Shown: positions 1 through 36,980 of the stretch, in pieces | Layout of the letters: every line of letters begins with the position of its first letter | Position numbering within the stretch: the stretch's first letter is position 1 | Virus record (IMG/VR): IMGVR_UViG_2713896902_000002 | Location: 1 to 36,980 of that record | Source: a virus | Taxonomy: Duplodnaviria; Heunggongvirae; Uroviricota; Caudoviricetes | Length of the DNA: 36,980 nucleotides | Direction: 5' to 3' (one strand) | The notes under the pieces: model-generated | The model's database searches: none | What the model was told of the DNA's origin: nothing | What the model saw: the letters and a program-made list of their open reading frames with translations, nothing else | Translations under genes and position numbers: made by a program

Positions 1-1005
1 TTAATCCCCCGTGGACACTGCGTGGACACTCACGCCACCTTTCAGCGGATTAAGGACCACCGCATCCTGCAGGTAATCCGGTGCAAAATGTGCATATGCC
101 ATTGTTTGCTGAATGGTTGCGTGGCCAAGAATCTTCTGAAGCGCAATAATGTTTCCTCCGTTCATCACAAAATGGCTGGCGAACGTATGCCGCAGCACAT
201 GTGCAGCCTGGCCTTTTGGTAAATCGGGCTTAACTCTTTTCAGCGCCAGGCAGAATTCCCGGTACTTCACCTCAAACAAGCCGCCTGTTTCTCTGGTTTT
301 GATCGCCTCACAAACTGCCTGCGAAATTGGCACTGTTCTCTTTCGGCCATTTTTGGTTTCAAGAAACGTCACTCGGTTATGAACTATCTGTTCACCACGG
401 AGCTTACAGGCTTCACTCCAGCGCGCTCCAGTGCTTAAACACAAAAGAGCAACACGCCAGTAATCGCCCTCCAGTATATCGAGCAATAACGCAACTTCCT
501 TCTGGGACAGGAAAGCCATTTCTCGCGGGGATACATAAAGAATGGAGATCCCCCTTACCGGATGTTCTGCATCCCAAAGGCCTATTCTTTTCAGAACAGT
601 AAACATGCCGGATAGTCGGTTCATGTACCTGTTAGCAGATGACGGTTTCAATCCAGCAGCTATCTTTTGAGAACGCCACGCGATAATTTTCAGCTTATCA
701 AGATCCATAGCCTGCATATCAGCGCCAAGCTCATTGATTATGTTGCGCAGTTGTTTTCGGTCTTCTTCCGCCTTACGCCTGTGTTGACCGTGATACATCC
801 ACCACAACTCAAGCAAATCATTTAGCGTTCGGCGATCACGGTAGCCCTGTATATATTCCCGCTTTTCAGCGTTCGCCATGATGTAGCGTTCAGTGGCCAC
901 CGCTACCGATTTTTTGTCAAATACCTTACGCACGCGCTTTCCCTTGCGTCCGTTCGGCCTGATGTCCAGCAAATAACGACCATCTTCGAGCTTCTTAATT
1001 GACAT
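1..1005 (-). CDS. int: P2-type tyrosine integrase (ORF extends to 1020; ATG at MSIKKL preferred)
   Basis: Translation MSIKKLEDGRYLLDIRPNGRKGKR... closely parallels remembered P2 Int (MAIKKLDDGRYEVDIRPTGRNGKR...); contains ARWSE, HVLRHTFAS and MAYAHFAP catalytic-region motifs; C-terminus VSVHAVSTGD resembles P2 ESVHTVSTVE. Confidence 0.93.
   Translation of the reverse strand: MSIKKLEDGRYLLDIRPNGRKGKRVRKVFDKKSVAVATERYIMANAEKREYIQGYRDRRTLNDLLELWWMYHGQHRRKAEEDRKQLRNIINELGADMQAMDLDKLKIIAWRSQKIAAGLKPSSANRYMNRLSGMFTVLKRIGLWDAEHPVRGISILYVSPREMAFLSQKEVALLLDILEGDYWRVALLCLSTGARWSEACKLRGEQIVHNRVTFLETKNGRKRTVPISQAVCEAIKTRETGGLFEVKYREFCLALKRVKPDLPKGQAAHVLRHTFASHFVMNGGNIIALQKILGHATIQQTMAYAHFAPDYLQDAVVLNPLKGGVSVHAVSTGD
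11..33. other. candidate attL core (direct repeat partner of 35802..35824), overlapping the int 3' end
   Basis: gtggacactgcgtggacactcac matches gtggtcactgcgtggacacgcac at 35802..35824 at 21 of 23 positions, direct orientation. Confidence 0.45.
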
Positions 1006-1101
1006 TGCGAAGCCCTCCAATGAACCGCTCTACAATTTCTCCAGCCTCTTTCCAGCAATAATCAGACCAGACAAAGAGCAGGTCTAACCAGTTTTCTGGC
1101 C

Positions 1102-1422
1102 TTAGCGGGGTGATTTTTGGTTTGTTTCGATTGAAACCTGATCGCCCTCCGAATCGAAGAAGCCATCAAGAGAGAGAGGCGGAGCTATCTGTCCCGTCGC
1201 AGCATTAGTTTGATTAAACATCACCCAATCCGAATACTTCCGAAAACGAGGATGATTCAAAATCAGGAGTAACGTTTCTCCAGGTATCATTCTTCCCAAT
1301 ATTTCATAATTTTTGAGATTGTTTTGAGATACCCCTGTCACCTCTTCCATCTCTCTACGTGACAATCCCTCTGCCTCTCGAATCAGGCGAAGTTTTTCTC
1401 CAAGGCTTGATTTATGGATCAT
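1102..1422 (-). CDS. C: P2 C-type immunity repressor (alternative GTG start at 1440)
   Basis: Small protein divergent from cox; C-terminal RFRKYSDWVMFNQTNAATGQIAPPL resembles remembered P2 C (QFTKYTLWFMTNQIAPESGQIAPAL). Confidence 0.8.
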   Translation of the reverse strand: MIHKSSLGEKLRLIREAEGLSRREMEEVTGVSQNNLKNYEILGRMIPGETLLLILNHPRFRKYSDWVMFNQTNAATGQIAPPLSLDGFFDSEGDQVSIETNQKSPR

Positions 1423-1440
1423 ATGTGATCTAAACTCCAC

Positions 1441-1537
1441 ACTATTAGGTTACATGTAATACAAAACATTCAAATAGCCCAAATAAGCCTATATAAGCCA
1501 TTTTGGGCCATTTGGACGAATTAAGGAGATTACCACA
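1441..1537. promoter_or_regulatory. divergent Pc/Pe immunity switch region with candidate operator repeats
   Basis: Intergenic region between divergent C and cox; direct repeats AATAAGCC / TATAAGCC and a partial dyad (agcccaaat ... atttgggcc); cox RBS aaggag upstream of ATG 1538. Confidence 0.4.
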
Positions 1538-1825
1538 ATGAGCGAATCAGAGCTTGAGGGGTTCATTCAGGTAGCACCATATCCACTTGAAGCGGTGCCA
1601 TATCAACTATTTGCCAAGATGATTGGTCGCAAAGAATCAACCGTCAGAACCATGATTGACGCTGCAAAGTTACCAACGATTGACTTTGTGAAACCAGGTT
1701 CAGTGAAGACGCGAGCATCAGAAAACTGGGTATATCTGCCAGCATTTAACGCAGGTATGCGCAAAGCGTTTTTTGATCAGCCGAAAGAACGCCGCGATGC
1801 TTGGTTGTTGTGGCTGGGGCTTTAA
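1538..1825 (+). CDS. cox: Cox-like excisionase / transcriptional regulator
   Basis: ENWVYLPAFNAGMRKAF...RDAWLLWLGL resembles remembered P2 Cox (EYWVYLPAWNNGLKLAY...RDGWLMWLGL); divergent from C. Confidence 0.85.
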   Translation: MSESELEGFIQVAPYPLEAVPYQLFAKMIGRKESTVRTMIDAAKLPTIDFVKPGSVKTRASENWVYLPAFNAGMRKAFFDQPKERRDAWLLWLGL

Positions 1826-1831
1826 TCATAA

Positions 1832-2038
1832 ATGACCAGCAATATCACCAGCGCCATTTTGGACCTTGTGTTCCTAGAAGTGGGTGTAATAGCGATTTAT
1901 CTGCTTAGCAAGCTAACAGGACAAAAAGAACGCTTTATTGTTCTCAACGTTCATTACCTCGCCGCTTATGCCAGAGGTCTTTTTCCGATCACCATTGGTG
2001 CGGTGCTCATAGCGTTTGTTATTTGGCTCATCGGGTAG
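1832..2038 (+). CDS. small hydrophobic protein (position-equivalent to P2 orf78)
   Basis: 68-aa ORF immediately after cox, two hydrophobic segments; synteny only. Confidence 0.4.
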   Translation: MTSNITSAILDLVFLEVGVIAIYLLSKLTGQKERFIVLNVHYLAAYARGLFPITIGAVLIAFVIWLIG

Positions 2039-2049
2039 AGGCACGAAAA

Positions 2050-2508
2050 ATGAATAAGCAACAGCGAAATGGCAAGCCCCATAACACGGGATTTCGTCGC
2101 AATTACTTTGAAAATGGGCGTTATGCCGGGGAAGTAAATAGGTACGGAGTTTTTGACATGAAGCAACAGTGCAATTCTTCACAGCAATGCTTCCGCAACG
2201 GGGCGGAACGCCATGCTAACCGTTTCACTACCAGTGCATCGCGTAGCAACTCTCGCTACAGCCTGAGCGAAACACACGCCACACCTGATGGCCATCCCGT
2301 AAAACAAATTGGTGAACACACCTGGCTGATTGAGAAAGCTGGAATCGTGGTTCACAGATGCCAACGCAACCCATTTACCGGAAACCGCATTTTTGCTCTG
2401 AGCAACGGCGACAATCAGTTTGGACAGGATTTCACGTTGTACGAAGCTCTGCGCACGGTTGATCGTCTGCTGCGTGGACAGAATTTCATTAAACAGGCTG
2501 ATTTATAA
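2050..2508 (+). CDS. hypothetical early protein (position-equivalent to P2 gene B)
   Basis: ORF with RBS gagg before ATG 2050; assignment by synteny only (cox - orf - B-position - small orfs - A). Confidence 0.5.
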   Translation: MNKQQRNGKPHNTGFRRNYFENGRYAGEVNRYGVFDMKQQCNSSQQCFRNGAERHANRFTTSASRSNSRYSLSETHATPDGHPVKQIGEHTWLIEKAGIVVHRCQRNPFTGNRIFALSNGDNQFGQDFTLYEALRTVDRLLRGQNFIKQADL

Positions 2509-2518
2509 CAGGTGCTTT

Positions 2519-2797
2519 ATGACCAAAGACCATGCTCAGGGTGTATTTATCCGCTTTATTGATTTTCGCGGTGAGCTGTTGTTGCGCGCATCAGCTATTG
2601 ATGGAGTGGTTCCGGTAGATAAAAGCACGGCCACTTACATTTATCTGAACGGCACACGCCTGACCGTAGAGATTCCATATCAACCCGTATGCGAAATTAT
2701 TAGCGAAGCTGAAAAAGCACGTCAGGTTAATGGCGATAAACCCTATCTCGAAATTATCTGCATGGATTCAGAAGCTGAAATTCAGAAGGCAGATTAA
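2519..2797 (+). CDS. hypothetical early protein
   Basis: ORF beginning MTKDHAQGVFIRFIDFRGELLL; tightly packed after preceding gene. Confidence 0.5.
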   Translation: MTKDHAQGVFIRFIDFRGELLLRASAIDGVVPVDKSTATYIYLNGTRLTVEIPYQPVCEIISEAEKARQVNGDKPYLEIICMDSEAEIQKAD

Positions 2798-2808
2798 AGG
2801 GCGTTGCG

Positions 2809-3051
2809 ATGGATAAAGAATATAAAACTCTCGTCAATAAAGCACTTGAGCGCTTTCATTTTCGCTTAAACGCATCAGGCGCTCATGCTGAACGCGCAGC
2901 CCGAGAGTCATTGACCAGAGCTATCAAGAGTATATACGACACGGCTTTTTACGTTGACGACCCGGACGCGCTCGACGAGCTTTCCGTACTCGTCTGCGCC
3001 GCAGAAAACGGGGACCATATTGAGCCATATAAACTGGGAAATATTGCATGA
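2809..3051 (+). CDS. hypothetical early protein
   Basis: 80-aa ORF, tightly packed in early operon. Confidence 0.5.
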   Translation: MDKEYKTLVNKALERFHFRLNASGAHAERAARESLTRAIKSIYDTAFYVDDPDALDELSVLVCAAENGDHIEPYKLGNIA

Positions 3052-3161
3052 GTATATTTATCTCATGGCTTGTTCTGATTATTTCGGTGGCCTGCACTAT
3101 TGGGGTTATGCGAATTATTAATTCAGTAAAAAAGATTGAACGCTTTTTCACTGAAGAATAA
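3048..3161 (+). CDS. small membrane peptide (37 aa) MSIFISWLVLIISVACTIGVMRIINSVKKIERFFTEE
   Basis: ATGA start/stop overlap with upstream gene; single hydrophobic helix; below the ORF-track length cutoff. Confidence 0.3.
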   Translation: MSIFISWLVLIISVACTIGVMRIINSVKKIERFFTEE

Positions 3162-3247
3162 CCGCGCAAATAAGACTCCAGGTTAAATAAGAAAATGTGA
3201 AAACAATCCGCATTCGCGGAGGTATTCGCACACGCCAAGGAGGCGTA

Positions 3248-3451
3248 ATGGCAATTAAGCATTTTCCTGTCGTTCGTTTCACCTCCAGAGGACGTGAATA
3301 CGAAGTTGACGAACGCCTGATTACCACAATCGACAAACACCGTTCAGAAAAGGATGCACATCACATCTATCTCACTGACGGTACTTACTTCTGCGCCACC
3401 AACGTGGTGCAGGTGAATCTTATCAGACAGGTACAGGAGTCACGCAGATGA
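3248..3451 (+). CDS. hypothetical early protein
   Basis: Strong RBS aggagg before ATG 3248 (MAIKHFPVVRF...); ATGA overlap with next gene. Confidence 0.55.
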   Translation: MAIKHFPVVRFTSRGREYEVDERLITTIDKHRSEKDAHHIYLTDGTYFCATNVVQVNLIRQVQESRR

Positions 3452-3693
3452 CCATTCTGGACTACATCGCTGCCAATCCGGGTTGTAGCGGTGGAGAAAT
3501 CGCCGCAGCACTGAATACACCAACCACAACCATTAATGCGGAGCTACGCCGTCTCTGGCGCAGCGGTTCAGTCATAAGAAAAGAGCGCAAAACAGGCGGT
3601 CGCTTTTCTTATCAGGTAAACCCGATGCCGTTTGGGTGTAGCAACCCACTAACCCAGATGTTCAACCAGCTACTGAGGGAAATCAGAGCATGA
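3448..3693 (+). CDS. small winged-helix-like DNA-binding protein (predicted)
   Basis: 81 aa; MTILDYIAANPGCSGGEIAAALNTPTTTINAELRRLWRSGSV pattern typical of wHTH regulators. Confidence 0.5.
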   Translation: MTILDYIAANPGCSGGEIAAALNTPTTTINAELRRLWRSGSVIRKERKTGGRFSYQVNPMPFGCSNPLTQMFNQLLREIRA

Positions 3694-3834
3694 GCACCTC
3701 CTGCAGCCGGAAACCACGTCGGGCTTCAGCAGCTCATCCGGCAGCAAAACAAACTCCGTTAATTCCTGTTCCGGGCCTTTCCTGCACCTTGCGGCAAGAG
3801 GCCTTCGCACATCTGCAACAAGAGGATTGCCGCA

Positions 3835-4200
3835 ATGATTCTCGCCGAAGACTTTTTTGATTACCTGCTGAAAACCGAGCGCGATTTTGGTATTCGCGTT
3901 CTCGACCGCTATGCAATGTATCTGAAATCACTGCCGGAACAGCAGCTCCCGGACGGCCAGATTGTTATTGACGGGCGCTACATGGTTGGTAGCTGCCAGG
4001 AGGATTACACACTTTCCCGCATCGAAAGCGGCACGCCTTCCGTACTGGGTATTTACCAGCGAACTTCATCTCTGATTGCTGATGTAATTGCTGACAGCAT
4101 TCGCATAACACACCGTTATGCCAGCACAGAGAGCACCATGCAGGAAATCCAGCGGCTGGCTACCGTCTGCCACAATGCACTGAGCGGAAAGACGGAGTAG
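3835..4200 (+). CDS. hypothetical early protein
   Basis: 121-aa ORF with RBS gagga; immediately precedes gene A. Confidence 0.5.
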   Translation: MILAEDFFDYLLKTERDFGIRVLDRYAMYLKSLPEQQLPDGQIVIDGRYMVGSCQEDYTLSRIESGTPSVLGIYQRTSSLIADVIADSIRITHRYASTESTMQEIQRLATVCHNALSGKTE

Positions 4201-4205
4201 TCGGC

Positions 4206-7028
4206 GTGGCAACGGAGTACATCAGAGACTGGCAACAACCACGCCATGCAGTCGGTCGCGAGGGGACGGGGGAGCCTGTCCGTCCCTCCCTTCTTTCTTC
4301 CTGGCTGGATGCCTACCGGGCAGAGAACGAGCGCCGCCAGGAAATGGCTGATGCGGCGTTCTCTGCCGCACCGCTGGGCAATCTGATTAATAAAAGCCTG
4401 GACGCACAGGAAAAACAGGACAAAGCCATCACACTGGCAAGAGAAGCCAGAAAACAGGCACGCGGCGCGGTGGATGAAGCAATTGCCGCACTACGTCTGC
4501 TGCCGTCCTATCTGCGTGATCCGCTTATCCGCCATCTCTCTTTCCTGCGCAAAAAACAGGAATCCGATCGTCAGAAAGGCAAAAAGAGCTGGCAGGCTGA
4601 ACGCTACGCGCGCGGAACCCTGCGCAAAATATTCGAACGTCTGGAGCGCACCGACAGACGCTGGCTGACACCGGGTTATCGCTCCCTTGCCGGGCGTGAA
4701 CGCCTGGATGATTTACTTTACCTGCCGCAACTCAACAAACACCAGATACAGACGCTGGCCGTCATGACAGCGGCGATGTTCAGCAGCACCTTCGAAAAAC
4801 TCTGCGATGACTTTGGCGCGACCGATGGCGAGCTGACCATGGATATAACGCTGAAGGCGTATCAGATGCTGGCCCGCATGGCGTTACATCTGCACACAGT
4901 GCCGCCGCATTATGACGCACTGACAACAGACAAAGACCGGAAGAACGAACCGGACACGGAGCTGCTGCCGGGTGCAATCCTCCGCCTGACCTGTGCGGAC
5001 TGGTGGAAACGCAAATTGTGGCTTTTACGTTGCGAATGGAGAGAGGAACAACTCCGCGCTGCCTGTCTGGTTTCCAGAAAAACATCGCCCTATCTGAGTC
5101 AGGAGGCATTAAGTGAATTTCGCGCACAGCGCGAGAAAACACGCGATTTCCTGAAAAGTTTCATGCTGGAAAATGAAGACGGGTTCACGATTGATCTCGA
5201 GACGGTGTATTACGCGGGAGTAAGTAACCCGGTCCACCGTAAGGCAGAAATGATGGCCACCATGAAGGGACTGGAACTTCTGGCCGAAGCCCGTGGCGAC
5301 AGAGCGGTATTTCTGACCGTTACCTGTCCGTCAAAATATCACGCAACAACGGAGAACGGTCATCCGAATCCCAAATGGAACGGCGCCACCATGCGCGATT
5401 CCAGCGATTACCTGGTTAACACTTTTTTTAAGGCGGTCCGCAAAAAACTGAATCGCGACGGCCTGCGCTGGTATGGCATCCGCACGGTGGAGCCACACCA
5501 TGACGGCACCGTGCACTGGCACATGATGGTCTTTGCACATCCTGAAGAAATCGACAGCATCGTGGACATCACCCGTGATATTGCCATTCGCGAAGACCGC
5601 CACGAGCTGGGCAATGACATAACTCCGCGCTTTAAGGCAGAGTACGTCGACGGTTCGAAAGGTACGCCGACCAGCTACATCGCCACCTACATCGGAAAGA
5701 ACCTGGACAGCCGCGCCGTGGATGGCATTGACCCGAAAACAGGCAAGCCACGCGTTGATCACGAAACCGGAAAATCAATGGCCGAGAGCGTGGAACGCGC
5801 CATCGGCTGGGCGCGCCTTCACCGCGTCCGCCAGTTCCAGTTCTTTGGTATCCCCTCCCGTCAGGTATGGCGTGAACTCCGCCGCCTTGCCAGTCAGATG
5901 GCCCGCAACCCGGAAGGTCCACAACGTCTGGAAAATGACGCAATGGATGCGGTACTCGCTGCCGCTGATGCCGGGTGTTTTGCCACCTACATTGAGAAAC
6001 AGGGTGGCGTACTTGTTCCACGCAAGGATTACCTGATTCGCACCGCCTACGACCTCGCAGAAGAGCTGAACGATTACGGCGAGCAAAGCGTACAGATTTA
6101 CGGGATCTGGTCGCCACAAATCGGGGAATCTTCCCGCGTGTGCACGCACCCGGATAACTGGAAGCTGGTAAGACGTAAACCGGAAGCGGAAGACAGCGCC
6201 AACGAAAATGGTTTTGACCTTCAGGGCGGCCCTGCCGCCCCTTGGACTCGTGGCAATAACTGTCCCCGTGTACAGGAAACGAACAACAACGGGACAGAAC
6301 AGCCGGAAGAACGGCCAGCACCGTGGCCGCAGCTCCCTGATGGCGTTGAAGTGAACGAATGGATGCGCTCACTGAAACGGCACGAACGCCGGGCGCTGAT
6401 GCGTTCGCTTCGTGACAAACAGGCAAAAAACAGCAGTGATGAAATGCAGAGCTGGACACAGAGCCGCAAACAGCAGCGGCCTTTGCCTGATAACCACGAA
6501 TTACTCGCTAAAGAATGGCGGGAATCTGCCGAATCTCTCGGCCTGCATATCGGTGAACAGCAGATGCAGCACCTGTTACGGGGCGGCAGCCTGTACGTTG
6601 ACGGCAGCATCATTGCACCGCAGGGATTTGAAATTGTACGCAAACCGGATACCCGCCCGGACAGCCGAATCACGCAGCTCTGGCAGCGCCTGAGCCGTAA
6701 TCACGGCGTAAGCAGCACAGAGATCCGCCATAACCCGGTCGCCAGCTATCTGGAACAACTGGGGGCATCAGACCCCGAAGCCGCCGCACGTCTGGCATCC
6801 ACACTTCAGCAGGACCAGAACACCATGAAAACCCCCGTTACCGTGTTTTCTGACATGCTGCGCGCCATCCGTGACGCAGAGCACGCACAGAGAATCAGTG
6901 AAACCACTGAACGCGCCCACCGCAAAGCAGACCTGCTGCGGGGTAGCCTGACCAGTGGAAACAAAAAACAGACAGAAACGGGACTCACAAATCCCGTAAA
7001 TGAGCAAAAAACGCGCCGCGATATATGA
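4206..7028 (+). CDS. A: P2 gpA-family rolling-circle replication initiator (HUH endonuclease), GTG start, extended C-terminus
   Basis: 940-aa ORF; HUH motif in GTVHWHMMVF and tyrosine-containing YIATYIGKN; position after early genes as in P2. Confidence 0.88.
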   Translation: MATEYIRDWQQPRHAVGREGTGEPVRPSLLSSWLDAYRAENERRQEMADAAFSAAPLGNLINKSLDAQEKQDKAITLAREARKQARGAVDEAIAALRLLPSYLRDPLIRHLSFLRKKQESDRQKGKKSWQAERYARGTLRKIFERLERTDRRWLTPGYRSLAGRERLDDLLYLPQLNKHQIQTLAVMTAAMFSSTFEKLCDDFGATDGELTMDITLKAYQMLARMALHLHTVPPHYDALTTDKDRKNEPDTELLPGAILRLTCADWWKRKLWLLRCEWREEQLRAACLVSRKTSPYLSQEALSEFRAQREKTRDFLKSFMLENEDGFTIDLETVYYAGVSNPVHRKAEMMATMKGLELLAEARGDRAVFLTVTCPSKYHATTENGHPNPKWNGATMRDSSDYLVNTFFKAVRKKLNRDGLRWYGIRTVEPHHDGTVHWHMMVFAHPEEIDSIVDITRDIAIREDRHELGNDITPRFKAEYVDGSKGTPTSYIATYIGKNLDSRAVDGIDPKTGKPRVDHETGKSMAESVERAIGWARLHRVRQFQFFGIPSRQVWRELRRLASQMARNPEGPQRLENDAMDAVLAAADAGCFATYIEKQGGVLVPRKDYLIRTAYDLAEELNDYGEQSVQIYGIWSPQIGESSRVCTHPDNWKLVRRKPEAEDSANENGFDLQGGPAAPWTRGNNCPRVQETNNNGTEQPEERPAPWPQLPDGVEVNEWMRSLKRHERRALMRSLRDKQAKNSSDEMQSWTQSRKQQRPLPDNHELLAKEWRESAESLGLHIGEQQMQHLLRGGSLYVDGSIIAPQGFEIVRKPDTRPDSRITQLWQRLSRNHGVSSTEIRHNPVASYLEQLGASDPEAAARLASTLQQDQNTMKTPVTVFSDMLRAIRDAEHAQRISETTERAHRKADLLRGSLTSGNKKQTETGLTNPVNEQKTRRDI

Positions 7029-7073
7029 AGCGCGCACAAAACAGGCAAAAGCGGGATTTAAAAATCCTGTAAC
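6979..7073. repeat. two imperfect 22-bp repeats, each an internal dyad (cgggactcacaaatcccgtaaa / cgggatttaaaaatcctgtaac), upstream of parM
   Basis: Seen at 6979..7000 and 7052..7073, about 73 bp apart, spanning the end of A and the parM leader; candidate ParR operator/centromere. Confidence 0.3.
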
Positions 7074-7104
7074 CGATTAATTAATCAACATAAGGAAAAG
7101 CTAC

Positions 7105-8064
7105 ATGAAAATTTGTATCGACGACGGCTCCACCAACATCAAGCTGGCATGGACTGAGAACGGCGAACGCAGCAACGCCATCAGCCCGAACAGCTTCAAG
7201 TCGGAATGGTCTGCGCCGTTCGGTGGCACGCAGCCCGCGAACTACATGCTTGATGGCGTGCGCTATGGTTTTGATCCGGTCAGCGATCGCTTTGTCCAGA
7301 CGACCGACACGCAATACCAGTACAGCGATGTGAATGTAATCGCCATTCACCACGCGCTGGTCAAATCAGGCATCACACCACAGGAAGTGGATGTGGTTGT
7401 CACCCTGCCACTGAGCGAATATTTCGACACAAACGCACAGCCGGACATGGCCAACATCAACCGCAAAAAAGCGAACGTTATGCGCCCGGTGGAGTACCAG
7501 AACGGCAAAGCATTCACTATCCGTAACGTACGGGTTATGCCTGAATCCATTCCGGCTGGCTTTAAAGCACTGGCTGACATGAGTCCGTTTGAATCCCTGC
7601 TGATTGTGGATTTAGGCGGAACCACGCTGGATGTGGCAAAGGTTCAGGGACAACTGGCAGGTATCAGCCAGGTGTTTTGCGATCCACACGTAGGCGTTTC
7701 CCTGATGGCCGATGCCGTACTGTCGGTGATGGCCACTAACGGTATGCGTACCAGCCACCACATCGCCAATACCATTATCGAACATCGCCATGATGAAGCC
7801 TGGCTGCGCCAGCACATCCACAATGACGCGCATTACGACAACCTGATGGCGGTTATTCGTGAAAAGGAAGAAACACTGAAACAACGCGTGATCCGCGCGC
7901 TGGCGGTTTTTTCGGGTTACGGGCGGGTGATGGTTGTCGGTGGAGGGGCGGAGATTGTGGCACCCGCTATCCGCAAAGCCTGCGGAGTTAATGCGACTTT
8001 CATCGCGGACGGGGTGCCACAGTATGCTCTGGTTAATGGGCTGTACGCAATGGACAAGGAGTAA
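7105..8064 (+). CDS. parM: ParM/StbA-family actin-like segregation ATPase
   Basis: MKICIDDGSTNIKLAW...YQYSDVNVIAIHHAL...VMPESIPAGF...LIVDLGGTTLDV...VMVVGGGAEI tracks remembered plasmid R1 ParM (MLVFIDDGSTNIKLQW...WQYSDVNVVAVHHAL...VMPESIPAGY...LIIDLGGTTLDI...VMVIGGGAEI). Confidence 0.85.
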   Translation: MKICIDDGSTNIKLAWTENGERSNAISPNSFKSEWSAPFGGTQPANYMLDGVRYGFDPVSDRFVQTTDTQYQYSDVNVIAIHHALVKSGITPQEVDVVVTLPLSEYFDTNAQPDMANINRKKANVMRPVEYQNGKAFTIRNVRVMPESIPAGFKALADMSPFESLLIVDLGGTTLDVAKVQGQLAGISQVFCDPHVGVSLMADAVLSVMATNGMRTSHHIANTIIEHRHDEAWLRQHIHNDAHYDNLMAVIREKEETLKQRVIRALAVFSGYGRVMVVGGGAEIVAPAIRKACGVNATFIADGVPQYALVNGLYAMDKE

Positions 8065-8068
8065 ACCA

Positions 8069-8380
8069 ATGACGACACCAACCAGACGGATAAGTTTCTA
8101 TCTGAAGCCTGCGGCCGTCAAGAACGAAAGCGAAGCATGCGCCTGGCTGGACAGCCTTACACCAGAAGCCCGCAAAAGCGGCCAACGCGTGGCTTTTCTG
8201 GCCGGGCTGGCACTTCTGAAAATGGATCCAGCAGAGGCTTACCGACTGGCTGCATGGGCTGACGATGAGGCGTTATCTGTGACACAAACCAGGACAGAAC
8301 GCCCCGTGTCACAGCCAGTACCAACCGCACAGATAACCAGTCAGATGGCCGGAAATATCCGGGCGCTATTTCCTGAGTAA
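8069..8380 (+). CDS. parR: ParR-like ribbon-helix-helix centromere-binding protein
   Basis: RBS caaggag then ATG 8069; RRISFYLKPAAVKNE...LDSLTPEARKSGQRVAFLAGLALLKMDP...IRALFPE resembles remembered R1 ParR (RRTIAFKLNPDVNQ...LDSIPQGERSRLNRAALTAGLALYRQDP...LRSLFPKE). Confidence 0.7.
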   Translation: MTTPTRRISFYLKPAAVKNESEACAWLDSLTPEARKSGQRVAFLAGLALLKMDPAEAYRLAAWADDEALSVTQTRTERPVSQPVPTAQITSQMAGNIRALFPE

Positions 8381-8386
8381 GCAGAG

Positions 8387-8407
8387 CCAGGGCGGAAACC
8401 GCCCTGG
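8387..8407 (+). terminator. perfect stem-loop ccagggcgg-aaa-ccgccctgg after parR (no T-tract)
   Basis: 9-bp perfect stem directly after parR stop; no U-run, so intrinsic terminator function uncertain. Confidence 0.35.
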
Positions 8408-8561
8408 ATGTAATCAGCAGAGAGTGTGAACCCACACCACATCACGCTCCATGAAATTTGCATAATTTAACTATGATTTTTGCAACTCTCCATTCATAAT
8501 GTTAGTAATAATTAACCAATCTAAACCCATAAGAGCCACCATTGTTAAATTCAGGTGACGT

Positions 8562-9707
8562 ATGAACATTCAACAGCGTATAGCAGAACGCTTGGTTCAG
8601 GCCAGAAACGACGCAGGAATGAGTGCAAGCGCCGTCGCAGATGCGATCGGTGTTGTTCGTCAAACCTACAGTAAGTTTGAGCAGGCGCTAGGCGTCCCAA
8701 GCGTTACCCAACTCATCATGCTCTGCAAGATTTTCGATAAGCCTATCGGGTATTTTTATGAGCAAGATGATGGCGAGTTTCGTTTTGCAATGCGAGCAGA
8801 TAGTCCGGATTTGTTGGATGCCAAACTTCGCAATGAGTTGATTGAAAAGTTAAAAAATATCAATGCAATTGAGGAAGCTGCTGATGCTAATTTGCCAGAA
8901 GATCTTCCTAACTCAATGCCTATTTTTACCGCCAAAGCAGAAGATTTGCGAAGAGTCGAAGATAAGGCTATGGAAGAACGTTTCCGTCTTGGTATAGGAA
9001 ACGCTACTTGCGTTGGTGACATTGTAGCCATTTTGGAAGCATCGGATATTCGAGTAATCCCGTTCAATCGCGAAGAAACCGATAAAGGGATGGTATTCGG
9101 ATTTTCTGCGTTTTCGAACAAATACGGTACCGCGATTTATGTAAATGTTCACGATAGCATTTCAATAGAACGTCAAATCTTCAGTATTTGCCATGAATAT
9201 GCTCATCTTATCTTCCACCGTGATGAGTATGATGGCCCTGCTAAAAGCTATAAAACCAATGGCAAAGCAATTTCACCGGAAGAAAAAGTTGCTAATCACT
9301 TTGCTGCTTGTTTTTTGGTACCAGAAAGCGCATTGCGAAAACAATTCGTCATGCAAGGTGGTGGATGGGCGTATGAGGAAACCGTCCTTAGACTAAAAAG
9401 CATTTTCAGAGTATCAGCCACTTGCATCATCGATCGTCTTAGTAAATGTAATTTAATTAATCAACAAAACACTAGATACCTATGGGCAACCGCCAATCGT
9501 AAAGGTTGGAAGAGACACGAGCCAAATCCCATTAGGGAAGCACTAAATTATAAAGGCCGCCTAACCGTCTTATCGCGTAAAGCATGGGAAGCCGGTTCCG
9601 CGTCGGAAACCTTCATATCTGAACTTTTAGAATTAGACAGAAAAGCTCTCAGCAATCTTCTGGATGAATGGTACGACGAACAGGAGGCCGGAGAGGATGC
9701 CGTTTGA
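8562..9707 (+). CDS. Xre-family HTH fused to ImmA/IrrE-type (M78-like, COG2856) zinc metallopeptidase
   Basis: N-terminal HTH (MNIQQRIAERLVQARNDAGMSASAVADAIGVVRQTYSKFEQALGVPSVTQL); HEXXH in SICHEYAHLIFH; AT-rich upstream region, RBS aggtga; visibly AT-richer than flanking phage genes. Confidence 0.8.
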   Translation: MNIQQRIAERLVQARNDAGMSASAVADAIGVVRQTYSKFEQALGVPSVTQLIMLCKIFDKPIGYFYEQDDGEFRFAMRADSPDLLDAKLRNELIEKLKNINAIEEAADANLPEDLPNSMPIFTAKAEDLRRVEDKAMEERFRLGIGNATCVGDIVAILEASDIRVIPFNREETDKGMVFGFSAFSNKYGTAIYVNVHDSISIERQIFSICHEYAHLIFHRDEYDGPAKSYKTNGKAISPEEKVANHFAACFLVPESALRKQFVMQGGGWAYEETVLRLKSIFRVSATCIIDRLSKCNLINQQNTRYLWATANRKGWKRHEPNPIREALNYKGRLTVLSRKAWEAGSASETFISELLELDRKALSNLLDEWYDEQEAGEDAV

Positions 9708-10215
9708 ATGCCCCAGATGTGTTATCGATACGAATGTACTGTCTGATTTTTACGAAGGTAAATGCTTAGATCTTATCTGGCAAATTTACCCGGGTGGTGT
9801 GTGGATTGACCCCTATGTCTGCGAGGAACTAAAAGCTAAATACAATCTTGATGTTCAGGAACAGCTTACACGCCTGCAACTTCCATACAATTTCACCAAT
9901 GATTACGAACCTGAACATTTTATTGAAATGGCTGAGATAAAAAATCGCAGGAGAGCATTGAAGTATGCGGACATAAGCTGCGTTGTTAACGCGAGAATAC
10001 ATGATGCAACATGTCTTTCGGCGGATAATGCGGTTTATAAAACGTGTGCGGAACGCGGTGTAAAAGCCGCCCGCCACGGAGGGCTACTTCAAGAGGCTGT
10101 GCGCAGGAGACTTATCCACAAACAACAAGCCTTAATGCATTTCCAATTTTTCCTAGATCGTGGGTTAACGATGAAATCTTCTGTTCGAGAACAGATTCTT
10201 GCCAGTTTCGAATGA
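9697..10215 (+). CDS. PIN-like domain nuclease (predicted effector/toxin); alternative start 9664
   Basis: Start overlaps end of the HTH-peptidase gene (RBS caggagg); N-terminal VIDTNVL strand with Asp, later ADISCVVNARIHDATCLSADNAVY fitting the PIN D..IAA.A...L.T.D pattern. Confidence 0.55.
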   Translation: MPFECPRCVIDTNVLSDFYEGKCLDLIWQIYPGGVWIDPYVCEELKAKYNLDVQEQLTRLQLPYNFTNDYEPEHFIEMAEIKNRRRALKYADISCVVNARIHDATCLSADNAVYKTCAERGVKAARHGGLLQEAVRRRLIHKQQALMHFQFFLDRGLTMKSSVREQILASFE

Positions 10216-10248
10216 ATCCAAATCTCTCTTGCCATATTGGATTATATT

Positions 10249-10274
10249 GAGCCGCAATAGCGGCTCTTTTTTTT
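10249..10274 (+). terminator. rho-independent terminator (gagccgcaatagcggctc + T8)
   Basis: Hairpin followed by tttttttt directly after the PIN-like gene stop. Confidence 0.75.
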
Positions 10275-10290
10275 GTTTATTTATAACAAG

Positions 10291-10324
10291 TGCGCAATGC
10301 ACAATTGTGCACAAATTTGCACAA
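10291..10324. repeat. TGCACAA direct-repeat array at 10-bp phasing with embedded perfect palindrome TGCACAATTGTGCA
   Basis: tgcgcaa tgcacaattgtgcacaaatttgcacaa: heptamer at 10298, 10308, 10318 plus variant at 10291; palindrome 10298..10311. Confidence 0.5.
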
Positions 10325-10697
10325 TTTTTTTGAACGACTTTTTACCCTTCCAGCCCGCATGGTGGCTGGTTCCGTCAAGGATCCGTGCGTGCACAAAAAA
10401 AACGCATTTTTTCTGCGCGCAGGTGACGGGGGAACAGCCCGCGTTTCAGGGGGTAAATAGCATTCCCCGAACGATGTCGCAGAGACACAACAGAATGGCT
10501 GTATTTCTCACGCTGAGCATGAAAAAACGTGAGGGCTTTTGATTTGATGGGGTGACAGATAAGGCCGTCAGAATCGCACTGAGGCGGCGAGAACATGCAG
10601 TCAACACGGTAGGATTGCGTAAGAGCCTGACCGTCGATGATGGCAATAAGCTGGAAGACGTCGTGAAATTATTTGATTGATACAGGAGCTGGAGAGT

Positions 10698-10740
10698 CGG
10701 GGCATAAATTTTTTATGCCCCGGCGAGGCAGCAGACAAGC
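10698..10740. other. candidate cos region: 11-bp-stem hairpin followed by GGCGAGGC... 19-mer
   Basis: cggggcataaa-ttt-tttatgccccg hairpin, then ggcgaggcagcagacaagc whose first 8 nt match remembered P2/186 cohesive ends (GGCGAGGCGGGGAAAGCAC); located between hotspot and Q as in P2. Confidence 0.3.
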
Positions 10741-10824
10741 GAAGCGCGTCAGTGATACAGCACCTTGCCGACCATCATTCATGGGCGCAAAATACACACA
10801 AAGGAAATCAATGGAGGCTGTCTT

Positions 10825-11349
10825 ATGGTCATTAATTACAAGCAGTTAAGAGAAAAACGAGATCAGGTAAAGGAGAGTTTTCGCCGCAATGAAGACCTGA
10901 CCCCGCTTGTACGCATTGCCCAGGGAATTGTTGATGCTTATGAAATCTCGCTGGAGCTGCCATCACAGACCTGGACAGATAGCGACGGTAATCGCCAGCA
11001 TTACGTTTCATGCGGACTGGAAACAGCAGAAGGGTTTCGCAGAATGCCTTTATCCCAGATTCCTGCCGCTACCCCCAAAGCAAGAGGCAGCAATGATGAG
11101 CGAAAACTGACTTTCAGTATTGAAACAGTTGTTGACGACACACCTGGCGAAGTCGCATTCGTGCTCACTCCCCTTTCGATCACAATGTATAACGATGAAA
11201 TACAGGTTCGCGTTAATAATAATATCGTGCCACTTAAAGAAGGTAATTCCCCCTACACCACCGTTTGTGAAGCGATTCAATATTACGTTCTCTCTGAAAT
11301 TGATAATCTCAGACCTGACGGCACCCGGAAAATGGTTCAACTCTGGTAA
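10825..11349 (+). CDS. hypothetical protein (moron between candidate cos and portal gene); ORF extends to 10765
   Basis: RBS ggagg before ATG 10825; ORF convergent with Q and ending at a bidirectional terminator; no recognisable motifs. Confidence 0.5.
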   Translation: MVINYKQLREKRDQVKESFRRNEDLTPLVRIAQGIVDAYEISLELPSQTWTDSDGNRQHYVSCGLETAEGFRRMPLSQIPAATPKARGSNDERKLTFSIETVVDDTPGEVAFVLTPLSITMYNDEIQVRVNNNIVPLKEGNSPYTTVCEAIQYYVLSEIDNLRPDGTRKMVQLW

Positions 11350-11355
11350 AAAGGA

Positions 11356-11380
11356 CAGCCCCATCACGGGGCTGTTTTTT
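11356..11380 (+). terminator. bidirectional rho-independent terminator (cagcccc-atcac-ggggctg + T6)
   Basis: Hairpin flanked by A-run upstream and T-run downstream; overlaps the last codons of Q. Confidence 0.7.
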
Positions 11381-12410
11381 CATCAAGCAGTGCGTAAGGG
11401 TTAAAGCGGATCACCTCTTCGCCAAGCCAGTCATTGATGTGCTTCATGGCCTCCATGACGGGCATCAGCTCGTTAATTGCGTAAACCCGCGCAGCCTTCT
11501 CCACATCACCAAACGCACTTTTTTCGCCCGGCATCGCCCCCATCAGTTGCGGCGGAACGCGGTGCGCAGCCAGCACATCATCACGGGACGCCGCCTTAAC
11601 ATTCATGAACTCATCCTTTGCGGTGATCTGCTGGAACGGCAAAATTTGCACACCTTCTTTACCCCCGTTGGGCGCATGAATGAGCACGTTTTTAAACGCA
11701 CCACCACCACGCGCACCCTGTAGCGTTTCTTTCAGGGAGTCCATGCTTTCGCGGTCTACCCGTGCTGCACCGATGTAGACGATGCACCCGGCGTGGGATC
11801 CATTGTCGTAATACAGCTTTCTGAACGCGTCCGCCGAATGAGACAGGCTGGCCGAGAGTAATGCGCCGAGATATTCCGGCATGCCGTAGATTTCCTGGTT
11901 AATATCCGGGTTCATCAGGTGGCACACTTTGCCAGGGCGAAACTGAAACGCATCCTTGCCATCCTGCACATACCACCACGATTCGAGATCGCTTCCGCGG
12001 CGCATGTATTTCGCCAGTGCGTGTCGTAATTTCAGCGGTTCGCCGAGCATATTGCTTCGAAGTTCAAGGAATGCGTTACCGAACACAAACCAGTCCAGCG
12101 CCAGCGCCGAGAAATCCTGCCGGGAAAGCAGCGGGTGCGGGATATAGCAACCGAGCAATACATTGCGCTTAAAGTAAAGCGCAGACTGATGCCAGGACGT
12201 TTGCCGGGCAGCTCTTGCCAGACCGTACCAGTCCACCGGGGTTTCATACCACCGACCGTTATCGGCACAGTACATATTGTCCAGCAGGTCATGCCCGGTC
12301 AGGCGATAAGGACCATCAAATGTGAACGCGCTGAGCGACGATTCTTTCCTGAGCGCATCAGCGAGATCAATGCGTGAACTCATGCGCACTTTTTTATTTT
12401 TTCTGCTCAT
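11364..12410 (-). CDS. Q: portal protein (P2 gpQ family)
   Basis: 348-aa ORF at the P2 portal position, leftward, downstream of P; typical length. Confidence 0.85.
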   Translation of the reverse strand: MSRKNKKVRMSSRIDLADALRKESSLSAFTFDGPYRLTGHDLLDNMYCADNGRWYETPVDWYGLARAARQTSWHQSALYFKRNVLLGCYIPHPLLSRQDFSALALDWFVFGNAFLELRSNMLGEPLKLRHALAKYMRRGSDLESWWYVQDGKDAFQFRPGKVCHLMNPDINQEIYGMPEYLGALLSASLSHSADAFRKLYYDNGSHAGCIVYIGAARVDRESMDSLKETLQGARGGGAFKNVLIHAPNGGKEGVQILPFQQITAKDEFMNVKAASRDDVLAAHRVPPQLMGAMPGEKSAFGDVEKAARVYAINELMPVMEAMKHINDWLGEEVIRFNPYALLDEKTAP

Positions 12411-14161
12411 CAGAACTCCATAACCGTGAAACGCTCGTTTTCTCCTTCGCCGCCAATCGGTTCGTTAATGACAGCAAGCATGGTTGCCCAGGCCAGGTCG
12501 CCGTGGCTGATCCCCCTCGCGCGGTCCGTTTCGTAAGTGATGAAACCCCCCGCTGTTTTCACCTTACGCACGGCATTAAAGGCTGCGACCAGCTCGCGTT
12601 CGGCGCGATCGTATTCCCACCGCCCGGCACGCATTATTTGCAGCATTTTCAGTACCAGCGACCGTTTTGATGACAGCGTGAAGGTGTACGGAATAGCAGC
12701 AGGGAAAAACCGTTTCACTATCTGATAAACAGCCTCCCCGTTCCCGCCCGTCACATCAATGCCGATGTGTTCCACGTTGTAGCGATACGTGAAATCTTCA
12801 ATGACTCTGGCCTGTTCTTCAAACTCCAGCCCCTGAACGCGTCGCGTCTCCACCGTTCGAAAACGGCCACCAGGAACAGCCGGAGGAACCACCACGGATA
12901 CAGCGCCGCTGTCGCCGTTGCCACTGCTGCCGTTTGCGTCATACCCAATCCATACCGGACGATTCCCCATCGGGCGGGGAGCAAAAGGTTTCCAGTCTTT
13001 CCAGTCGTCGTATCCGTCAACACCGCAGCCAATCAGGATATTCAGGTTAAATGCCGATTCCCCTTCGCGGACAAACTCACACATATAGAGATTGAGGAAC
13101 TCGTCTTCGGTGTTTTCATCACGAATTTCGTCAATATCGGTGTGTTTCCAGCCGTGATTAACCACGTCTTCCAGCGTGACAATTTGCCGCCACGTCCGGT
13201 CAGGGCAGATAAGCCCGTTATGCAGCGTTTTCCAGTCCACAGAAAAACGCTGGCGTTTATGCGTGGCCTTTTTCTCGTTCCAGCGGTCGCCGTTCCAGTA
13301 GACGTATGCCTCATGCGTTTCGGTGGATGGCGTGGAGAAGTAGGTACGCCGCAGTCCGCTGAGGGTTGCCATAGCGCCAGCCACCTTGCGCAGTTCAGCA
13401 AAGCGACTGACCCAGAAAAATTCATCAAAATAAAAATTACCCGTGTAGGACTGCGCCGTCGCCGCAGAAGTGCCGAGAAAATGCAGCTCTGCGCCGTTGG
13501 AGAGGATGATTTTATCGCCCCCTTTCAGCTCAACATCAACTTCAGATGCAGTCTTCTGAATAATGCTTTTAAACTGGAACGCCTGACGACGCGACGCAGA
13601 CAAAAAAATCTGGTTACGCTGGTAAGGTTGCGCCACATCGTCACGCAGCGCCATCAGCAGTGCTTCCTGTGCAAAATACCAGGTCGCCCCAATCTGTCGG
13701 GATTTCAGGATCATTCTGTTACGTATCCCGGCTTCCCTGCAAAGGGTCAGGGAGTCAAACCAGCCCCGCTGATGCCACTCCAGCCTGCTGATGATTTTTT
13801 CCCGCAGTGCGGCAATCTGTTCCGGCGTGAAATGATTTTTAAGTTTTTTCGCCCGGCCTTTCTTTCCTGTGGCCGTCGCATCCGGCTGGCCATCATGCAG
13901 TTTTTTAAGCTGCCGGGTCAGCAGGTCTATTTCTTTGAAGTCACCACCTGTTTTATTCTGTTTTTCAGTAAGCTGGATGAGGCGCGCATCGATGGACTGC
14001 GTGACACGCTGCACGGGTGGCGTTTCATCCCACTGGTCGCGTTTTTTCCACGCATAAATCGTGTTCGGGTTTATTCCCATCAGACGTGATATTTCTGCGG
14101 GCGGATAACCCTGCCAGTAAAGTTGCCGCGCACGCTGGCGCACAAAAGCGTCCTGAATCAT
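12410..14161 (-). CDS. P: terminase large (ATPase) subunit (P2 gpP family)
   Basis: 583-aa ORF divergent from O; P2 Q-P/O-N-M-L organisation. Confidence 0.88.
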   Translation of the reverse strand: MIQDAFVRQRARQLYWQGYPPAEISRLMGINPNTIYAWKKRDQWDETPPVQRVTQSIDARLIQLTEKQNKTGGDFKEIDLLTRQLKKLHDGQPDATATGKKGRAKKLKNHFTPEQIAALREKIISRLEWHQRGWFDSLTLCREAGIRNRMILKSRQIGATWYFAQEALLMALRDDVAQPYQRNQIFLSASRRQAFQFKSIIQKTASEVDVELKGGDKIILSNGAELHFLGTSAATAQSYTGNFYFDEFFWVSRFAELRKVAGAMATLSGLRRTYFSTPSTETHEAYVYWNGDRWNEKKATHKRQRFSVDWKTLHNGLICPDRTWRQIVTLEDVVNHGWKHTDIDEIRDENTEDEFLNLYMCEFVREGESAFNLNILIGCGVDGYDDWKDWKPFAPRPMGNRPVWIGYDANGSSGNGDSGAVSVVVPPAVPGGRFRTVETRRVQGLEFEEQARVIEDFTYRYNVEHIGIDVTGGNGEAVYQIVKRFFPAAIPYTFTLSSKRSLVLKMLQIMRAGRWEYDRAERELVAAFNAVRKVKTAGGFITYETDRARGISHGDLAWATMLAVINEPIGGEGENERFTVMEF

Positions 14162-14315
14162 TGCTCCCCCTGAGTAATTACAGGAAGATTACCCGCGCGC
14201 GAAACTGTTCTCCTTAACCCCCTGTTCTGGCCGTTTTCTTACAACAAAAGCCCTTTGTATCAGCCTGTTACGCTTTGCCATCATGACCGAAGAACCAGTC
14301 AGAGGGGCAAAAACT
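14162..14315. promoter_or_regulatory. divergent late-promoter region between P and O (P_P / P_O equivalent)
   Basis: Position by analogy with P2; I could not find a clean TGT-N12-ACA activator site by eye. Confidence 0.3.
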
Positions 14316-15152
14316 ATGGCTAATGAAAAAAAGACATCCCGCAAAAAGTTTCGCGTGGCTGTCTCTGGATCAACTGTTGATGGTCGCGAAATCAGTCCGG
14401 TGCATCTGCGTGAAGCCGCTGAGAACTTCGACCCGGATGTTTACGCCGCCCGCGTGAACGTTGAGCACTATCTCTCGCCATGCCCGTCAAGCGAATTTTC
14501 CGCAATGGGCGATGTTACCGCACTGAGTACGGAAGACATTACGGAAGGTCCGCTGGCCGGGCGTACTGCGCTGTATGCAGAAATCGAACCGACCGAGCGC
14601 ATGAAGAAGCTTGTCGCTGACGGCAAGAAAATTTATTCCAGTATCGAACTGCACCCGCAGTTCTCCGTTAACGGGCGCGCCTATCTGGTCGGGCTGGCGA
14701 TGACCGACACCCCAGCAAGCCTAGGCACTGAACGTCTGAAATTCACGGCACAGCAACGTCAGGCAGTGATGAAATTCAACAGTGTCCAGGGTGAGGCTCC
14801 GCTTATCTCCGAAGCCATCGAGTCTGAAATCATCGAAATGGCAGAACAACGCCAGGAAGAAGGCGCCCAGTGGTTTAACCGCATAATGGGAATTATTGGC
14901 CGTAGCCGCAAAGCGGATGACGCCAGTTTTTCCCGTATTCAGGAAGCGGTGGAAGGCGTCGCAACGTCACAGGCCGACATTATCGACCGTTTTAATGCAC
15001 TGGAAGCCCGCCATAAGCAGGACAGCCAGAAAATCACTTCACTGACCACAGAGCTGACAGCACTGAAGGGAAAACTGCGCACGCAGGACGGCGATCCGCA
15101 GAACCGGTTCACCGCAACGGGCGCAGCCTCCGACCAGCTGGCTGACTTCTGA
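14316..15152 (+). CDS. O: capsid scaffolding protein (P2 gpO family); ORF opens at 14283
   Basis: MANEKKTSRKKFRVAVSGSTVDGREISPVHLREAAENFDPDVY resembles remembered P2 gpO N-terminus; LVGLAMTDTPASLGTE matches YLVGLAVTDDPASLGTE. Confidence 0.85.
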   Translation: MANEKKTSRKKFRVAVSGSTVDGREISPVHLREAAENFDPDVYAARVNVEHYLSPCPSSEFSAMGDVTALSTEDITEGPLAGRTALYAEIEPTERMKKLVADGKKIYSSIELHPQFSVNGRAYLVGLAMTDTPASLGTERLKFTAQQRQAVMKFNSVQGEAPLISEAIESEIIEMAEQRQEEGAQWFNRIMGIIGRSRKADDASFSRIQEAVEGVATSQADIIDRFNALEARHKQDSQKITSLTTELTALKGKLRTQDGDPQNRFTATGAASDQLADF

Positions 15153-15175
15153 CAAGACAAAGGAGCAAATTTTTT

Positions 15176-16228
15176 ATGAATCTGGTGATGTCAGATAATG
15201 CCCGTAACAAGCTGGGCTGCTACATGACGCAACAGGCGTCGCTTAACAATATCCCGGTTTCTGCGCTGGTATCGCGCTTTACCGTCAATCCGGCGGTACA
15301 ACAGCGTTTTGAAAACGCCTCAAAGGAAAGTACCGAATTTACGAAAAGAATTAACGTGATCGGCGTGACCGACCAGAAAGGCGAAAAAATCCTCCTGGAC
15401 ACCACAGGACCGATTGCGCGCACGAATACCAGTTATGACGGCACGGACCGCCGCAACCCGATTAACGTTGTTGACCTGAAGTCCCGCCAGTACCAGTGCG
15501 AACAGGTGAACTACGACACGTTTATTTCGTATCCGCAGCTTGATGCCTGGTCAGCGCACAGCGATTTTCAGACCCGCATCAGTGCACAGATTGCCCGACA
15601 GGTGGCGCTTGACCGCATCATGATCGGCTTCAACGGCACATCACACGCGGAAAAATCCAACTTCAGCACCAACCAACTGCTTCAGGACGTTAACGTGGGC
15701 TGGCTGGAGCATATCCGCAACCACGCCAGCGAGCGCGTGATGAACGATGTGACGCTGACCTCCCGCAACATGGACAACACGGTGGCACACGCGGGTAAGT
15801 ATGCCAACGCTGATGCACTGGTACAGGATGCGCGTTCATCCCTGCTGGATGAATGGCACAAGGACGCAGACGACCTCGTGGTGATTATGGGACGCAACCT
15901 GTTTAACTCGCTGCGCCTGCCTGTTCTGAACAGCATCAGCGGTCAGAGCCCGAACGCCGAATTACTTGCCGGACAGCTCATCCTGTCATCGCGCACCATT
16001 GGCGGGCTGGATGTATTCCTTGCGCCGTTCTTCCCGGATGCAGCGATGCTGATCACCTCGTTCAATAACCTGTCCATTTACTGGCAGAAGGGCTCCATGC
16101 GTCGCCTGATGAAAGACGAGCCGGAGTACAACCGTATCGCCACCTACCAGTCCATCAATGACGCTTATGTCGTTGAAGATTACGGCAAGTGCGCGATGGT
16201 CACTGGCCTGAAGTTCGCCGACAGCTAA
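15176..16228 (+). CDS. N: major capsid protein (P2 gpN family)
   Basis: 350-aa ORF after scaffold gene; position and size as P2 N. Confidence 0.85.
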   Translation: MNLVMSDNARNKLGCYMTQQASLNNIPVSALVSRFTVNPAVQQRFENASKESTEFTKRINVIGVTDQKGEKILLDTTGPIARTNTSYDGTDRRNPINVVDLKSRQYQCEQVNYDTFISYPQLDAWSAHSDFQTRISAQIARQVALDRIMIGFNGTSHAEKSNFSTNQLLQDVNVGWLEHIRNHASERVMNDVTLTSRNMDNTVAHAGKYANADALVQDARSSLLDEWHKDADDLVVIMGRNLFNSLRLPVLNSISGQSPNAELLAGQLILSSRTIGGLDVFLAPFFPDAAMLITSFNNLSIYWQKGSMRRLMKDEPEYNRIATYQSINDAYVVEDYGKCAMVTGLKFADS

Positions 16229-16273
16229 TCAACTCATGGCGGGCATCATGCCCGCCTGTAACGGAGAGAGAAA

Positions 16274-17074
16274 ATGATTACTCCTGCACAGCAACACTGG
16301 CAGAACGTGATGGCACAGCGCGCAGGCCGGGCGAATGAAGGTGTTGACCACGCCGCACGTACCGCGCATGAAGAGGTTCTGTATCGTCTGCGTCTGGCAC
16401 AGGCCCGGCTTAAGGGCGTACAGGCCAGAAGCGCGAAAGCCGCCATCAAAAAAGAGTTGTTGCCGGACTTTTCCGGCTGGATTGAGGGAACGCTGGAGGC
16501 TGACGGCGGGCAACAGGACGAAGTGATTGCCACGCTGATGGTGTGGGCGATTGACTGTGGCGATCTTCCGCTGGCGCTGCGTATTGGTGCGTATGTGGTC
16601 CGTCACAACCTCATCATGCCGGATAACTTTGGTCGTACTGCTGCCACAGTGCTGACCGAAGAAATCTGCAACCCAATACTGACGCAGGCCGGAACGGATG
16701 CCGACGCGGATTTATCCGCCTTTATCGAACCACTGGACACACTTTGGGAAATTGTCGCCAACCAGGACATGCCGGACGAAGTGCGCGCCAAATTATGCAA
16801 GGCGTGCGCCTTTGCCCGCCGTGGCCTGACCGATGCGGACAGCATGGCCTCATCACTGAAGCTGCTGCGCGAAGCGATGCACCTGAACCCGAACGCAGGT
16901 GTGAAACGCGAGATTGCAACCCTTTCCCGCGCCCTGAAAAAAGCCGATTCCGCAGCCGCACCGGAAGACGCCAGCACACCGCAGGCGCAGGACGAAAGCA
17001 GCAAAAGTAAAAAGACAACGCGGAAGCCTGCAACACGAAAAACCACCGCGACGCAGAAGGCGAAGCGCGGTTAA
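16274..17074 (+). CDS. M: terminase small/endonuclease subunit (P2 gpM family)
   Basis: KKELLPDFSGW...MPDEVRAKL...GVKREI resembles remembered P2 gpM (KKRELLPFW...MPDEVRAKL...GVKKEI); basic C-terminus. Confidence 0.85.
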   Translation: MITPAQQHWQNVMAQRAGRANEGVDHAARTAHEEVLYRLRLAQARLKGVQARSAKAAIKKELLPDFSGWIEGTLEADGGQQDEVIATLMVWAIDCGDLPLALRIGAYVVRHNLIMPDNFGRTAATVLTEEICNPILTQAGTDADADLSAFIEPLDTLWEIVANQDMPDEVRAKLCKACAFARRGLTDADSMASSLKLLREAMHLNPNAGVKREIATLSRALKKADSAAAPEDASTPQAQDESSKSKKTTRKPATRKTTATQKAKRG

Positions 17075-17175
17075 CGACTGACCCCGTCAGCGGGCGGCGT
17101 GCGCGGTGTTCCGGTTTGACTCCGTGACCGTTTACACCGCACACCCACCGCCCGATTTTTTCAGGAGTGAATCCC

Positions 17176-17670
17176 ATGAGTATGGTTGCCAGAACCGAAA
17201 CACGCCCCGCAGAGGATGACATCACCGATACCGATGATGGCGACACTCGCATTTCAGCAGGGGCATTCTGGCCGGATATTGTGCTGCGTGAGCTGCGTCT
17301 GGCGGTACGACTGCCGGGCCGCGTGACCACCTCCCGCCTGCTGCATACCGCCACCGGGGCGGTGGCCCACGTTACCCGTGAGCTGGAAGCGTGGCAGCAG
17401 GAACAGCAGGCAGCCGGACACGAAACACTGGCCGATGTCCCGGCGCCATTAATTAACGGAGAAAGCGTCAATCTCTGGCACTGGCGCAATGCGGTTTACA
17501 CCGCCACCCGTGCCCTGATTCTGGAACGTTACCGCGATGCGGACACAACGGACAAGGGCGAGCGCCGGGCAGATGCACTGGACGCGCAGACCGCAGACTT
17601 ATGGTGCGATGTGAGCTGGGCCATCTCTGACATTCTGGGACGGCCACGACTGTTTGCGGAGTTGTGCTGA
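17176..17670 (+). CDS. L: head completion/stabilisation protein (P2 gpL family); ORF opens at GTG 17167
   Basis: RBS aggag then ATG 17176; FWPDIVLRELR... and ...WCDVSWAIS...GRPR resemble remembered P2 gpL. Confidence 0.8.
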   Translation: MSMVARTETRPAEDDITDTDDGDTRISAGAFWPDIVLRELRLAVRLPGRVTTSRLLHTATGAVAHVTRELEAWQQEQQAAGHETLADVPAPLINGESVNLWHWRNAVYTATRALILERYRDADTTDKGERRADALDAQTADLWCDVSWAISDILGRPRLFAELC

Positions 17671-17870
17671 TGAAAGTGCAGGCACTGGCAGGCGACACCG
17701 TGGATTCGCTCTGTTTCCGGCACTACGGCACGACGCAGGGCGTCACCGAAAAGGTGCTGGATGCCAACCCCGGACTCTGCCGACAGGTGTTTCTGGAAGC
17801 CGGGCAGGAAGTGGAAGCGCCGGAGCCGGAGAAGAAGAAACGGGAAATGATTCAGTTGTGGGGGAAGTAG
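17670..17870 (+). CDS. X: tail protein X (LysM-like, P2 gpX family)
   Basis: MKVQALAGDTVDSLCFRHYGTTQGVTEKVLDANPGL resembles remembered P2 X (MKTFALQGDTLDAICVRYYGRTEGVVETVLAANPGL). Confidence 0.8.
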   Translation: MKVQALAGDTVDSLCFRHYGTTQGVTEKVLDANPGLCRQVFLEAGQEVEAPEPEKKKREMIQLWGK

Positions 17871-17872
17871 CA

Positions 17873-18196
17873 GTGAGCACCATTCAAACAGGGATCACAG
17901 AGCAGATTATTGCGTGGCTCTTTGACCACCTGCCAACGGTGTATGCAGCAGGTGCAGCGGTCAGCATTTCCGCGCTGATGAGTCTTTATGACGGACGAAC
18001 ACTGGTTCAGACCGTAACGGGATCGCTGGCGTGCGGCGTTCTTGCCATGGCCGTGGCCGGGTCGTTGCGCTTCTTCGGCGTTCCTGAGGATGCCGTGACG
18101 TTTTTCGGCGCATCAATCGGCTTTATGGGCGCAGAAAAAGCACGCGACAAGATTATTGCCGCCTTTAACCGCATAACCCAAAAGAGAGACGAATAG
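17873..18196 (+). CDS. putative holin (P2 Y position)
   Basis: GTG start after X; hydrophobic segments; sits between X and the endolysin. Confidence 0.5.
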   Translation: MSTIQTGITEQIIAWLFDHLPTVYAAGAAVSISALMSLYDGRTLVQTVTGSLACGVLAMAVAGSLRFFGVPEDAVTFFGASIGFMGAEKARDKIIAAFNRITQKRDE

Positions 18197-18251
18197 GCCG
18201 CAGGCTTTAAAGCCGGTAATCACCATAAAAATCATTCACAGAGGTGACGAA

Positions 18252-18797
18252 ATGAAATCGAAAGACGAAATTTTTGATGCCGTTCTGGGCAAAGAAGGCG
18301 GCTACGTCAATCACCCGGATGACAGAGGTGGTCCGACCAAATGGGGCATCACTGAAAAGGTGGCACGGGCGCACGGATACCGTGGCGATATGCGTGATTT
18401 AACGCGCGGACAGGCACTGGAAATCCTTGAGGCTGATTACTGGTACGGACCGCGTTTTGATCAGATAGCGAAGCTGTCCCCGGATATTGCCGCAGAACTG
18501 TGTGACACTGGAGTAAATATGGGGCCGTCTGTGGCAACCAGAATGCTTCAACGCTGGCTGAACGTATTCAATCAGGGCGGGAGGCTGTATCCCGATATGG
18601 ACACGGACGGACGCACTGGCCCACGCACGATTAACGCATTGCGTGCATATCTGGAAAAACGCGGTCGGGACGGCGAGATGGTGATGCTAACAGCACTGAA
18701 CTGTACACAGGGTGAACGCTATCTGGAGCTGGCGGAAAAACGCGAAGCCAGTGAGTCGTTTGTCTACGGCTGGATGAAAGCGCGGGTATCCGTATAA
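18252..18797 (+). CDS. endolysin, GH108-type muramidase with C-terminal peptidoglycan-binding domain (predicted)
   Basis: N-terminal LGKEGGYVNHPDDRGGPTKWGIT signature typical of GH108 (COG3926-like) phage lysins. Confidence 0.7.
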   Translation: MKSKDEIFDAVLGKEGGYVNHPDDRGGPTKWGITEKVARAHGYRGDMRDLTRGQALEILEADYWYGPRFDQIAKLSPDIAAELCDTGVNMGPSVATRMLQRWLNVFNQGGRLYPDMDTDGRTGPRTINALRAYLEKRGRDGEMVMLTALNCTQGERYLELAEKREASESFVYGWMKARVSV

Positions 18798-18878
18798 AGC
18801 GTCGGCACCGCTTCCCTGCCCTCCAGGACGAACCGGAGTAACGCCAGCAGTAATAACTGAACAACGAGGACAACAGCC

Positions 18879-19346
18879 ATGCTGAAAACTGATTCCCTGC
18901 GTGAAGCCATGACCCGTTCGTGCCGATGGTGTCACGCCAACCCGGAGAAATTCACCATTTTCGTGGAGAGCGGCAACATTGAAACGACCGGAGAAACACC
19001 CTCGTTTGTTTACCGCTATCAGATGGTGATGTTTGTCATGGATTACGCCGGAGAGCTGGACGACCTGACGCTGCCGCTGCTGGCGTGGTTGTCGGAGAAT
19101 CAGCCACAGTTGTTGCTCAATCCGGAGCGCAATCAGGACATCAAATTTTCTGCCGTTATCAATGACGATGACAGCGCTGACCTCCTGTTTACGCTTCCCC
19201 TGCGGGAGCGCGTTCGCGTCACGCGCAGCAGTCAGGGCACACCGCAGGCAGAACACCTGCCGGAGCCCAAACCCCGCCTGCCCTCTTCCGAAGGCGACTG
19301 GTCGCATGTATTCCAGGATGTGACGTGGGGTGAAAACGATGGATAA
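18879..19346 (+). CDS. R: tail completion protein (P2 gpR family)
   Basis: 155-aa ORF at the R position before S and V. Confidence 0.7.
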   Translation: MLKTDSLREAMTRSCRWCHANPEKFTIFVESGNIETTGETPSFVYRYQMVMFVMDYAGELDDLTLPLLAWLSENQPQLLLNPERNQDIKFSAVINDDDSADLLFTLPLRERVRVTRSSQGTPQAEHLPEPKPRLPSSEGDWSHVFQDVTWGENDG

Positions 19347-19974
19347 GGCATTCACCCACGTGGATGAAACCTTTGAGGCCATCCGCGACAGCCTGAATCA
19401 GCAGGCCATCAACAACATCGCCAGAAAGCTGGCACAGGATTTACGTCGTTCCCAGCAGGCACGTATCCGGTCGCAGAAAGCACCGGACGGAACTGCATGG
19501 ACACCACGCAGACGCCGCGTTACCCGGATACAGGAGCGCATTCGCTTTATCTGGAATAACGAAACACGCACGCTGAAAAACTGGCATCACGACACAGGGA
19601 AATACGGGCGAACCATCACCGGGTGGGATGAGGATAAAAACAACATCCGCACGTTTTACCGGGATGACATCGACCGCTTTCTGAAAATACGCACCCGGCG
19701 CATCAACCAGGACAGCACAAAACGCGTCCCCATGTTCGTGAAACTGCGCACCGCCCGTTACCTGAAAGCCCGCGCAGATGCTTCCGGTGTGACGGTGGGT
19801 TACAGCGGCGTGGCCGCACGTATTGCACGCGTTCATCAGTTCGGTGAACGTGATCAGGTTGCGCCGGGCATTTTCACCGATTACCCGGTACGTGAGCTGC
19901 TGGGTATCAGTCCGGCAGACGAACGTCTGATTTATAACACGGTGCTGGGCCGGATTGCGGAGGCAGTACAGTGA
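19339..19974 (+). CDS. S: virion morphogenesis / tail completion protein (P2 gpS family); ORF opens at GTG 19330
   Basis: ORF overlapping R stop; position in P2-type order. Confidence 0.7.
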   Translation: MDKAFTHVDETFEAIRDSLNQQAINNIARKLAQDLRRSQQARIRSQKAPDGTAWTPRRRRVTRIQERIRFIWNNETRTLKNWHHDTGKYGRTITGWDEDKNNIRTFYRDDIDRFLKIRTRRINQDSTKRVPMFVKLRTARYLKARADASGVTVGYSGVAARIARVHQFGERDQVAPGIFTDYPVRELLGISPADERLIYNTVLGRIAEAVQ

Positions 19975-20552
19975 ACGCAGAACTTATGAGGCTGCTGAGC
20001 AATATCATCCGCACCGGGATCATCTCTGAAGTTGATGAGAAATCCTGGTGCGTGCGGGTCCGCAGCGGCGGACTGGAAACAGGCTGGCTGCGCTGGAACA
20101 CCACGCGCGCGGGTGCCTTCAATGTGTGGCTGCCGCCATCACCAGGCGAACAGGTGGTCATTGCCTGCATCGGCGGCAATCCAGAAACCGCCCTGATAAT
20201 TGGCAGCCTGTGGAGCGATGACATTCCGGCACCGGGCAAAAGCCTGAAAGAAATCGTGGTCAGCGCACCGGATGGCGCGGTGTTCCGCTACGACGCGGAC
20301 GCAGGCGCACTGAGCGCCAGCGGCATGAAAACGGCTACCCTGCAGGCATCCGTCAGCGTGAAACTGGACACGCCCGTCGTGGAGTGCACAAACCTTCTGA
20401 AAACAGCCGAGATTGACGTCACAAAAGGGGGAAAGATGAGCGGCAATATCACGCACAGCGGCGGCGACTTCACCTCCAACGGCGTGACCGTACACACGCA
20501 CAGGCATGGCGGCGTGGAAAGCGGCGGCAGCACAACAGGAGGCCCGCAGTGA
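19971..20552 (+). CDS. V: baseplate spike protein (P2 gpV family)
   Basis: 193-aa ORF, ATGA-coupled to S, glycine-rich C-terminus; P2 V-W-J-I order follows. Confidence 0.85.
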   Translation: MNAELMRLLSNIIRTGIISEVDEKSWCVRVRSGGLETGWLRWNTTRAGAFNVWLPPSPGEQVVIACIGGNPETALIIGSLWSDDIPAPGKSLKEIVVSAPDGAVFRYDADAGALSASGMKTATLQASVSVKLDTPVVECTNLLKTAEIDVTKGGKMSGNITHSGGDFTSNGVTVHTHRHGGVESGGSTTGGPQ

Positions 20553-20899
20553 CAACCCGCTACACAGGAATGAACCCGGACGGGACGGGAAACCTGAACG
20601 ATATGGAGCACCTGAAACAGTCAGTCAGGGACATCCTGACCACCCCGCTGGCCAGCCGGGTTATGCGACGGGAATATGGCAGTCTTGTCCCTGATTTGAT
20701 TGACGAACCCATGAATAACACCACGCGTCTGCAATGCATGAGTGCTGCTGTGATTGCACTGACACGATGGGAGCCACGCATTGCCCTGAACGCCATTGAT
20801 GTTGTCTGGAAGGCGGGAGGCCGCGCCGGGGTGACACTATCGGGTACTGTCATTCAGACCCTGCAGAATGTTGAATTAACCATCACGCTGAGGGAATAA
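20549..20899 (+). CDS. W: baseplate protein W (gp25-like)
   Basis: 116-aa ORF ATGA-coupled to V. Confidence 0.8.
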   Translation: MTTRYTGMNPDGTGNLNDMEHLKQSVRDILTTPLASRVMRREYGSLVPDLIDEPMNNTTRLQCMSAAVIALTRWEPRIALNAIDVVWKAGGRAGVTLSGTVIQTLQNVELTITLRE

Positions 20900-20902
20900 A
20901 TC

Positions 20903-21760
20903 ATGCCTGCCGTTGACCTTTCCCAGTTACCGGAACCCGCCATCATCGCGGAGCCTGATTTTGAGGCAATTCTGGCTGACACAAAGGCCAGGATGATTGC
21001 GGCTTATCCCGCCGGACAGCGTGAAGCCGTCTCCGCCGCGCTGGAGCTGGAATCGGAACCTCTGAACGTTATCGCCCAGACAACAGCGTTTCGTGAAATG
21101 CTGTTACGTCAGCGAATCAACGAGGGCGCACGCGCCTGCATGTTAAGCCACAGCACCGGGACAGACCTGGACAACCTCGCGGGCAATATGAACACAAAGC
21201 GCCTGACCATCACTCCGGCAACGGATACCACCGACGCGGTGATGGAAAGCGACACCTCGCTGAGACTGCGGGCGCAGCGGGCGTATGATGGCCTGAGCGT
21301 TGCTGGCCCGTCAGGCGCATACGAGTATTTTGCCCGCAGCGCCAGCGGTCTGGTACGTGATGCGCGGGCCATCAGTCCGTCTCCGGCAAATGTGACGGTT
21401 TCCATCCTGTCCACTGAAGGCGACGGAACAGCAACGGAGGCGTTGCTTAATACCGTTCGCGCCGTTCTGAATGCAGAGGATACCCGCCCGGTGGCCGACC
21501 GTCTGACCGTACAGAGCGCCAGAATCGTGACATGGCGGCTGAATGCAAAACTGTACTTTTACCCCGGCCCGGAATCCGAACCTATTCTGACCGCGGCGGA
21601 ATCATCATTCAGGGAGTGGCTGTCTGAGCAGGGACTTATCGGTCAGGACGTGGCGCTGTCAGCCATTGCCGCCGCACTGCATGTGCACGGCGTGCAACGC
21701 GTGGAGATAACCGAACCCACACAGAATCTGGCCATCAGCGAAGGTGGGCGCAATGAGTAA
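20903..21760 (+). CDS. J: baseplate wedge protein J
   Basis: 285-aa ORF at P2 J position. Confidence 0.85.
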   Translation: MPAVDLSQLPEPAIIAEPDFEAILADTKARMIAAYPAGQREAVSAALELESEPLNVIAQTTAFREMLLRQRINEGARACMLSHSTGTDLDNLAGNMNTKRLTITPATDTTDAVMESDTSLRLRAQRAYDGLSVAGPSGAYEYFARSASGLVRDARAISPSPANVTVSILSTEGDGTATEALLNTVRAVLNAEDTRPVADRLTVQSARIVTWRLNAKLYFYPGPESEPILTAAESSFREWLSEQGLIGQDVALSAIAAALHVHGVQRVEITEPTQNLAISEGGRNE

Positions 21761-22283
21761 TTCGCTGTTACCGCCATCAGCCAGCAATTTCATGCGTTGT
21801 GCCGAAGCCGTCGGAACGCGCATTACAGACATTCCGGTAGACCTCAACACGCTGTGGTCGCCGGACACATGCCCGGTGCATCTGCTGCCTTATCTCGCCT
21901 GGGCGTTTTCCGTTGACCGCTGGGACCGCAACTGGCCGGAGGAAACAAAGCGCCAGGTGATTCGCGATGCGTGGCTGATACACCGACACAAGGGGACCAT
22001 CAGCGCACTGCGCCGGGCCATTGAGCCGCTGGGATACCTCATTCGCGTGTCTGAGTGGTGGGAGTTCGGCGGAGAACCGGGAACATTTACCGTTGAAGTC
22101 GGCACACTGGACAGTGGCGTGACGGAGGAAATGTATCTGGAAATGGAGCGGTTGATTGCTGATGCCCGCCCGGTCAGCCGCCACATGACAGGGCTGAATA
22201 TCATTCAGGAAATCCCGGGGGATATTTTCGCAGCGGCGGCAACTTATGACGGTGAAGTTATTACCATTTATCCGGACGATTAA
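21753..22283 (+). CDS. I: baseplate protein I; ORF opens at GTG 21744
   Basis: Overlaps J stop; position and size as P2 I. Confidence 0.8.
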   Translation: MSNSLLPPSASNFMRCAEAVGTRITDIPVDLNTLWSPDTCPVHLLPYLAWAFSVDRWDRNWPEETKRQVIRDAWLIHRHKGTISALRRAIEPLGYLIRVSEWWEFGGEPGTFTVEVGTLDSGVTEEMYLEMERLIADARPVSRHMTGLNIIQEIPGDIFAAAATYDGEVITIYPDD

Positions 22284-22285
22284 GC

Positions 22286-24379
22286 ATGACCACAACACGA
22301 AAATTTAAAACCGTTATCACCGATACGGGTGCAAAAAAATTAGCACAGGCAGCCGCACCAGATGGCAACCCCGTCCGCCTGACACATATGGCCGTGGGTG
22401 ATGGTGGCGGTACTTTACCAACGCCAGACAGTAAGCAGACCCGTCTTGTGCATGAGGTGTGGCGACATACCGTTAATCGCGTCACCCTGGACGCAACACA
22501 TCAGAACCGCATTATTGCGGAGCTGGTTATTCCTCCAGAAACGGGCGGATTCTGGATCCGGGAAATTGGTGTGTTTGATGAGCACGGCGATTTAATTGCG
22601 GTGGGCAATACTGCCGAAAGTTACAAGCCAGCCGTTGCCGAAGGGTCCGGGCGTGCGCAAACATTTCGCACCATCCTGGCCGTATCCAGCACGGCCACCG
22701 TGGCGCTTACCGTGGATAACACCATGGTGATGGCCACAGTGGATTACGTGGATGACAAACTGAAAGAGCATGAACAGTCACGACGTCACCCGGATGCCTC
22801 GCTGACCGCAAAAGGTTTTACTCAGTTAAGCAGTGCGACCAACAGTACGTCTGAAGCACTGGCCGCAACGCCGAAAGCGGTAAAGGCCGCCTATGACCTT
22901 GCCAACGGGAAATATACTGCACAGGACGCCACCACAGCGCGAAAAGGCCTTGTCCAGCTCAGTAGTGCAACCAACAGCCCCTCTGAAACGCTGGCTGCGA
23001 CGCCAAAAGCTGTTAAGACGGTAATGGATGAAACGAACAAGAAAGCGCCGCTGTCGAGTCCGGCACTCACCGGAACGCCAACCGCACCAACTGCGCCAAA
23101 GGGTACTAACAATACTCAGATAGCAAACACGGCGTTCGTTATGGCCGCGATTGCCGCACTTGTAGACTCATCACCTGACGCACTGAATACGCTGAACGAG
23201 CTGGCTGCGGCGCTGGGCAACGACCCGAACTTTGCTACAACCATGACAAATATGTTGGCGGGTAAGCAACCGAAGGACGCCACCCTGACGGCGCTGGCCG
23301 GGCTTGCTACTGCGGCAGACAGATTTCCGTATTTTACGGGAAACGACACTGCCAGCCTTGCCACTCTGACAAAAGTCGGGCGGGATATTCTGGCTAAAGC
23401 GACCGTTGCCGCTGTTATCGAATACCTCGGTTTGCAGGAAACGGTAAATCAGGCTGCTGGCGCATTGCAGAAAAACCAGAACGGCGCAGATATTCCAAAC
23501 AAAGATAAATTTACGCAAACAATAGGTGCTTGCCGCTCTTTTCATGGCTTTATTAGCACAGGTGCAGGGAACTGGACAACGGCACAATTTATCGAATGGC
23601 TGGAATCTCAATGGGCTTTCAATCATCCATACTGGATGTGTAAATGCTCATGGTCATACGGCAATAATAAAATTATTACTGACACCGGATGTGGACTTAT
23701 TCACCTTGCGGGTTGTGTTATTGAAGTTATGGGCCATAAAGGCGCCATGACCATTCGTATAACCACACCGAGTACCTCTAGCGGGGGTGGCACTACGAAT
23801 GCGCAATTTATATATATTAACCACGGTTCAGAGTATTTACCTGGCTGGAGACGTGACTACAACACGAAAAATCAGCAGGCCGCTTTTGCTTTAGAGCAAA
23901 CAGGAAGCACTGTTGGAAATGATAAAGCAGTTGGCTGGAACTGGAATAGCGGGGTATATAACGCAAATATTGGTGGCGCATCGACATTAATCCTCCACTT
24001 CAATATGAACGCGGGTAGCTGCCCTGCTGTTCAATTCCGTGTGAATTATAAGAATGGCGGTATTTATTATCGTTCAGCGCGTGATGGTTATGGCTTCGAG
24101 GCTGACTGGTCAGAGTTTTACACCACAACCCGAAAACCATCAGCGGCAGATGTTGGGGCATATACTAAAGCGGAATGTAATACGCGGTTTATTACAGGTA
24201 TCCGATTAGGTACAAAATCGTCAGCGCAAACATGGAATGGCCCGGGCTGGGGCGATAAATCTGGTTACGTTGTTACAGGTTCCGTTAACTCAAACAAAGA
24301 TGAACTTATTGATACAACACAGGCAAGGCCAGTGCAATATTGTATCAATGGCACCTGGTATAATGCGGGAAGTATTTAA
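22286..24379 (+). CDS. H: tail fibre protein H (constant N-terminal part plus currently expressed variable C-terminal part)
   Basis: 697-aa ORF; internal repeat SSATNS-SE-LAATPKAVK typical of tail fibres; crossover site lies inside the gene at about codon 377. Confidence 0.9.
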   Translation: MTTTRKFKTVITDTGAKKLAQAAAPDGNPVRLTHMAVGDGGGTLPTPDSKQTRLVHEVWRHTVNRVTLDATHQNRIIAELVIPPETGGFWIREIGVFDEHGDLIAVGNTAESYKPAVAEGSGRAQTFRTILAVSSTATVALTVDNTMVMATVDYVDDKLKEHEQSRRHPDASLTAKGFTQLSSATNSTSEALAATPKAVKAAYDLANGKYTAQDATTARKGLVQLSSATNSPSETLAATPKAVKTVMDETNKKAPLSSPALTGTPTAPTAPKGTNNTQIANTAFVMAAIAALVDSSPDALNTLNELAAALGNDPNFATTMTNMLAGKQPKDATLTALAGLATAADRFPYFTGNDTASLATLTKVGRDILAKATVAAVIEYLGLQETVNQAAGALQKNQNGADIPNKDKFTQTIGACRSFHGFISTGAGNWTTAQFIEWLESQWAFNHPYWMCKCSWSYGNNKIITDTGCGLIHLAGCVIEVMGHKGAMTIRITTPSTSSGGGTTNAQFIYINHGSEYLPGWRRDYNTKNQQAAFALEQTGSTVGNDKAVGWNWNSGVYNANIGGASTLILHFNMNAGSCPAVQFRVNYKNGGIYYRSARDGYGFEADWSEFYTTTRKPSAADVGAYTKAECNTRFITGIRLGTKSSAQTWNGPGWGDKSGYVVTGSVNSNKDELIDTTQARPVQYCINGTWYNAGSI
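23415..23440. other. left gix/hix-like inversion crossover site inside H (ttatcgaatacctcggtttgcaggaa)
   Basis: 23 of 26 identical to the reverse complement of the site at 26335..26360; homology extends about 40 bp; encodes YLGLQETVN shared with the alternative fibre segment. Confidence 0.75.
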
Positions 24380-24381
24380 TT

Positions 24382-24915
24382 ATGATGCATTTAAAAAATA
24401 TCAAATCAGGAAACCCCAAAACCGTAGAACAATATGAATTAACACGACAATTTGGCGTTGTCTGGTTGTATTCTGATGACGGTAGAAACTGGTATGAGGA
24501 ACAGAAAAACTTTCAGGAAGATACAATAAAATTTGCTTACACTGCCGATGGAATCATTGTGGCTATAGATAAGGATGTATCGACAATTAATCCTGAAGGT
24601 TTAAGCGTTGTTGAGGTTCCTGATATTACAGCCAATAGGCGGGTCGATATTTCTGGTAACTGGATGTTCAAAGATGGCGCAGTGATAAAGCGGGAATATA
24701 CCGAAGAAGAACAGAGACAACAGGCGGAAAATGAGAAGCAAAATCTGTTACAACTCGTCAGGGATAAAACTCAGCTATGGGATTCTCAGCTACGACTTGG
24801 AATTATTTCTGCTGAGAACAAACAAAAATTGACCGAGTGGCTGCTCTACGCGCAGAAAGTGGAGTCTACGGATACCTCTGTCCTGCCAGTAACGTTTCCC
24901 GAACAACCAGAATGA
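24382..24915 (+). CDS. G: tail fibre assembly chaperone G (within invertible segment)
   Basis: [21 protein letters not shown]...; paralogous to the oppositely oriented G' copy. Confidence 0.85.
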   Translation: MMHLKNIKSGNPKTVEQYELTRQFGVVWLYSDDGRNWYEEQKNFQEDTIKFAYTADGIIVAIDKDVSTINPEGLSVVEVPDITANRRVDISGNWMFKDGAVIKREYTEEEQRQQAENEKQNLLQLVRDKTQLWDSQLRLGIISAENKQKLTEWLLYAQKVESTDTSVLPVTFPEQPE

Positions 24916-24942
24916 GAGAAGGCCCGCATCGGGCCTTAATTT

Positions 24943-25470
24943 TTACTCTGGTTTTTGTGGCCATTCTGGCTTTGCCGTATCCACGCGGCTGACCAGAACG
25001 CTGTAGCGTTCCCAGGCTTCCAGTCGTGTACGTTCCTCATCTGTTGCCATATTCAGCCTGACAGCACGTTCCAGAAGCTGGATGACTGATTCAGCTTCTG
25101 AAAGTAACGCGGCCTTTTGTGATTCGGCCTGTTGTTGCTGTTCGTCTGCTGTATAAATCCGCTTAACCACAGTTCCGTCCTTAAACACCCACTTCCCTGA
25201 ATCATCGGCACGACGATTGGCTGTTATATCGGGAATCTCAACGACGCTAAAGCCTTCGGGATTAAGTGTTGAGGCATCTTTGGTTATGGCAACAATAATA
25301 TTATTTTCGTCGTATACAATCTTTATGGTGTCGTCCTGAAAGTTATTTACTTCCTCATACCAGTTTTTACCGTCTTCGGACCATAACCAGATAACATCAA
25401 AAATTTTTGTTAGCTGATATTGTTCTTTTGTTTTTGGATTTCCGGACTTAATATTTTTTAAATGCTGCAT
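24943..25470 (-). CDS. alternative tail fibre assembly chaperone G' (opposite orientation)
   Basis: [21 protein letters not shown]..., paralog of G, convergent with it. Confidence 0.8.
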
Positions 25471-25473
25471 AAT

Positions 25474-26334
25474 TTACACCTGTGCGACGTTATACCATGT
25501 GCCATTGATGTATTTTTGTATTGGTCTGAAGATGGCTTCATCATCGCCATCTACTTCACCAATGATTCTTAATCCGGTAATTGCGTGTCCGGCTTTTTCA
25601 TAACGACCACCACGCGCCATCAATTGAACAACACGCGTACCCAGGCGAACATCTTTTACATAGCGTGAATCAAAATTCCCCCAGTTGCTGGGCTGTATCT
25701 GACCGTTAACAGAAAATATTACCGAGTTATCTGTATTTCGCTGGCTATAGAAATGCCATCCTGCCTCATCGCCTAACTCTGCAACTACTGGACGGGTTGA
25801 AGCACCCCATAAATTAAACGTTGCATTCTTTGTGGAGGTGTTGGAGCTGGATAGCGAGAACTTTTTACTATCACCTGCCTGAATGTTTTTAAAAGCAATA
25901 GCAACTCCATTCTGAAAGCGGAATACTCGCTGACTATTAGCGTAAACATCCAGAATACCATCACCATTCTGTTTGAATCCGGTGTCATTATCACCAAGAA
26001 CAATAGAGCTACCACCTAACGCATTCGTCGTACCAACTCCAAGACTGCCATTAATGACGGCATTTACCAGAATATTTAGTGCATCCCATTTCAGCGTCAT
26101 CAGGTCTTTTGTTGTGGTGCTCTGGCGGCTTCTCCATTTGAAATATTCATTGCCGTTATCTCCCGTTTCAAACCACATGAATGAATCGGTGTCACCATCG
26201 GCATCATTTTTAAATCCAATCTTTGCCCAGTCAGTATTTCGAATCCAGGCAAGAATTGAGTCGTTTTCAAAAGTAAGTCCACCGGACAAGGTATCGCCTG
26301 TCTTTTGGACGGCGTTACCAGCCTTGTTTACCGT
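25474..26334 (-). CDS. alternative variable C-terminal tail fibre segment H'v (silent; no start of its own)
   Basis: Minus-strand ORF begins at the crossover with ...LGLQETVNKAG... matching H; ends ...YINGTWYNVAQV like the H terminus ...CINGTWYNAGSI. Confidence 0.7.
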   Translation of the reverse strand, partial: TVNKAGNAVQKTGDTLSGGLTFENDSILAWIRNTDWAKIGFKNDADGDTDSFMWFETGDNGNEYFKWRSRQSTTTKDLMTLKWDALNILVNAVINGSLGVGTTNALGGSSIVLGDNDTGFKQNGDGILDVYANSQRVFRFQNGVAIAFKNIQAGDSKKFSLSSSNTSTKNATFNLWGASTRPVVAELGDEAGWHFYSQRNTDNSVIFSVNGQIQPSNWGNFDSRYVKDVRLGTRVVQLMARGGRYEKAGHAITGLRIIGEVDGDDEAIFRPIQKYINGTWYNVAQV

Positions 26335-26360
26335 TTCCTGTAAACCGAGGTTTTTGATAA
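26335..26360. other. right gix/hix-like inversion crossover site (TTCCTGTAAACCGAGGTTTTTGATAA)
   Basis: Near-exact match to remembered Gin/Hin-family recombination sites; inverted relative to the 23415 site; 55 bp upstream of the invertase start. Confidence 0.8.
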
Positions 26361-26414
26361 TGGCCGTTTCTGGCCAGCGTGGCATGATTTGTGCTTTTGA
26401 GCGGGAGATTCAAC

Positions 26415-26567
26415 GTGCTGATTGGCTATGTACGCGTGTCAACAAATGACCAGAACACGGATTTGCAACGCAATGCACTCAATAGCGCAGGATGTGAACT
26501 GATTTTTGAAGATAAAATCAGCGGAACAACTGAGAAGACCAGAGGAAACAAAAAACCGCCAATCTGA
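26415..26567 (+). pseudogene. truncated serine DNA invertase (Gin/Hin/Cin/Pin family), N-terminal 50 codons only
   Basis: [38 protein letters not shown]... matches the invertase N-terminus including catalytic-Ser region, then stops; full-length proteins are about 190 aa. Confidence 0.75.
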
Positions 26568-26589
26568 TCATTAGCGGTTTTGCGTTAAA

Positions 26590-27078
26590 TCAGAACAACC
26601 CTTTAACTGAACTGGCCGCGCTGTTAAGGGATGATGTCACCTTATCTTTGAAGCCTGACAGCATATCGCTGAACGATGAGGATTGCAGGCGTTCCCGTAA
26701 ATCCTCATCACAGCGTTCAAGGGTCAGGGAAAACTCTATCTTTTTCGCTTTCCCGTAGCGATCCAGTTCAGAGCGGGTCGTGCTCGTTTCGGTCAGAACA
26801 TACATACCGTAAATCTGCCCGACACCATCAATCAGAGGCCACGGGCGCCCCACATACGCCTGCGTGGTCAGCAGCGACAGCGACACTTCGCCGCCTGTAA
26901 TCTCAGGATAAAGCACGCCGGAAAGAACGATGCGATCATCACCTGCACCGATATACTGCCAGCTTGCTGAACGGTTAATGCGCTCGTTTTTCACATGCCG
27001 CCAGCTTTTGTTTTGCTGTAACTGCTGATGCGGCAATGTGCGCAACTCAAAAACAAACATGCCGTAGACCATCATCAT
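26590..27078 (-). CDS. U: tail protein U (P2 gpU family)
   Basis: MMMVYGMFVFELRTLPHQQLQQNKSWRH resembles remembered P2 gpU N-terminus (MMMVLGLFVF.LRT.PYQE.QR..SWRH). Confidence 0.85.
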   Translation of the reverse strand: MMMVYGMFVFELRTLPHQQLQQNKSWRHVKNERINRSASWQYIGAGDDRIVLSGVLYPEITGGEVSLSLLTTQAYVGRPWPLIDGVGQIYGMYVLTETSTTRSELDRYGKAKKIEFSLTLERCDEDLRERLQSSSFSDMLSGFKDKVTSSLNSAASSVKGLF

Positions 27079-27090
27079 GGCCAGGCCTCC

Positions 27091-29943
27091 TTACTCTTTA
27101 TCGTAAAAGCTGCCACGCCCGGCACGGGCGCGACGGTCCATTTCCGCCCTGACCATTTCCCCGACCAGTTTCGCCAGTTCGCGGGGATTCTGCGTAACAA
27201 CGTTATGCAGATGGACATGGATTTCACCACAAAATCCGGAGGCAACAGGCTCCCGGTTACGGGAAGTTGCAGGAACTGATGCCACAGGAGATCGTATGGC
27301 CTCCGCCACCGAACGGGAGCTGGCCGCAACAACAGGGACCAGCGCCGGAGGCAGCGGAGCCGGAACCACGGGTGTGATATTAATTGCGGGGGCGGGCTTA
27401 CTGACCTGCGCAATCTTCCGCTCCTGCCACTCCCCACGAACAGCAAGTGCGCGGGGCAAGCTCTTAAAGACAATATCGCCGGGGCCGATACGCTTTTTCG
27501 TCTCATCAACCAGCTTGCCTGTGTTATCTGCAATTTTGCTGAGCCTGCGCAGCGTGCCTGTATTATTGTCTGTGAGCGGCTTGCCCCCTTTGGGGTTATC
27601 GCCTTTGGGTTTATCCCCTTCAGGAGCTTTCCCCGCAGGCTTCGGCGGATTGATTTTCGCGATGTCTCCCTGAAACAGAGCAACTTTTTCCTGAAGAGCG
27701 GCCGCACGCTGTGCGTCTTCGATTTTCTTGCGCGCCCTTTCCGCTTCATCCGGAAGGACGCCAAGTTTTTCCAGTATCCATGCCAGCGTATCCAGCAGCA
27801 TTTTGGCAGGCGTCAGGACAAGCTGTAACGCACCTCCAAGAACATTGCCGAATACCTCGCCAGCACTGGTGCATTTATCCAGCGTTTCCTTGCTGGATTC
27901 CATCGGTGACAGCAGCGATGTAAACCAGTTAAAGACCTGAATCACGCCATCACGAACCAGTTCGAAAACAGGACCAAACCGTTCAAAGGTTTCACGCAAC
28001 GGAGCCAGCCGCTCCATAATCCCGTTGAACACCCCGATATAAAACGCCTTGATGGGTTCCCAGTATTTCCAGATGAGAACCGCCGCAGCCACAAACGCTG
28101 CAACAATCAACCCGACCGGGCTGAACAGTGCCCCGACAGCGCCCCCCAGTAACGAGATGGCCCCCGTCACCATTCCCCATAGCGCTGGCAGAACTCTGAC
28201 AGCATTCATTGAGCCGGTCAGAAGGGAAAAGCCAAGACGCAGTTTTGCCAGCGGGCCAGCAAGCACCCCAAGAGCAAGCGACAACGAGCCAACCGTTGCA
28301 GTCATTGCCAGCAGCGCACCGCCTGCTATCAGTAACTGGCGCGTCAGTGCCGGATGAGCCTGCGCCAGTGCCGTAACTCCGGCAACCACTTTTGTGAGCC
28401 ACTGCGTGACAGAACGCAGTGGACCGTCAATCAGATCCGCAATGCGGATACGCAGCCCTTCCCATGCACTGCCGAGTGATTTCAGGTCGCCATCAAGGTT
28501 ATTGGCCATAACCTTTGCCGTGCGTTCAGCCTCACCACGTGCCCCCTCAAGCTCTTTTCTCAGTTTGGGCAGGGAACCGTTACCCGCCGCATCAACGAGG
28601 GCCATAAGCGATGTAAAGGCCTCCTGTCCGGCGATGTCCTTAAAGAAAGATACCCGGTCAACTTCCCCGTATTTACGGGTGGCTTTATAAAGGTCGGCCA
28701 GCACATCCTCCATCGGGCGCATTTTGCCGTTCGCGTCAGAGACAGACACCCCCAGCTCTTTCAGGGCATCAGCCGCAACTTTTGGTGGCGATGCCAGACG
28801 AGCCAGGCTGGCACGCAACGCCGTACCTGCATCACTCCCCCTGATCCCCATATTCGCCAGCACGCCCGCCATCGCTGCGGCCTGCTCCAGCGATATTCCC
28901 AGCTTACCCGCCACCGGGCCTGCATATTTCATGGTTTCGCCCAGCGCGCGAAGGTCGGTGTTAGTACGGGTAAACGCCGCAGTAAGTGTGTCACCGACCC
29001 GGTCCATCTGGTCAGCAGAGAGGCCGAACTGCGTCAGGATATTGGAGCCTATATCAGCCGTCTCGCCGAGTTCGACGCCACCTGCCAGCGCCATATTAAG
29101 AACACCGGGCAATGCGGCCTGAATGGCCTGCGGAGTAAAACCAGCCATTGCCAGAAAGCTCTGCCCACTGGCGGCATCACTCGCAGTAAACTGCGTTTCA
29201 GAGCCGAGCTTTAGCGCCTGCTCACGCAGCGCCTTAAACTGCGGGCTGTTCTGGTCAATTCGCGTCAGCGCCTGCACACGGGACATCTCTTTCCCGAATC
29301 CGATAGCGGGCTGCAAAAAGCGCCCGGCAGCATAGCCGCCAGCCGCTGCCGCACCAGTTGCCAGCGCACAACCTGTTTTCAGTTTTCCCGCTGTTTCCTG
29401 CGCGCGTGAATACCGCTCACGCGCACGCGTTACACGCGCAAGCGCCTGCCGTTCGCGTTCAAGCTGGTTGTTGTACTGTTCGGTGCGTCTGATGGCCTGC
29501 TGGATGGTGTTATCGCTGCCTGTCAGGGAAATACCGTGGCGTTTCAGTTCTCCGCCAAGCTCCCGCATTTTCTGGATTTCCCGTGCGCGAGATTCATTCA
29601 GGCGTTCAAGCCGGGTACTTAACTGCTGCATCAGCCTTTGTTGTTTTTCGCTGAGCACAGTACCCGTGCGTTGTAACTGGTGAAGGGCGTTAAGCTGGCG
29701 TCGTGCTTTCACGATGCCGCCATCCGCTTTACTGACAGCATCGCGGGCACGCTCAAATGAACGCGCCTGACGCTCGAGATTTTTGATTGCCCCCTGCGTT
29801 CGCTGGATGGAGTCACCAAGTTGCCCCATCAGGCGGCGGACGTTTTCGGTGGGTCGGGTCAGCCTGTCTACAGCACTGAAGGCGACCCGAATGTCAAGAG
29901 TCTTCATTGTCTGCATTCCCACTGCGAAGTGCCGCCCGCTCAC
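27091..29943 (-). CDS. T: tail tape measure protein (P2 gpT family)
   Basis: 950-aa ORF, coiled-coil N-terminus, Ala/Gly-rich hydrophobic central region; between E and U. Confidence 0.9.
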   Translation of the reverse strand: MSGRHFAVGMQTMKTLDIRVAFSAVDRLTRPTENVRRLMGQLGDSIQRTQGAIKNLERQARSFERARDAVSKADGGIVKARRQLNALHQLQRTGTVLSEKQQRLMQQLSTRLERLNESRAREIQKMRELGGELKRHGISLTGSDNTIQQAIRRTEQYNNQLERERQALARVTRARERYSRAQETAGKLKTGCALATGAAAAGGYAAGRFLQPAIGFGKEMSRVQALTRIDQNSPQFKALREQALKLGSETQFTASDAASGQSFLAMAGFTPQAIQAALPGVLNMALAGGVELGETADIGSNILTQFGLSADQMDRVGDTLTAAFTRTNTDLRALGETMKYAGPVAGKLGISLEQAAAMAGVLANMGIRGSDAGTALRASLARLASPPKVAADALKELGVSVSDANGKMRPMEDVLADLYKATRKYGEVDRVSFFKDIAGQEAFTSLMALVDAAGNGSLPKLRKELEGARGEAERTAKVMANNLDGDLKSLGSAWEGLRIRIADLIDGPLRSVTQWLTKVVAGVTALAQAHPALTRQLLIAGGALLAMTATVGSLSLALGVLAGPLAKLRLGFSLLTGSMNAVRVLPALWGMVTGAISLLGGAVGALFSPVGLIVAAFVAAAVLIWKYWEPIKAFYIGVFNGIMERLAPLRETFERFGPVFELVRDGVIQVFNWFTSLLSPMESSKETLDKCTSAGEVFGNVLGGALQLVLTPAKMLLDTLAWILEKLGVLPDEAERARKKIEDAQRAAALQEKVALFQGDIAKINPPKPAGKAPEGDKPKGDNPKGGKPLTDNNTGTLRRLSKIADNTGKLVDETKKRIGPGDIVFKSLPRALAVRGEWQERKIAQVSKPAPAINITPVVPAPLPPALVPVVAASSRSVAEAIRSPVASVPATSRNREPVASGFCGEIHVHLHNVVTQNPRELAKLVGEMVRAEMDRRARAGRGSFYDKE

Positions 29944-30130
29944 GCCAGCTAACCACTTCGCCGGGCGTCATCATGAAGATTTCGGCGGGCGACCAGTTAA
30001 AAATAACGGCAATATCTGCCACAAAGTCTTCTATGTGCTCAAAGCACACAACCGTGATCAGGCTTCCGTCGCCTGTTCGTTCTTCCCGCCAGAGTCCGCA
30101 CCGCTCATAAAATTTACGGCAACCACACAT
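29894..30130 (-). CDS. E' extension frame of the E+E' tail chaperone (reached by programmed -1 frameshift from E)
   Basis: -1 frame ORF overlapping the 3' end of E and the 5' end of T, the conserved G/GT-like arrangement; exact slip site not determined. Confidence 0.5.
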   Translation of the reverse strand: MCGCRKFYERCGLWREERTGDGSLITVVCFEHIEDFVADIAVIFNWSPAEIFMMTPGEVVSWRERAALRSGNADNEDS

Positions 30131-30426
30131 AACTGAATAAAGTCACGGGATGCCATTTTTTTGAGGGTCACTTCATCCAGCCGCGGGGACGTCACGCGTG
30201 ACAGCAGCGTAAACATGGCTTCCGCTTTCAGATTCAGCACATCAGACAGCGACAAATCTCGCAGAGATCCAGCCTGCTCAATAGCCCCGGTGATCTCCAC
30301 ATACGTGATTTTTTCACCACCGCGCTCAACTGGCCGGGTAAGTTTTACGCCGCGCTCGCTGGTTTCTTTCGCAGTATCAGCAACCACCACAGCGTTTTCA
30401 GTATCGGTATTTTTCGTCTCTTTCAT
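30058..30426 (-). CDS. E: tail assembly chaperone E (P2 gpE family)
   Basis: 122-aa acidic ORF between FII and T. Confidence 0.7.
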   Translation of the reverse strand: MKETKNTDTENAVVVADTAKETSERGVKLTRPVERGGEKITYVEITGAIEQAGSLRDLSLSDVLNLKAEAMFTLLSRVTSPRLDEVTLKKMASRDFIQLCVVAVNFMSGADSGGKNEQATEA

Positions 30427-30480
30427 CAGAAAACTCCTTTCAGTCAGAGGCGACGCACTGCGCCGCCTGCATATTACTTA

Positions 30481-30993
30481 TCAGCCAAGCCCAAGCGCGG
30501 AGCGGATGCGGCCGGGTACAATGTCCTTGCCGTCCTTCCGGTAAATGAAGTTCAGCAGGTCAATTTCCCACACCGGGCGATCGTTAACGCTCAGTTTGTA
30601 GTAGGTGTTTTTGATGGCATAAGTGTGTGATGTGGCTTCGCCCTGTTTGGCTTCCCCCATATCAATTTCTGTCACACGCCCGCGCATCTCAATTTCATAC
30701 AGGTCGCTTTCTGCATCGGTGTAGTATTCCCCTGCAAAACGCAGCAATGTGCCGTCAATTGTTCCGCCATATTTAAGGAACAACGCACGAACGGCGCCCC
30801 CCATGACAAAACTCGCATCAAGCGCGGAATCGTCCAGGCCGAGGTCGATACTCACCGCCCCCATCATGCCGCCGCCACGATAGTTGTCGGTTTTACGTGT
30901 CAGTTTGGGTAAAGTAACGGACGTCACCTTTCCCACTTCATTTTCACCATCCACAAACAGCGTAAAAAAGCGAAGATGTTTTGGTACAGCCAT
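30481..30993 (-). CDS. FII: tail tube protein (P2 gpFII family)
   Basis: VTLPKLTRKTDNYRGGGMMGAVSIDLGLDD...LRFAGEY resembles remembered P2 FII (VTLPKLTRKLENYRGAGMNG..VDLGLDD...IRFAGSY). Confidence 0.9.
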   Translation of the reverse strand: MAVPKHLRFFTLFVDGENEVGKVTSVTLPKLTRKTDNYRGGGMMGAVSIDLGLDDSALDASFVMGGAVRALFLKYGGTIDGTLLRFAGEYYTDAESDLYEIEMRGRVTEIDMGEAKQGEATSHTYAIKNTYYKLSVNDRPVWEIDLLNFIYRKDGKDIVPGRIRSALGLG

Positions 30994-32177
30994 TAAGCAC
31001 CTCCAAGCACCGCAAATGCGGGGCCAAAGAACTCATCAGTGAACGCCTGGTAAAGCTCCATATCTTCCAGTGGAGGTACAGGCGTATATTTGTAGCGAAT
31101 ACGCACGCGCCCCTGCCGCAATTCTGTGGTGCTGTTATCCACGATGTCATACCAGCACGACGCGCCAATCAGTTTCCCGGCTGTGACCAGCGAATCCAGT
31201 TTTGCCCTGATGGCACTGACAACGTCCTTCACGTTCGCGGGCGTCAGTGGGCTGTCAATGGTTTCAAACTGCGCTTCCGCAATTGAGTCAGCCAGTATCT
31301 GCGCGGTGCGGGTATACACCTCAAAGATGTAGGCGTTCGTTTCCGGCGTACGGTTGCCCCAGAAGCGGAACCCGTTGCGGCGAATGATGGTGGTGATTTC
31401 CTTGTTGTTGAGGCTGTTGGCGTCACTGTCCTCAGCCTGTAACGACCAGAAAACATGTTTTGACATGCCCAGGACATTTTTAACCGGAACGTTGGACAGC
31501 GATTTGTGCCAGCCCTGCTCGTGGTCAATATACGCACGAAGGCCGCACGCATAGGCAGGCGCGGGGAAAACCTCATTCTCGCCACTTTTCGGGTTGTAAG
31601 CGATAAAATCCGGCCACAGGAGCATCACCTCGCGTTCGCTGAATTTTTCACGGTACGCAATGGCTTCAGCCATCGTGTTACAGCCATTACAGGAGGCATA
31701 CACAAACGCACGCAGTTTACCTGCAATCACGCACAGGGACTTTGTCACCGCCTCCGTGTCCAGCCCCGGCGCGGCCAGAATACGCGGACGGTATCCGATG
31801 CTTTCATCCTGCTCTGCAACAAGCAGCGCATACATCCCCGTATAGCTGCCGTCCTCTTCAGAACCACCGATAACCAGTTGATCCTGTGTTTTTCCGTCCT
31901 CTTCTTTGTGCTCAGCCACGCGAACCACAATCACTTTTGTGCTCACCTGGTCTGCAATGGGTTTCAGCGCACGGTACAGCGTCCCCGTTGTCCCGCATTT
32001 TCCCAGCACGTCATTGACGCGGGTCACTAATGCAGGCTTGTTCAGCGGGAACAGCTTCGCGTCCGCATCGTCCGCCGTTGCCACGATACCGATAACGCTG
32101 GAATCAACGTCGTTAATTGCTGTTACCAGGTCGGTACTTTCCGTAACGCGGGCGCCATGAAAGCGAGTTTCACTCAT
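30993..32177 (-). CDS. FI: tail sheath protein (P2 gpFI family)
   Basis: ...ADDADAKLFPLNKPAL...GTLYRALKPIADQ...YTPVPPLEDM resembles remembered P2 FI (...ASDADAETFPLNKPVL...GTLAASLQAIADQ...YTPVPPLENL). Confidence 0.9.
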   Translation of the reverse strand: MSETRFHGARVTESTDLVTAINDVDSSVIGIVATADDADAKLFPLNKPALVTRVNDVLGKCGTTGTLYRALKPIADQVSTKVIVVRVAEHKEEDGKTQDQLVIGGSEEDGSYTGMYALLVAEQDESIGYRPRILAAPGLDTEAVTKSLCVIAGKLRAFVYASCNGCNTMAEAIAYREKFSEREVMLLWPDFIAYNPKSGENEVFPAPAYACGLRAYIDHEQGWHKSLSNVPVKNVLGMSKHVFWSLQAEDSDANSLNNKEITTIIRRNGFRFWGNRTPETNAYIFEVYTRTAQILADSIAEAQFETIDSPLTPANVKDVVSAIRAKLDSLVTAGKLIGASCWYDIVDNSTTELRQGRVRIRYKYTPVPPLEDMELYQAFTDEFFGPAFAVLGGA

Positions 32178-32334
32178 AGCTTCAGCCCCTTGTATCCGTT
32201 AAATGATTCGGCAACAATCATCACCCACCACGCGCGTAATCTCACCCCTGCGCCGTTCTTGCCGCCCGGCGACAACAAAAAGCAGTAACCCCACCCTCAC
32301 ACACATGCGACCATGCTGTACAGGGAGGAAGCGG

Positions 32335-33444
32335 ATGATTGACACCACCATGCAACTGTTCAGCCAGAACACCGACCCCGTGAAAATGCCTGATTTTGAT
32401 ATTCTCGCGGAGGGAGAAACACTGTCCGGTGTGGCAGAGCGCCTGATGAGTCTGTCACTGACCGACAACAGGGGATTTGAAGCGGACCAGCTCACCATCA
32501 CGCTGGATGATGCGGATGGTCAGTTGCAGCTACCACCACGGGGTACACGCCTGACGGTTCTCATTGGCTGGAAAGGCGAACCGCTGACAGAAAAAGGCAC
32601 TTACATTGTTGATGAAATCGCTCACGAAGGACCGCCGGACAGGCTGACTGTTTCAGCCAGAAGCGCAGATTTTCGGGATGAGTTTAACGTCAAACGCGAA
32701 GTGTCCTGGCATGATGTGACCGTTGAACGCGTGGTGTCTGCAATTGCTCACCGATACGGCCTGAAACCGCAAATCAGCGAAATGCTGATGGATATTGAAA
32801 TCGACCACGCCGACCAGACCGAAGAAAGCGACATGTCCTTCCTGACGCGCATGGCGGAAATGCTGGGCGCAATCACCACGGTAAAAAGCGGTAATCTGTT
32901 ATTCATCATGCCAGGCGGTGGCGTGAACGCACAGGGCCAGCCGTTGCCATCGTTCGCCATCACACGCAGCAGCGGCGATCGCCATCAGTTTCGTATTGCT
33001 GACCGCGAGGCGTATACGGGTGTACGCGCCTACTGGCTTGATCTTAATTACGGGAAAAAGAAAAAAGTCAGCGTGAAACGCCGCAAATCGTCAAAACCGA
33101 AAAAGGAGAAAAGCAGCAGCCGGGAAGGCAACTATATGGAAGGTGCGGAAGGCAACGTGTTTGTGTTACGCAGGACATACCAGAATGAACAGTCTGCAAG
33201 ACGCGCGGCGGCGGCAAAGTGGCAGCAGCTACAACGCGGAGCCGCATCATTCTCCATCACGCTGGCGCGTGGCCGTGCAGAACTCTACCCCGAAATGCAT
33301 GGCACGGTGGCAGGCTTCAAAAGCGACATCGACAATCAGGACTGGATTATTGCAAAAGCCGAGCACACCATTGATAACAGTGGCTTTACCACGCAGCTTG
33401 AGCTTGAAGCAAAAATCCCGGAATGGATAGCAGAAACGGAGTAA
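32335..33444 (+). CDS. D: tail protein D (late gene D family); ORF opens at 32203
   Basis: RBS gggagg then ATG 32335; DNRGFEAD, GWKGEP, FRDEF motifs typical of gpD-family proteins. Confidence 0.85.
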   Translation: MIDTTMQLFSQNTDPVKMPDFDILAEGETLSGVAERLMSLSLTDNRGFEADQLTITLDDADGQLQLPPRGTRLTVLIGWKGEPLTEKGTYIVDEIAHEGPPDRLTVSARSADFRDEFNVKREVSWHDVTVERVVSAIAHRYGLKPQISEMLMDIEIDHADQTEESDMSFLTRMAEMLGAITTVKSGNLLFIMPGGGVNAQGQPLPSFAITRSSGDRHQFRIADREAYTGVRAYWLDLNYGKKKKVSVKRRKSSKPKKEKSSSREGNYMEGAEGNVFVLRRTYQNEQSARRAAAAKWQQLQRGAASFSITLARGRAELYPEMHGTVAGFKSDIDNQDWIIAKAEHTIDNSGFTTQLELEAKIPEWIAETE

Positions 33445-33531
33445 ACAAATTAACGCTCTTACAACACAAAACCCAATCAAACAACTCGCTCTATGCCAAG
33501 AGCGAGTACTGTTATAGATACCAATTGACGT

Positions 33532-33960
33532 CTATACATTTATCCCATCCTGCAAAATCTCAACCACTTCAAATTCCTCTGCAATCAATTCCATATCTTC
33601 AGAAAAATAGCCTTCTCGGACAAAAAATCGCTGATGCTCTTTCTGCCAGTATTCAAGGCTTAAATCTCCTTCGCCTTCTTTGCGGGCAAACACCTCAGTG
33701 ACATCGCAAAAACGCACTAATCGCATTGAAACTAACCGGATTACACAGACAGGAACATTCTGACCATCAAGAATAATGCTATAGTTTCCAATCTTAGGGG
33801 CAGATTCATCCTGCAAATAAGAGATTAAAGAACCACAGGAGGCTGTTTTAACCCCTTTTTTTATCAAGCCAGCAAGCTCGCTAGCCAACTCAGGACTGTC
33901 CCCCATTTGCCAAGCATCTGCACCAGGGTATTTTCTTTTTATTTCCTCAATCGTAACCAT
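33532..33960 (-). CDS. ASCH (PUA-like) domain protein, AT-rich moron; ORF extends to 33978
   Basis: C-terminal FARKEGEGDLSLEYWQKEHQRFFVREGYF pattern typical of ASCH; opposite strand to D/ogr; visibly AT-richer. Confidence 0.55.
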   Translation of the reverse strand: MVTIEEIKRKYPGADAWQMGDSPELASELAGLIKKGVKTASCGSLISYLQDESAPKIGNYSIILDGQNVPVCVIRLVSMRLVRFCDVTEVFARKEGEGDLSLEYWQKEHQRFFVREGYFSEDMELIAEEFEVVEILQDGINV

Positions 33961-34174
33961 TACCACCCTCTTACACATCTATGAAAAGAAATATTGTACT
34001 GTTTTAGCATGTTCCACACCTACATTACCAATAACGATTTTACCCAGATAACGAGGCCTGTCATTCGCTCAATGCAAACCATCAGATTTGGTTGTTCTAG
34101 TTACGTAAACTATTAGTTGGAGTCTGAGCTGGTGCAACTTAAAATAGCAATATTAGCATGTTAAGGGGGTTTCC

Positions 34175-34435
34175 ATGTTTCGTTGTCCGCTTTGTGGCGC
34201 ATCTGCCAGAATACGCACCAGTCGTTCGGAAAATGATTCAGATACCGTACGGAAAAAATATTACCAGTGTAACAACCTGGAATGCGGCGTATCTTTCACC
34301 ACACTGGAAGCCTTCGACAAATTCACATCCAGACACGCCCCCGGCGTCCACTCTTCAGAGGGCATCCCGTGGAATGAGCTGCCAGCTTCGCACAGGGGAA
34401 GCAGTCAGATGAGTTTGCCATTACCTCATAACTGA
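34175..34435 (+). CDS. ogr: Ogr/Delta-type zinc-finger late-gene activator
   Basis: MFRCPLCGASARIRTSR...KYYQCNNLECGVSFTTLEAF resembles remembered P2 Ogr (MFHCPLCQHAAHARTSR...RYHQCQNVNCSATFITYES); Cys4 arrangement; RBS aaggggg. Confidence 0.85.
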   Translation: MFRCPLCGASARIRTSRSENDSDTVRKKYYQCNNLECGVSFTTLEAFDKFTSRHAPGVHSSEGIPWNELPASHRGSSQMSLPLPHN

Positions 34436-34581
34436 CAGCAGGGAGAAATACGGGAGAACCCCAAATAAGGCAGGGATGCAGGAAGATCGCATAAAAAAAC
34501 AAACATAATGTTTTATTTTGAGCATTAATAATATTATTTTCTCAGGTAAGAGTTCAGTACTAATAAAAATATGAGGAGCGC

Positions 34582-34719
34582 ATGTCATCCAACAATATAT
34601 TTATTCTCATTATCTGCATAATTATAACCCTTTCCATATGGATATTATACGGTTCACTGTGCGAATTAAGAGCGCTCATGTGGGGAGACGAGTTTACAGA
34701 TTTTTTGCAATGCAAATAA
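34582..34719 (+). CDS. Hok/Gef-family-like small membrane toxin (45 aa)
   Basis: MSSNNIFILIICIIITLSIWILYGSLCELRALMWGDEFTDFLQCK: N-terminal TM helix then SLCELR and EF..FL, comparable to Hok KSLCEIR...EVAAFM; RBS gaggag. Confidence 0.4.
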   Translation: MSSNNIFILIICIIITLSIWILYGSLCELRALMWGDEFTDFLQCK

Positions 34720-34992
34720 TAAGAAAGCGAATAATATAAGGTTCGCTCTTACAATTGCATAATTTAACTAAAAAAAATCGCCATACTCCGCTATTTTCGC
34801 AACACGCGGGATTGTCGGGGTGTTCCAAAAGAGATAGATTACGCACGGGTGCCTTTCGGCTGATGGCTGGAGGGAATACCCGAAGGCCGGATGTGGAAAG
34901 GCCCCGGAAAACATCTCTGTTTAACCGAGGCCCTGACCATCTACCCTAAGCAAGTGATAGGTTAGCGCCTCCCCGAAAAAGGAGCAAGCGCT

Positions 34993-35133
34993 ATGTCGCA
35001 AAAATCGCTTACGGCCATCACGTTCTGCGTGACGGTAATCCTCATCATCTGGATGCTGCACGGTTCGCTATGTGAAATACGGATGAGCTTCTGGGGAGCG
35101 GAGTTTGCGGCGTTCTTACAGTGTAAGCAGTAA
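34993..35133 (+). CDS. Hok/Gef-family-like small membrane toxin (46 aa), paralog of 34582..34719
   Basis: MSQKSLTAITFCVTVILIIWMLHGSLCEIRMSFWGAEFAAFLQCKQ: exact SLCEIR motif; RBS aaggag; GC-rich structured leader upstream. Confidence 0.45.
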   Translation: MSQKSLTAITFCVTVILIIWMLHGSLCEIRMSFWGAEFAAFLQCKQ

Positions 35134-35269
35134 GGAAACCGCGACGGGGGAGCAATCCCCCGTCAATCGGTTGCCAGGGTAAGGCCGAAATGGCACCCAA
35201 ATTTAAATTGAGGCCCATCAGTAAAAAGAGGTGGGCTTAACGCTTGTTTAAATTTGAAAGGAACTCTTT

Positions 35270-35566
35270 ATGAGTGAAATGGTATTTTGTCGCGGATGCG
35301 GCAAGGAAATACATAAAGATGCCACATCTTGCCCCAATTGTGGAGCACCTCAAAGAACAGCAAGTTCAAAAAGCAGAATAACAGCCGCACTACTGGCTTT
35401 CTTTTTAGGTGGTCTTGGCGCACACAAATTTTATTTAGGTAAAGTGGGGCAAGGATTTCTTTACCTTATTTTTTGCTGGACATTCATCCCGGCAATCGTG
35501 GCTTTTATTGAGTTTTTTATCTATCTGTGCACCTCAGATGAAGATTTCGCCCGCAAATACGGCTGA
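35270..35566 (+). CDS. zinc-ribbon plus TM2-domain membrane protein
   Basis: N-terminal CxxC-x-CPNC zinc ribbon (CRGCGKEIHKDATSCPNCG) followed by LLAFFLGGLGAHKFYLGK, a TM2-domain signature. Confidence 0.6.
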   Translation: MSEMVFCRGCGKEIHKDATSCPNCGAPQRTASSKSRITAALLAFFLGGLGAHKFYLGKVGQGFLYLIFCWTFIPAIVAFIEFFIYLCTSDEDFARKYG

Positions 35567-35592
35567 CACCTAACGGACGAATCAGAATGACA

Positions 35593-35624
35593 AACCCGCA
35601 GCGTAAAACTGCGGGTTTTCTTTT
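35593..35624 (+). terminator. rho-independent terminator (aacccgcag-cgtaaaa-ctgcgggtt + T-rich tail)
   Basis: 9-bp stem then ttttctttt directly after the TM2 gene. Confidence 0.75.
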
Positions 35625-35801
35625 GGTCCCCCCCTCACTAATGAGGGCACCATTCATAAGCAATAAGCATAACAAATCAATTTGTTATCATATCGGCAGC
35701 ATTAACCACATAGGAGGCGCCGCAAATGATGCAAAATATACGATGCAAAAATTGCAACGAACCATAAGACAAAGCCCGCAATGCTGCGGGCTTACTCTAC
35801 C

Positions 35802-35824
35802 TCTCGAAAATGTGGTCACTGCGT
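35802..35824. other. candidate attR core (direct repeat partner of 11..33)
   Basis: gtggtcactgcgtggacacgcac; 21 of 23 identical to 11..33; preceded by perfect hairpin aagcccgca-atgc-tgcgggctt (35771..35792). Confidence 0.45.
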
Positions 35825-35996
35825 GGACACGCACTGATATAAATCCTTTTATATCAATAAATTAAATCAACATCTTTTTCATCAACAAGGATTTTCACGT
35901 TTGTGGTACCTGTATGAGACGAGAGTTAACCAAACAAGTGTGCCATAATCTCGCGCCCAGGCATACTTGCGATGATTTCAGGTATAAGGATACATA

Positions 35997-36980
35997 ATGA
36001 TACAACCTATTTCCGGCCCTCCTCCCGGGCAACTGCCAGACCGGGAAAACAGCGCAGGCAATCAGCCTTTATCCAGTCTGCAACGTACCGCCCTGGAAAG
36101 CTTGATGACCAAAGTAACCTCGCTGACGCAACAACAGAGAGCGGAGTTATGGGCCGGCATCAAACACGACATCGGCCTGCCAGGCGATTCACCTTTACTC
36201 TCGCGCCACTTCCCCGCTGCGGAACATAACCTCGCGCAACGTCTGCTTGCCGCGCAAAAGAGCTATTCTGCTCGTCGGCTTTTAGCCCAGTTAGGGGAAT
36301 ATTTACGGTTGGGAAATAACCGTCAGGCGGTTACGGATTACATCCGAAATAACTTTGGTCAGACACCGCTTAACCAACTCTCGCCAGAACAATTAAAGAC
36401 CATTCTTAACCTGTTACAGGAAGGGAAAATGGTTATTCCTCAACCACAGCAACGTCAGGCTACCGATCGTCCTTTATTACCGGCGGAGCATAATACGCTT
36501 AAACAACTGGTGACTAAACTCGCCGCGGCGACAGGGGAACCCAGCAAGCAGATCTGGCAGTCGATGCTGGAGCTTTCTGGTGTGAAAGATGGCGAACTAA
36601 TCCCGGCAAAACTGTTTAACCATCTGGTCACCTGGTTGCAGGCGCGTCAGAGCTTAAGCCAACAAAATACCCCGACGCTGGAATCGCTTCAGATGGCGCT
36701 AAAGAAACCGCTGGATACCAACGAGCTGGCAGCACTATCTGCGTATATCGAGCAAAAATATGGCCTTTCCGCGCAATCCGTCCTTTCTTCTGTACAGGCT
36801 GAGGATATCCTGAACCAGCTCTATCAACGGCGGGTTAAAGGGATTGATCCACGAGACATCCAGCCACTGCTCAATCCCTTTCCACCATTAATGAACACAT
36901 TGCAAAATATGGCGACACGTCCCAGCGTGTGGATTTTGTTAGTCGCCATCCTCATCATGCTGGTCTGGCTGGTACGTTAA
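35997..36980 (+). CDS. flk: host flagellar regulator Flk (C-terminally membrane-anchored)
   Basis: MIQPISGPPPGQ... with Gln-rich body and C-terminal hydrophobic anchor WILLVAILIMLVWLVR, as in enterobacterial Flk; identification from memory. Confidence 0.65.
   Translation: MIQPISGPPPGQLPDRENSAGNQPLSSLQRTALESLMTKVTSLTQQQRAELWAGIKHDIGLPGDSPLLSRHFPAAEHNLAQRLLAAQKSYSARRLLAQLGEYLRLGNNRQAVTDYIRNNFGQTPLNQLSPEQLKTILNLLQEGKMVIPQPQQRQATDRPLLPAEHNTLKQLVTKLAAATGEPSKQIWQSMLELSGVKDGELIPAKLFNHLVTWLQARQSLSQQNTPTLESLQMALKKPLDTNELAALSAYIEQKYGLSAQSVLSSVQAEDILNQLYQRRVKGIDPRDIQPLLNPFPPLMNTLQNMATRPSVWILLVAILIMLVWLVR

Follow-up and report, generated by a model that had tools for sequence, protein, structure and literature searches.

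The window analysed here, a stretch of DNA of 36,980 nucleotides, belongs to a P88-like (Xuanwuvirus) phage of the P2 family, and its integrase and C/Cox switch, both retained in all members examined, mark it as temperate. The window begins at the integrase stop codon and thus has no left host flank, so that the term integrated prophage, used in a first-pass annotation of this DNA together with the well-founded assignment to the temperate P2 family, rests on the homologues, almost all of which are chromosomal. The locus of interest (Table 1) lies behind gene A, the P88 orthologue of which is annotated as 'replication endonuclease', and is followed by cargo consisting of an RmrA-like HTH/M78 gene and a PIN gene. 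Judged by its protein sequences and layout, it is a genuine, complete type II (ParMRC-like) DNA-segregation cassette with both proteins intact, and the R1-type ParM/ParR pair with repeated dyads described earlier is thereby confirmed.

Table 1. Features of the parMR locus and its surroundings (positions in the window)
Feature	Position	Strand	Basis and remarks
Gene A, P2 gpA-type rolling-circle replication endonuclease, 940 aa	4206..7028	+	Pfam Phage_GPA, E 5.4e-129
Repeat A, 38 nt, putative ParR site 1, within the gene A coding sequence	6962..6999	.	Repeat and dyad scans
Repeat B, 38 nt, putative ParR site 2, may double as operator	7035..7072	.	Repeat and dyad scans
Weak candidate sigma-70 promoter (inferred)	7057..7085	+	-35 TTTAAA 7057-7062, 17-nt spacer, -10 ATTAAT 7080-7085
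parM, predicted actin-fold filament-forming ATPase, 319 aa	7105..8064	+	Pfam, PDB alignment, motifs
parR, putative adaptor for centromere-like sites, 103 aa	8069..8380	+	Pfam PF10784, alignments
GC-rich hairpin CCAGGGCGG-AAA-CCGCCCTGG, without a T-run	8387..8407	+	-19.9 kcal/mol, z-score -4.7
Hok/Gef gene	34993..35133

The parM reading frame is as first described, and profile and PDB searches both give ParM: the product matches Pfam StbA_N (E 1.2e-81) and the ParM C-terminal domain (E 5.1e-69), and residues 2-316 align along the full length of R1 ParM (PDB 1mwk, E 7.4e-93). Identity with plasmid ParMs is about 47-52%, and true plasmids yielded no ParM more than 52% identical and no detectable ParR of the P88-lineage type. 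All ATPase motifs (DDGST, PES, DLGGTT, GGGAE) are kept in the window and in 15 of 15 phage-clade ParMs, while across 106 ParMs most motif positions do not vary at all and the others hardly do, the final E of GGGAE being the least conserved. The ParM phylogeny contains two phage clades, each with 100% bootstrap. As had been assumed, canonical P2-type phages are devoid of ParM, since a tblastn search of 50,697 phage records matched nothing beyond the P88-like phages and the P1-like phage-plasmid D6. In phage record 503458, parM is split into three pieces. In some E. coli lineages parM is truncated, e.g., in a cluster of 649 sequences with a frameshift at codon 224, and the gene is therefore dispensable for prophage persistence.

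The parR frame was likewise upheld, with its start at 8069 instead of 8070, and its product matches Plasmid_stab_B (PF10784, E 8.3e-25). It comprises an N-terminal RRISFYLKP strand with helices, a hypervariable linker at about residues 66-93, and a C-terminal NI(R/Q)xxFP tail; the residues R6/F10/Y11/L12/P14 of the DNA-binding strand and N96/F101 of the ParM-binding tail, common to plasmid-type ParRs, are kept. In the alignment, the P88-lineage ParR lacks a helix of about 25 aa found in other ParRs, which could alter higher-order assembly; the AlphaFold2 monomer model is of low confidence. ParR alleles are numerous and share 51-95% identity, while ParM stays at 91% or above. Alleles only about 53% identical have the DNA-binding strand and the dyads in common, therefore the alleles do not define DNA specificities.

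Upstream of parM, the two dyad-containing repeats are real, longer than reported, and agree at 30 of 38 positions; the best match over 1000 dinucleotide shuffles averaged 21.2, peaked at 27 and never reached 30. Their placement in the parM leader holds for the second repeat, but the first falls within the final codons of gene A, whose 3' end overlaps it. Each repeat contains a 20-bp dyad, ACGGGACT-CACA-AATCCCGT at 6978-6997 and GCGGGATT-TAAA-AATCCTGT at 7051-7070, and these share the consensus ACGGGAYT-N4-AATCCYGT at a distance of 73 bp; the entire window holds no further good match. Among nine P88-like copies the dyad arms are conserved and the 4-bp centre is variable. The two-site spacing of 72-73 bp recurs in Plesiomonas and Hafnia prophages, in which the site sequences have diverged and ParM is only about 61% identical, and in all three lineages a conserved TTAATCAA and a ribosome-binding site follow 30-33 bp downstream of the start of site B. 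A standard scan returned no consensus promoter for parMR. The weak candidate from a relaxed scan fits 8 of 12 consensus positions, has its -35 element in the centre of dyad B and occurs at the equivalent place in P88 and in an E. albertii copy; a comparable candidate in Hafnia has its -35 within the spacer of its site B. Since parM follows gene A on the same strand after a gap of 76 bp, with no terminator found between them and no consensus promoter, co-expression of parMR with the replication genes is likely.

The first-pass annotation regarded the locus as possible cargo of a hotspot, which the comparison of related phages does not support. Nucleotide identity of 94-98% to phages P88, PhiSM and others spans 6900-8410, and homology among P88-like phages extends through parR and breaks at 8380-8410 after the hairpin, at which the conserved module stops and the variable hotspot begins on its left side. 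Of 5426 complete E. coli genomes, 1308 carry the cassette and 1356 the 3' part of gene A. P2-like prophages from four further genera (Plesiomonas, Hafnia, Serratia and Enterobacter) also have the order gpA-parM-parR, the arrangement gpA-parM-parR-cargo-portal is common to five lineages, and this synteny is kept across five genera despite divergence of ParM to 53-62% identity. By homology and gene order, parMR is thus part of the replication module and not hotspot cargo, which is reported here for the first time, as are the two-site geometry in three lineages and the purifying selection on both genes (dN/dS of 0.08 for parM and 0.24 for parR, compared with 0.22 for gpA). The cassette itself is fixed in the common P88-like coliphages and already annotated there, as 'plasmid segregation protein ParM' and 'partition protein'. 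In the defective CP-933T-type prophage of O157:H7, gpA, parM and parR are intact and the head genes are gone. The passages covered of an O157 proteome supplement mention no CP-933T ParM.

The most likely role of the cassette, to which we give about an even chance, is to move or segregate circular extrachromosomal phage DNA after infection or induction, as a component of the P88-like replication module. ParR dimers would bind the two ACGGGATT-N4-AATCCCGT dyads, which their spacing of seven helical turns would place on the same face of the DNA, the C-terminal tails of ParR would capture the ends of ATP-ParM filaments, and the growing filaments would push the site-bearing molecules apart. The substrate is presumed to be the circular phage genome; P2-type rolling-circle replication yields monomeric circles, so that both halves of the cell, or the daughter cells, could receive copies through spreading or segregation. 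Most parMR expression is likely to be read-through from the early Cox-to-A operon, and ParR on dyad B probably represses the weak local promoter as well. This transient episomal role is our best guess. Against it, there are just two dyads (four half-sites), which may serve solely as an operator, and a single infecting genome cannot be partitioned, so any benefit would need some prior replication. The intact genes of the defective CP-933T-type prophage would also fit a role in the lysogen.

A longer extrachromosomal life, one of the readings offered in the first-pass annotation, is an alternative. A facultative phage-plasmid would persist over many generations as a low-copy circular episome, for instance where attB is occupied or absent, with replication from gpA and its origin, segregation by ParMRC and post-segregational killing by Hok/Gef. 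The window has homologues of both stability loci of R1, ParMRC and a Hok-type locus. A whole P88-like genome also exists as a 34,461-bp circular 'plasmid' (NZ_CP148288.1). A related isolate has this phage as an integrated copy, and the 12 differences between the two lie mostly at GATC/CCWGG sites and in homopolymers and so resemble errors of long-read sequencing. PLSDB contains other phage-sized plasmids with P2-type capsids, e.g., in Zymomonas and Arsenophonus. The idea is not new, as a sentence in Rousset et al. 2022 (PMC9122126) states that about a quarter of P2-like phages have a putative partition system, "perhaps" for plasmid maintenance. However, 1454 of the 1456 places in the 5426 complete E. 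coli genomes lie on chromosomes. Of the two remaining 'plasmid' places, one was inspected, and its 438-kb replicon is full of chromosomal genes and has the prophage beside yecA. The free circle is a single record among 72,556 plasmids, for which spontaneous induction would account, and the integrase and C/Cox switch are kept in all members examined. A stable phage-plasmid lifestyle is thus not supported, and we regard it as unlikely. Slightly more doubtful is an exapted function in the lysogen, in which ParR and ParM would disturb how related incoming phages or plasmids are partitioned, by way of incompatibility or exclusion, or bring the host another benefit. The position at the edge of the gpA-portal defence hotspot, the intact cassette in the defective O157 prophage and a weak candidate promoter that would permit expression in lysogens agree with such a function, and the diversity of ParR next to uniform ParM resembles the diversification of incompatibility determinants. 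On the other hand, divergent ParR alleles share one set of dyads, the cassette is fixed in the lineage and not variable, and no PADLOC defence model matched; cross-reaction with plasmids is unlikely, because plasmid-type loci have ATCTC-type iterons, to which the dyad consensus bears no relation, and this ParR is undetectable in true plasmids.

The dyads might instead act as RNA hairpins (attenuator, processing signal or stabiliser) in the gene A-parM transcript, with the true centromere, if any, elsewhere. Both fold (-9.0 and -8.8 kcal/mol, z-scores -3.1 and -2.1), and the two changed arm positions in the window's dyad B form G-U wobbles. We consider this improbable, as 3 of 5 arm changes among P88-like copies break pairing with no compensatory double change, the Plesiomonas sites are 81% identical direct repeats with a stem of only 3-4 bp, and both arms are conserved to one consensus, as a dimeric DNA-binding protein predicts. 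Even less probable is an action on the integrated prophage, whereby ParMR separates sister dyad sites on the chromosome, or ParR is a mere autoregulated DNA-binding protein, affecting how the local chromosome is handled or the prophage retained. Nearly all copies have the sites on a chromosome, and both genes are under purifying selection in prophages, but such selection is equally expected from lytic and infectious cycles, and we know of no ParMRC system serving a chromosomal locus. That the cassette is a decaying remnant of plasmid-phage recombination, functionless today, has very little probability. Truncated and frameshifted parM clusters and the record with parM in pieces could be read this way; selection on parM stricter than on gpA, ATPase motifs conserved throughout the phage clades and synteny over five genera count strongly against it.

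Compared with known systems, the proposed transient role on circular phage DNA concerns a cassette akin in layout to the ParMRC (parA/stb) locus of plasmids R1 and NR1, with which it shares the order repeats, parM, parR, repeats separated by a spacer region upstream of parM, a ParM of about 50% identity over the full length with the same ATPase motifs, and a ParR of the same Pfam family with the conserved C-terminal tail. In R1, parC consists of ten 11-bp iterons, in two sets that flank the promoter, whereas the window has two 20-bp dyads; an R1-like iteron array is present in L013. The window also differs in its shorter ParR without the additional helix and in its host, an integrating P2-family phage instead of a low-copy plasmid, and both its ParM and its ParR type stand apart from those of plasmids in general. 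The same cassette is found in P88 (NC_026014, gp17/gp18), Citrobacter phage PhiSM, Xuanwuvirus P884B11 and CP-933T of E. coli O157:H7, all with gpA upstream of it and hotspot cargo and portal downstream, and they differ from the window only in the cargo 3' of parR and by minor substitutions in the dyad centres. D6 StbA/ParM, the only other ParM homologue among the phage records (47% identity, full length), shows a temperate phage using an R1-type ParM, but D6 is a 91-kb non-integrating plasmid prophage, unlike the integrating, chromosomal P88-like phages. The best functional analogue is AlpC/AlpA/alpS of the Corynebacterium glutamicum prophage CGP3, likewise an actin-like ATPase, a DNA-binding adaptor and cis sites in an integrated prophage. 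By description, AlpC belongs to a distant actin-like family in an actinobacterial siphophage-like element and is set apart from the close R1-type ParM of the window. This system acts on the excised, replicating CGP3 DNA and is needed for efficient viral DNA replication (PMC4446434, PMC5539076), and it thus offers a precedent for the role that we propose by analogy for parMR.

Sequence searches place a type II (ParMRC) partition cassette immediately downstream of gene A in this P88-like phage. ParM belongs to the ParM/StbA family of actin-fold ATPases: both domains are present, with Pfam matches far beyond the curated cut-offs (StbA_N, E 1.2e-81; ParM C-terminal domain, E 5.1e-69), and the ParM of plasmid R1 (PDB 1mwk and others) aligned to residues 2-316 with an E of 7.4e-93. 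The nucleotide-binding and hydrolysis motifs DDGST (residues 6-10), PES (146-148), DLGGTT (169-174) and GGGAE (279-283) are intact and are kept in all 15 phage-clade ParMs; among 106 aligned ParMs most motif positions are invariant with few single exceptions, the final E of GGGAE being the least conserved. The partner protein matched PF10784 (Plasmid_stab_B, the ParR/StbB family; E 8.3e-25), and no solved ParR structure in the PDB matched it by sequence at E up to 1. These matches confirm the ParM/ParR locus proposed in the first-pass annotation, and the non-ParM actin-like family, raised there as the way in which the proposal might fail, gave way in the profile and PDB searches to a close R1-type ParM. 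The repeats that it described in the parM leader stood as two significant 38-nt copies, of which repeat A lies in codons of gene A and not in a leader.

Features of the partition cassette and of the phage genes discussed with it (window positions)
Feature	Position	Strand	Size	Description
Tyrosine integrase ORF	1..1020	minus		Left edge of the window; the stop codon is the window start
Gene A	4206..7028		940 aa	P2 gpA-type replication endonuclease; Phage_GPA E 5.4e-129
Repeat A	6962-6999		38 nt	Inside the last codons of gene A
Repeat B	7035-7072		38 nt	Upstream of parM
parM	7105..8064	+	319 aa	From the ORF list
parR	8069..8380		103 aa	ATG at 8069
Hairpin	8387-8407			-19.9 kcal/mol, z -4.7; at the homology break, with variable cargo after it
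Hok/Gef toxin ORF	34993..35133	+	46 aa	PF01848 E 3.7e-7; also in P88 (gp52) and in the circular record NZ_CP148288.1

Alignments show ParR to be tripartite, with a predicted N-terminal RRISFYLKP strand and helices, a hypervariable linker (residues ~66-93) and a C-terminal tail. The strand residues are invariant; the AlphaFold2 monomer, modelled from a 26-sequence alignment with a pLDDT of 57, contains helices but no strand and is of too low confidence to bear out a ribbon-helix-helix DNA-binding domain. The C-terminal motif NI(R/Q)xxFP is invariant in 26 phage-lineage ParRs and, because its N96 and F101 are common to plasmid-type ParRs, the tail is probably the ParM-binding peptide, so that the ParR tail of a type II system also appears to be in place. 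The ParR of the P88 lineage is without a helix of ~25 aa that is present in other ParRs. Pairwise Nei-Gojobori comparison of six P88-like copies gave dN/dS values of 0.08 for parM, 0.24 for parR and 0.22 for gpA. The alleles of E. coli prophages share at least 91% identity in ParM and 51-95% in ParR, and ParR alleles that are ~53% identical differ neither in the strand sequence nor in the dyads. A recombination break among these copies (proteins P0121-P0201) lies ~55 bp into parR, at about window position 8123. We consider it nearly certain that ParM and ParR form a working pair, with the dyads as putative cognate sites. Large clusters of truncated relatives of this ParM were also found (proteins P0010, P0017 and P0006), one frameshifted after residue 224 (649 members), another of a 188-aa form (555 members) and a third of a 261-aa partial form (414 members), which indicates that some host lineages hold a parM pseudogene; part of these clusters may be contig-end fragments.

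The putative centromere consists of two dyad sites upstream of parM; the R1-like, plasmid-type locus L013 has a classical array with some ten ATCTC iterons. Repeats A and B, located with a repeat finder, are 79% identical and 73 bp apart, and the best 38-nt match of 30 in the 281-nt region exceeds both the mean (21.2) and the maximum (27) of 1000 dinucleotide shuffles. Inside each repeat is a 20-bp dyad with the consensus ACGGGATT-N4-AATCCCGT, the arms of which are conserved among nine P88-like copies while the 4-bp centre varies; no other good match to the dyad occurs in the whole 36,980-base window. Two 26-nt repeats 72 bp apart are found in Plesiomonas and two dyads 73 bp apart in Hafnia, and in both, as in the window, a conserved TTAATCAA directly in front of the ribosome-binding site follows 30-33 bp downstream of the start of the second site. 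Across the three, the sequences of the sites have diverged. The Serratia/Enterobacter clade has instead an inverted repeat of 14-20 nt, the arms of which are separated by 26-28 nt. Conserved geometry with diverged sequence is what would be expected of sites co-evolving with a binding protein. The other reading of the dyads, as RNA hairpins and not ParR sites, is improbable: it is weakened by the three of five arm substitutions that break pairing and by the absence of compensatory pairs. Rfam at the gathering threshold returned no RNA family in the window.

A standard scan of positions 6800-8700 gave no sigma-70 consensus promoter, and no terminator was found between gene A and parM. Under relaxed settings a weak candidate promoter appeared with its -35 element in the centre of dyad B, with an equivalent in P88 and in the E. 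albertii copy, and Hafnia has a comparable candidate with the -35 element inside its own site B. The simplest reading, both parts of which we infer, is that transcription of the early Cox-to-A operon would continue into parMR, so that the cassette would be expressed together with replication, and that ParR would repress the weak local promoter. In the passages of the proteome supplement that were available, ParM and ParR do not appear among the proteins of uninduced O157.

The carrier belongs to the P2 family (Peduoviridae), genus Xuanwuvirus, as shown by a P2-type gene set and order and by near-identity to P88. Its gpA and Cox match P2-type Pfam families, the ORFs in the tail of the window have aligned counterparts in P88 whose annotations are portal, terminase, capsid and tail proteins, and identity to P88 is 82-95% across most of the window. 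The segment 6900-8450 is 94-98% identical in P88, PhiR44_2, P884B11, Chuche, Citrobacter phage PhiSM and others. The window also encodes a C repressor and Cox, and the same integrase/C/Cox set is found in P88 and in the Plesiomonas relative. The tail-fibre and tail-fibre-assembly segment (23415-26530) is inverted relative to P88, with window 23415-25680 matching P88 26922-24650, and most of the P88 DNA invertase gene (26977-27564) is without a counterpart in the window, so the tail-fibre switch may be locked. The right end (35200-36980) differs from both P88 and NZ_CP148288.1 and probably represents another variable region, with a zinc-ribbon/TM2-domain ORF (35270-35566), a 92-aa ORF and a 327-aa ORF reaching the last window base; a clear host flank is not visible there.

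Several findings favour the cassette as a core part of the phage rather than cargo. The P88-like homology extends across gene A, parM and parR and breaks off at 8380-8410, and the 3' part of gene A is present in 1356 E. coli genomes versus 1308 with parMR; this break after parR and the near-equal counts speak against variable cargo of the gpA-portal defence hotspot. PADLOC returned no match for ParM or ParR, and a defence reading is rejected. In Plesiomonas, Hafnia, Serratia and Enterobacter ludwigii the related ParMs, 53-62% identical, are all encoded by P2-like prophages, where gpA (with one or two small genes after it in some) is followed by ParM, ParR, cargo and portal. At 49% identity the relatives belong to conjugative elements or integrated plasmids, and among true plasmids no ParM above 52% identity was found and this ParR type was undetectable. 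In the neighbour-joining tree the bootstrap is 100% both for P88/Hafnia/Plesiomonas and for Serratia/Enterobacter; a single group of all P2-prophage ParMs was recovered with a bootstrap of only 49%, and we therefore claim two supported clades and not one. Together these findings make the association with P2-family phages an old one and not a recent capture. The distant relatives were obtained by protein search and contig look-ups; a contig scan with ParM peptides, in which exact-peptide seeding finds close relatives only, gave three loci (E. albertii, Salmonella and 'Vagococcus'). The last of these, with 96% protein identity to the E. coli phage version, is on a 226-kb contig of a Gram-positive assembly (NZ_JBQPOM010000071.1, 'Vagococcus sp. 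WN89Y'), most likely a contaminated or mislabelled one.

The hotspot cargo of the window itself (8562-10215, plus strand) is followed by a strong intrinsic terminator (10249-10266). Its first protein (381 aa) has an HTH and an M78 peptidase domain and matches PADLOC RmrA (2.8e-35) and the NCBIfam spr1629 repressor/antitoxin family, and the second (183 aa), overlapping the first, has a PIN domain and a weak PDC-S70 match. The cargo looks like a toxin-antitoxin or defence pair.

The cassette is already known, as it is well annotated and has been remarked on in print, so both the observation and its leading interpretation are public. RefSeq P88 names the genes 'plasmid segregation protein ParM' and 'partition protein', PGAP does the same in E. 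coli, and Rousset et al. 2022 (PMC9122126) devote one sentence to a putative partition system in P2-like phages. Our literature searches, which covered P88, its genus Xuanwuvirus, CP-933T and prophage-borne ParM, otherwise turned up only 'fitness factor' listings and no functional study of the cassette. P88-like prophages are among the commonest of E. coli, are helpers of P4-like satellites and carry defence hotspots. The locus is present in 24% of complete E. coli genomes (1308 of 5426), at 1454 chromosomal and 2 plasmid places.

This distribution bears on the lifestyle proposed by the first-pass annotation, which had set the locus inside an integrated P2-like prophage and read it as the mark of a phage-plasmid or as exapted hotspot cargo. 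The P2-family carrier, the chromosomal setting of its homologues and the R1-type cassette stand, and neither reading is supported as such, cargo in view of the homology break, the genome counts and PADLOC, and habitual phage-plasmid life in view of the chromosomal position of 1454 of 1456 places, with a single circular record. Maintenance of the P1, N15, SSU5 or D6 type is thus not seen, and the lineage does not normally live as a stable plasmid prophage. Nor does lysogeny look independent of integration: the integrase and C/Cox are present, and integrated copies adjoin pdxB and yecA. Apart from a single circle, the records labelled 'plasmid' are large replicons; the one inspected, of 438 kb, bears chromosomal genes and has the prophage beside yecA. 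The circular record NZ_CP148288.1, a 34,461-bp circle with a whole P88-like genome, is the only such record in PLSDB. It comes from a cat E. coli isolate, and a human isolate of the same sequencing series (NZ_CP148378.1, 2654387-2698854) has this phage as an integrated copy adjoining pdxB. The two copies have 12 differences, mostly at GATC/CCWGG sites or homopolymers, which look like long-read errors and leave several genes, the repressor among them, seemingly frameshifted. A circle assembled after spontaneous induction is the cheaper explanation for this record. Several phage-sized plasmid records (30-37 kb) encode a P2-family major capsid, among them those of Zymomonas mobilis ZM4/CP4, Arsenophonus nasoniae, Enterobacter soli and Haematospirillum, and these may be P2-type phage-plasmids or excised prophages.

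Plasmid R1 carries two stability loci, parMRC and hok/sok. With its Hok/Gef toxin ORF the phage has homologues of both, which leaves room for a facultative episomal phase; Rfam at the gathering threshold gave no Sok or hok RNA family. A facultative plasmid state of P88-like phages is nonetheless unlikely given the chromosomal places. We would rate as unlikely a broader proposal, in which gpA/ori, ParMRC and Hok would keep a low-copy circle segregating for generations, before or without integration, or alternatively ParMRC would be needed for lysogeny to be established, by bringing replicated copies into both daughter cells. If true, it would mean a lifestyle that combines features of integrative prophages and phage-plasmids, achieved through an unusually small two-dyad centromere.

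We hypothesize, at about even chances, that after infection or induction the cassette acts on the circular phage DNA outside the chromosome, where it would spread or segregate the replicated circles. A role confined to the lytic cycle should be taken with caution, given the truncated parM of some host lineages and a defective CP-933T-type prophage that keeps gpA, an intact 319-aa parM and parR with the head genes gone. In this last prophage, from E. coli O157:H7 (NZ_CP066756.1, 4606-8783), the portal-to-tail-fibre region has been lost by an IS3-associated deletion. An exclusion or incompatibility function in the lysogen is quite unlikely, action on the integrated locus is very improbable, and decay with no present function is scarcely credible. 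Action on extrachromosomal circles has a precedent in AlpC/AlpA of the integrated Corynebacterium prophage CGP3, which acts on circular extrachromosomal phage DNA (PMC4446434, PMC5539076). If the P88-like cassette moves phage DNA, it would test the minimum size of a ParR-binding site, here two dyads, blur the line between integrative prophages and phage-plasmids, and provide a genetically tractable Gram-negative equivalent of CGP3 AlpAC.

Follow-up and report, generated by a model that had tools for sequence, protein, structure and literature searches.

Positions 8562-10215 of the window, by which we mean the whole stretch of 36,980 nucleotides that was analysed, hold two overlapping plus-strand genes. 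The first (ORF1) encodes an Xre HTH-M78 peptidase protein and the second (ORF2) a PIN protein. The features of the cassette and its surroundings are as follows.

4206-7028: gpA-like ORF (PHROG 91).
8407-10294, no strand assigned: variable slot for cargo in the gpA-portal hotspot of the P2-like prophage (delimited by blastn comparison with other P2-like prophages that have parM-stbB).
8495-8500, plus strand: -10-like hexamer CATAAT, a putative promoter element without a good -35 (cross-locus conservation).
8500-8516, plus strand: palindrome TGTTA-N8-TAAC, a putative operator for the ORF1 HTH.
8553-8558, plus strand: Shine-Dalgarno AGGTGA for ORF1 (direct sequence reading; the GGTGAC block is invariant across loci).
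8562-9707, plus strand: ORF1, 381 aa, RmrA-like (Pfam, PADLOC, PHROG, AF2 and Foldseek).
9192-9206, plus strand: HEYAH zinc-binding/catalytic motif, residues 211-215 of ORF1 (H211, E212, H215).
9282-9284, plus strand: E241 of ORF1, the predicted third zinc ligand.
9682-9687, plus strand: Shine-Dalgarno AGGAGG for ORF2, within the 3' end of ORF1.
9697-10215, plus strand: ORF2, 172 aa, PIN/VapC fold with a C-terminal helical extension (aa 127-172).
9727-9729, 9823-9825, 9970-9972 and 10024-10026, plus strand: acidic residues D11, E43, D92 and D110 of ORF2.
10249-10274, plus strand: intrinsic terminator, GAGCCGC-AATA-GCGGCTC followed by T8 (7-bp GC-rich stem, 4-nt loop).
11364-12410: portal gene (TIGR01540).

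The sequence-only reading of this DNA had described several of these features, and all of those were found where it had placed them, with four small corrections. It had located the pair in the A-to-portal hotspot of a P2-like phage, and this is confirmed by blastn: the backbone common to sister parM-stbB P2-like prophages extends up to 8406 and resumes at 10295/10299, leaving a slot of about 1.9 kb between gpA/parM-stbB and the portal gene. In the sister prophages the same slot contains another gene, or a ClpX-zinc-finger gene together with Phd/Doc. The arrangement is that of P2-like hotspot cargo, a variable segment between the replication endonuclease and portal genes. DNA homology to a Klebsiella P2-like prophage covers 8496-10273 only, that is, it is at the level of the cassette, and a megablast of the cassette against the phage GenBank collection returned no match. 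The pair was also correctly said to be AT-richer than the genes around it. The GC fraction is 0.433 in the module, compared with 0.523 in the remaining window, 0.564 in gpA and 0.539 in the portal/terminase region, and the lowest-GC 1654-bp sliding window of the entire sequence begins at 8701, inside the module. The clean terminator that had been noticed starts 34 nt past the ORF2 stop, just within the cassette boundary. There is no sign of an RNA antitoxin or regulator, because an Rfam scan of 8300-11400 gave sub-threshold chance matches only. The antisense minus-strand ORFs at 8756-9121, 8913-9152 and 9829-10077 are unsupported mechanical ORFs in AT-rich DNA. The string GGCGAGGC at about 10722 was considered as a P2 cos site and dropped; the P2/P4 19-mer has no match with 3 or fewer mismatches across the window.

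The pair had further been credited with an AT-rich promoter of its own, and here the outcome is divided. A scan for consensus sigma-70 promoters upstream of ORF1 on the plus strand found none. Nevertheless, a promoter belonging to the cassette is plausible because the CATAAT hexamer and the adjoining palindrome are conserved before homologues in unrelated flanks: ATAAT or ATACT is kept at the -10-like position in five loci with unrelated upstream flanks, and the palindrome occurs in the same position upstream of the ORF1 homologues at three loci (L001, L006 and L007) and with one mismatch at a fourth (L005). The palindrome abuts the hexamer and has a single match in the 37-kb window, where 0.12 would be expected. 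An extra TGTTA half-site is found at 8543-8547.

ORF1 consists of an Xre-type HTH (aa 1-66), a helical linker, an ImmA/IrrE M78 peptidase domain (aa ~150-300) and a C-terminal helical domain (aa 300-381). An N-terminal HTH and a HEXXH motif had been reported for this 381-aa protein, with a profile search for Peptidase_M78 proposed as a check, and Pfam supports both: HTH_3 matches residues 13-65 (E 3e-8) and Peptidase_M78 matches residues 193-293 (E 1.5e-11), each above its gathering score. Fifteen RmrA models of PADLOC were matched, the best with an E-value of 2.8e-35 over residues 4-321 of 381, and the PADLOC capP model was matched at 3e-15. ORF1 also matches PHROG 2439 (E 2e-45) and PHROG "transcriptional regulator" families. 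The AF2 model (pLDDT 85.7) was matched by Foldseek to IrrE (3dti, 3dte and 8slm), to CapP (7t5t) and to the HTH domains of P22 c2 and C.BclI. The sequence search of the PDB gave a single weak match, the unannotated HTH protein 9vzy, for which a literature search found no paper. When 34 ORF1 homologues down to 25% identity were aligned, H211, E212, E241, A244 and F247 were invariant, and H215, K242, N245 and A248 were at least 90% conserved. The HEXXH motif is thus accompanied by a downstream Glu ligand in an E-x-x-A-N-x-F-A motif, as is typical of M78 peptidases. These matches and alignments identify ORF1 as an Xre HTH fused to an ImmA/IrrE zinc peptidase whose active-site residues are intact.

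For ORF2, the mechanical start at 9664 gives 183 aa, while the supported start, ATG at 9697, gives 172 aa ('MPFECPRCVIDTNVL'). The latter is the choice of PGAP, every homologue begins with MPF, and AGGAGG lies at 9682-9687; CAGGAGG is kept 9-10 nt before the PIN ATG in enterobacterial loci. With this start, ORF1 and ORF2 overlap by 11 nt (9697-9707), more than the stop codon alone. The earlier description of an ORF1 stop overlapping the start of a roughly 173-aa ORF therefore holds for the overlap itself and is adjusted in its extent and in the length of the protein.

The PIN hallmarks reported for the second protein were borne out. ORF2 matches Pfam PF01850 (E 3.3e-5, 24.9 bits against a cut-off of 23.6), and the motifs VIDTNVL and ADISCVVNARIHDATCLSADN are present. 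Structure prediction, which had been proposed as a check, gave an AF2 model with a PIN fold (pLDDT 93.5, pTM 0.87), and the top Foldseek matches in the PDB are PIN/VapC toxins with probability 1.00 and TM scores of 0.57-0.65 on the target. The residues D11, E43, E44, D92 and D110 are invariant in 18 ORF2 homologues down to 56% identity, and the acidic residues fall in the canonical hhDTNhh, D-x-h-h-A-A-x-A-like and h-h-S/T-x-D motifs. The fold and the acidic site, on whose presence the sequence-only reading had staked its proposal, are thus both found, and alignment together with modelling identifies ORF2 as a predicted PIN nuclease whose four acidic-site residues are all in place.

The subfamily of ORF2 is more ambiguous in Pfam terms. 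PF11848 (COG2405/DUF3368) is given for most of the homologues in precomputed annotation, while hmmscan of 18 family members found neither PF11848 nor PF14367 (DUF4411) at E<=1; DUF4411/PIN is the label that Rousset et al. used for this family. No family was found for ORF2 in NCBIfam or PHROGs, and its profile gave one chance match only against PDB sequences. It has a weak full-length match (E 1.4e-4) to PDC-S70, a single-gene PIN candidate of PADLOC (PMC12988326); 12 of the 18 members match this model, the best of the relatives at 2.3e-6. The clade is small, with 9 clusters at 50% identity among 1.84 billion representatives.

The two genes were found together in all of the 10 genomic contexts examined, with both proteins down to about 38-40% identity. 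These contexts include P2-like hotspots in E. coli, Klebsiella, Pantoea and Yersinia, chromosomal sites in E. cloacae, Rahnella and one further isolate, a phage-like contig, and Lamprobacter, where the pair has an MmeI-type RM gene and a second TA-like pair as neighbours. The junction has the 11-nt overlap, a conserved GATGCCNTT and the internal Shine-Dalgarno sequence, and the overlapping genes share a single terminator. As judged from these genome comparisons, the two genes form one coupled operon that is transferred whole between sites in phages and in chromosomes. Among the 1434 E. coli genomes matching a backbone-spanning query (7050-11400), the cassette occurs in 32, at 33 places that are all chromosomal, with none on a plasmid, and the parM-stbB neighbour is kept in about 27 of the 32. 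The P2-like prophages of Pantoea, Klebsiella and Yersinia carry the cassette without parM-stbB. Two cases of decay were seen. An IS3-type insertion truncates the PIN gene of Yersinia after residue 106 and leaves ORF1 intact; Erwinia has lost residues 1-135 of the PIN protein by deletion and carries a frameshift in ORF1. A broken ORF1 next to an intact PIN gene was not seen among the decay cases examined.

The sequence-only reading did not recognise the pair as a named system, and the novelty that this implied was wrong. Both the gene pair and its class are already known, the former as a catalogued pair and the latter as a long-described predicted toxin-antitoxin architecture. The pair is system 53 of the P2 hotspot in Table S5B of Rousset et al. 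2022 ('Peptidase_M78/HTH_31 | DUF4411/PIN', 77 occurrences among 18,150 P2 loci; PMC9122126). It comprises the same two proteins, each one residue off the copy in the window, and occupies the same gpA-portal hotspot, most often downstream of StbA/Plasmid_stab_B. It is listed there without comment or function, and its sequences are not in Table S2 of the cloned and tested systems (PMC9122126). Xre-COG2856 fusions next to PIN toxins have been on record since 2009, with further descriptions in 2017 and 2023 (PMC2701414, PMC5499597, PMC10440598). In the operons of Makarova et al. 2009 and Matelska et al. 2017, a fused HTH-DUF955/COG2856 gene lies upstream of a PIN-like gene, as do ORF1 and ORF2; the PIN-like partners are COG2405/DUF3368, DUF4411 and PIN_14/20/26, and such operons are abundant in phages and prophages (PMC2701414, PMC5499597). 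Those systems are computational predictions, and the PIN clade here is a small one. When the literature was searched for ImmA+PIN pairs tested by experiment, only the NetFlax paper came up, in which the ImmA hub node pairs with PIN-like domains in the "Rosmer/ImmA zone" (PMC10440598).

When compared to RosmerTA (Millman et al. 2022; PMC10440598), the cassette shares the antitoxin architecture, an N-terminal Xre HTH with an ImmA-type Zn-peptidase, which ORF1 displays in its RmrA, HTH_3 and Peptidase_M78 matches. The toxin side differs. None of the 18 family members, ORF2 and 17 relatives, matched an RmrT model of PADLOC at E<=1, and PADLOC would therefore not call the cassette RosmerTA. Other folds are found in the validated RmrT toxins, among them RipA, which targets the sliding clamp, and the RmrT of Gordonia phage Kita, which depolarises membranes. 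The gene order also differs from that of RosmerTA, with the presumed antitoxin first in the cassette.

VapB antitoxins have about 70-100 aa, with an RHH, AbrB, Phd or HTH DNA-binding domain and a C-terminal toxin-binding tail. Compared with VapBC, ORF2 has the VapC-type PIN fold and the canonical acidic quartet, and its best structural matches are VapC toxins, but its partner is a 381-aa HTH-M78 protein instead of a small VapB, and ORF2 adds a 45-residue C-terminal helical extension. ImmR/ImmA of ICEBs1, DdrO/IrrE of Deinococcus and CapH/CapP share the M78 fold, the HEXXH+E site and the association with an Xre HTH. In those pairs, which regulate an element, a regulon or CBASS, the HTH and the protease are separate proteins, whereas in the cassette, which contains no second HTH gene, they are fused and tied to a single downstream nuclease gene. 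PD-lambda-2, an anti-phage system of E. coli, likewise has an Xre-ImmA/IrrE peptidase fusion; it differs in comprising three genes, the other two encoding a HigB-like partner and a P4-antitoxin-like protein, and in that toxicity was traced to the Xre-peptidase itself (Vassallo et al. 2022, PMC9519451).

From these comparisons we consider it probable that the cassette is a Rosmer-like three-domain type II toxin-antitoxin or abortive-infection module, carried as gpA-portal hotspot cargo of a P2-like prophage. This agrees with the earlier interpretation in the parts examined here, namely domains, setting and pairing. We count in its favour the domains and active sites, the RmrA match, the coupling, the constant pairing, the asymmetric decay and the precedents for HTH-Zn-peptidase antitoxins, which are Vmi470 (PMC4671572), RmrA (Millman 2022 preprint; PMC10440598) and RipB/Spr1629 (PMC12795458). 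That the slot holds a classical TA, Phd/Doc, in other P2-like prophages was also counted for it. Counted against it are the failure of the RmrT models, the lack of a consensus sigma-70 promoter and the toxic Xre-peptidase of PD-lambda-2 (PMC9519451), as well as the ClpX/ClpP dependence of some Rosmer-type modules, which misfits a simple labile-antitoxin model (PMC12795458; bioRxiv 2020.05.25.114553).

In such a module the PIN protein would be the RNase toxin, and ORF1 would act as autorepressor, neutraliser and possibly sensor. The HTH of ORF1 would bind the TGTTA-N8-TAAC palindrome and repress the operon, and ORF1 would hold the nuclease inactive through direct binding or promoted turnover. 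ORF1 would be inactivated by a trigger, for which infection by another phage and DNA damage are the most plausible candidates, and the Mg2+-dependent PIN RNase, once released or over-expressed, would cut cellular and phage RNA and so stop growth and phage replication. The inactivation could be an M78-dependent self-cleavage in the flexible linker, with residues 66-80 and 108-125 as candidate stretches, comparable to the cutting of HTH partners by ImmA, IrrE and CapP; ImmA, for instance, cuts the HTH repressor ImmR (PMC10440598, PMC2701414). More tentatively, the cassette, whose small PIN clade is tied throughout to a single RmrA-like HTH-M78 lineage, may be an abortive-infection system in which the peptidase is itself the phage sensor and cuts its own linker on infection, derepressing the operon and freeing the nuclease. 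If so, no nuclease-effector branch of RosmerTA would have been characterised before it, and it would offer a tractable system for studying infection sensing by ImmA-type proteases. Should the cassette defend against phages at all, a PIN-nuclease effector would be added to the Rosmer/ImmA family, and a compact E. coli model would be available for the activation of HTH-fused M78 proteins and for neutralisation by binding, proteolysis or transcription control. At present the cassette is one more catalogued cargo of a well-known prophage defence hotspot; the result has annotation value and is unsurprising to a specialist.

ORF1 might also only repress and never bind the PIN protein, as in systems of the CapH/CapP, ImmR/ImmA or DdrO/IrrE type, with a signal of damage or infection switching on the M78 domain, self-cleavage of ORF1 and then induction of the PIN protein up to a toxic level. 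The modelled likeness of the ORF1 peptidase domain to IrrE and CapP, the capP match, the conserved palindrome abutting the -10-like element and the invariant M78 active site, by which proteolysis is argued to matter, all suit this account. We still regard it as rather unlikely, as it leaves the conserved 80-residue C-terminal helical domain of ORF1 without a role, the tight translational coupling and fixed 1:1 gene order are typical of neutralising pairs, and neutralisation of toxins in trans is known for related HTH-peptidase proteins (PMC4671572, PMC12795458). The two arrangements are compatible with each other.

A selfish addiction or stabilisation module without an anti-phage role, retaining itself and a parM-stbB-carrying prophage that is maybe plasmid-like, seems unlikely. 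The cassette does directly follow parM-stbB and mostly keeps this neighbour in E. coli, partition genes may permit plasmid maintenance according to Rousset et al. (PMC9122126), and at some sites the cassette stands alone among housekeeping genes, like selfish TA modules. Against this, all 33 E. coli places are chromosomal, the prophages of three other genera have the cassette without parM-stbB, and the slot is known from the literature as a defence hotspot (PMC9122126, PMC9519451). A role in addiction would itself be compatible with one in defence.

We think it very improbable that the polarity is reversed, with a toxic Xre-peptidase restrained by the PIN-fold protein. This is the situation in PD-lambda-2, where growth under the toxic PD-lambda-2B is rescued by the HigB-like partner (PMC9519451), and COG2856 was first listed as a predicted toxin by Makarova et al. 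2009 (PMC2701414). In the cassette, however, all four PIN acidic residues are invariant, which favours an active nuclease over a scaffold, ORF1 resembles RmrA antitoxins, and in Yersinia the PIN gene was destroyed by natural decay while ORF1 stayed intact.

Finally, the idea that ORF1 serves the prophage or an adjacent mobile element as immunity repressor or anti-repressor, with the PIN gene as an unrelated neighbour, can practically be dismissed: HTH-M78 proteins and ImmR/ImmA pairs do govern lysogeny or excision in many elements (PMC2701414) and ORF1 has its PHROG regulator matches, but the two genes overlap and co-occur in unrelated phages and in non-phage chromosomal sites, so that ORF1 is tied to the PIN gene and not to the phage. 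The sequence-only reading had itself singled out a repressor of an adjacent element as the finding that would speak against it, and ORF1 is not one, since it accompanies the PIN gene to those chromosomal sites. The presence of the cassette in only 32 of 1434 backbone-matching E. coli genomes means, in turn, that the phage does not need it.

The two-gene module in the variable slot of this P2-like prophage is real, and the sequence-only reading of it as an HTH-peptidase gene coupled to a PIN gene was right, since its features stand where they were placed with small corrections. It is also known, both in kind and as an instance, as the class and the pair were found to be catalogued. The main features are as follows.

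4206-7028: gpA-type replication endonuclease gene
7105-8380: parM-stbB partition genes, between gpA and the cargo slot
8495-8500: -10-like CATAAT, adjoining the palindrome
8500-8516: palindrome TGTTA-N8-TAAC
8562-9707, + strand: ORF1, 381 aa (from the ORF list)
9697-10215, + strand: ORF2, 172 aa, overlapping ORF1 in another frame
10249-10274: textbook intrinsic terminator, after ORF2

Fused Xre-COG2856 genes were found often in operons with PIN or RelE toxins, chiefly in phages and prophages, and a three-component toxin-antitoxin system was proposed for them (Makarova et al. 2009; PMC2701414). COG2405/DUF3368, DUF4411 and other PIN clades are co-transcribed with HTH-DUF955 (Matelska et al. 2017; PMC5499597), and NetFlax (2023) places an ImmA hub antitoxin beside PIN-like toxins in the Rosmer zone (PMC10440598). 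The sequence-only reading did not recognise the pair as a named system; this has to be revised, as system 53 in Table S5B of Rousset et al. 2022, 'Peptidase_M78/HTH_31 | DUF4411/PIN' with 77 occurrences (PMC9122126), has proteins that differ from ORF1 and ORF2 by one residue each. Its sequences were not found in the table of tested systems of that paper. In RefSeq, the first gene is named 'helix-turn-helix domain-containing protein' or 'ImmA/IrrE family metallo-endopeptidase' and the second 'PIN domain-containing protein'.

In ORF1, residues 13-65 form an Xre-type HTH_3 domain (E 3e-8) and residues 193-293 a Peptidase_M78/IrrE domain (E 1.5e-11), both over the Pfam cut-offs, with the HEYAH motif at residues 211-215 (nt 9192-9206), in agreement with the earlier description. 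In the predicted structure (pLDDT 85.7), the N-terminal HTH superposes on P22 c2, C.BclI and SinR; a linker that is flexible in part leads to a peptidase domain similar to IrrE (3dti) and CapP (7t5t), and a helical C-terminal domain makes up the fourth part. The active site is intact: 34 homologues with identity down to 25% all keep H211, E212 and E241, and at least 90% of them keep H215, so selection maintains the peptidase site. Fifteen RmrA models of PADLOC match ORF1 (best E 2.8e-35, residues 4-321), as do its capP model (E 3e-15) and PHROG 2439 (E 2e-45); the NCBIfam 'spr1629 family repressor/antitoxin' reaches E 2.7e-24, below its cut-off.

The mechanical ORF for ORF2 opens at ATG 9664 (183 aa). 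The supported start is ATG 9697, which is used by RefSeq/PGAP and lies downstream of AGGAGG at 9682-9687; all 17 aligned homologues start at MPF or later, and the extra N-terminus is present in 0/17. The two genes therefore overlap by 11 nt, more than the stop codon first described, and the proposed length of about 173 aa becomes 172 aa. Pfam PIN (PF01850) scores 24.9 bits on ORF2, just above the gathering score of 23.6, AlphaFold2 models it with confidence (pLDDT 93.5, pTM 0.87), and among solved structures VapC/PIN toxins and RNase P enzymes of the PIN type come closest, each with probability 1.00; the assignment as a PIN protein is thus borne out. Its acidic site is intact as well, with D11, E43, E44, D92 and D110 invariant in 18 homologues (identity down to 56%). 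They occupy the places of the canonical PIN acidic quartet: where strand 1 ends (hhDTNhh), in helix 3, in the D-I-S-C-V-V-N-A helix, and in the S-A-D that follows strand 4. Outside the core fold, residues 127-172 form a 45-residue helical C-terminal extension. The clade is small: 1.84 billion cluster representatives, scanned in full, gave only 9 matches at E<=0.001. Its Pfam subfamily labels differ: PF11848/DUF3368 in the precomputed annotation, PF01850 only in our scan, and DUF4411/PIN in Rousset et al. 2022. In PADLOC, PDC-S70, an unvalidated PIN candidate (PMC12988326), matches ORF2 weakly over its full length, and no RmrT model matches.

The genes form an operon that, as had been described, is AT-richer than its surroundings (GC 0.433 against 0.523 in the remaining window), includes the 1.65 kb with the lowest GC anywhere in the window and ends in a clean terminator. 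As for the promoter that it was said to own, no sigma-70 promoter was found upstream by a consensus scan; what stands is CATAAT and the palindrome (1 occurrence in the window against 0.12 expected), both kept upstream of homologues whose outer flanks are unrelated.

Homologues of the two genes are adjacent in 10/10 contexts examined, and their frames overlap in all except L004, a homologous locus in which ORF1 stops earlier and 4 nt separate the genes. The junction GATGCCNTT, which codes D-A-x-stop in ORF1 and M-P-F in ORF2, is conserved throughout the contexts compared. The pair moves as a unit, and it occupies P2-like hotspots in E. coli, Pantoea, Klebsiella and Yersinia. Two copies have decayed. 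At L013:3319-4563, in a Yersinia enterocolitica P2-like prophage, an IS3-family element (HTH_Tnp_1 and rve) breaks the PIN reading frame after residue 106, a few residues short of D110; residues 107-138 are lost and the HTH-M78 gene is intact. The Erwinia copy lacks PIN residues 1-135 and has a frameshift in ORF1. No copy in this small sample combined a broken ORF1 with an intact PIN gene, an asymmetry that is expected if PIN is the toxin.

By precedent, ORF1 would autorepress the operon via its HTH and keep the PIN protein inactive; a trigger would inactivate ORF1, perhaps by M78-dependent self-cleavage, and the released RNase would arrest the cell. HTH-Zn-peptidase antitoxins of this sort are Vmi470 (PMC4671572), RmrA (Millman et al. 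2022 preprint; PMC10440598) and RipB/Spr1629 (PMC12795458), and regulation by a protease cleaving an HTH protein is established for ImmA and the repressor ImmR (summarised in PMC10440598, PMC2701414). We also considered a CapH/CapP-type gate acting by transcription alone, and the opposite polarity, in which the peptidase would be the toxin. Against the simple picture, the toxic component of PD-lambda-2 is the Xre-peptidase itself (PMC9519451), a related module in E. coli E101 rendered ClpP essential (bioRxiv 2020.05.25.114553), and RipB action in S. pneumoniae depends on ClpX (PMC12795458).

The window is a P2-like prophage with the gene order gpA, parM-stbB (StbA_N/ParM, E 1e-81; Plasmid_stab_B on the stbB/ParR-like gene, E 2e-24), module, PHROG-5091 gene, portal gene and terminase gene (minus strand), the last assigned from its position beside the portal gene and the RefSeq annotation of a homologous locus. 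By blastn against sister prophages that share the parM-stbB backbone, homology runs to 8406 and resumes at 10295; their slots hold either a ClpX-zinc-finger gene with Phd/Doc or an unrelated gene of 135 aa. This pattern indicates that the module is a discrete 1.9-kb cargo of the known gpA-portal hotspot, as the sequence-only reading held. The cassette occurs in 32/5426 complete E. coli genomes, with intact parM-stbB upstream in about 27 of the 32. A selfish addiction unit tied to these partition genes is a weakened reading, because E. coli carries the cassette only on the chromosome and parM-stbB is missing from several P2-like hosts.

The pair also lies at chromosomal sites amid housekeeping genes in Rahnella, in one further isolate and in E. 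cloacae, where it has a cation-efflux-family gene on one side and a CpxA-type two-component pair on the other. Copies with both proteins only about 38-41% identical to those of the window occur on one phage-like metagenomic contig and in Lamprobacter, where the neighbours are a second TA-like pair and a restriction gene of the MmeI type. That ORF1 is the repressor of an adjacent mobile element is effectively excluded, because its pairing with the PIN gene is conserved outside phages.

Some further observations concern the slot and its flanks. One cassette-bearing genome keeps only short remnants of both parM and stbB, and a 7050-11400 query, spanning this backbone, has DNA matches in 1434/5426 complete E. 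coli genomes, nearly always chromosomal. At L012:1695-2948, the same slot in a sister P2-like prophage (E. coli CB6837), a ClpX C4-type zinc-finger gene adjoins the Phd/Doc pair, which may be of interest given the ClpX/ClpP dependence of some Rosmer-type modules. Directly after stbB, a perfect 9-bp GC-rich hairpin without a T-run, CCAGGGCGG-AAA-CCGCCCTGG (8387-8407), coincides with the left slot boundary. Directly past the right one, TGCACAA(T/A)T occurs three times at exact 10-bp spacing, with overlapping palindromes (10298-10326), in conserved backbone common to prophages with other cargo; it may serve as a recombination anchor or as an array of protein-binding sites. In intergenic backbone, an inverted repeat of 15 nt that is not perfect, TGCGTGCACAAAAAA / TTTTTTCTGCGCGCA (10386-10421), scored terminator-like on the minus strand. 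A perfect inverted repeat of 11 bp, CGGGGCATAAA/TTTATGCCCCG (10698-10722), precedes GGCGAGGC, a sequence similar to the opening 8 nt of the P2/P4 cos 19-mer; nowhere in the window is the entire 19-mer matched at <=3 mismatches. The ORF at 10765-11349, between the slot and the portal gene, matches PHROG 5091 (E 6e-65), and its counterpart in sister prophages carries the annotation of a hypothetical protein of 174 aa. The 26-27 E. coli prophages otherwise sharing the cassette lack it, and homology in them ends at about 10756.

What the first reader, a model, noticed from the sequence alone, without database searches (positions are those of the whole stretch)
10291..10324. Phased TGCACAA heptamer array with an embedded perfect 14-bp palindrome after the PIN-like gene
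Seen in sequence: TGCACAA at 10298, 10308 and 10318 (10-bp spacing, same helix face), a variant TGCGCAA at 10291, and palindrome TGCACAATTGTGCA at 10298..10311, directly after the terminator of the HTH-peptidase/PIN operon. Inference: a multi-site protein-binding element, for example an operator for the HTH protein, a ParR-type centromere, or a terminase-recognition element near cos.
Basis: seen in the sequence. Interest (0 to 1): 0.45.

Follow-up and report, generated by a model that had tools for sequence, protein, structure and literature searches.

The report
Phased terminase-recognition repeats beside cos
The three evenly spaced TGCACAA copies are the outer part of the DNA-packaging (cos) signal of a P2-family prophage, most likely docking sites for the phage's packaging enzyme; they are not an operator or a plasmid-type centromere, and the same layout recurs, with other short words, across P2-like phages and their satellites.

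Summary
TGCACAA occurs at 10298, 10308 and 10318, a pattern seen in 0 of 300 shuffles. The TGCGCAA at 10291 and the perfect palindrome are specific to this window and are not conserved.

The window is a P88-like (P2-family) prophage. Homology with relatives that carry other cargo genes starts at 10298, so the array opens the conserved cos module. It does not close the HTH-peptidase/PIN (RmrA-like) operon.

A fourth TGCACAA lies at 10390, exactly 72 bp after the third copy. The predicted 19-nt cos sequence follows at about 10422-10440.

P2, 186, P4 and about 40 portal-anchored prophages from many genera have the same four-site layout, near -121/-111/-101/-29 from cos. The motif changes by lineage (TGCAT, GCACAA, GCGTCA, CCGTC), always in the distal and proximal sites together.

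Satellites without portal or terminase genes keep the array plus cos. The array occurs without ParMR and without this cargo.

Best reading: cosB-like terminase recognition sites. Which subunit reads them is unresolved. The N-terminal helix-turn-helix of the large terminase co-varies with the motif, and the small subunit was not tested. No binding or packaging requirement has been shown.

The parts
10249..10274 (+). Intrinsic terminator of the cargo operon (RmrA-like HTH-peptidase plus PIN). It belongs to the variable cargo, not to the array.
   Evidence: 7-bp GC-rich stem plus T8. Folding energy -14.1 kcal/mol, z = -5.0. Not present in relatives with other cargo.
10291..10297 (+). TGCGCAA variant. 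A chance near-copy in the variable flank, not part of the conserved element.
   Evidence: Homology with other phages begins at 10298.
10298..10304 (+). Distal site D1 (TGCACAA). This is the left edge of the conserved cos module.
10308..10314 (+). Distal site D2 (TGCACAA).
10318..10324 (+). Distal site D3 (TGCACAA). It is the best conserved distal site in the portal-anchored, pattern-independent loci.
10325..10331 (+). T7 tract directly after D3. Conserved in the GCACAA-class phages and possibly an intrinsic bend.
   Evidence: The bending role is inference.
10350..10369 (.). Central dyad CCAGCC-N8-GGCTGG between the distal and proximal sites.
   Evidence: Read. Similar GCCAG-N3-4-CTGGCGCGG dyads occupy the same place in other lineages. 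Function unknown.
10390..10402 (+). Proximal site P (TGCACAA) running into an A8 tract, exactly 72 bp after D3.
   Evidence: Conserved in all aligned relatives, although the IMG/VR scan did not select for it. The 72-bp spacing holds in 94 of 96 distinct P2-type segments.
10422..10440 (+). Predicted 19-nt cos cohesive-end sequence GGTGACGGGGGAACAGCCC. The exact cut positions are uncertain by about 3 nt.
   Evidence: Assigned by homology and position to the annotated cos of P2 (GGCGAGGCGGGGAAAGCAC) and to the cos of phiRSA1 and Smp131 quoted in PMC5694545 and PMC3931495. Conserved in phiT5282H, the satellites and L007-type phages. Not determined experimentally.
14030..14140 (-). Coding region for residues 8-44 of the large terminase gpP (gene 12410-14161). 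This is an N-terminal helix-turn-helix and a candidate reader of the motif.
   Evidence: Pfam Terminase_5 (E = 1.8e-26) and HTH_23 (E = 5.6e-7). The helix signature co-varies with motif class.
16274..17074 (+). gpM-like small terminase subunit, the alternative candidate reader.
   Evidence: Pfam Phage_term_smal, E = 8.4e-37. No helix-turn-helix family detected even at E <= 10.

Best explanation
The three phased TGCACAA copies (10298-10324) are the distal half of a four-site recognition array in the packaging site of this P88-like, P2-family prophage. The proximal copy is at 10390, exactly 72 bp (about seven helical turns) after the third distal copy, and the cos cleavage sequence follows at about 10422-10440.

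Proposed mechanism (inferred, not shown): several copies of the sequence-reading part of terminase bind the same face of the helix at the four sites. The 72-bp stretch between D3 and P may be bent or wrapped; it holds a T7 tract at its start, a central dyad, and P itself runs into an A8 tract. This assembly places the nuclease on cos and gives the phage, and any satellite carrying the same sites, packaging specificity. This is how lambda cosB works.

Which subunit reads the motif is open. The N-terminal helix-turn-helix of the large subunit gpP is the more concrete candidate. The small subunit gpM is the conventional one.

Shown here: the sites, their fixed positions, their co-variation, their linkage to cos, portal and terminase genes, and their retention in satellites. 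Inferred: binding by terminase, the need for the distal sites, and the geometry.
For: 1. Linkage. In 108 IMG/VR loci the array lies at a fixed distance from the portal and terminase genes, whatever the replication module (RepA 31-98% identical) or cargo. The conserved block begins at the first heptamer in four phages with different cargo and within 10291-10299 in 55 of 56 sampled E. coli records with other cargo.

2. Same architecture in phages with annotated cos ends. P2, 186 and P4 carry TGCAT at -123/-124, -111, -101 and -29 from cos.

3. Sample collected without reference to the motif. 80 loci were anchored on the portal gene, from Enterobacterales to Burkholderiales. Of 37 loci with a phased 5-mer in the distal zone, 29 have the same 5-mer in the proximal zone. 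The three control zones of equal size score 0, 3 and 0. Site positions are almost invariant.

4. Co-variation. The motif switches between lineages (TGCAT, GCACAA, GCGTCA/GCGTTA, CCGTC) in the distal and proximal sites together. P2/186 and P88-like phages both live in E. coli but use different words, which points to a phage-encoded reader rather than a host one.

5. Spacing. D3 to P is 72 bp in 94 of 96 distinct P2-type segments, although the sequence between them diverges.

6. Satellites. P4 keeps the TGCAT sites. A 15-kb P4-like satellite family, found in 66 E. coli genomes, has no portal or terminase gene. It shares with this window only the stretch from the first TGCACAA to about 25 nt past cos.

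7. Candidate reader. The gpP N-terminal helix-turn-helix changes at canonical base-contact positions in step with motif class: NT[IL]Y[AS]W[KR][KR] with GCACAA, PTVQSWK with TGCAT, STVASWK with GCGT, TTVHGWKD with CCGTC. In one TGCACAA phage whose terminase is only 66% identical overall (L010), the 41-residue region I counted by hand is 88% identical.
Against: 1. No binding, cleavage or packaging data exist for this element.

2. Later papers summarise the functional P2/P4 cos as a 55-bp core (PMC3931495, PMC5694545, PMC9594776, all citing Ziermann and Calendar 1990). The distal triple lies outside that core, so it may only stimulate packaging or may serve another cos-linked role.

3. The cos position in this window rests on homology alone (13 of 19 matches to P2) and is uncertain by about 3 nt.

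4. The co-variation involves about four lineages that are also phylogenetic groups. The link to the gpP helix could therefore be shared descent. gpM was not examined in the same way.

5. The IMG/VR set was collected with the exact triple heptamer as the search pattern. Heptamer invariance in that set is by construction. In the portal-anchored set, sites D1 and D2 are often degenerate.
Confidence: 0.7

Rival explanations
1. The array binds something other than terminase, yet is still part of cos biology. Examples are another phage-encoded architectural factor that shapes the cos region, or a feature that makes this spot the preferred crossover point for exchanging cargo cassettes.
For: The array coincides with the cargo/backbone junction in essentially all relatives. 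Rousset et al. 2022 (PMC9122126) note that the defence hotspot abuts cos and speculate about end-driven recombination. The distal sites lie outside the 55-bp core.
Against: A junction at the first site is what selection on an essential cis element would produce anyway. Distal-proximal co-variation, fixed 72-bp spacing and retention in satellites point to one reader acting together with cos. Satellites bring no packaging proteins of their own except a capsid gene.
Confidence: 0.15
2. It is a back-up intrinsic terminator or insulator that stops cargo transcription from running into cos. The inverted heptamers form the hairpin AATTGTGCA-caaatt-TGCACAATT, followed by T7.
For: The scan calls a terminator-like site at 10303-10326 plus T-run. 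In this window the fold gives a 9-bp stem.
Against: The stem depends on the window-specific TTG spacer. With the common TAG spacer the whole fragment folds at only -7.6 kcal/mol. In L047- and L010-type arrays there is no hairpin (z = +0.9 and +0.7), although the direct repeats and spacing are kept. P2, 186 and P4 sites form no such hairpin. A strong terminator already sits 24 nt upstream.
Confidence: 0.05
3. It is parC, the centromere bound by the ParR-like protein (8069-8380) of the ParM/ParR system.
For: ParM (StbA_N/ParM) and a Plasmid_stab_B protein are encoded 2 kb upstream. ParR proteins bind phased 10-11-bp direct repeats (general knowledge).
Against: 28 of 63 evaluable array-bearing loci have no ParM. 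phiT5282H, the Xenorhabdus-type prophages, P2, 186, P4 and the satellites have the same architecture without ParMR. Variable cargo separates parR from the array. A different repeat pair lies just upstream of parM (6962-6999 and 7035-7072).
Confidence: 0.03
4. It is an operator for the HTH-peptidase (RmrA-like antitoxin) encoded at 8562-9707.
For: Proximity only. The protein has an HTH_3 domain.
Against: Only 27 of 1138 E. coli records with the array region carry this cargo. The array is conserved with entirely different cargo. No TGCACAA lies upstream of the gene, where an autoregulatory operator would be expected.
Confidence: 0.02

Closest known systems
Lambda cosB (gpNu1-binding R3, R2 and R1 elements with the IHF site I1, next to cosN)
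   Same: Both have several copies of a short word next to the cohesive-end cleavage site: one close to the cut and the others about a hundred bp away, with room for a bend between them. In lambda these give terminase its specificity (established knowledge of lambda, from memory). Here the layout is one proximal and three distal sites with a 72-bp gap flanked by T and A tracts.
   Different: Here all four copies are direct repeats on one helix face, with 10-bp phasing. They lie on the side of cos away from the portal and terminase genes, which becomes the right end of the mature genome; lambda cosB lies on the Nu1/A side. No IHF consensus was recognised by eye. Binding is not shown.
The 55-bp core cos of P2, P4 and related phages (Ziermann and Calendar 1990, as cited in PMC3931495, PMC5694545 and PMC9594776)
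   Same: It is the same locus and the same 19-nt GC-rich cohesive-end type. The proximal site (TGCATTAAAA in P2/P4/186, TGCACAAAAA here) lies inside that core.
   Different: No paper I could read describes the distal triple, its fixed position or its lineage-specific word. The original 1990 paper and the Christie and Calendar review were not available to me.
ParR-parC centromeres of ParMRC plasmid partition systems (R1, pSK41)
   Same: Phased direct repeats with a period of about 10 bp, and a ParM/ParR pair present in this prophage.
   Different: The array does not co-occur with ParMR, and variable cargo separates it from parR. It is tied to cos instead.

Membership tests
cosB-type terminase recognition site of a cos phage | Lies next to the cohesive-end cleavage site | tested here: met
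   D1-D3 lie 98-124 bp and P 26-32 bp before the predicted cos at 10422-10440. Sites sit at equivalent positions relative to the annotated cos of P2 and the genome ends of 186 and P4. The cos position in this window is by homology only.
cosB-type terminase recognition site of a cos phage | Several copies of one recognition word | tested here: met
   Four TGCACAA copies. In 29 of 37 portal-anchored loci the distal word recurs in the proximal zone, against 0, 3 and 0 in control zones.
cosB-type terminase recognition site of a cos phage | Specificity matches the cognate terminase (word changes with the terminase lineage) | tested here: inconclusive
   Four motif classes track four signatures of the gpP N-terminal recognition helix. 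The classes are also phylogenetic groups, and gpM was not analysed.
cosB-type terminase recognition site of a cos phage | Bound by terminase and required for, or stimulating, packaging | not testable with these tools
   Indirect support only. Satellites lacking portal and terminase genes retain the array plus cos. PMC9594776 reports that a cosmid with longer cos flanks transduced better, which the authors suggest may be the cause.
P2-family 55-bp core cos | Falls within the ~55 bp conserved around the 19-nt cohesive ends | tested here: not met
   The array is at -124 to -98 from the predicted cos. Only the proximal copy at 10390 falls in the core-equivalent stretch.
ParMRC centromere (parC) | Co-occurs with parMR, normally directly upstream of it | tested here: not met
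   The array is 1.9 kb downstream of parR, beyond the cargo. 28 of 63 evaluable array loci lack ParM. P2, 186 and P4 have the architecture in the stretches of their records examined here, where no ParMR is annotated.
Operator of the neighbouring HTH regulator (RmrA-like) | Co-inherited with the regulator gene | tested here: not met
   The same cargo is present in 27 of 1138 E. coli records that have the array region.
Rho-independent terminator | Stable GC-containing hairpin followed by a U tract, conserved among homologues | tested here: not met
   The hairpin exists only with the window's TTG spacer. It is weak or absent in P88-, L047- and L010-type arrays.
Ogr/Delta late-promoter activator site (TGT-N12-ACA) | Conserved TGT-N12-ACA dyad about 55 bp upstream of a late promoter | tested here: not met
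   TGT(10306-10308)-N12-ACA(10321-10323) exists in the window. The first T is A in most relatives (TAG/AAG spacer). No sigma-70-like promoter is predicted downstream.

The most novel reading that the evidence does not exclude
Peduoviridae packaging specificity is written as a positional code: four copies of a lineage-specific 5-7-nt word at about -121, -111, -101 and -29 from cos. The code would be read by a helix-turn-helix domain fused to the N-terminus of the large terminase (gpP) rather than by the small subunit. Under this reading the word class (TGCAT, GCACAA, GCGTCA, CCGTC) defines which helpers can package which P4-like satellites and cosmids. Swapping a few helix residues (for example Y to Q at the position that tracks GCACAA versus TGCAT) together with the word would re-target packaging.
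Probability: 0.3. Interest if true: 0.65.

Novelty: new member of a known kind. Interest (0 to 1): 0.5.

Why it matters

It suggests that the functional cos of P2-family phages is about 145 bp, from the distal triple to the cut, rather than the 55-bp core usually quoted.

If the sites are terminase docking sites, three things follow:
- Their word class should predict helper-satellite compatibility, for example P2/186 with P4 against P88-like phages with the capsid-encoding satellite found here.
- They explain why the defence-gene hotspot of P2-like phages ends at one exact nucleotide.
- They give a design rule for P2/P4-based cosmids and transducing particles: include the distal sites and keep the 72-bp phasing.

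The possible role of a helix-turn-helix on the large terminase would be an unusual division of labour among terminases and can be tested directly.

Tried and rejected
1. My first guess for cos was GGCGAGGCAGCAGACAAGC at 10722-10740, after the hairpin at 10698-10722. I rejected it. That segment exists only in P88-type phages next to the portal stop, whereas GGTGACGGGGGAACAGCCC at 10422 is conserved in all lineages and in satellites and matches P2-type cos better.

2. Rfam search of 9900-11400 gave only sub-threshold chance hits.

3. The sigma-70 promoter scan found none near the array. A TTGCAC-N18-TTTACC reading is too weak.

4. Ogr/Delta TGT-N12-ACA site: present here but not conserved.

5. 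DnaA-box resemblance (TTGTGCACA against TTATNCACA, by eye): set aside, because the word differs between phages of the same host.

6. Terminator reading: the hairpin is not conserved.

7. ParR centromere and RmrA operator: contradicted by distribution.

8. Literature. Only the 55-bp core and 'hotspot adjacent to cos' statements were found. Ziermann and Calendar 1990 and the Christie and Calendar 2016 review are not held, so earlier mention of the distal repeats cannot be excluded.

9. PDB sequence searches for gpM and the gpP N-terminus found no solved relative. Structure prediction was not run.

10. One DNA alignment mixed strand orientations for some loci and was discarded. The alignment was redone.

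Full report
**Observation**

TGCACAA is at 10298, 10308 and 10318 on the + strand. TGCGCAA is at 10291. The palindrome TGCACAATTGTGCA spans 10298-10311. All of this begins 24 nt after a strong terminator at 10249-10274.

The heptamer is not over-represented in the window overall: 7 matches against 9.0 expected. The arrangement is exceptional, though. It is the only 7-mer repeated three times at a fixed 9-12-bp period in the window, and none of 300 dinucleotide-preserving shuffles produced any such triple. Four + strand copies occur within 100 bp, against at most two in any shuffle.

**Context**

The window is a P88-like (Xuanwuvirus, P2-family) prophage. The layout, is:

- GPA-type replication protein, 4206-7028
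- ParM, 7105-8064
- Plasmid_stab_B (ParR-like) protein, 8069-8380
- Cargo pair: an HTH_3 + Peptidase_M78 protein (8562-9707), which matches RmrA of the PADLOC database, and a PIN protein (9664-10215)
- The array
- A 194-aa ORF without family hits, 10765-11349
- Portal, 11364-12410 (- strand)
- Large terminase gpP, 12410-14161 (- strand)
- Small terminase gpM, 16274-17074

**The array opens the conserved backbone**

BLAST against phage records gives 16 hits at 90-95% identity. Fourteen of them start at query 146-149 (window 10295-10298) and the other two at query 196. An alignment with P88, vB_EcoM-569R5 and Citrobacter phage Shae_phiSM, which have three different gene sets upstream, shows unrelated sequence up to the first TGCACAA and near identity from there on.

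Among 1138 E. coli records with this region, only 27 share the PIN cargo. In an evenly spaced sample, 55 of 56 records with other cargo start their match at query 142-150, and 44 start exactly at 149, which is window 10298. So TGCGCAA at 10291 belongs to the variable flank. Most relatives have spacer TAG or AAG in place of TTG, so the perfect palindrome is a peculiarity of this window.

**What the array travels with**

I scanned IMG/VR with the pattern TGCACAA-N3-TGCACAA-N3-TGCACAA. In 108 of them a portal or large terminase gene follows on the opposite strand. The portal stop lies 350-500 bp from the array, or 900-1100 bp where an extra ORF is inserted.

These include phages whose portal is only 68-72% and terminase 66-80% identical to the window's, and whose RepA is 31-35% identical. 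Of 63 loci in which RepA is visible upstream, 28 have no ParM. The array is therefore linked to the packaging end of the genome. It is not linked to ParMR, the replication module or the cargo.

**The cos site and the four-site architecture**

My first guess for cos (10722) was wrong. The divergent IMG/VR loci show a P2-type cos (GGCGAGGCGGGGGAGCAAGC) about 100 bp after the array. The window has GGTGACGGGGGAACAGCCC at 10422-10440 in the same place. That sequence is conserved in phiT5282H, in L007-type phages and in satellites. The assignment is by homology to the annotated P2 cos and is uncertain by about 3 nt.

P2, 186 and P4 have cos features or genome ends in their records. All three carry three TGCAT copies at -123/-124, -111 and -101, and a fourth (TGCATTAAAA) at -29 from cos. 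The window has TGCACAA at -124, -114, -104 and -32. In every case the third distal copy and the proximal copy are 72 bp apart.

**A sample collected without the motif**

To avoid the bias of a pattern-based scan, I collected 80 loci from species-dereplicated genomes using only the portal protein. I then located a cos-like core with a regular expression. Fifty-three loci were usable.

In 37 of them a 5-mer is repeated at 9-13-bp phase in the distal zone (-145 to -80). In 29 of those 37 the same 5-mer occurs in the proximal zone (-48 to -15). Control zones of the same size score 0 of 37 (between the sites), 3 of 37 (further upstream) and 0 of 37 (beyond cos). The positions are nearly fixed: the core of the cos-nearest distal copy starts at -99 or -100 in 35 of 44 cases, and the proximal core at -27 or -28 in 37 of 44.

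The word differs by lineage:

| Word | Lineages |
|---|---|
| TGCAT(G/T) | P2/186-like prophages of Erwinia, Pectobacterium, Yersinia, Pantoea and others |
| (T)GCACAA | P88-like, Xenorhabdus, Photorhabdus, Providencia and some Pectobacterium, Citrobacter and Salmonella prophages |
| GCGTCA / GCGTTA | Collimonas, Glaciimonas |
| CCGTC(A/G) | Variovorax, Rubrivivax, Curvibacter |

It changes in the distal and proximal sites together. Among the 103 distinct IMG/VR segments, 94 have the proximal copy exactly 72 bp after the third heptamer and 2 have it at 71 bp. The 7 without it include the loci with no portal or terminase hit (for example L018). The sequence between the sites is only partly conserved.

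P2/186 and P88-like phages share E. coli as host but use different words.

**Satellites**

P4 has no terminase and keeps the TGCAT sites. Two IMG/VR loci (L107, L122) carry the TGCACAA array, the proximal site and the P88-type cos, but no portal or terminase gene within 12.7 kb.

In E. coli GF60 the element is about 15 kb and sits at a tRNA-Arg gene. It encodes an arm-type integrase, AlpA, an Icd-like protein, a Toprim (P4 alpha-like) protein, an Ogr/Delta protein and, unusually, its own P2-family major capsid protein. It occurs in 66 of 5426 E. coli genomes.

Its similarity to the window begins at the first heptamer and ends about 25 nt beyond cos. An element that must be packaged by a helper's terminase has thus kept exactly this module.

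**Rivals tested**

- Hairpin. The hairpin that makes the array look like a terminator depends on the window's TTG spacer. The whole fragment folds at -14.9 kcal/mol here, at -7.6 with the common TAG spacer, and not at all in the L047 and L010 types.
- Promoter. No promoter-like site is predicted.
- Ogr/Delta site. The TGT-N12-ACA match is not conserved.
- Known RNAs. Rfam gives nothing above threshold.
- ParR centromere. A better parC candidate, two 38-nt repeats each containing a small hairpin, lies just upstream of parM.

**Who reads the sites**

This is inference. gpM matches only Phage_term_smal, and no helix-turn-helix family appears even at E <= 10. gpP has an N-terminal Terminase_5/HTH_23 domain at residues 8-41. 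By the classical pattern, the sequence PAEISRLMG-INPNTIYAWKK would be helix 2, turn and recognition helix.

In the portal-anchored loci the recognition-helix signature follows the motif class: NT[IL]Y[AS]W[KR][KR] with GCACAA, PTVQSWK with TGCAT, STVASWK with GCGT, and TTVHGWKD with CCGTC. In one TGCACAA phage whose terminase is only 66% identical overall (L010), I counted the 41-residue helix-turn-helix region by hand and found it 88% identical.

This is suggestive, but it is confounded by shared descent, and gpM could not be examined because the loci do not reach it. No solved structure exists for either protein.

**Literature**

Papers I could read describe a 55-bp core cos shared by P2-family phages and P4 (PMC3931495, PMC5694545, PMC5247547, PMC9594776). 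[quoted passage not shown]

PMC9594776 notes that a cosmid with longer cos flanks transduced better. None of these papers mentions the distal triple, the 72-bp rule or the lineage-specific word. The primary 1990 paper and the 2016 P2 review are not held, so I cannot exclude an earlier description.

**Mechanism and comparison**

The best-supported reading is a cosB-like recognition array. Several terminase DNA-binding modules would sit on one helix face at four fixed positions. They would organise about 125 bp of DNA to the left of the cut and position the nuclease on cos.

It resembles lambda cosB in having several repeats with one near the cut and others further away. It differs in four ways:

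- All copies are direct repeats with 10-bp phasing.
- The array lies on the side of cos away from the terminase and portal genes.
- The word differs between lineages while the geometry stays fixed.

The distal triple lies outside the published 55-bp core. It may therefore enhance packaging rather than be required for it, and that is the main uncertainty.

**Verdict**

The finding is real and is not an operator or a centromere. It is one instance, present in over a thousand E. coli genomes, of a family-wide cos-associated site array. The kind is known (terminase recognition repeats at cos). As far as I could check, this particular architecture has not been described. It has practical use for predicting helper-satellite compatibility and for cosmid design.

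Noticed in passing
window 6962-6999 and 7035-7072: Two 38-nt direct repeats (79% identical), each containing a small hairpin (ACGGGACTCACAAATCCCGT / GCGGGATTTAAAAATCCTGT). They straddle the repA stop codon and lie just upstream of parM. This is a more plausible parC centromere or parMR promoter region than the heptamer array.
   Followed up: no
window 8562-10215: The cargo pair in the P2 defence hotspot is an RmrA-like HTH + M78 peptidase protein (PADLOC RmrA, E = 2.8e-35) followed by an overlapping PIN-domain protein (weak PDC-S70 hits). It looks like a RosmerTA-type toxin-antitoxin defence candidate with a PIN toxin. The same cargo is present in only 27 of 1138 E. coli records with this cos region.
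   Followed up: partly
window 10765-11349 (+): A 194-aa ORF with no Pfam or PADLOC hit lies between the cos-left region and the portal stop. Only a minority of relatives have an insert here: the portal stop is about 1040-1070 bp from the array instead of about 464 bp. This is a second variable slot next to cos.
   Followed up: partly
L122 (IMG/VR), L107, and L208 = E. coli GF60 NZ_CP172185.1 about 1,775,600-1,790,150: A roughly 15-kb P4-like satellite integrated at a tRNA-Arg gene. It encodes an arm-type integrase, AlpA, an Icd-like protein, a Toprim alpha-like protein, a second tyrosine recombinase, Ogr/Delta and its own P2-family major capsid protein, but no portal or terminase. It carries the TGCACAA array plus the P88-type cos. 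Found in 66 of 5426 E. coli genomes.
   Followed up: partly
window 14030-14140 (-), gpP residues 8-44: The large terminase carries an N-terminal helix-turn-helix (Terminase_5/HTH_23). Its recognition-helix residues track the cos motif class across about 50 prophages from many genera.
   Followed up: partly
window 10350-10369: A dyad, CCAGCC-N8-GGCTGG, lies midway between the distal and proximal sites. Other lineages have GCCAG-N3-4-CTGGCGCGG at the same place. It may be a separate binding site.
   Followed up: no
window 10698-10740: A perfect 11-bp inverted repeat (CGGGGCATAAA / TTTATGCCCCG) is followed by GGCGAGGC..., directly after the portal stop in P88-type phages that lack the extra ORF. 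It is probably the end-of-operon terminator. Its first 8 nt mimic the P2 cos and misled me at first.
   Followed up: partly
window 10441-10697: About 260 bp between cos and the hairpin are 90-93% conserved among P88-type phages. Small ORFs (47 and 42 aa) are annotated here in the P88 record. I did not test whether it is coding or non-coding.
   Followed up: no
L051 and L066 (IMG/VR): Contigs with no detected portal or terminase homologue carry TGCACAA triples built on the palindrome TGTGCACA next to a tRNA-like region. This looks like a different repeat element, possibly iterons, that shares the heptamer by chance.
   Followed up: no

What the first reader, a model, noticed from the sequence alone, without database searches (positions are those of the whole stretch)
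10698..11349. Candidate cos site and an unknown moron gene between cos and the portal gene
Seen in sequence: an 11-bp-stem hairpin followed by GGCGAGGCAGCAGACAAGC, whose first 8 nt match remembered P2/186 cohesive ends, then a 174-aa ORF with a strong RBS that converges on Q and shares a bidirectional terminator with it. In P2 nothing lies between cos and Q, so this ORF is extra cargo of unknown function.
Basis: partly seen in the sequence, partly recalled or inferred. Interest (0 to 1): 0.4.

Follow-up and report, generated by a model that had tools for sequence, protein, structure and literature searches.

The report
Misplaced cos; real prophage moron gene
In this P2-like prophage the proposed DNA-packaging (cos) site is probably a conserved hairpin at the end of the portal gene. 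The true cos lies about 300 bp upstream, and the 174-aa gene is a genuine, selectively maintained add-on gene of unknown function sitting in a known cargo hotspot.

Summary
The sequence features are real: an 11-bp hairpin (10698-10722), GGCGAGGCAGCAGACAAGC (10722-10740), and a 174-aa ORF (10825-11349) that converges on portal gene Q and shares a terminator with it.

The cos reading is not supported.
- The 8-nt match to P2 is at chance level (1 seen, 1.66 expected).
- Relatives carry GGCGAAGC instead.
- In a divergent phage, GGCGAAGCAGC is simply the 3' arm of a 21-bp palindrome.

A profile of the cos regions of P2, 186, SEN4 and Klebsiella phage 3LV2017 hits the window once, at 10294-10452 (E=8e-12). 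This places the cohesive-end homolog at about 10422-10440 (GGTGACGGGGGAACAGCCC).

It is probably a 3'-end hairpin between convergent genes.

The ORF is a true moron.
- It is a 636-bp indel cassette with its own promoter, RBS and terminator.
- GC is 46% against 54% for its neighbours, and dN/dS is 0.13-0.19.
- Its left end is present in about a third of 1159 related E. coli prophages.
- Distant homologs sit in lambdoid moron slots.

The family (phrog_5091) has no known function, fold match or defence-model hit. A prophage-expressed exclusion or defence factor is the best guess. This is ordinary cargo in the known gpA-gpQ hotspot.

The parts
10294..10452 (+). Region homologous to the P2-family cos region; the most likely true cos of this phage
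   Evidence: nhmmer with a profile of the cos regions (-135 to +30) of P2, 186, SEN4 and Klebsiella phage 3LV2017 gives E=8.3e-12 (39.7 bits). It is the only significant hit in the window. SEN4 alone gives 4e-9 and 3LV2017 alone 2e-10. Hand alignment.
10298..10324 (+). Three TGCACAA boxes at 10-bp spacing, with a fourth at 10388-10394 followed by an A-run. They correspond to the TGCAT/TGCATTAAAACC boxes upstream of the P2 and 186 cos. Possibly terminase binding sites (inferred).
   Evidence: Sequence. The same layout appears in P2, 186, SEN4, 3LV2017, phiT5282H and Salmonella prophages.
10422..10440 (+). GGTGACGGGGGAACAGCCC, preceded by TGCGCGCA. Positional homolog of the 19-nt cohesive end of P2 (13 of 19 identical) and of SEN4 (shares CGGGGGAAC). 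Exact nick positions are not known.
   Evidence: The SEN4 record starts at the aligned base, and its sticky ends are published as ggcgaggcgggggaacgag (PMC5261728). The 19-mer is identical in Salmonella and Enterobacter relatives whose flanks are about 75% identical.
10552..10680 (+). 42-codon stub. It is the N-terminal remnant of a 236-aa gene that is intact in some relatives, and whose residues 64-230 belong to the ORF174 family.
   Evidence: Translation comparison. hhalign of the L041 236-aa protein against the ORF174 family gives probability 98.6%, E=7.5e-16. Nucleotide match 10295-10676 to L041.
10685..10752 (.). Conserved palindromic element ('core A'): GAGCTGGAGAGT, then the 25-nt hairpin 10698-10722, then GCGAGGCAGCAGACAAGCGAAGCGCGTCAG. 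More likely a 3'-end or terminator-type hairpin between convergent genes.
   Evidence: Conservation boundaries are sharp on both sides and the flanks vary. In relatives lacking the ORF, Q's stop codon lies in its GTCAG. In L056 the arms extend to 21 bp and include GGCGAAGCAGC. Fold z = -5.15.
10753..11388 (+). ORF174 cassette: an indel relative to P88, P88_4B11, 500465-2 and others
   Evidence: Alignment. Cassette (ORF) present in 12 of 80 IMG/VR loci. Its left end is present in 397 of 1159 E. coli genomes carrying the element. GC is 46.2% against 54% for Q and P.
10765..10793 (+). Predicted sigma-70 promoter TTGCCG-17 nt-CAAAAT
   Evidence: Read from the sequence. It scores 8 of 12, below the scan threshold. 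The same positions read TTGTCT-17 nt-CAAAAT in Salmonella cassettes that are about 60% identical at protein level. Not verified experimentally.
10825..11349 (+). ORF174 (174 aa), RBS GGAGG at 10813-10817; member of phrog_5091, function unknown
   Evidence: (E=4.2e-65). dN/dS 0.13-0.19. AlphaFold2 model pLDDT 81.7.
11355..11375 (.). Bidirectional intrinsic terminator shared by ORF174 and Q. Q's stop codon lies in the loop, and the cassette supplies Q's last five codons (…DEKTAP instead of …DTQPTS).
   Evidence: sequence, alignment.
11364..12410 (-). Portal gene Q
   Evidence: Annotation of relatives. 48% identity to P2 Q.

Best explanation
The window is a P88-like (Xuanwuvirus/Peduoviridae, P2-family) prophage.

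(1) Location of cos. Its cos is most likely at 10294-10452. That stretch holds phased TGCACAA boxes, an A-run, a short hairpin and TGCGCGCA, followed by the cohesive-end homolog GGTGACGGGGGAACAGCCC (10422-10440).

The hairpin plus 19-mer is part of a 68-bp conserved palindromic element (10685-10752). It lies immediately after the stop codon of whichever gene converges on it: Q in most relatives, an Ogr/Delta gene in one divergent phage, and an ORF174-family gene on the other strand in some relatives. It occupies the place of the P2 tQ and 186 tW terminators. I infer that it is an RNA 3'-end or termination hairpin separating convergent transcription units. This step is an inference and has not been shown.

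(3) ORF174. It is an autonomous moron cassette inserted between that element and the last five codons of Q. It has its own promoter, RBS and terminator, is low in GC, is variably present, and is under purifying selection. It is oriented against the late operon, so it is probably expressed from the prophage.

(4) Likely function. The family also occupies the moron slot between the lysis genes and terminase in lambdoid prophages. A divergent paralog sits on the other side of the palindrome in some P88-like phages. The model is a soluble alpha+beta protein with no catalytic signature. My best guess (about 35-40%) is that it is a lysogenic-conversion factor that excludes or aborts other phages by binding a phage or host protein, as P2 Tin does.
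For: For the cos location:
- The profile hit at 10294-10452 has E=8.3e-12 and is unique in the window.
- The aligned architecture is shared with P2, 186, SEN4, 3LV2017, phiT5282H and Salmonella prophages.
- The SEN4 record begins at the aligned base, and its sticky ends are published.
- The distance from this site to Q in relatives lacking the ORF (about 310 nt) is comparable to P2 (168), 3LV2017 (about 240) and phiT5282H (about 270).
- L047, which has the same core A, has its own cos homolog 470 nt upstream with a different 19-mer (E=1.6e-25).

For the palindromic element:
- Q's stop codon lies inside it in relatives lacking the ORF.
- Palindrome arms reach 21 bp in L056.
- There are compensatory and G·T changes in L056 and in an integrative conjugative element (ICE) copy.
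- It is identical in phages whose large terminase is only 35% identical, which decouples it from terminase specificity.

For the moron:
- Indel structure.
- Cassette left end found in 397 of 1159 genomes; ORF found in 12 of 80 loci.
- GC of 46% against 54%.
- dN/dS of 0.13-0.19.
- Salmonella orthologs lie in the same slot behind different upstream cargo.
- Lambdoid homologs lie between lysis genes and terminase.
- A paralog lies on the other side of core A.
- The gpA-gpQ interval is a published anti-phage hotspot (PMC9122126).
Against: Against the cos location:
- No virion-end data exist for any P88-like phage.
- The predicted cohesive segment differs from P2 at 6 of 19 positions.
- It needs a 2-nt gap to align with SEN4.
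- The isolated phage P88_4B11 has a 5-nt deletion inside it.

Against the palindromic-element reading:
- The hairpin has no U-tract on either strand, so it is not a canonical intrinsic terminator.
- The 30 nt after the hairpin are also strictly conserved, which a plain terminator does not explain.
- A diverged copy sits in an SPI-7-type ICE.

Against the proposed function:
- No hit to any PADLOC, Pfam or NCBIfam model.
- No significant structural neighbour.
- The promoter is predicted only.
- Some copies are frameshifted or truncated.
Confidence: 0.55

Rival explanations
1. One reading: 10722-10740 is the cohesive end (cosN) of this phage, with the hairpin as part of cos.
For: - The position is next to Q.
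- The hairpin shares its last G with the 19-mer, as the CCGCCC...GGGCGG hairpin does at the P2 and P4 cos.
- GCGCG lies a few bases downstream, as in P2.
- The element is conserved with sharp boundaries in 1159 of 5426 complete E. coli genomes.
Against: - No profile similarity to known cos regions, while 10294-10452 scores E=8e-12.
- The 8-mer is at chance level, and the family consensus is GGCGAAGC.
- GGCGAAGCAGC is the 3' arm of the palindrome in L056.
- The element is identical in phages with 35% identical TerL and 28% identical TerS, yet decayed in Salmonella relatives with 78% identical TerL.
- L047 has both this element and a separate cos homolog.
- None of 80 P4-like satellites carries it.
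Confidence: 0.08
2. The palindromic element is a mobile cis-acting signal rather than a transcript-end hairpin. It could be a second packaging signal recognised by another terminase (a hitch-hiking site, which would explain the ICE copy), a single-strand DNA priming or processing site, or a recombination anchor at which cassettes are exchanged.
For: - It occurs in three or more phage lineages and in an SPI-7-type ICE, with different flanks.
- Cassettes abut it on both sides.
- G·T pairs are tolerated only on the plus strand, which suggests a single-stranded form.
- In L056 no other cos homolog was found within 1.3 kb.
Against: - No satellite-like context was found.
- The L056 contig is short on that side.
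- Only one non-phage copy was seen among 5426 genomes, and it is 79% identical.
- No Rfam family matches.
Confidence: 0.15
3. ORF174 is not a defence or exclusion factor. It could be a counter-defence protein, or a modulator acting on packaging or head assembly, and it may be expressed during lytic growth.
For: - In both P2-like and lambdoid phages, family members sit next to the packaging module.
Against: - It is oriented against the late operon and has its own sigma-70-like promoter and terminator.
- It is dispensable in most relatives, including plaque-forming isolates.
- The structural matches are not significant.
Confidence: 0.2

Closest known systems
cos site of P2, 186 and P4 (19-nt 5' cohesive ends within a conserved region of about 55 bp; Ziermann & Calendar 1990, as cited in PMC9122126 and PMC3931495)
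   Same: Window 10294-10452 shares the layout: repeated TGCA boxes about 100-135 nt upstream, a TGCA(T/C)(T/A)AAAA box, a short hairpin, and then a G-rich 19-mer beginning GG(C/T)GA. It lies between the cargo and the 3' end of Q.
   Different: The 19-mer is 13 of 19 identical to P2 and lacks 2 nt relative to SEN4. TGCGCGC lies upstream rather than downstream of it. No P4-like satellite sampled carries this variant. The ends have not been determined experimentally.
P2 tQ and 186 tW terminators (rho-independent terminators just after the portal gene)
   Different: It has no U-tract. It has a 30-nt strictly conserved tail. It is shared by phages with very different terminases and by an ICE.
P2 lysogenic-conversion genes old and tin, and the gpA-gpQ defence hotspot (Rousset et al. 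2022, PMC9122126)
   Same: ORF174 is variable, low-GC, independently transcribed cargo in the interval between replication gene A and portal gene Q. The same interval here also carries a RosmerTA-like pair.
   Different: ORF174 lies on the Q side of cos, where P2 has no gene. It matches no described defence family, and its activity is untested.
Lambdoid morons between the lysis cassette and terminase (such as lambda bor); recalled from general knowledge
   Same: Distant ORF174 homologs (about 30% identity) occupy exactly that slot in lambdoid prophages.
   Different: There is no sequence or fold relationship to Bor. ORF174 has no signal peptide or lipobox.

Membership tests
   11 of 19 identical (10 of 19 for the family consensus). 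Twelve other window sites reach 13 of 19 or better. The 8-mer occurs once against 1.66 expected.
   The profile of four cos regions gives no hit at 10685-10752.
   Identical where TerL is 35% identical, and decayed where TerL is 78% identical. Absent from 80 P4-like loci and from psu-adjacent positions in E. coli genomes.
   No P88-like record starts at the site, and there is no literature.
P2-family cos site (applied to 10294-10452) | Sequence homology to experimentally defined cos regions | tested here: met
   nhmmer E=8.3e-12, unique in the window. The link to P2 and 186 runs through SEN4 and 3LV2017, because P2 or 186 alone do not reach significance.
P2-family cos site (applied to 10294-10452) | Position between the accessory cargo and the 3' end of the portal gene, with the G-rich strand reading toward Q | tested here: met
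P2-family cos site (applied to 10294-10452) | Virion DNA ends map there | not testable with these tools
   The P88_4B11 record is a circular permutation opened at about 10343/10344 with no terminal repeat, so it is uninformative.
Moron (autonomous accessory cassette in a prophage) | Presence/absence polymorphism between otherwise collinear phages | tested here: met
Moron (autonomous accessory cassette in a prophage) | Own promoter and terminator; composition unlike the neighbours | tested here: inconclusive
   The terminator is clear and GC is 46% against 54%. The promoter is only a conserved 8-of-12 match with no expression data.
Known anti-phage defence systems (PADLOC-DB 2.0) | Match to a model of a described or candidate system | tested here: not met
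   No hit for ORF174 at E up to 0.1.
phrog_5091 (phage protein family of unknown function) | Full-length profile match | tested here: met
   E=4.2e-65, residues 1-167 against profile positions 1-163 of 164.

The most novel reading that the evidence does not exclude
The ORF174 family (phrog_5091) is a new single-gene phage-exclusion or defence family. Its paralogs flank a conserved 68-bp palindromic element that acts as a portable cis module, perhaps a recombination anchor or hitch-hiking signal, and is shared by divergent P2-like phages and an SPI-7-type ICE. If so, the cos-to-portal gap would be a second, previously overlooked cargo slot of P2-like phages.
Probability: 0.2. Interest if true: 0.6.

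Novelty: new member of a known kind. Interest (0 to 1): 0.3.

Why it matters
- It corrects the likely position of cos for a very common group of E. coli prophages (the neighbouring element occurs in 1159 of 5426 complete genomes). This matters for annotation, for defining hotspot boundaries, and for asking which satellites can exploit these phages.
- It shows that cargo can sit on the portal side of cos in P2-like phages, a slot that is empty in P2.
- It flags an uncharacterised protein family that recurs in cos-proximal moron slots of two unrelated phage types.
- If that family proves to be a defence or counter-defence factor, it would be a modest addition to a large and growing catalogue.

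Tried and rejected
1. Satellite test for cos. All 73 P4-like IMG/VR loci in which a cos was detected (of 80 scanned) carry only the P2-type cos, and neither candidate. This is uninformative for choosing between the candidates, but it shows that P4-like satellites do not share this phage's cos.
2. An exact 19-mer scan of one genome per species returned mostly chance matches in unrelated phyla.
3. An HMM built only from near-identical P2- and P4-type cos sites was too narrow and found nothing. Adding SEN4 and 3LV2017 solved this.
4. Conservation profiling within P88-like phages did not discriminate, because everything is 92-100% conserved.
5. I considered TGT-N12-ACA at 10306-10323 as an Ogr-type late promoter and rejected it. 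There are 10 matches against 8.65 expected, and the P-O intergenic region lacks the motif.
6. Rfam gave nothing at or near any family's gathering score.
8. Literature and supplement searches for the 19-mer, for a P88 cos, and for the protein accessions found nothing.
9. An apparent CAGACAAG plus hairpin motif in Salmonella relatives proved to be part of the cassette's promoter region, not a cos relic.

Full report
**Context.** The window is a P2-family prophage of the P88 type (Xuanwuvirus/Peduoviridae).
- Region 10300-11500 is 94% identical to Escherichia phages vB_EcoM-569R5, 705R2 and PhiR44_2. With a gap, it also matches P88, P88_4B11, 500465-2, 520873, Chuche and Citrobacter phiSM.
- Portal gene Q is at 11364-12410 (minus strand), the large terminase P at 12410-14161 (minus), and the scaffold gene O at 14283-15152 (plus).
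- Upstream lie ParM/StbB-like partition genes and a RosmerTA-like pair: an RmrA-like HTH plus M78 peptidase at 8562-9707 and a PIN protein at 9664-10215. This is the known cargo hotspot between replication gene A and portal gene Q (PMC9122126).

**Observation.**
- The hairpin at 10698-10722 has an 11-bp stem and a 3-nt loop. It folds with z = -5.15 against shuffles.
- GGCGAGGCAGCAGACAAGC lies at 10722-10740.
- A 174-codon ORF at 10825-11349 has GGAGG 7 nt upstream of its ATG.
- A hairpin terminator at 11355-11375 is shared with the convergent Q gene. Q's stop codon lies in its loop.

The link to P2 is weak.
- GGCGAGGC occurs once in the window, against 1.66 expected by chance.
- Phage 186 has GGCGTGGC.
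- The full 19-mer matches P2 at 11 of 19 positions, while 12 other sites in the window reach 13 of 19 or better.
- All 80 related loci sampled read GGCGAAGC.

**Where cos really is.** It has sharp conservation boundaries and occurs in 1159 of 5426 complete E. coli genomes. That first looked like a cos, but several results separate it from packaging specificity.
- It is identical in a phage (L056) whose large and small terminase subunits are only 35% and 28% identical to those here.
- It is decayed in Salmonella relatives whose large terminase is 78% identical.
- In L056 the inverted repeat extends to 21-bp arms (GCTGCTTCGCCGGGG...CCCCGGCGAAGCAGC). The supposed start of the cohesive end is therefore just the 3' arm of a palindrome.

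A second conserved block at about 10295-10445 is shared with Salmonella, Enterobacter and Klebsiella P2-like phages.
- In Klebsiella phage 3LV2017, the homologous position reads GCGCGCA-GGCGAGGCGGGGGAGCAAG-CGCGCGC.
- The Salmonella phage SEN4 and SEN5 records begin exactly at the aligned base with GGCGAGGCGGGGGAACGAG. These are published as their sticky ends (PMC5261728).
- All these phages, together with P2 and 186, share the same layout: repeated TGCA boxes about 100-135 nt upstream, a TGCA(T/C)(T/A)AAAA box, a short hairpin, and then the G-rich 19-mer.

An nhmmer profile settles the matter objectively.
- I built it only from P2, 186, SEN4 and 3LV2017, with none of this window's type. It hits the 37-kb window once, at 10294-10452 on the plus strand (E=8.3e-12).
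- It finds nothing at core A.
- The cohesive-end homolog is GGTGACGGGGGAACAGCCC at 10422-10440.
- L047, another lineage with an identical core A, has its own cos homolog 470 nt upstream with a different 19-mer. That is what one expects of a site that evolves with its terminase.

Caveats on this assignment:
- The ends are unmapped in any P88-like phage.
- P2 and 186 alone do not reach significance, so the link runs through SEN4 and 3LV2017.
- The isolate P88_4B11 has a 5-nt deletion inside the predicted segment.

I put the cos in 10415-10450 at about 0.8.

- In relatives lacking ORF174, Q's stop codon lies inside the GTCAG of core A.
- In L056 an Ogr/Delta gene (Pfam E=2.4e-15) stops at the same place.
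- In E. coli GF4 (L041), and by its spacing L067, a plus-strand gene ends 3 nt before the element.
- Core A therefore always sits between the ends of convergent genes, where P2 and 186 have tQ and tW.
- The stem shows a compensatory T-A to A-T change in L056. G·T pairs appear in L056 and in a diverged copy inside an SPI-7-type ICE of E. coli SCU-171, and these pair only on the plus strand.

I infer a transcript 3'-end or termination hairpin, at about 0.45. It lacks U-tracts and has a strictly conserved 30-nt tail, so other cis functions remain open.

**The ORF.** ORF174 is carried on a 636-bp cassette (10753-11388).
- The cassette replaces about 20 bp, including Q's last five codons, changing the C-terminus from ...DTQPTS to ...DEKTAP.
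- It has a conserved TTGCCG-17 nt-CAAAAT promoter candidate at 10765-10793, a strong RBS and an intrinsic terminator.
- Its GC content is 46%, against 54% for its neighbours.
- Its left end is present in 397 of 1159 related E. coli prophages. The ORF is present in 12 of 80 IMG/VR loci, but in only 1 of 46 in a second sample anchored in the mid-region.
- It is under purifying selection, with dN/dS 0.13-0.19.
- Orthologs about 60% identical occupy the same slot in Salmonella P2-like prophages behind different cargo.
- Homologs about 30% identical sit between the lysis cassette and terminase in lambdoid prophages.
- A divergent paralog forms residues 64-230 of the 236-aa gene left of core A in L041 (hhalign probability 98.6%). 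The window's 42-codon ORF at 10552-10680 is the stub of that gene.

The family is phrog_5091, of unknown function.
- It has 75 representative clusters at E of 0.001 or better.
- It has no Pfam, NCBIfam, PADLOC or PDB relative.
- A good AlphaFold2 model (pLDDT 81.7) shows two N-terminal helices, an antiparallel sheet and a C-terminal helix. It has no significant structural neighbour.
- The exact protein is WP_059250482.1, annotated as a hypothetical protein of Escherichia albertii. Neither it nor two related accessions appear in the searchable literature or in the hotspot paper's supplements.

**Mechanism.**
- Shown: the cassette structure, its polymorphism, purifying selection, and the family's distribution.
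- Inferred: expression from the prophage, given its own promoter and its orientation against the late operon.
- Guessed (about 35-40%): a single-protein exclusion or defence factor that works by binding a phage or host protein, in the manner of P2 Tin. Counter-defence or a packaging-linked role is about 20%.

**Verdict.** The 'extra cargo between cos and Q' idea is right and somewhat richer than proposed. This is an ordinary member of a known kind of feature (hotspot cargo of a P2-like prophage), with one unexplained conserved palindromic element nearby. Interest is 0.3.

Noticed in passing
window 8562-10215: RosmerTA-like pair in the gpA-gpQ hotspot. It comprises an HTH plus M78 peptidase protein (PADLOC RmrA, E=2.8e-35) overlapping a PIN-domain protein (Pfam PIN 4e-05; weak PDC-S70).
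   Followed up: partly
window 7105-8380: ParM (StbA_N/ParM, E=1e-81) and a StbB-type plasmid-stability protein lie inside the prophage. This suggests plasmid-like partition capacity in P88-like phages.
   Followed up: no
L030 9001-9066 (E. coli SCU-171 chromosome, SPI-7-type ICE): A 79% identical copy of the palindromic element, with compensatory and G·T changes in the stem. It sits between small ORFs and an STY4528-family replication gene, and is the only non-phage context seen.
   Followed up: partly
L056 9961-10380 (IMGVR_UViG_2563366990_000001): A divergent P2-like phage (TerL 35% identical) with an Ogr/Delta zinc-finger gene between the portal gene and the palindromic element. Here the palindrome has 21-bp arms. 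No cos homolog was detectable on the 1.3 kb available.
   Followed up: partly
L041 2287-2997 (E. coli GF4); window 10552-10680: Some relatives carry a 236-aa gene between cos and the palindrome, and its C-terminal 170 residues belong to the ORF174 family. In the window only a 42-codon N-terminal stub remains.
   Followed up: yes
L002 1-122 and L244 (phage P88_4B11): This isolated phage has a 5-nt deletion in the predicted cohesive-end segment (GGTGACGGGGGGACAG-----GTTTC). Its record is a circular permutation opened inside the cos region at about window 10343/10344.
   Followed up: partly
window 11364-11388: Insertion of the cassette rewrote the last five residues of the portal protein (DTQPTS to DEKTAP) and put the portal stop codon in the terminator loop.
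   Followed up: yes
L162-L241 (80 P4-like satellite loci): All 73 P4-like loci in which a cos was detected carry the P2-type cos. They diverge immediately after TGCGCGC, and none has the P88-type site. P4-like satellites therefore probably cannot use P88-like helpers through cos identity.
   Followed up: partly
L242 3001-3291 and proteins P0011-P0018: Several ORF174 copies are truncated or frameshifted (96-124 aa), so the gene is dispensable and sometimes decaying.
   Followed up: no

What the first reader, a model, noticed from the sequence alone, without database searches (positions are those of the whole stretch)
23415..26567. Mu/P1-style invertible tail-fibre switch (Hv-G / G'-H'v) with gix-like sites and a dead invertase
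Seen in sequence: 26-bp inverted repeats at 23415..23440 and 26335..26360 (23 of 26 identical, homology about 40 bp), the right one near-identical to remembered gix/hix sites; between them two oppositely oriented fibre C-terminal segments and two paralogous chaperones; 55 bp outside the right site an invertase ORF matching Gin/Hin for about 40 residues and then terminating at codon 50. Inference: the host-range switch is frozen in the present orientation unless a Din-family invertase elsewhere in the genome acts in trans.
Basis: partly seen in the sequence, partly recalled or inferred. Interest (0 to 1): 0.65.

Follow-up and report, generated by a model that had tools for sequence, protein, structure and literature searches.

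The report
Orphaned but still-flipping tail-fibre switch
A P2-like prophage of Escherichia albertii carries an ordinary Mu/P1-type invertible tail-fibre cassette whose own invertase gene was gutted by a 447-bp deletion, yet related strains and raw-read assemblies show the cassette in both orientations, so it is probably still flipped by an enzyme encoded elsewhere in the cell.

Summary
Two gix-type 26-bp sites lie at 23415-23440 and 26335-26360, 23/26 identical in inverted orientation (0 of 100 shuffles gave a match). They bracket two opposed fibre C-termini and two chaperones. A 50-codon invertase stub (26415-26567) starts 55 bp outside the right site.

The lesion is not an A-run frameshift. 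It is a 447-bp in-frame deletion between 10-bp direct repeats (AGCGGRACAA, junction 26520-26529). It removes Gin residues about 40-188. It spares both sites and the stretch that aligns with P1's annotated enhancer.

"Frozen" is contradicted. A second E. albertii assembly has the identical stub with the whole segment inverted. A third, more diverged one has the same junction and an inverted right junction. In both, the switch point falls inside the 10-bp core of the site. Logan (k=31) contigs of two read sets end at the bases predicted for DNA holding both orientations, and nowhere predicted for one orientation.

Best reading: an orphan gix-G-gix cassette served in trans by a Din-family invertase. 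I could not locate that enzyme.

This is a new member of a well-known kind. Cross-prophage inversion already has precedent (PinQ on e14). Interest is modest.

The parts
22286..24379 (+). Tail-fibre gene H as currently assembled (697 aa). The constant part runs 22286 to about 23427. The variable C-terminus (about 23428-24379) is homologous to Mu/D108 S' (G(-)-type).
   Evidence: Pfam Phage_tail_fib, Phage_fiber_2 and gp37_C. Residues 403-697 are 82% identical to the D108 S' fragment.
23415..23440 (.). Left gix-type recombination site, lying inside the H reading frame. The central dinucleotide TC is at 23427-23428.
   Evidence: The simulated crossover at 23427/23428 reproduces exactly the hybrid site seen in L012.
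24382..24915 (+). Tail-fibre chaperone, U'-like (177 aa), currently in the expressed orientation.
   Evidence: Pfam Caudo_TAP. It is 82% identical to D108 U' and 81% to P1 U'.
24919..24937 (.). G+C-rich hairpin between the two convergent chaperone genes. It is terminator-like.
   Evidence: D108 has annotated rho-independent terminators at the equivalent place.
24943..25470 (-). Tail-fibre chaperone, U-like (175 aa), currently silent.
   Evidence: Pfam Caudo_TAP. It is 95% identical to P1 U and 93% to D108 U.
25474..26385 (-). Silent alternative fibre C-terminus (Sv', Mu/P1 S-like). Only the part inside the right site (25474 to about 26347) belongs to the cassette. After inversion it fuses in frame to the constant part of H to give a 671-aa fibre.
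   Evidence: Pfam Gp34_trimer. It is 52-55% identical to the C-termini of D108 S and P1 S. The in-frame 671-aa fusion was computed.
26335..26360 (.). Right gix-type recombination site. The central dinucleotide GA is at 26347-26348.
   Evidence: It is 25/26 identical to the gin-proximal gix site of D108.
26415..26567 (+). Invertase remnant of 50 codons. Codons 1-39 correspond to Gin residues 1-39, including the catalytic Ser9. Eleven unrelated codons from the 3' tail follow.
   Evidence: Pfam Resolvase, profile positions 2-50 of 145. Alignments to the E. coli UPEC132 and UMNF18 genes are. The intact homologue matches Gin structure 4M6F with E 3e-101.
26433..26504 (.). The stretch that aligns with the recombinational enhancer annotated in P1 at nt 19-90 of cin. 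It is fully retained in the stub.
   Evidence: P1 annotation. It is 58/72 identical to the P1 enhancer and 54/72 to the gin equivalent. Fis binding was not tested.
26520..26529 (.). Deletion junction. AGCGGAACAA is the single surviving copy of a 10-bp direct repeat whose two copies lie 447 bp apart in intact genes.
   Evidence: Repeat copies lie at L001 10503 and 10950, and at L045 753 and 1200.
26552..26581 (.). 12-bp-stem hairpin between the stub and the convergent gpU gene.
   Evidence: (I15).
26590..27078 (-). P2 gpU-type tail gene, convergent with the stub. It marks the right boundary of the switch region.
   Evidence: Pfam Phage_P2_GpU.

Best explanation
The locus is a Mu G / P1 C-type invertible tail-fibre cassette carried by a P2-like prophage. 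The prophage sits between pdxB and flk in Escherichia albertii.

The cassette chooses between two fibre tips, each with its own chaperone. It does this by inverting a 2.9-kb segment between two gix-type sites. The left site lies inside the fibre reading frame, so either tip is fused in frame to the constant N-terminal part.

The cognate Gin-like invertase gene lost 447 bp (149 codons) by recombination or slippage between two 10-bp direct repeats. What remains is a 50-codon stub without the catalytic core, the E-helix or the DNA-binding domain, so it cannot catalyse inversion.

The deletion left all cis elements in place. These are both sites with matching central dinucleotides and the 72-bp stretch in the first 90 nt of the gene that corresponds to the Fis-dependent enhancer.

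The cassette is therefore an orphan substrate. It continues to invert, most probably through a Din-family serine invertase encoded by another element in the same cell, together with host Fis.

Shown: the anatomy, the deletion, the retention of cis elements, and the occurrence of both orientations downstream of the same deletion.
Inferred: enhancer function, and the identity and existence of the trans-acting enzyme.
For: Anatomy and homology. DNA is 82-84% identical to the P1 C and Mu/D108 G segments. The gix sites are covered.

Deletion. Alignment to the intact 588-bp genes of E. coli UPEC132 and UMNF18 shows repeat copies 447 bp apart in both. The same junction occurs in three independent assemblies and one Logan contig, so it is not an assembly error.

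Enhancer. P1 annotates it at nt 19-90 of cin. The aligned window stretch 26433-26504 lies 16 bp upstream of the junction. [quoted passage not shown]

Still inverting:
(a) L012 (GCA_005404225.1) is identical to the window from position 2908 to 10737 of the locus, stub included. Beyond that point it continues into the reverse complement of the segment. The first difference is at position 20 of the 26-bp site.
(b) A crossover simulated at the central dinucleotide reproduces the L012 junction exactly.
(c) L009 (GCA_002965545.1, 97.5% identical prophage) has the same junction and the flipped orientation.
(d) A k=31 graph of the window alone has no branch between 22000 and 28000. A graph of window plus flipped form predicts unitig ends at 23433, 23424, 26351, 26342 and 26371. 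Logan contig DRR017216_387 spans exactly 23424-26351. DRR017216_132 ends exactly at 26342. DRR017218_240 spans 23424-26371.

Precedent for action in trans across prophages: PinQ of Qin inverts the P segment of e14 (PMC12529663). Invertible regions without a nearby recombinase have also been reported (PMC9881135).
Against: No intact invertase was found. There is none in the window (tblastn), and the rest of the source genome could not be searched with these tools.

Fis binding and enhancer activity of the retained stretch rest on homology only.

The left junction of the flipped form was not seen directly, because the flipped contig of GCA_005404225.1 ends 59 nt short of it.

Logan's k=31 is from my own knowledge of that resource. 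The match to the simulation supports it but does not prove it.

Contig ends could in principle have other causes.
Confidence: 0.75

Rival explanations
1. Frozen switch. With the invertase gone the segment is locked, and the phage makes only the currently fused fibre.
For: The stub lacks everything after Gin residue 39. There is no other invertase in the window.
Against: The same stub is linked to both orientations in different strains. Contig ends in two read sets match a mixed-orientation population base for base.
Confidence: 0.1
2. The orientation polymorphism does not come from inversion after the deletion. Either the deletion arose repeatedly at the same microhomology, or the stub-bearing right flank spread by homologous recombination onto prophages fixed in different orientations.
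For: A 10-bp direct repeat is a plausible recurrent deletion hotspot. The prophages are mosaic: divergence between L009 and the window is concentrated in the tape-measure gene.
Against: The stub and its 3' tail, with small indels relative to E. coli genes, are identical in the window and L012. L009 differs at only two bases. This rival does not explain the within-run contig breaks in DRR017216 and DRR017218. The junction is absent from 5,426 complete E. coli genomes, so the deletion is not a frequent event.
Confidence: 0.08
3. Inversion occurs by general (RecA-dependent) homologous recombination across the 58-nt imperfect inverted repeat, with no site-specific enzyme.
For: The arms share 79% identity over 58 nt.
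Against: The longest perfect match between the arms is 14 nt. From general knowledge, that is below the roughly 20-30 nt needed for efficient RecA exchange. In the flipped forms whose junction I read directly (L012, and L018, which is identical to it) the exchange maps to the 10-bp interval between site positions 9 and 20, which contains the staggered-cut dinucleotide. In L009 the two aligned pieces overlap across the site. None maps to the longer 14-nt identity next to it.
Confidence: 0.05
4. The truncated invertase is a sequencing or assembly artefact and the real gene is full length.
Against: The start codon of the stub and the stop of gpU are 175 bp apart here, against about 620 bp in relatives. 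The same 447-bp gap is present in three NCBI assemblies and an independent Logan assembly. The A-run lies at the native stop codon.
Confidence: 0.01

Closest known systems
Phage Mu / D108 G segment with gin (G(+)/G(-) host-range switch)
   Same: It has the same cassette order, Sv-U / U'-S'v between inverted 26-bp gix sites. The right site is 25/26 identical. The spacer between site and gene and the first 117 nt of the invertase gene are directly alignable. The invertase reads away from the segment. Fibres and chaperones are homologous (82% to S', 82% to U', 93% to U).
   Different: The host phage is P2-like, not Mu-like. The constant fibre part is P2 H-like. The invertase is reduced to codons 1-39. 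The silent S-like tip is only about 52% identical.
Phage P1 / P7 C segment with cin
   Same: The segment DNA is 83-84% identical. U is 95% identical. The enhancer lies inside the 5' end of the invertase gene at nt 19-90, and 58 of those 72 nt are conserved here.
   Different: In P1, cin lies on the other side and reads towards the segment. The cix sites have a different central dinucleotide (AA/TT against GA/TC) and match the window site at only about 20/26. cin is intact.
P2-like prophages of E. coli with an intact Gin-like invertase (UPEC132 prophage, phages 503458 and 520873, ETEC H10407 prophage)
   Same: They share the gene order: V W J I H, chaperone, chaperone', fibre', invertase, then U-T-E-FII-FI on the opposite strand, then D. 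DNA is 86-88% identical over the switch. Inversion in P2-like prophages of EPEC has been shown by sequencing (PMC4272514).
   Different: All of them have the full 588-bp recombinase gene. None of 5,426 complete E. coli genomes has the deletion junction.
Invertible segments flipped by an invertase from another element (PinQ of Qin acting on the e14 P segment; Fin of Fels-2 acting on the Salmonella H segment; Gin, Cin, Pin and Hin being interchangeable)
   Same: A Din-type substrate is inverted by an enzyme not encoded next to it. The PinQ case is from PMC12529663. The Fin/Hin case and the interchangeability are from my own knowledge (Kutsukake et al. 2006 J Bacteriol 188:950, which is cited in PMC4272514 but could not be read here).
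   Different: In those cases the enzyme is identified and the activity was shown experimentally. Here the enzyme is unknown and activity is inferred from sequence data. This substrate has also lost its own gene naturally while keeping the enhancer inside the stub.

Membership tests
Din-family (Gin/Cin/Hin/Pin) Fis-dependent DNA inversion system | Two 26-bp recombination sites in inverted orientation, with conserved half-sites and identical central dinucleotides | tested here: met
   The sites at 23415-23440 and 26335-26360 match at 23/26. The right site is 25/26 to D108 gix. The centres are TC and GA. No shuffle gave a match.
Din-family (Gin/Cin/Hin/Pin) Fis-dependent DNA inversion system | An adjacent intact serine invertase (Resolvase catalytic domain, E-helix and C-terminal helix-turn-helix) | tested here: not met
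   Only codons 1-39 remain (Pfam Resolvase positions 2-50 of 145). 447 bp are deleted. No other invertase lies in the window.
Din-family (Gin/Cin/Hin/Pin) Fis-dependent DNA inversion system | A recombinational enhancer with two Fis sites in cis, within the 5' part of the invertase gene | tested here: inconclusive
   The stretch aligned to P1's annotated enhancer (26433-26504) is retained and 81% identical. Fis binding and enhancer activity cannot be tested with these tools.
Din-family (Gin/Cin/Hin/Pin) Fis-dependent DNA inversion system | The segment is actually found in both orientations, with exchange at the site core | tested here: met
   L012 and L018 are flipped, with the exchange between site positions 9 and 20. 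L009 is flipped, with its junction overlapping the site. Logan contig ends match the mixed-orientation simulation.
Mu G / P1 C-type tail-fibre host-range cassette | Two alternative fibre C-termini, each followed by its own chaperone, in opposite orientations. One site lies inside the fibre ORF so that both fusions are in frame. | tested here: met
   Pfam and BLASTP results. The current fibre is 697 aa and the computed flipped fibre is 671 aa, both open.
P2-like (Peduoviridae) temperate phage | The P2 gene set: integrase, gpA, portal and terminase Q/P, O N M L X, lysis genes, R S V W J I H, FI FII E T U D, and ogr | tested here: met
   Pfam families of called genes. Differences from P2 are that the FI-U block is on the opposite strand, and that no LysB/LysC genes are called between the endolysin and R.

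The most novel reading that the evidence does not exclude
The stub is not mere debris. The first roughly 120 nt of the dead invertase gene persist because they carry the enhancer. That would make the prophage's host-range switch a stable 'orphan' substrate that depends on, and is regulated by, the invertase of a co-resident mobile element, which would be a functional dependency between prophages. The same junction occurs in prophage lineages that are 2.5% diverged, which would fit long-term maintenance of this state.
Probability: 0.25. Interest if true: 0.45.

Novelty: new member of a known kind. Interest (0 to 1): 0.3.

Why it matters
It is a natural example showing that loss of the adjacent recombinase gene does not mean an invertible locus is locked. 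Annotation pipelines and inverton surveys that require a neighbouring recombinase would miss or misjudge it.

For this prophage, virions can probably still carry either fibre type (Mu S'-like or S-like), so its host range is wider than the assembled orientation suggests.

It also illustrates a cheap in-silico test. The contig ends of k-mer assemblies of public read sets reveal mixed orientations.

Beyond that, the system is textbook biology.

Tried and rejected
- Exact-protein look-ups of the stub (58-aa and 50-aa versions) found nothing on record.
- The integrase look-up failed.
- The junction pattern was absent from species-representative genomes, IMG/VR and JGI metagenomes. The deletion therefore looks confined to a few E. 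albertii strains.
- I tried to recover the left-flank Logan contig through gpI and gpJ. gpI is too common (18,518 blocks). The gpJ places were collapsed into one.
- The 175-aa chaperone look-up gave no new contexts.
- I looked for extra gix-like sites that might explain the inverted FI-U block. None has fewer than 8 mismatches.
- Literature searches for the accession numbers and for E. albertii P2-like prophages found nothing specific. Kutsukake 2006 and Plasterk 1985 are not held.
- I considered spending a large protein search to hunt the trans-acting invertase. I rejected it because the tools cannot restrict a search to one genome and would show only the longest contigs.
- I considered naming individual Fis core sites in the stub. 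I dropped it because my candidate pair is spaced 49 bp apart rather than the 48 bp I remember, and nothing here can test it.
Full report
**What is there**

The window is an almost complete P2-like prophage. It holds an integrase at 1-1020 (- strand), a gpA replication gene, portal and terminase, capsid genes, lysis genes, and R S V W J I H. FI FII E T U follow on the opposite strand, then D and ogr. The host gene flk follows at 35997-36980.

The window is identical to part of NCBI contig BBVM01000002.1 of assembly GCA_001514725.1. Its Flk protein is 98% identical to that of the Escherichia albertii type strain, against 91% or less for every other species representative found. I therefore take the host to be E. 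albertii. Other genomes with the identical Flk have pdxB directly next to flk, so that is the empty insertion site.

**Checking the observation**

- The inverted repeat is 58 nt at 79% (23415-23472 / 26303-26360).
- Its 26-bp cores (23415-23440 and 26335-26360) match at 23 of 26 positions.
- A search allowing three mismatches finds only these two sites in 36,980 bases. None of 100 shuffles gave a match. The next-best site in the window has eight mismatches.
- The right site differs at one base from the gix site next to gin in the Mu-like phage D108. The 54-bp spacer and the start of the invertase gene align base for base with D108.
- Both sites have the central dinucleotide TC/GA. The P1 cix sites have AA/TT. 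The sites are therefore gix-type.

Between the sites lie four coding pieces:

| Coordinates | Strand | Feature | Closest match |
|---|---|---|---|
| to 24379 | + | C-terminal 300 codons of the 697-aa fibre gene | 82% to D108 S' |
| 24382-24915 | + | 177-aa chaperone | 82% to U' |
| 24943-25470 | - | 175-aa chaperone | 95% to P1 U |
| 25474-26385 | - | second fibre C-terminus | 52-55% to Mu/P1 S |

The segment DNA is 82-84% identical to the P1 C and Mu/D108 G segments. The prophage is assembled in the state equivalent to Mu G(-). Inverting the segment at the central dinucleotide gives an open 671-aa fusion with the S-like tip.

**The invertase lesion**

The true start is GTG 26415, aligned to the annotated start in E. 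coli UPEC132. The frame closes at 26567 after 50 codons.

Codons 1-39 correspond to Gin residues 1-39, including Ser9. The intact E. coli homologue matches the Gin crystal structures with E about 1e-101.

Alignment with the 588-bp genes of UPEC132 and UMNF18 shows one gap of 447 bp (149 codons). The gap is bounded in the intact genes by two copies of AGCGG(A/G)ACAA in the same reading frame. One copy survives at 26520-26529. This is the signature of slippage or illegitimate recombination between short direct repeats.

The deleted part holds the rest of the catalytic domain (including the WKLDRLGRS motif), the E-helix and the helix-turn-helix domain.

The 3' tail also differs from the E. coli genes by small indels, one of which removes the native TAA. 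I cannot tell whether these predate the deletion.

It is the complement of the T-tail of the terminator-like hairpin shared with the convergent gpU gene. No base-calling error there could restore the gene.

The same junction is present in three NCBI assemblies and one independent Logan assembly. It is absent from 5,426 complete E. coli genomes, where every full-length match is split around an intact recombinase gene. It is also absent from 185,579 species-representative genomes, IMG/VR and JGI metagenomes.

**What the deletion spared**

The P1 record annotates the enhancer of Cin-mediated inversion at nt 19-90 of cin. The aligned stretch here is 26433-26504. It is 58/72 identical to P1 and ends 16 bp before the junction.

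It begins about 85 bp from the centre of the right site. [quoted passage not shown]

Both sites, the enhancer-equivalent stretch and both fibre/chaperone pairs are therefore intact. Only the enzyme is missing. Enhancer function is inferred from homology, not tested.

**Is the switch frozen? No.**

1. Looking up the gpU protein found the same prophage in assembly GCA_005404225.1 (locus L012). L012 is identical to the window from locus position 2908 to 10737, which includes the whole stub. From position 10738 it continues into the reverse complement of the segment, at 99.9% identity over 2,862 bases. The first differing base is position 20 of the 26-bp site. The exchange therefore lies between site positions 9 and 20, the interval that contains the staggered-cut dinucleotide. 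A computed crossover at 23427/23428 and 26347/26348 reproduces the L012 junction exactly.

2. GCA_002965545.1 (L009) carries a 97.5% identical prophage at the same chromosomal site. It has the same deletion junction, with two substitutions downstream of it. Its right junction is of the flipped kind. Only the first 379 bases of the segment are held for this locus, and they are 91.8% identical to the window's Sv end in reverse.

3. Logan assemblies of raw read sets break exactly at the sites. From my own knowledge, Logan assemblies use k=31.
   - A k=31 de Bruijn graph of the window alone has no branch between 22000 and 28000, because the arms share at most 14 identical bases.
   - A graph of the window plus its flipped form predicts unitig ends at 23433, 23424, 26351, 26342 and 26371.
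   - Contig DRR017216_387 spans exactly 23424-26351. DRR017216_132, which has no mismatch to the window over 10.7 kb, ends exactly at 26342. DRR017218_240 spans 23424-26371.

   This is what a DNA preparation containing both orientations produces.

4. The BJCZ contig also stops inside the segment, 59 nt before the other site. That is suggestive only.

**Mechanism**

The cassette works as in Mu. The left site lies in the fibre reading frame. Inversion swaps the tip together with its chaperone, while the terminator-like hairpin between the chaperones ends transcription in either orientation.

Here the enzyme must come from elsewhere. The exchange point in the site core and the 14-nt limit on perfect homology argue against RecA-type recombination.

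Din-family invertases act on each other's substrates. PinQ of prophage Qin inverts the P segment of prophage e14 (PMC12529663). Invertible regions without a nearby recombinase have been noted in surveys (PMC9881135). The interchangeability of Gin, Cin, Pin and Hin, and the action of Fels-2 Fin on the H segment, are from my own knowledge.

I could not search the source genome for such an enzyme. None is in the window. This is the main gap, and I put the trans-acting model at 0.75.

**Comparison and novelty**

The locus works like, and is by descent a copy of, the Mu G / P1 C cassette, placed in a P2-like phage as in many E. coli prophages. Inversion in P2-like prophages has been demonstrated in EPEC (PMC4272514).

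It fails one defining feature of a complete Din system, the adjacent intact invertase. It is best described as an orphan member.

The particular deletion and the evidence that the orphan still flips are new details. The principle is known. Novelty: new member of a known kind. Interest: 0.3.

Noticed in passing
window 26590-32177 (- strand) and 32203-33444 (+): The tail-gene block FI-FII-E-T-U is on the opposite strand from V-W-J-I-H and D, unlike canonical P2 where (from my own knowledge) all read the same way. The arrangement is conserved in E. coli relatives (UPEC132; phages 503458 and 520873). The block is bracketed by the invertase gene and gpD. No gix-like site was found at its far end (best other site has 8 mismatches).
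   Followed up: partly
window about 17870-18880: The lysis region has a holin and a GH108-type endolysin directly followed by gpR. The LysB (DUF2570) and LysC spanin-like genes present in the UPEC132 relative, which has an M15 peptidase instead, are not called here.
   Followed up: no
window 7105-10215: Cargo lies between gpA and the portal gene: a ParM-like actin (7105-8064), an HTH plus M78-peptidase (IrrE-like) protein (8562-9707), and an overlapping PIN-domain protein (9664-10215). This may be a toxin-antitoxin or defence module.
   Followed up: no
window 33532-35566: An ASCH-domain gene lies on the - strand between gpD and ogr. A 46-aa Hok/Gef-like ORF and a 98-aa TM2-domain ORF lie between ogr and the host flk gene.
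   Followed up: no
L018 (Logan DRR170629_151), equivalent to window 26422 and 25015: This contig is identical to part of the flipped BJCZ assembly. It runs through the hybrid site without a break. It ends inside the 5' end of the invertase stub and inside the U-like chaperone gene. Neither point is a branch in the window's own k=31 graph, so this is a weak hint of a second, related Gin-type cassette in that genome.
   Followed up: partly
L009 against window 27300-29300: Divergence between the two deletion-bearing prophage lineages is concentrated in the tape-measure gene (33-47 differences per 500 nt, against 0-12 in most other bins and at most 19 in any). This indicates mosaic recombination.
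   Followed up: no
window 22810-22885 and 22942-23017: Two 76-nt direct repeats (75% identical) lie in the constant part of the fibre gene. They correspond to the two Phage_fiber_2 repeats and resemble the repeated elements annotated in P1 S.
   Followed up: no
L005-L008, L010 against L009/L011: The prophage sits between pdxB and flk. Several genomes with the identical Flk protein have this site empty, so the element is variably present within the species.
   Followed up: partly

What the first reader, a model, noticed from the sequence alone, without database searches (positions are those of the whole stretch)
33532..33960. AT-rich ASCH-domain moron inserted antisense between D and ogr
Seen in sequence: a 142-aa minus-strand ORF with an ASCH/PUA-like C-terminal pattern, visibly AT-richer than the flanking late genes and opposite in orientation, in an interval that in P2 holds only the ogr promoter. 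Inference: horizontally acquired cargo; ASCH domains are RNA/modified-nucleotide binders, so a role in RNA-level defence or counter-defence is possible.
Basis: partly seen in the sequence, partly recalled or inferred. Interest (0 to 1): 0.4.

Follow-up and report, generated by a model that had tools for sequence, protein, structure and literature searches.

The report
Captured ASCH gene in P2-like prophage
A small gene for an ASCH-fold protein, most likely an enzyme that removes acyl groups from modified cytidine, sits as a self-contained passenger between two late genes of a P2-like prophage; it normally lives on enterobacterial chromosomes and plasmids, and its benefit to phage or host is unknown.

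Summary
A 142-aa minus-strand ORF (33532-33960) lies between gpD and ogr. It is a full-length ASCH protein: Pfam E=1.8e-22, PDB 1T62 E=2.8e-28, and an AF2 model (pLDDT 95) matching 3S9X, 1T62 and YqfB. Its GC is 0.42 against 0.54 in the late genes.

It is foreign cargo. P88-like relatives share the backbone up to 33452-33462 and again from 34108. P88 has only 44 bp there and P2 81 bp. Other relatives carry unrelated plus-strand genes at the same site.

The same arrangement was found only in Escherichia albertii contigs. The nearest relatives (82-88% aa) are stand-alone genes on Enterobacter, Klebsiella and Pantoea chromosomes and plasmids. About 77-81%-identical (nt) copies lie in two other phage cargo sites: a P2/186-like old/tin hotspot beside a retron, and a lambdoid nin region. 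The gene moves with about 115 bp of upstream and 70 bp of downstream sequence, and with no partner gene.

It belongs to the uncharacterised DUF984/YhfF subfamily. It keeps counterparts of YqfB's Lys, Thr/Ser and Glu but lacks its essential Arg.

Best guess: a stand-alone N4-acylcytidine-type amidohydrolase. A defence role is untested, and no defence model matched. This is a new member of a known kind, of modest interest.

The parts
33532..33960 (-). ASCH-domain CDS, 142 aa, of the DUF984/YhfF (COG4405) subfamily. The last 6 codons (QDGINV) are read-through of former 3' UTR after the ancestral stop codon was lost.
   Evidence: ORF. Pfam ASCH E=1.8e-22. PDB 1T62 E=2.8e-28 and 3S9X E=5.5e-19. AF2 pLDDT 94.9. 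Foldseek 3S9X/1T62 TM 0.82-0.84 and YqfB 9KYF E=1e-5. dN/dS 0.05-0.11 against relatives. 3' alignment shows the homologues' TAA aligned to CAG.
33966..33972 (-). Shine-Dalgarno sequence AAGAGGG, 5 nt upstream of the ATG at 33960.
   Evidence: Read from the sequence. The block AAGAAGGG is conserved in all contexts.
33993..33998 (-). Candidate -10 hexamer TACAAT, at the position of the conserved TATAAC of the cassette leader. The matching -35 (GGGACA in relatives) is degraded here.
   Evidence: Alignment A3 of 17 upstream regions. Pattern-level inference only.
34037..34064 (-). Alternative promoter-like site ATGACA-N16-TAAAAT (10 of 12 matches), specific to this copy.
   Evidence: Consensus scan. 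The number of sites found was no higher than in shuffles, so this is weak.
34055..34080 (-). Degenerate relic of the upstream palindrome 'A' (consensus GGTCCGCT-TTGAGCGAA-AGCGGACC). It marks the 5' edge of the sequence that travels with the gene.
   Evidence: Alignment A3. Repeat scan of the loci. No covariation support.
33484..33507 (-). Terminator-like hairpin ACTCGCTCT-TGGCAT-AGAGCGAGT followed by TGTTTGATTG. It is the homologue of the downstream palindrome 'B' (TGTCCGCT-TCTGGCACA-AAGCGGAC), with the stem changed on both arms and the loop kept.
   Evidence: Terminator scan. Folding and 3' alignment A4.
33453..34107 (.). The inserted cargo segment, about 655 bp, GC 0.409. P88-like backbone homology stops at 33452-33462 and resumes at 34108-34116. 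Similarity to the non-phage copies of the gene spans 33510-34011 by blastn, and to about 34080 by alignment.
   Evidence: blastn against loci. Junction alignments. GC.
34108..34174 (+). Right-junction module shared by all cargo-bearing P88-like relatives. It contains TTGGAG (34117-34122)-N17-TAAAAT (34140-34145), a possible separate promoter for ogr.
   Evidence: Junction alignment with L001-L003 and the sequence. Inference only: the site does not pass the scan tool's threshold.
32335..33444 (+). gpD (tail/late control D), the left flank.
   Evidence: Pfam Phage_GPD. The 369-aa gene call in the E. albertii contig. 94-97% identity to relatives.
34175..34435 (+). ogr late-gene activator, the right flank.
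   Evidence: Pfam Ogr_Delta E=3.7e-16. 85-92% identity to P88-like ogr.

Best explanation
The feature is a single-gene moron. It is a self-contained cassette of promoter region, Shine-Dalgarno, ASCH gene and hairpin terminator. It originated outside phages, on chromosomes or plasmids of Enterobacter-, Klebsiella- or Pantoea-like bacteria. It was recombined, antisense, into the gpD-ogr junction of a P88-like (Xuanwuvirus, P2 family) prophage, probably of Escherichia albertii. That junction is an occasional cargo site.

The product is a small stand-alone enzyme of the uncharacterised DUF984/YhfF branch of the ASCH superfamily. My committed mechanism is a hydrolase (amidohydrolase) that strips an acyl group from an N4-acylated cytidine-type substrate, either the free nucleoside or base, or ac4C in tRNA. 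The catalytic residues would be Lys38 and Ser41 of the ASCH octapeptide and Glu95 of the invariant EGEGD loop.

It would be transcribed on its own, probably in the lysogen, independently of and opposed to late D-to-ogr transcription.

Shown: the fold, the family, the cargo status, the insert boundaries, purifying selection, the lack of a partner gene, and recurrent capture by phages and plasmids.

Inferred: the substrate and chemistry, promoter use, timing of expression, and any fitness benefit.
For: Fold and family: Pfam ASCH at 80.4 bits. 1T62 E=2.8e-28 and 3S9X E=5.5e-19 over the full length. AF2 pLDDT 94.9. Foldseek to 3S9X and 1T62 at TM 0.82-0.84, then YqfB ac4C amidohydrolase 9KYF/9KYH at E=1e-5 and TM 0.78 normalised to the target.

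Enzyme-like conservation: in 52 members at 33-51% identity, K38, G96, E97 and F130 are invariant, and G36, E95, D99, W105 and H109 are at least 90% conserved. hhalign against YqfB pairs K38 with K21, S41 with T24 and E95 with E74. YqfB T24S keeps wild-type activity, while K21A and T24A are dead (PMC6972931). All 19 tested ASCH proteins deacetylate ac4C in tRNA in vitro (preprint 10.64898/2026.02.27.708502).

Cargo status: backbone homology breaks at 33452-33462 and 34108-34116. The empty site is 44 bp in P88 and 81 bp in P2. Other cargo genes occupy the same site in relatives. GC is 0.41 against 0.54. The arrangement was found only in E. albertii contigs.

Non-phage origin: the relatives at 82-88% are chromosomal or plasmid-borne. 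The flanking palindromes belong to a repeat family that is interspersed in those loci but absent from the rest of the window.

Functional gene: dN/dS is 0.05-0.11.

Stand-alone: no recurrent neighbour family was found.

Cassette parts: Shine-Dalgarno, -10 and hairpin followed by a T-rich tail.
Against: No member of the DUF984/YhfF subfamily has a demonstrated activity. None was found in the literature searches. The 2026 preprint explicitly left out octapeptide variants that lack the terminal Arg.

The counterpart of YqfB Arg26, the oxyanion hole whose Ala mutant is inactive, is Gly43 here and Ser or Gly across the family. The counterpart of His70 is Phe91.

The hhalign probability is only 45%, and I could not inspect the model's active-site geometry.

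The promoter calls are at pattern level and no better than shuffles. Expression in the lysogen is not shown.

dS of 0.9-1.6 to every sampled relative means the low dN/dS mostly reflects history before the capture.
Confidence: 0.45

Rival explanations
1. It is an anti-phage defence or counter-defence factor. The ASCH protein would read or erase a base modification on incoming phage nucleic acid or nucleotides, or on host tRNA. That would protect the lysogen from superinfection, or protect the phage from a host system such as an acetyltransferase toxin.
For: It sits in a cargo site of a phage family whose hotspots are rich in defence genes (PMC9122126, PMC13586616 and 10.1101/2024.10.15.618418). 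An independent copy lies in the old/tin hotspot of an E. coli P2/186-like prophage, beside a retron Ec67 reverse transcriptase and a restriction endonuclease. Three further copies lie in lambdoid phage contigs, two of them shown to be between the O/P genes and DUF1367/Q. ASCH and EVE domains accompany GNAT/PIN and type I R-M operons (PMC7641849).
Against: There was no PADLOC hit even at E<=1 and no PHROG hit. There is no effector domain and no conserved partner. Most relatives are in ordinary chromosomal or plasmid settings. GNAT neighbours are not enriched.
Confidence: 0.15
2. It is a metal-dependent single-strand RNA ribonuclease like Zymomonas ZmASCH. The acidic EGEGD loop would bind the metal, and the protein would act on host or phage transcripts.
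For: ZmASCH structures are significant structural neighbours at E about 7e-4. ZmASCH has reported ssRNA RNase activity (PMC5615036). An invariant acidic cluster, E95-G-E97-G-D99, is present.
Against: Structural similarity to ZmASCH is weak (TM 0.47-0.54, 12-16% identity), clearly below that to YqfB. No toxicity-control partner such as an antitoxin travels with the gene. ZmASCH itself removes ac4C from tRNA in vitro in the 2026 preprint.
Confidence: 0.1
3. It is a selectively neutral hitch-hiker. The gene was dragged in by illegitimate or flank-mediated recombination and does nothing for this phage or lysogen. It may be silent.
For: The arrangement is rare: 3 contigs, one cluster of 2 member sequences. 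The conserved -35 is degraded in this copy. The stop codon has been lost, giving a 6-aa tail. Divergence from all relatives is old, so purifying selection within the phage cannot be shown.
Against: The ORF is intact, with an intact Shine-Dalgarno, a good -10 (TACAAT) and a compensated terminator hairpin. P2-like genomes are packaging-limited and rarely keep junk (argued in PMC13586616). The same gene was taken up independently at three or more phage sites and on conjugative plasmids.
Confidence: 0.2

Closest known systems
EF3133 of Enterococcus faecalis (PDB 1T62, former Pfam DUF984) and the Lactobacillus crispatus ASCH protein (PDB 3S9X): the YhfF/COG4405-type ASCH proteins
   Same: Homology runs over the full length (E=2.8e-28 and 5.5e-19). 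The octapeptide is of the same type, G-x-K-x-A-[ST]-C-[SG]. The EGEGD...YW..H block is shared. Size and fold match (TM 0.82-0.84).
   Different: Sequence identity is 36-38% in the Foldseek alignments. Those proteins are chromosomal structural-genomics targets with no known function. This copy is phage-borne and has a 6-aa C-terminal read-through tail.
E. coli YqfB, the N4-acetylcytidine amidohydrolase (PDB 9KYF/9KYH; PMC6972931)
   Same: The ASCH beta-barrel fold is shared (Foldseek E=1e-5, TM 0.78 normalised to YqfB). The Lys, Thr/Ser and Glu positions align: K38/K21, S41/T24 and E95/E74.
   Different: Identity is only 18-19%. The protein is 142 aa against 103 aa, with an extra N-terminal helix and strand and an EGEGD insertion. 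It lacks the essential Arg26 (Gly43 here) and His70 (Phe91 here). Its activity is untested.
[quoted passage not shown] (10.1101/2024.10.15.618418)
   Same: It is a non-essential, compositionally deviant gene at a junction that is empty in relatives. Alternative cargos occupy the same site in other prophages.
   Different: The exact site is gpD/ogr in P88-like phages. The cargo is a single metabolic-type enzyme gene with no recognisable defence signature. It is antisense, whereas the alternative cargos at this site are co-directional with D and ogr.
The resident chromosomal ASCH paralogue next to aceK in Salmonella, and an ASCH paralogue annotated in about 495 E. coli genomes
   Same: Same subfamily. 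The aceK-adjacent copy is about 50% identical in amino acids. The E. coli paralogue matches a 131-bp stretch at about 72-73% nt and is annotated 'ASCH domain-containing protein'.
   Different: These are vertically inherited chromosomal genes, much more distant than the 82-88% clade from which the prophage copy derives. I did not show that the E. coli and aceK-adjacent genes are the same locus.

Membership tests
ASCH domain superfamily (Pfam PF04266, PUA-like beta-barrel) | Profile match above the curated threshold | tested here: met
   80.4 bits against a cut-off of 21.2, E=1.8e-22, residues 27-134 matching profile positions 5-103 of 103.
ASCH domain superfamily (Pfam PF04266, PUA-like beta-barrel) | ASCH/PUA-like beta-barrel fold | tested here: met
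   AF2 model pLDDT 94.9, pTM 0.87. The top Foldseek PDB hits are all ASCH proteins: 3S9X, 1T62, 9KYF, 2Z0T and 5GUS.
ASCH domain superfamily (Pfam PF04266, PUA-like beta-barrel) | ASCH octapeptide GxKxx[E/T/S]xR (as defined in 10.64898/2026.02.27.708502) | tested here: inconclusive
   G36-V-K38-T-A-S41-C-G43. The Gly, Lys and Ser positions are present, but the terminal Arg is replaced by Gly, and by Ser or Gly across the subfamily. The preprint notes such non-R variants exist in bacteria and did not test them.
DUF984 / YhfF (COG4405) subfamily of ASCH | Full-length homology to EF3133 (1T62) and the conserved EGEGD-x-SL-x-YW-x-x-H block | tested here: met
   1T62 E=2.8e-28 over residues 14-136. 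E95, G96, E97, D99, W105 and H109 are invariant or at least 90% conserved in 52 diverse members. Sources label close relatives 'uncharacterized protein YhfF'.
YqfB-type N4-acetylcytidine amidohydrolases | Catalytic Lys21, Thr24 (Ser tolerated) and Glu74 | tested here: met
   The hhalign alignment pairs K38, S41 and E95 with them (probability only 45%). The roles of these residues come from PMC6972931.
YqfB-type N4-acetylcytidine amidohydrolases | Arg26 oxyanion hole (R26A is inactive) and His70 | tested here: not met
   Arg26 aligns to Gly43 and His70 aligns to Phe91. The protein is therefore not filed as a YqfB-type member.
YqfB-type N4-acetylcytidine amidohydrolases | Hydrolysis of ac4C or N4-acylcytosines | not testable with these tools
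   Needs an enzyme assay.
Phage moron (extra gene between genes that are adjacent in relatives, with its own transcription signals and deviant composition) | Inserted between genes that are adjacent in related phages | tested here: met
   The D-to-ogr gap is 44 bp in P88 and 81 bp in P2. Most P88-like E. coli prophages are empty at this site.
Phage moron (extra gene between genes that are adjacent in relatives, with its own transcription signals and deviant composition) | Deviant base composition | tested here: met
   GC 0.417 against 0.540 +/- 0.051. GC3 0.378 against 0.595.
Phage moron (extra gene between genes that are adjacent in relatives, with its own transcription signals and deviant composition) | Own promoter and terminator | tested here: inconclusive
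   The hairpin with a T-rich tail at 33484-33507 is convincing at pattern level, and the hairpin is conserved across contexts. The promoter candidates are consensus matches only.
Phage moron (extra gene between genes that are adjacent in relatives, with its own transcription signals and deviant composition) | Expression from the prophage | not testable with these tools
   Needs transcript data from a lysogen.
Known anti-phage defence systems (PADLOC-DB v2) | Match to any defence-protein model | tested here: not met
   0 families at E<=1.
REP/REPIN-type interspersed palindromic repeats (for the flanking hairpins) | About 25-nt palindromic units occurring as inverted doublets in many intergenic copies | tested here: inconclusive
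   B is approximately the reverse complement of A. B-17 nt-A doublets at a fixed 42-bp offset occur 2-8 times per 8-12 kb in the chromosomal loci. Genome-wide copy number and an associated RAYT transposase were not examined. The label is mine.

The most novel reading that the evidence does not exclude
The YhfF-type ASCH cassette is not a random passenger. It would be a recurrently recruited single-gene phage accessory module, seen at three different hotspots in P2-like and lambdoid phages and on conjugative plasmids. Its product would erase an N4-acyl mark on tRNA or on nucleotides. That would make it a new one-protein layer of phage-host or phage-phage conflict: for example, reprogramming decoding by tRNA-Met ac4C34 in the lysogen, undoing an acetyltransferase-based toxin or defence, or stripping a protective modification from a superinfecting phage. 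A side possibility is that the REP-like palindromes flanking the cassette take part in moving such single genes into phage hotspots.
Probability: 0.12. Interest if true: 0.7.

Novelty: new member of a known kind. Interest (0 to 1): 0.3.

Why it matters
P2-family hotspots have been productive places to find new defence systems, and most of their cargo is still unannotated. This case shows a cargo gene of a different flavour: a tiny, partner-less ASCH enzyme from a subfamily with two crystal structures and no known activity.

Three different temperate-phage sites and several plasmids have picked it up independently. If its substrate is ac4C or a related acylated base, it would link the newly proposed ASCH 'eraser' chemistry to mobile elements, and it would give a simple system in which to test what that chemistry is for.

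If it is merely a passenger, it is still a clean example of chromosome-to-phage capture. The insert boundaries can be defined, and relics of the source's repeats remain at both ends. Either way the practical value is modest. It adds one well-delimited candidate to the list of hotspot cargo worth cloning.

Tried and rejected
1. A cis-regulatory RNA or riboswitch in the conserved ~115-nt leader. There was no Rfam hit in the window or in three loci. RNAalifold predicted zero consensus pairs. The upstream palindrome showed no covariation beyond shuffles, 63.7% paired against 62.8%. Rejected.

2. A conserved partner gene or two-gene system. The 'restriction endonuclease' next to the E. coli copy has no relative next to other copies. 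A census of 105 neighbouring ORFs from 29 loci found no recurrent Pfam family, with a maximum of 4 for MFS. Rejected.

3. Association with GNAT acetyltransferases, prompted by Bell et al. (PMC7641849) and by two loci. GNATs are not enriched in the census. Rejected as evidence.

4. Known defence, phage or NCBI family labels. PADLOC, PHROGs and NCBIfam were all empty.

5. An Ogr-type late promoter (the TGT-N12-ACA dyad, recalled from my own knowledge) upstream of the ASCH gene. There is none between 33961 and 34175. The motif is not enriched in the window anyway, with 10 found against 8.65 expected. This is a weak negative.

6. AF2 with the shallow alignment of 82-99% relatives gave an unusable model, pLDDT 42. 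It was replaced by the diverse alignment A1, pLDDT 94.9.

7. YhfF-type relatives among known viral proteins. BFVD gave only distant ASCH folds at 17% identity or less. The tblastn hits listed in the 'phages' collection are 35-50% identical; several of those records are large Salmonella contigs or small unannotated fragments, and I take them as not informative about phage carriage.
Full report
**1. What is at the coordinates**

The window is a P2-family prophage. It carries portal, terminase, capsid, tail and replication gene A homologues.

Around the finding the order is as follows:
- tail sheath, 30993-32177, minus strand
- gpD, 32335-33444, plus strand, Pfam Phage_GPD
- the ORF in question, 33532-33960, minus strand
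- ogr, 34175-34435, plus strand, Pfam Ogr_Delta, E=3.7e-16

The ORF is 142 aa from the ATG at 33960. That ATG is preceded by AAGAGGG at a 5-nt distance. It coincides with the start of all homologues and with the 142-aa E. albertii annotation. The in-frame ATG at 33978 listed by the ORF tool is probably not used.

**2. It is an ASCH protein**

- Pfam ASCH (PF04266) matches residues 27-134 at E=1.8e-22, 80.4 bits against a cut-off of 21.2.
- phmmer against PDB sequences finds EF3133 (1T62, E=2.8e-28) and an 'ASCH domain' protein (3S9X, E=5.5e-19) over the whole length.
- An AlphaFold2 model built on a shallow alignment failed, with pLDDT 42.
- A model built on 52 diverse family members reached pLDDT 94.9 and pTM 0.87.
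- Foldseek places that model next to 3S9X and 1T62 (TM 0.82-0.84). Next come E. coli YqfB, the N4-acetylcytidine amidohydrolase (9KYF/9KYH, E=1e-5, TM 0.78 normalised to YqfB), then PH0355 and the Zymomonas ASCH RNase.

One correction is needed: the domain is the whole protein, not a C-terminal part.

**3. It is foreign to the phage backbone**

Related Xuanwuvirus (P88-like) phages and about 1100 E. coli genomes match the window only up to 33452-33462, just past the gpD stop, and again from 34108-34116.

None of 5426 E. coli genomes and none of 50,697 phage records covers the interior.

- In P88 the gpD stop and the ogr ATG are 44 bp apart.
- In P2 they are 81 bp apart, holding only the annotated ogr -35 and -10.
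- Most P88-like E. coli prophages have the empty form.
- A minority carry other, unrelated plus-strand ORFs of 132, 201 or 221 aa with no Pfam match.

The cargo-bearing forms, including this window, share a right-hand junction module (34108-34174) that is absent from the empty form. It contains TTGGAG-N17-TAAAAT, which could re-supply ogr with a promoter (my inference).

The insert (33453-34107) has GC 0.409, against 0.540 in the late genes. The gene's GC3 is 0.378, against 0.595 in gpD.

[quoted passage not shown] The location as such is therefore not new.

**4. Where the gene comes from**

The only 99%-identical protein is annotated from Escherichia albertii. Its contigs show the same order of genes, D, ASCH, ogr, hok, TM2 and flk, so the window is probably E. 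albertii.

Every other close relative (82-88% aa, 136 aa) is a stand-alone gene in non-phage surroundings:
- the Enterobacter ludwigii and Klebsiella aerogenes chromosomes
- 22 species representatives, including Pluralibacter, Erwinia, Yersinia, Pantoea and Chimaeribacter, none with gpD or ogr nearby
- plasmids: Pantoea megaplasmids, a conjugative IncFII plasmid of K. pneumoniae where the gene lies next to IS903B, and a conjugative Vibrio parahaemolyticus plasmid

dN/dS against these copies is 0.05-0.11, with dS of 0.9-1.6. The gene has therefore been under strong purifying selection, but no sampled lineage is a recent donor.

**5. It has been captured by phages more than once**

- In E. coli strain 2547 and three other genomes, a copy 77% identical in nucleotides lies in the classical old/tin hotspot of a different P2/186-like prophage. 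It sits between the replication endonuclease/DinI and the portal gene, next to a retron Ec67 reverse transcriptase and a restriction endonuclease.
- In two IMG/VR contigs of 46 and 56 kb, an 81%-identical copy lies in a lambdoid phage between the O/P replication genes and DUF1367/Q, the position of the nin region.
- A third IMG/VR contig also has DUF1367 downstream of the gene.

The sites, the flanks and the divergence all differ, so these are independent acquisitions.

**6. What moves is a cassette**

Alignments of 17 copies from all these contexts show that about 115 bp upstream and about 70 bp downstream are conserved with the gene. Conservation stops there.

Upstream, in order:
- a palindrome, 'A': GGTCCGCT-TTGAGCGAA-AGCGGACC
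- a -35-like GGGACA and a -10 TATAAC, 17 bp apart
- the Shine-Dalgarno sequence

Downstream there is a second palindrome, 'B': TGTCCGCT-TCTGGCACA-AAGCGGAC.

In this window:
- A is degenerate (34055-34080).
- The -10 reads TACAAT (33993-33998).
- The -35 is lost.
- A copy-specific ATGACA-N16-TAAAAT lies further upstream (34037-34064).
- B has become ACTCGCTCT-TGGCAT-AGAGCGAGT (33484-33507). Both stem arms have changed and the loop is kept. It is followed by a T-rich tail, and the scan tool calls it a terminator.
- The ancestral TAA stop has become CAG, adding six residues.

B is roughly the reverse complement of A. B-17 nt-A doublets recur 2-8 times per 8-12 kb in the chromosomal loci. None occurs elsewhere in the window within 6 mismatches or fewer.

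I read A and B as REP/REPIN-like repeats of the source genomes, carried along as relics. That supports a chromosome-to-phage direction of transfer. The label is mine and unverified.

The exact A core occurs in 104 IMG/VR stretches, of which 80 were fetched. In 4 of those 80 it lies in or next to the gpA-portal region of a P2-like phage.

I tested whether the leader is a structured RNA and found no support.

**7. What the protein probably does**

The family is large: 2133 clusters at 50% identity with E<=1e-3. I found no paper reporting an activity for the DUF984/YhfF/EF3133 branch.

Across 52 members at 33-51% identity, K38, G96, E97 and F130 are invariant. G36, E95, D99, W105 and H109 are nearly so. 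That pattern fits an active site better than a binding surface.

A profile-to-sequence comparison with YqfB aligns the following pairs (E=2e-4, probability 45%). The YqfB sequence was verified against 1TE7 and 9KYF.
- K38 with K21
- S41 with T24
- E95 with E74
- G43 with R26

Evidence from YqfB and other ASCH proteins:
- In YqfB, the K21A, T24A and R26A mutants are inactive, E74A is 100-1000-fold down, and T24S is as active as wild type. 1T62 was good enough to serve as the modelling template (PMC6972931).
- A 2026 preprint reports that all 19 tested ASCH proteins remove ac4C from tRNA in vitro. Lys and Glu/Thr of the octapeptide are essential, and the need for the terminal Arg is protein-specific. 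Bacterial variants lacking that Arg were not tested (10.64898/2026.02.27.708502).

I therefore commit to an N4-acylcytidine-type amidohydrolase as the most likely chemistry, at about 40%. I do not file the protein as a YqfB-type enzyme, because the Arg26 and His70 features are not met.

**8. Is it a defence gene?**

Nothing direct says so. There was no PADLOC, PHROG or NCBIfam hit. No partner gene was found. No GNAT enrichment was found.

The association evidence is recurrent residence in phage cargo sites, once beside a retron and a nuclease. That is suggestive but weak, because the gene is equally at home on chromosomes and plasmids.

**9. How the cassette would behave in this prophage (inference)**

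It points against gpD and ogr. Late transcription leaving gpD would therefore be antisense to it. The hairpin at 33484-33507 has its T-rich tail on the minus strand only, so it should stop the ASCH transcript better than the gpD transcript.

No TGT-N12-ACA dyad of the kind I recall at Ogr-dependent late promoters precedes the gene. With its own sigma-70-like signals, the simplest expectation is low constitutive expression in the lysogen, as for classical morons. This has not been shown.

**10. Verdict**

The 'horizontally acquired ASCH moron' reading is supported. The 'RNA-level defence or counter-defence' reading is untested and not favoured.

It is a new member of known kinds, both P2-family hotspot cargo and the ASCH superfamily. 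It has one mildly unusual trait: the same partner-less cassette has been recruited repeatedly by unrelated temperate phages and plasmids. Interest is modest.

Noticed in passing
window 34582-34719 (+), 34993-35133 (+), 34847-35006 (+): Two Hok/Gef-type toxin ORFs lie just downstream of ogr. The first has a Pfam HOK_GEF match at E=0.0012. The second is 97-98% identical to the hok/MokW-like gene of P88-like phages. A sok-like antisense RNA matches at 43.5 bits, below Rfam's gathering score of 59. P88-like relatives have only one hok.
   Followed up: partly
window 35270-35566 (+): A 98-aa protein with a zinc ribbon and a TM2 domain lies between the hok genes and flk. Whether it belongs to the prophage or to the host was not determined.
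   Followed up: no
window 7105-11349: The classical old/tin hotspot (between replication gene A and the portal gene) carries its own cargo. There is a ParM/StbA-like actin ATPase (7105-8064), an HTH-XRE plus M78 (ImmA/IrrE) peptidase protein (8562-9707) overlapping a PIN-domain protein (9664-10215), and a 194-aa ORF with no Pfam match (10765-11349). The peptidase-PIN pair looks like a toxin-antitoxin or defence module.
   Followed up: no
L006, L008, L021, L023, L024, L032 and L034 (several positions each); relics at window 33484-33507 and 34055-34080: A family of ~25-nt palindromes occurs as B-17 nt-A inverted doublets between small accessory genes in Enterobacter, Pantoea, Erwinia and Klebsiella loci, and flanks the ASCH cassette. 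A is GGTCCGCT-TTGAGCGAA-AGCGGACC and B is TGTCCGCT-TCTGGCACA-AAGCGGAC. The A core also occurs in 104 IMG/VR stretches, some of them in or next to the gpA-portal region of P2-like phages. They are possibly REP/REPIN elements. There was no Rfam match.
   Followed up: partly
L001 1816-2214, L002 1798-2403, L003 1840-2505: Three unrelated hypothetical proteins of 132, 201 and 221 aa, with no Pfam match, occupy the same gpD-ogr site in E. coli P88-like prophages. These include O157:H7 and O55:H7 strains. All are co-directional with D and ogr.
   Followed up: partly
L044 (E. coli strain 2547, NZ_CP072980.1) 2244-6414: A P2/186-like prophage hotspot holds, in a row, a retron Ec67-family reverse transcriptase/endonuclease, a 320-aa 'restriction endonuclease' and a 77%-identical copy of the ASCH cassette. 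An A-type palindrome lies between the first two genes.
   Followed up: partly
window 26590-33444: The tail genes from the sheath (30993-32177) to the 26590-27078 ORF read on the minus strand while gpD reads on the plus strand. gpD and ogr therefore form a unit divergent from the sheath gene, unlike the co-linear F-E-T-U-D-ogr order of P2. P88 has the same arrangement.
   Followed up: no
L041 (phage P2, NC_001895) 30316-30645: P2's own Orf91, just after gene A, is annotated as a DUF3850 protein. From memory this is a PUA/ASCH-like family, so P2-type phages may commonly carry small PUA-like proteins. I did not verify this, and no equivalent was seen after gene A in this window.
   Followed up: no
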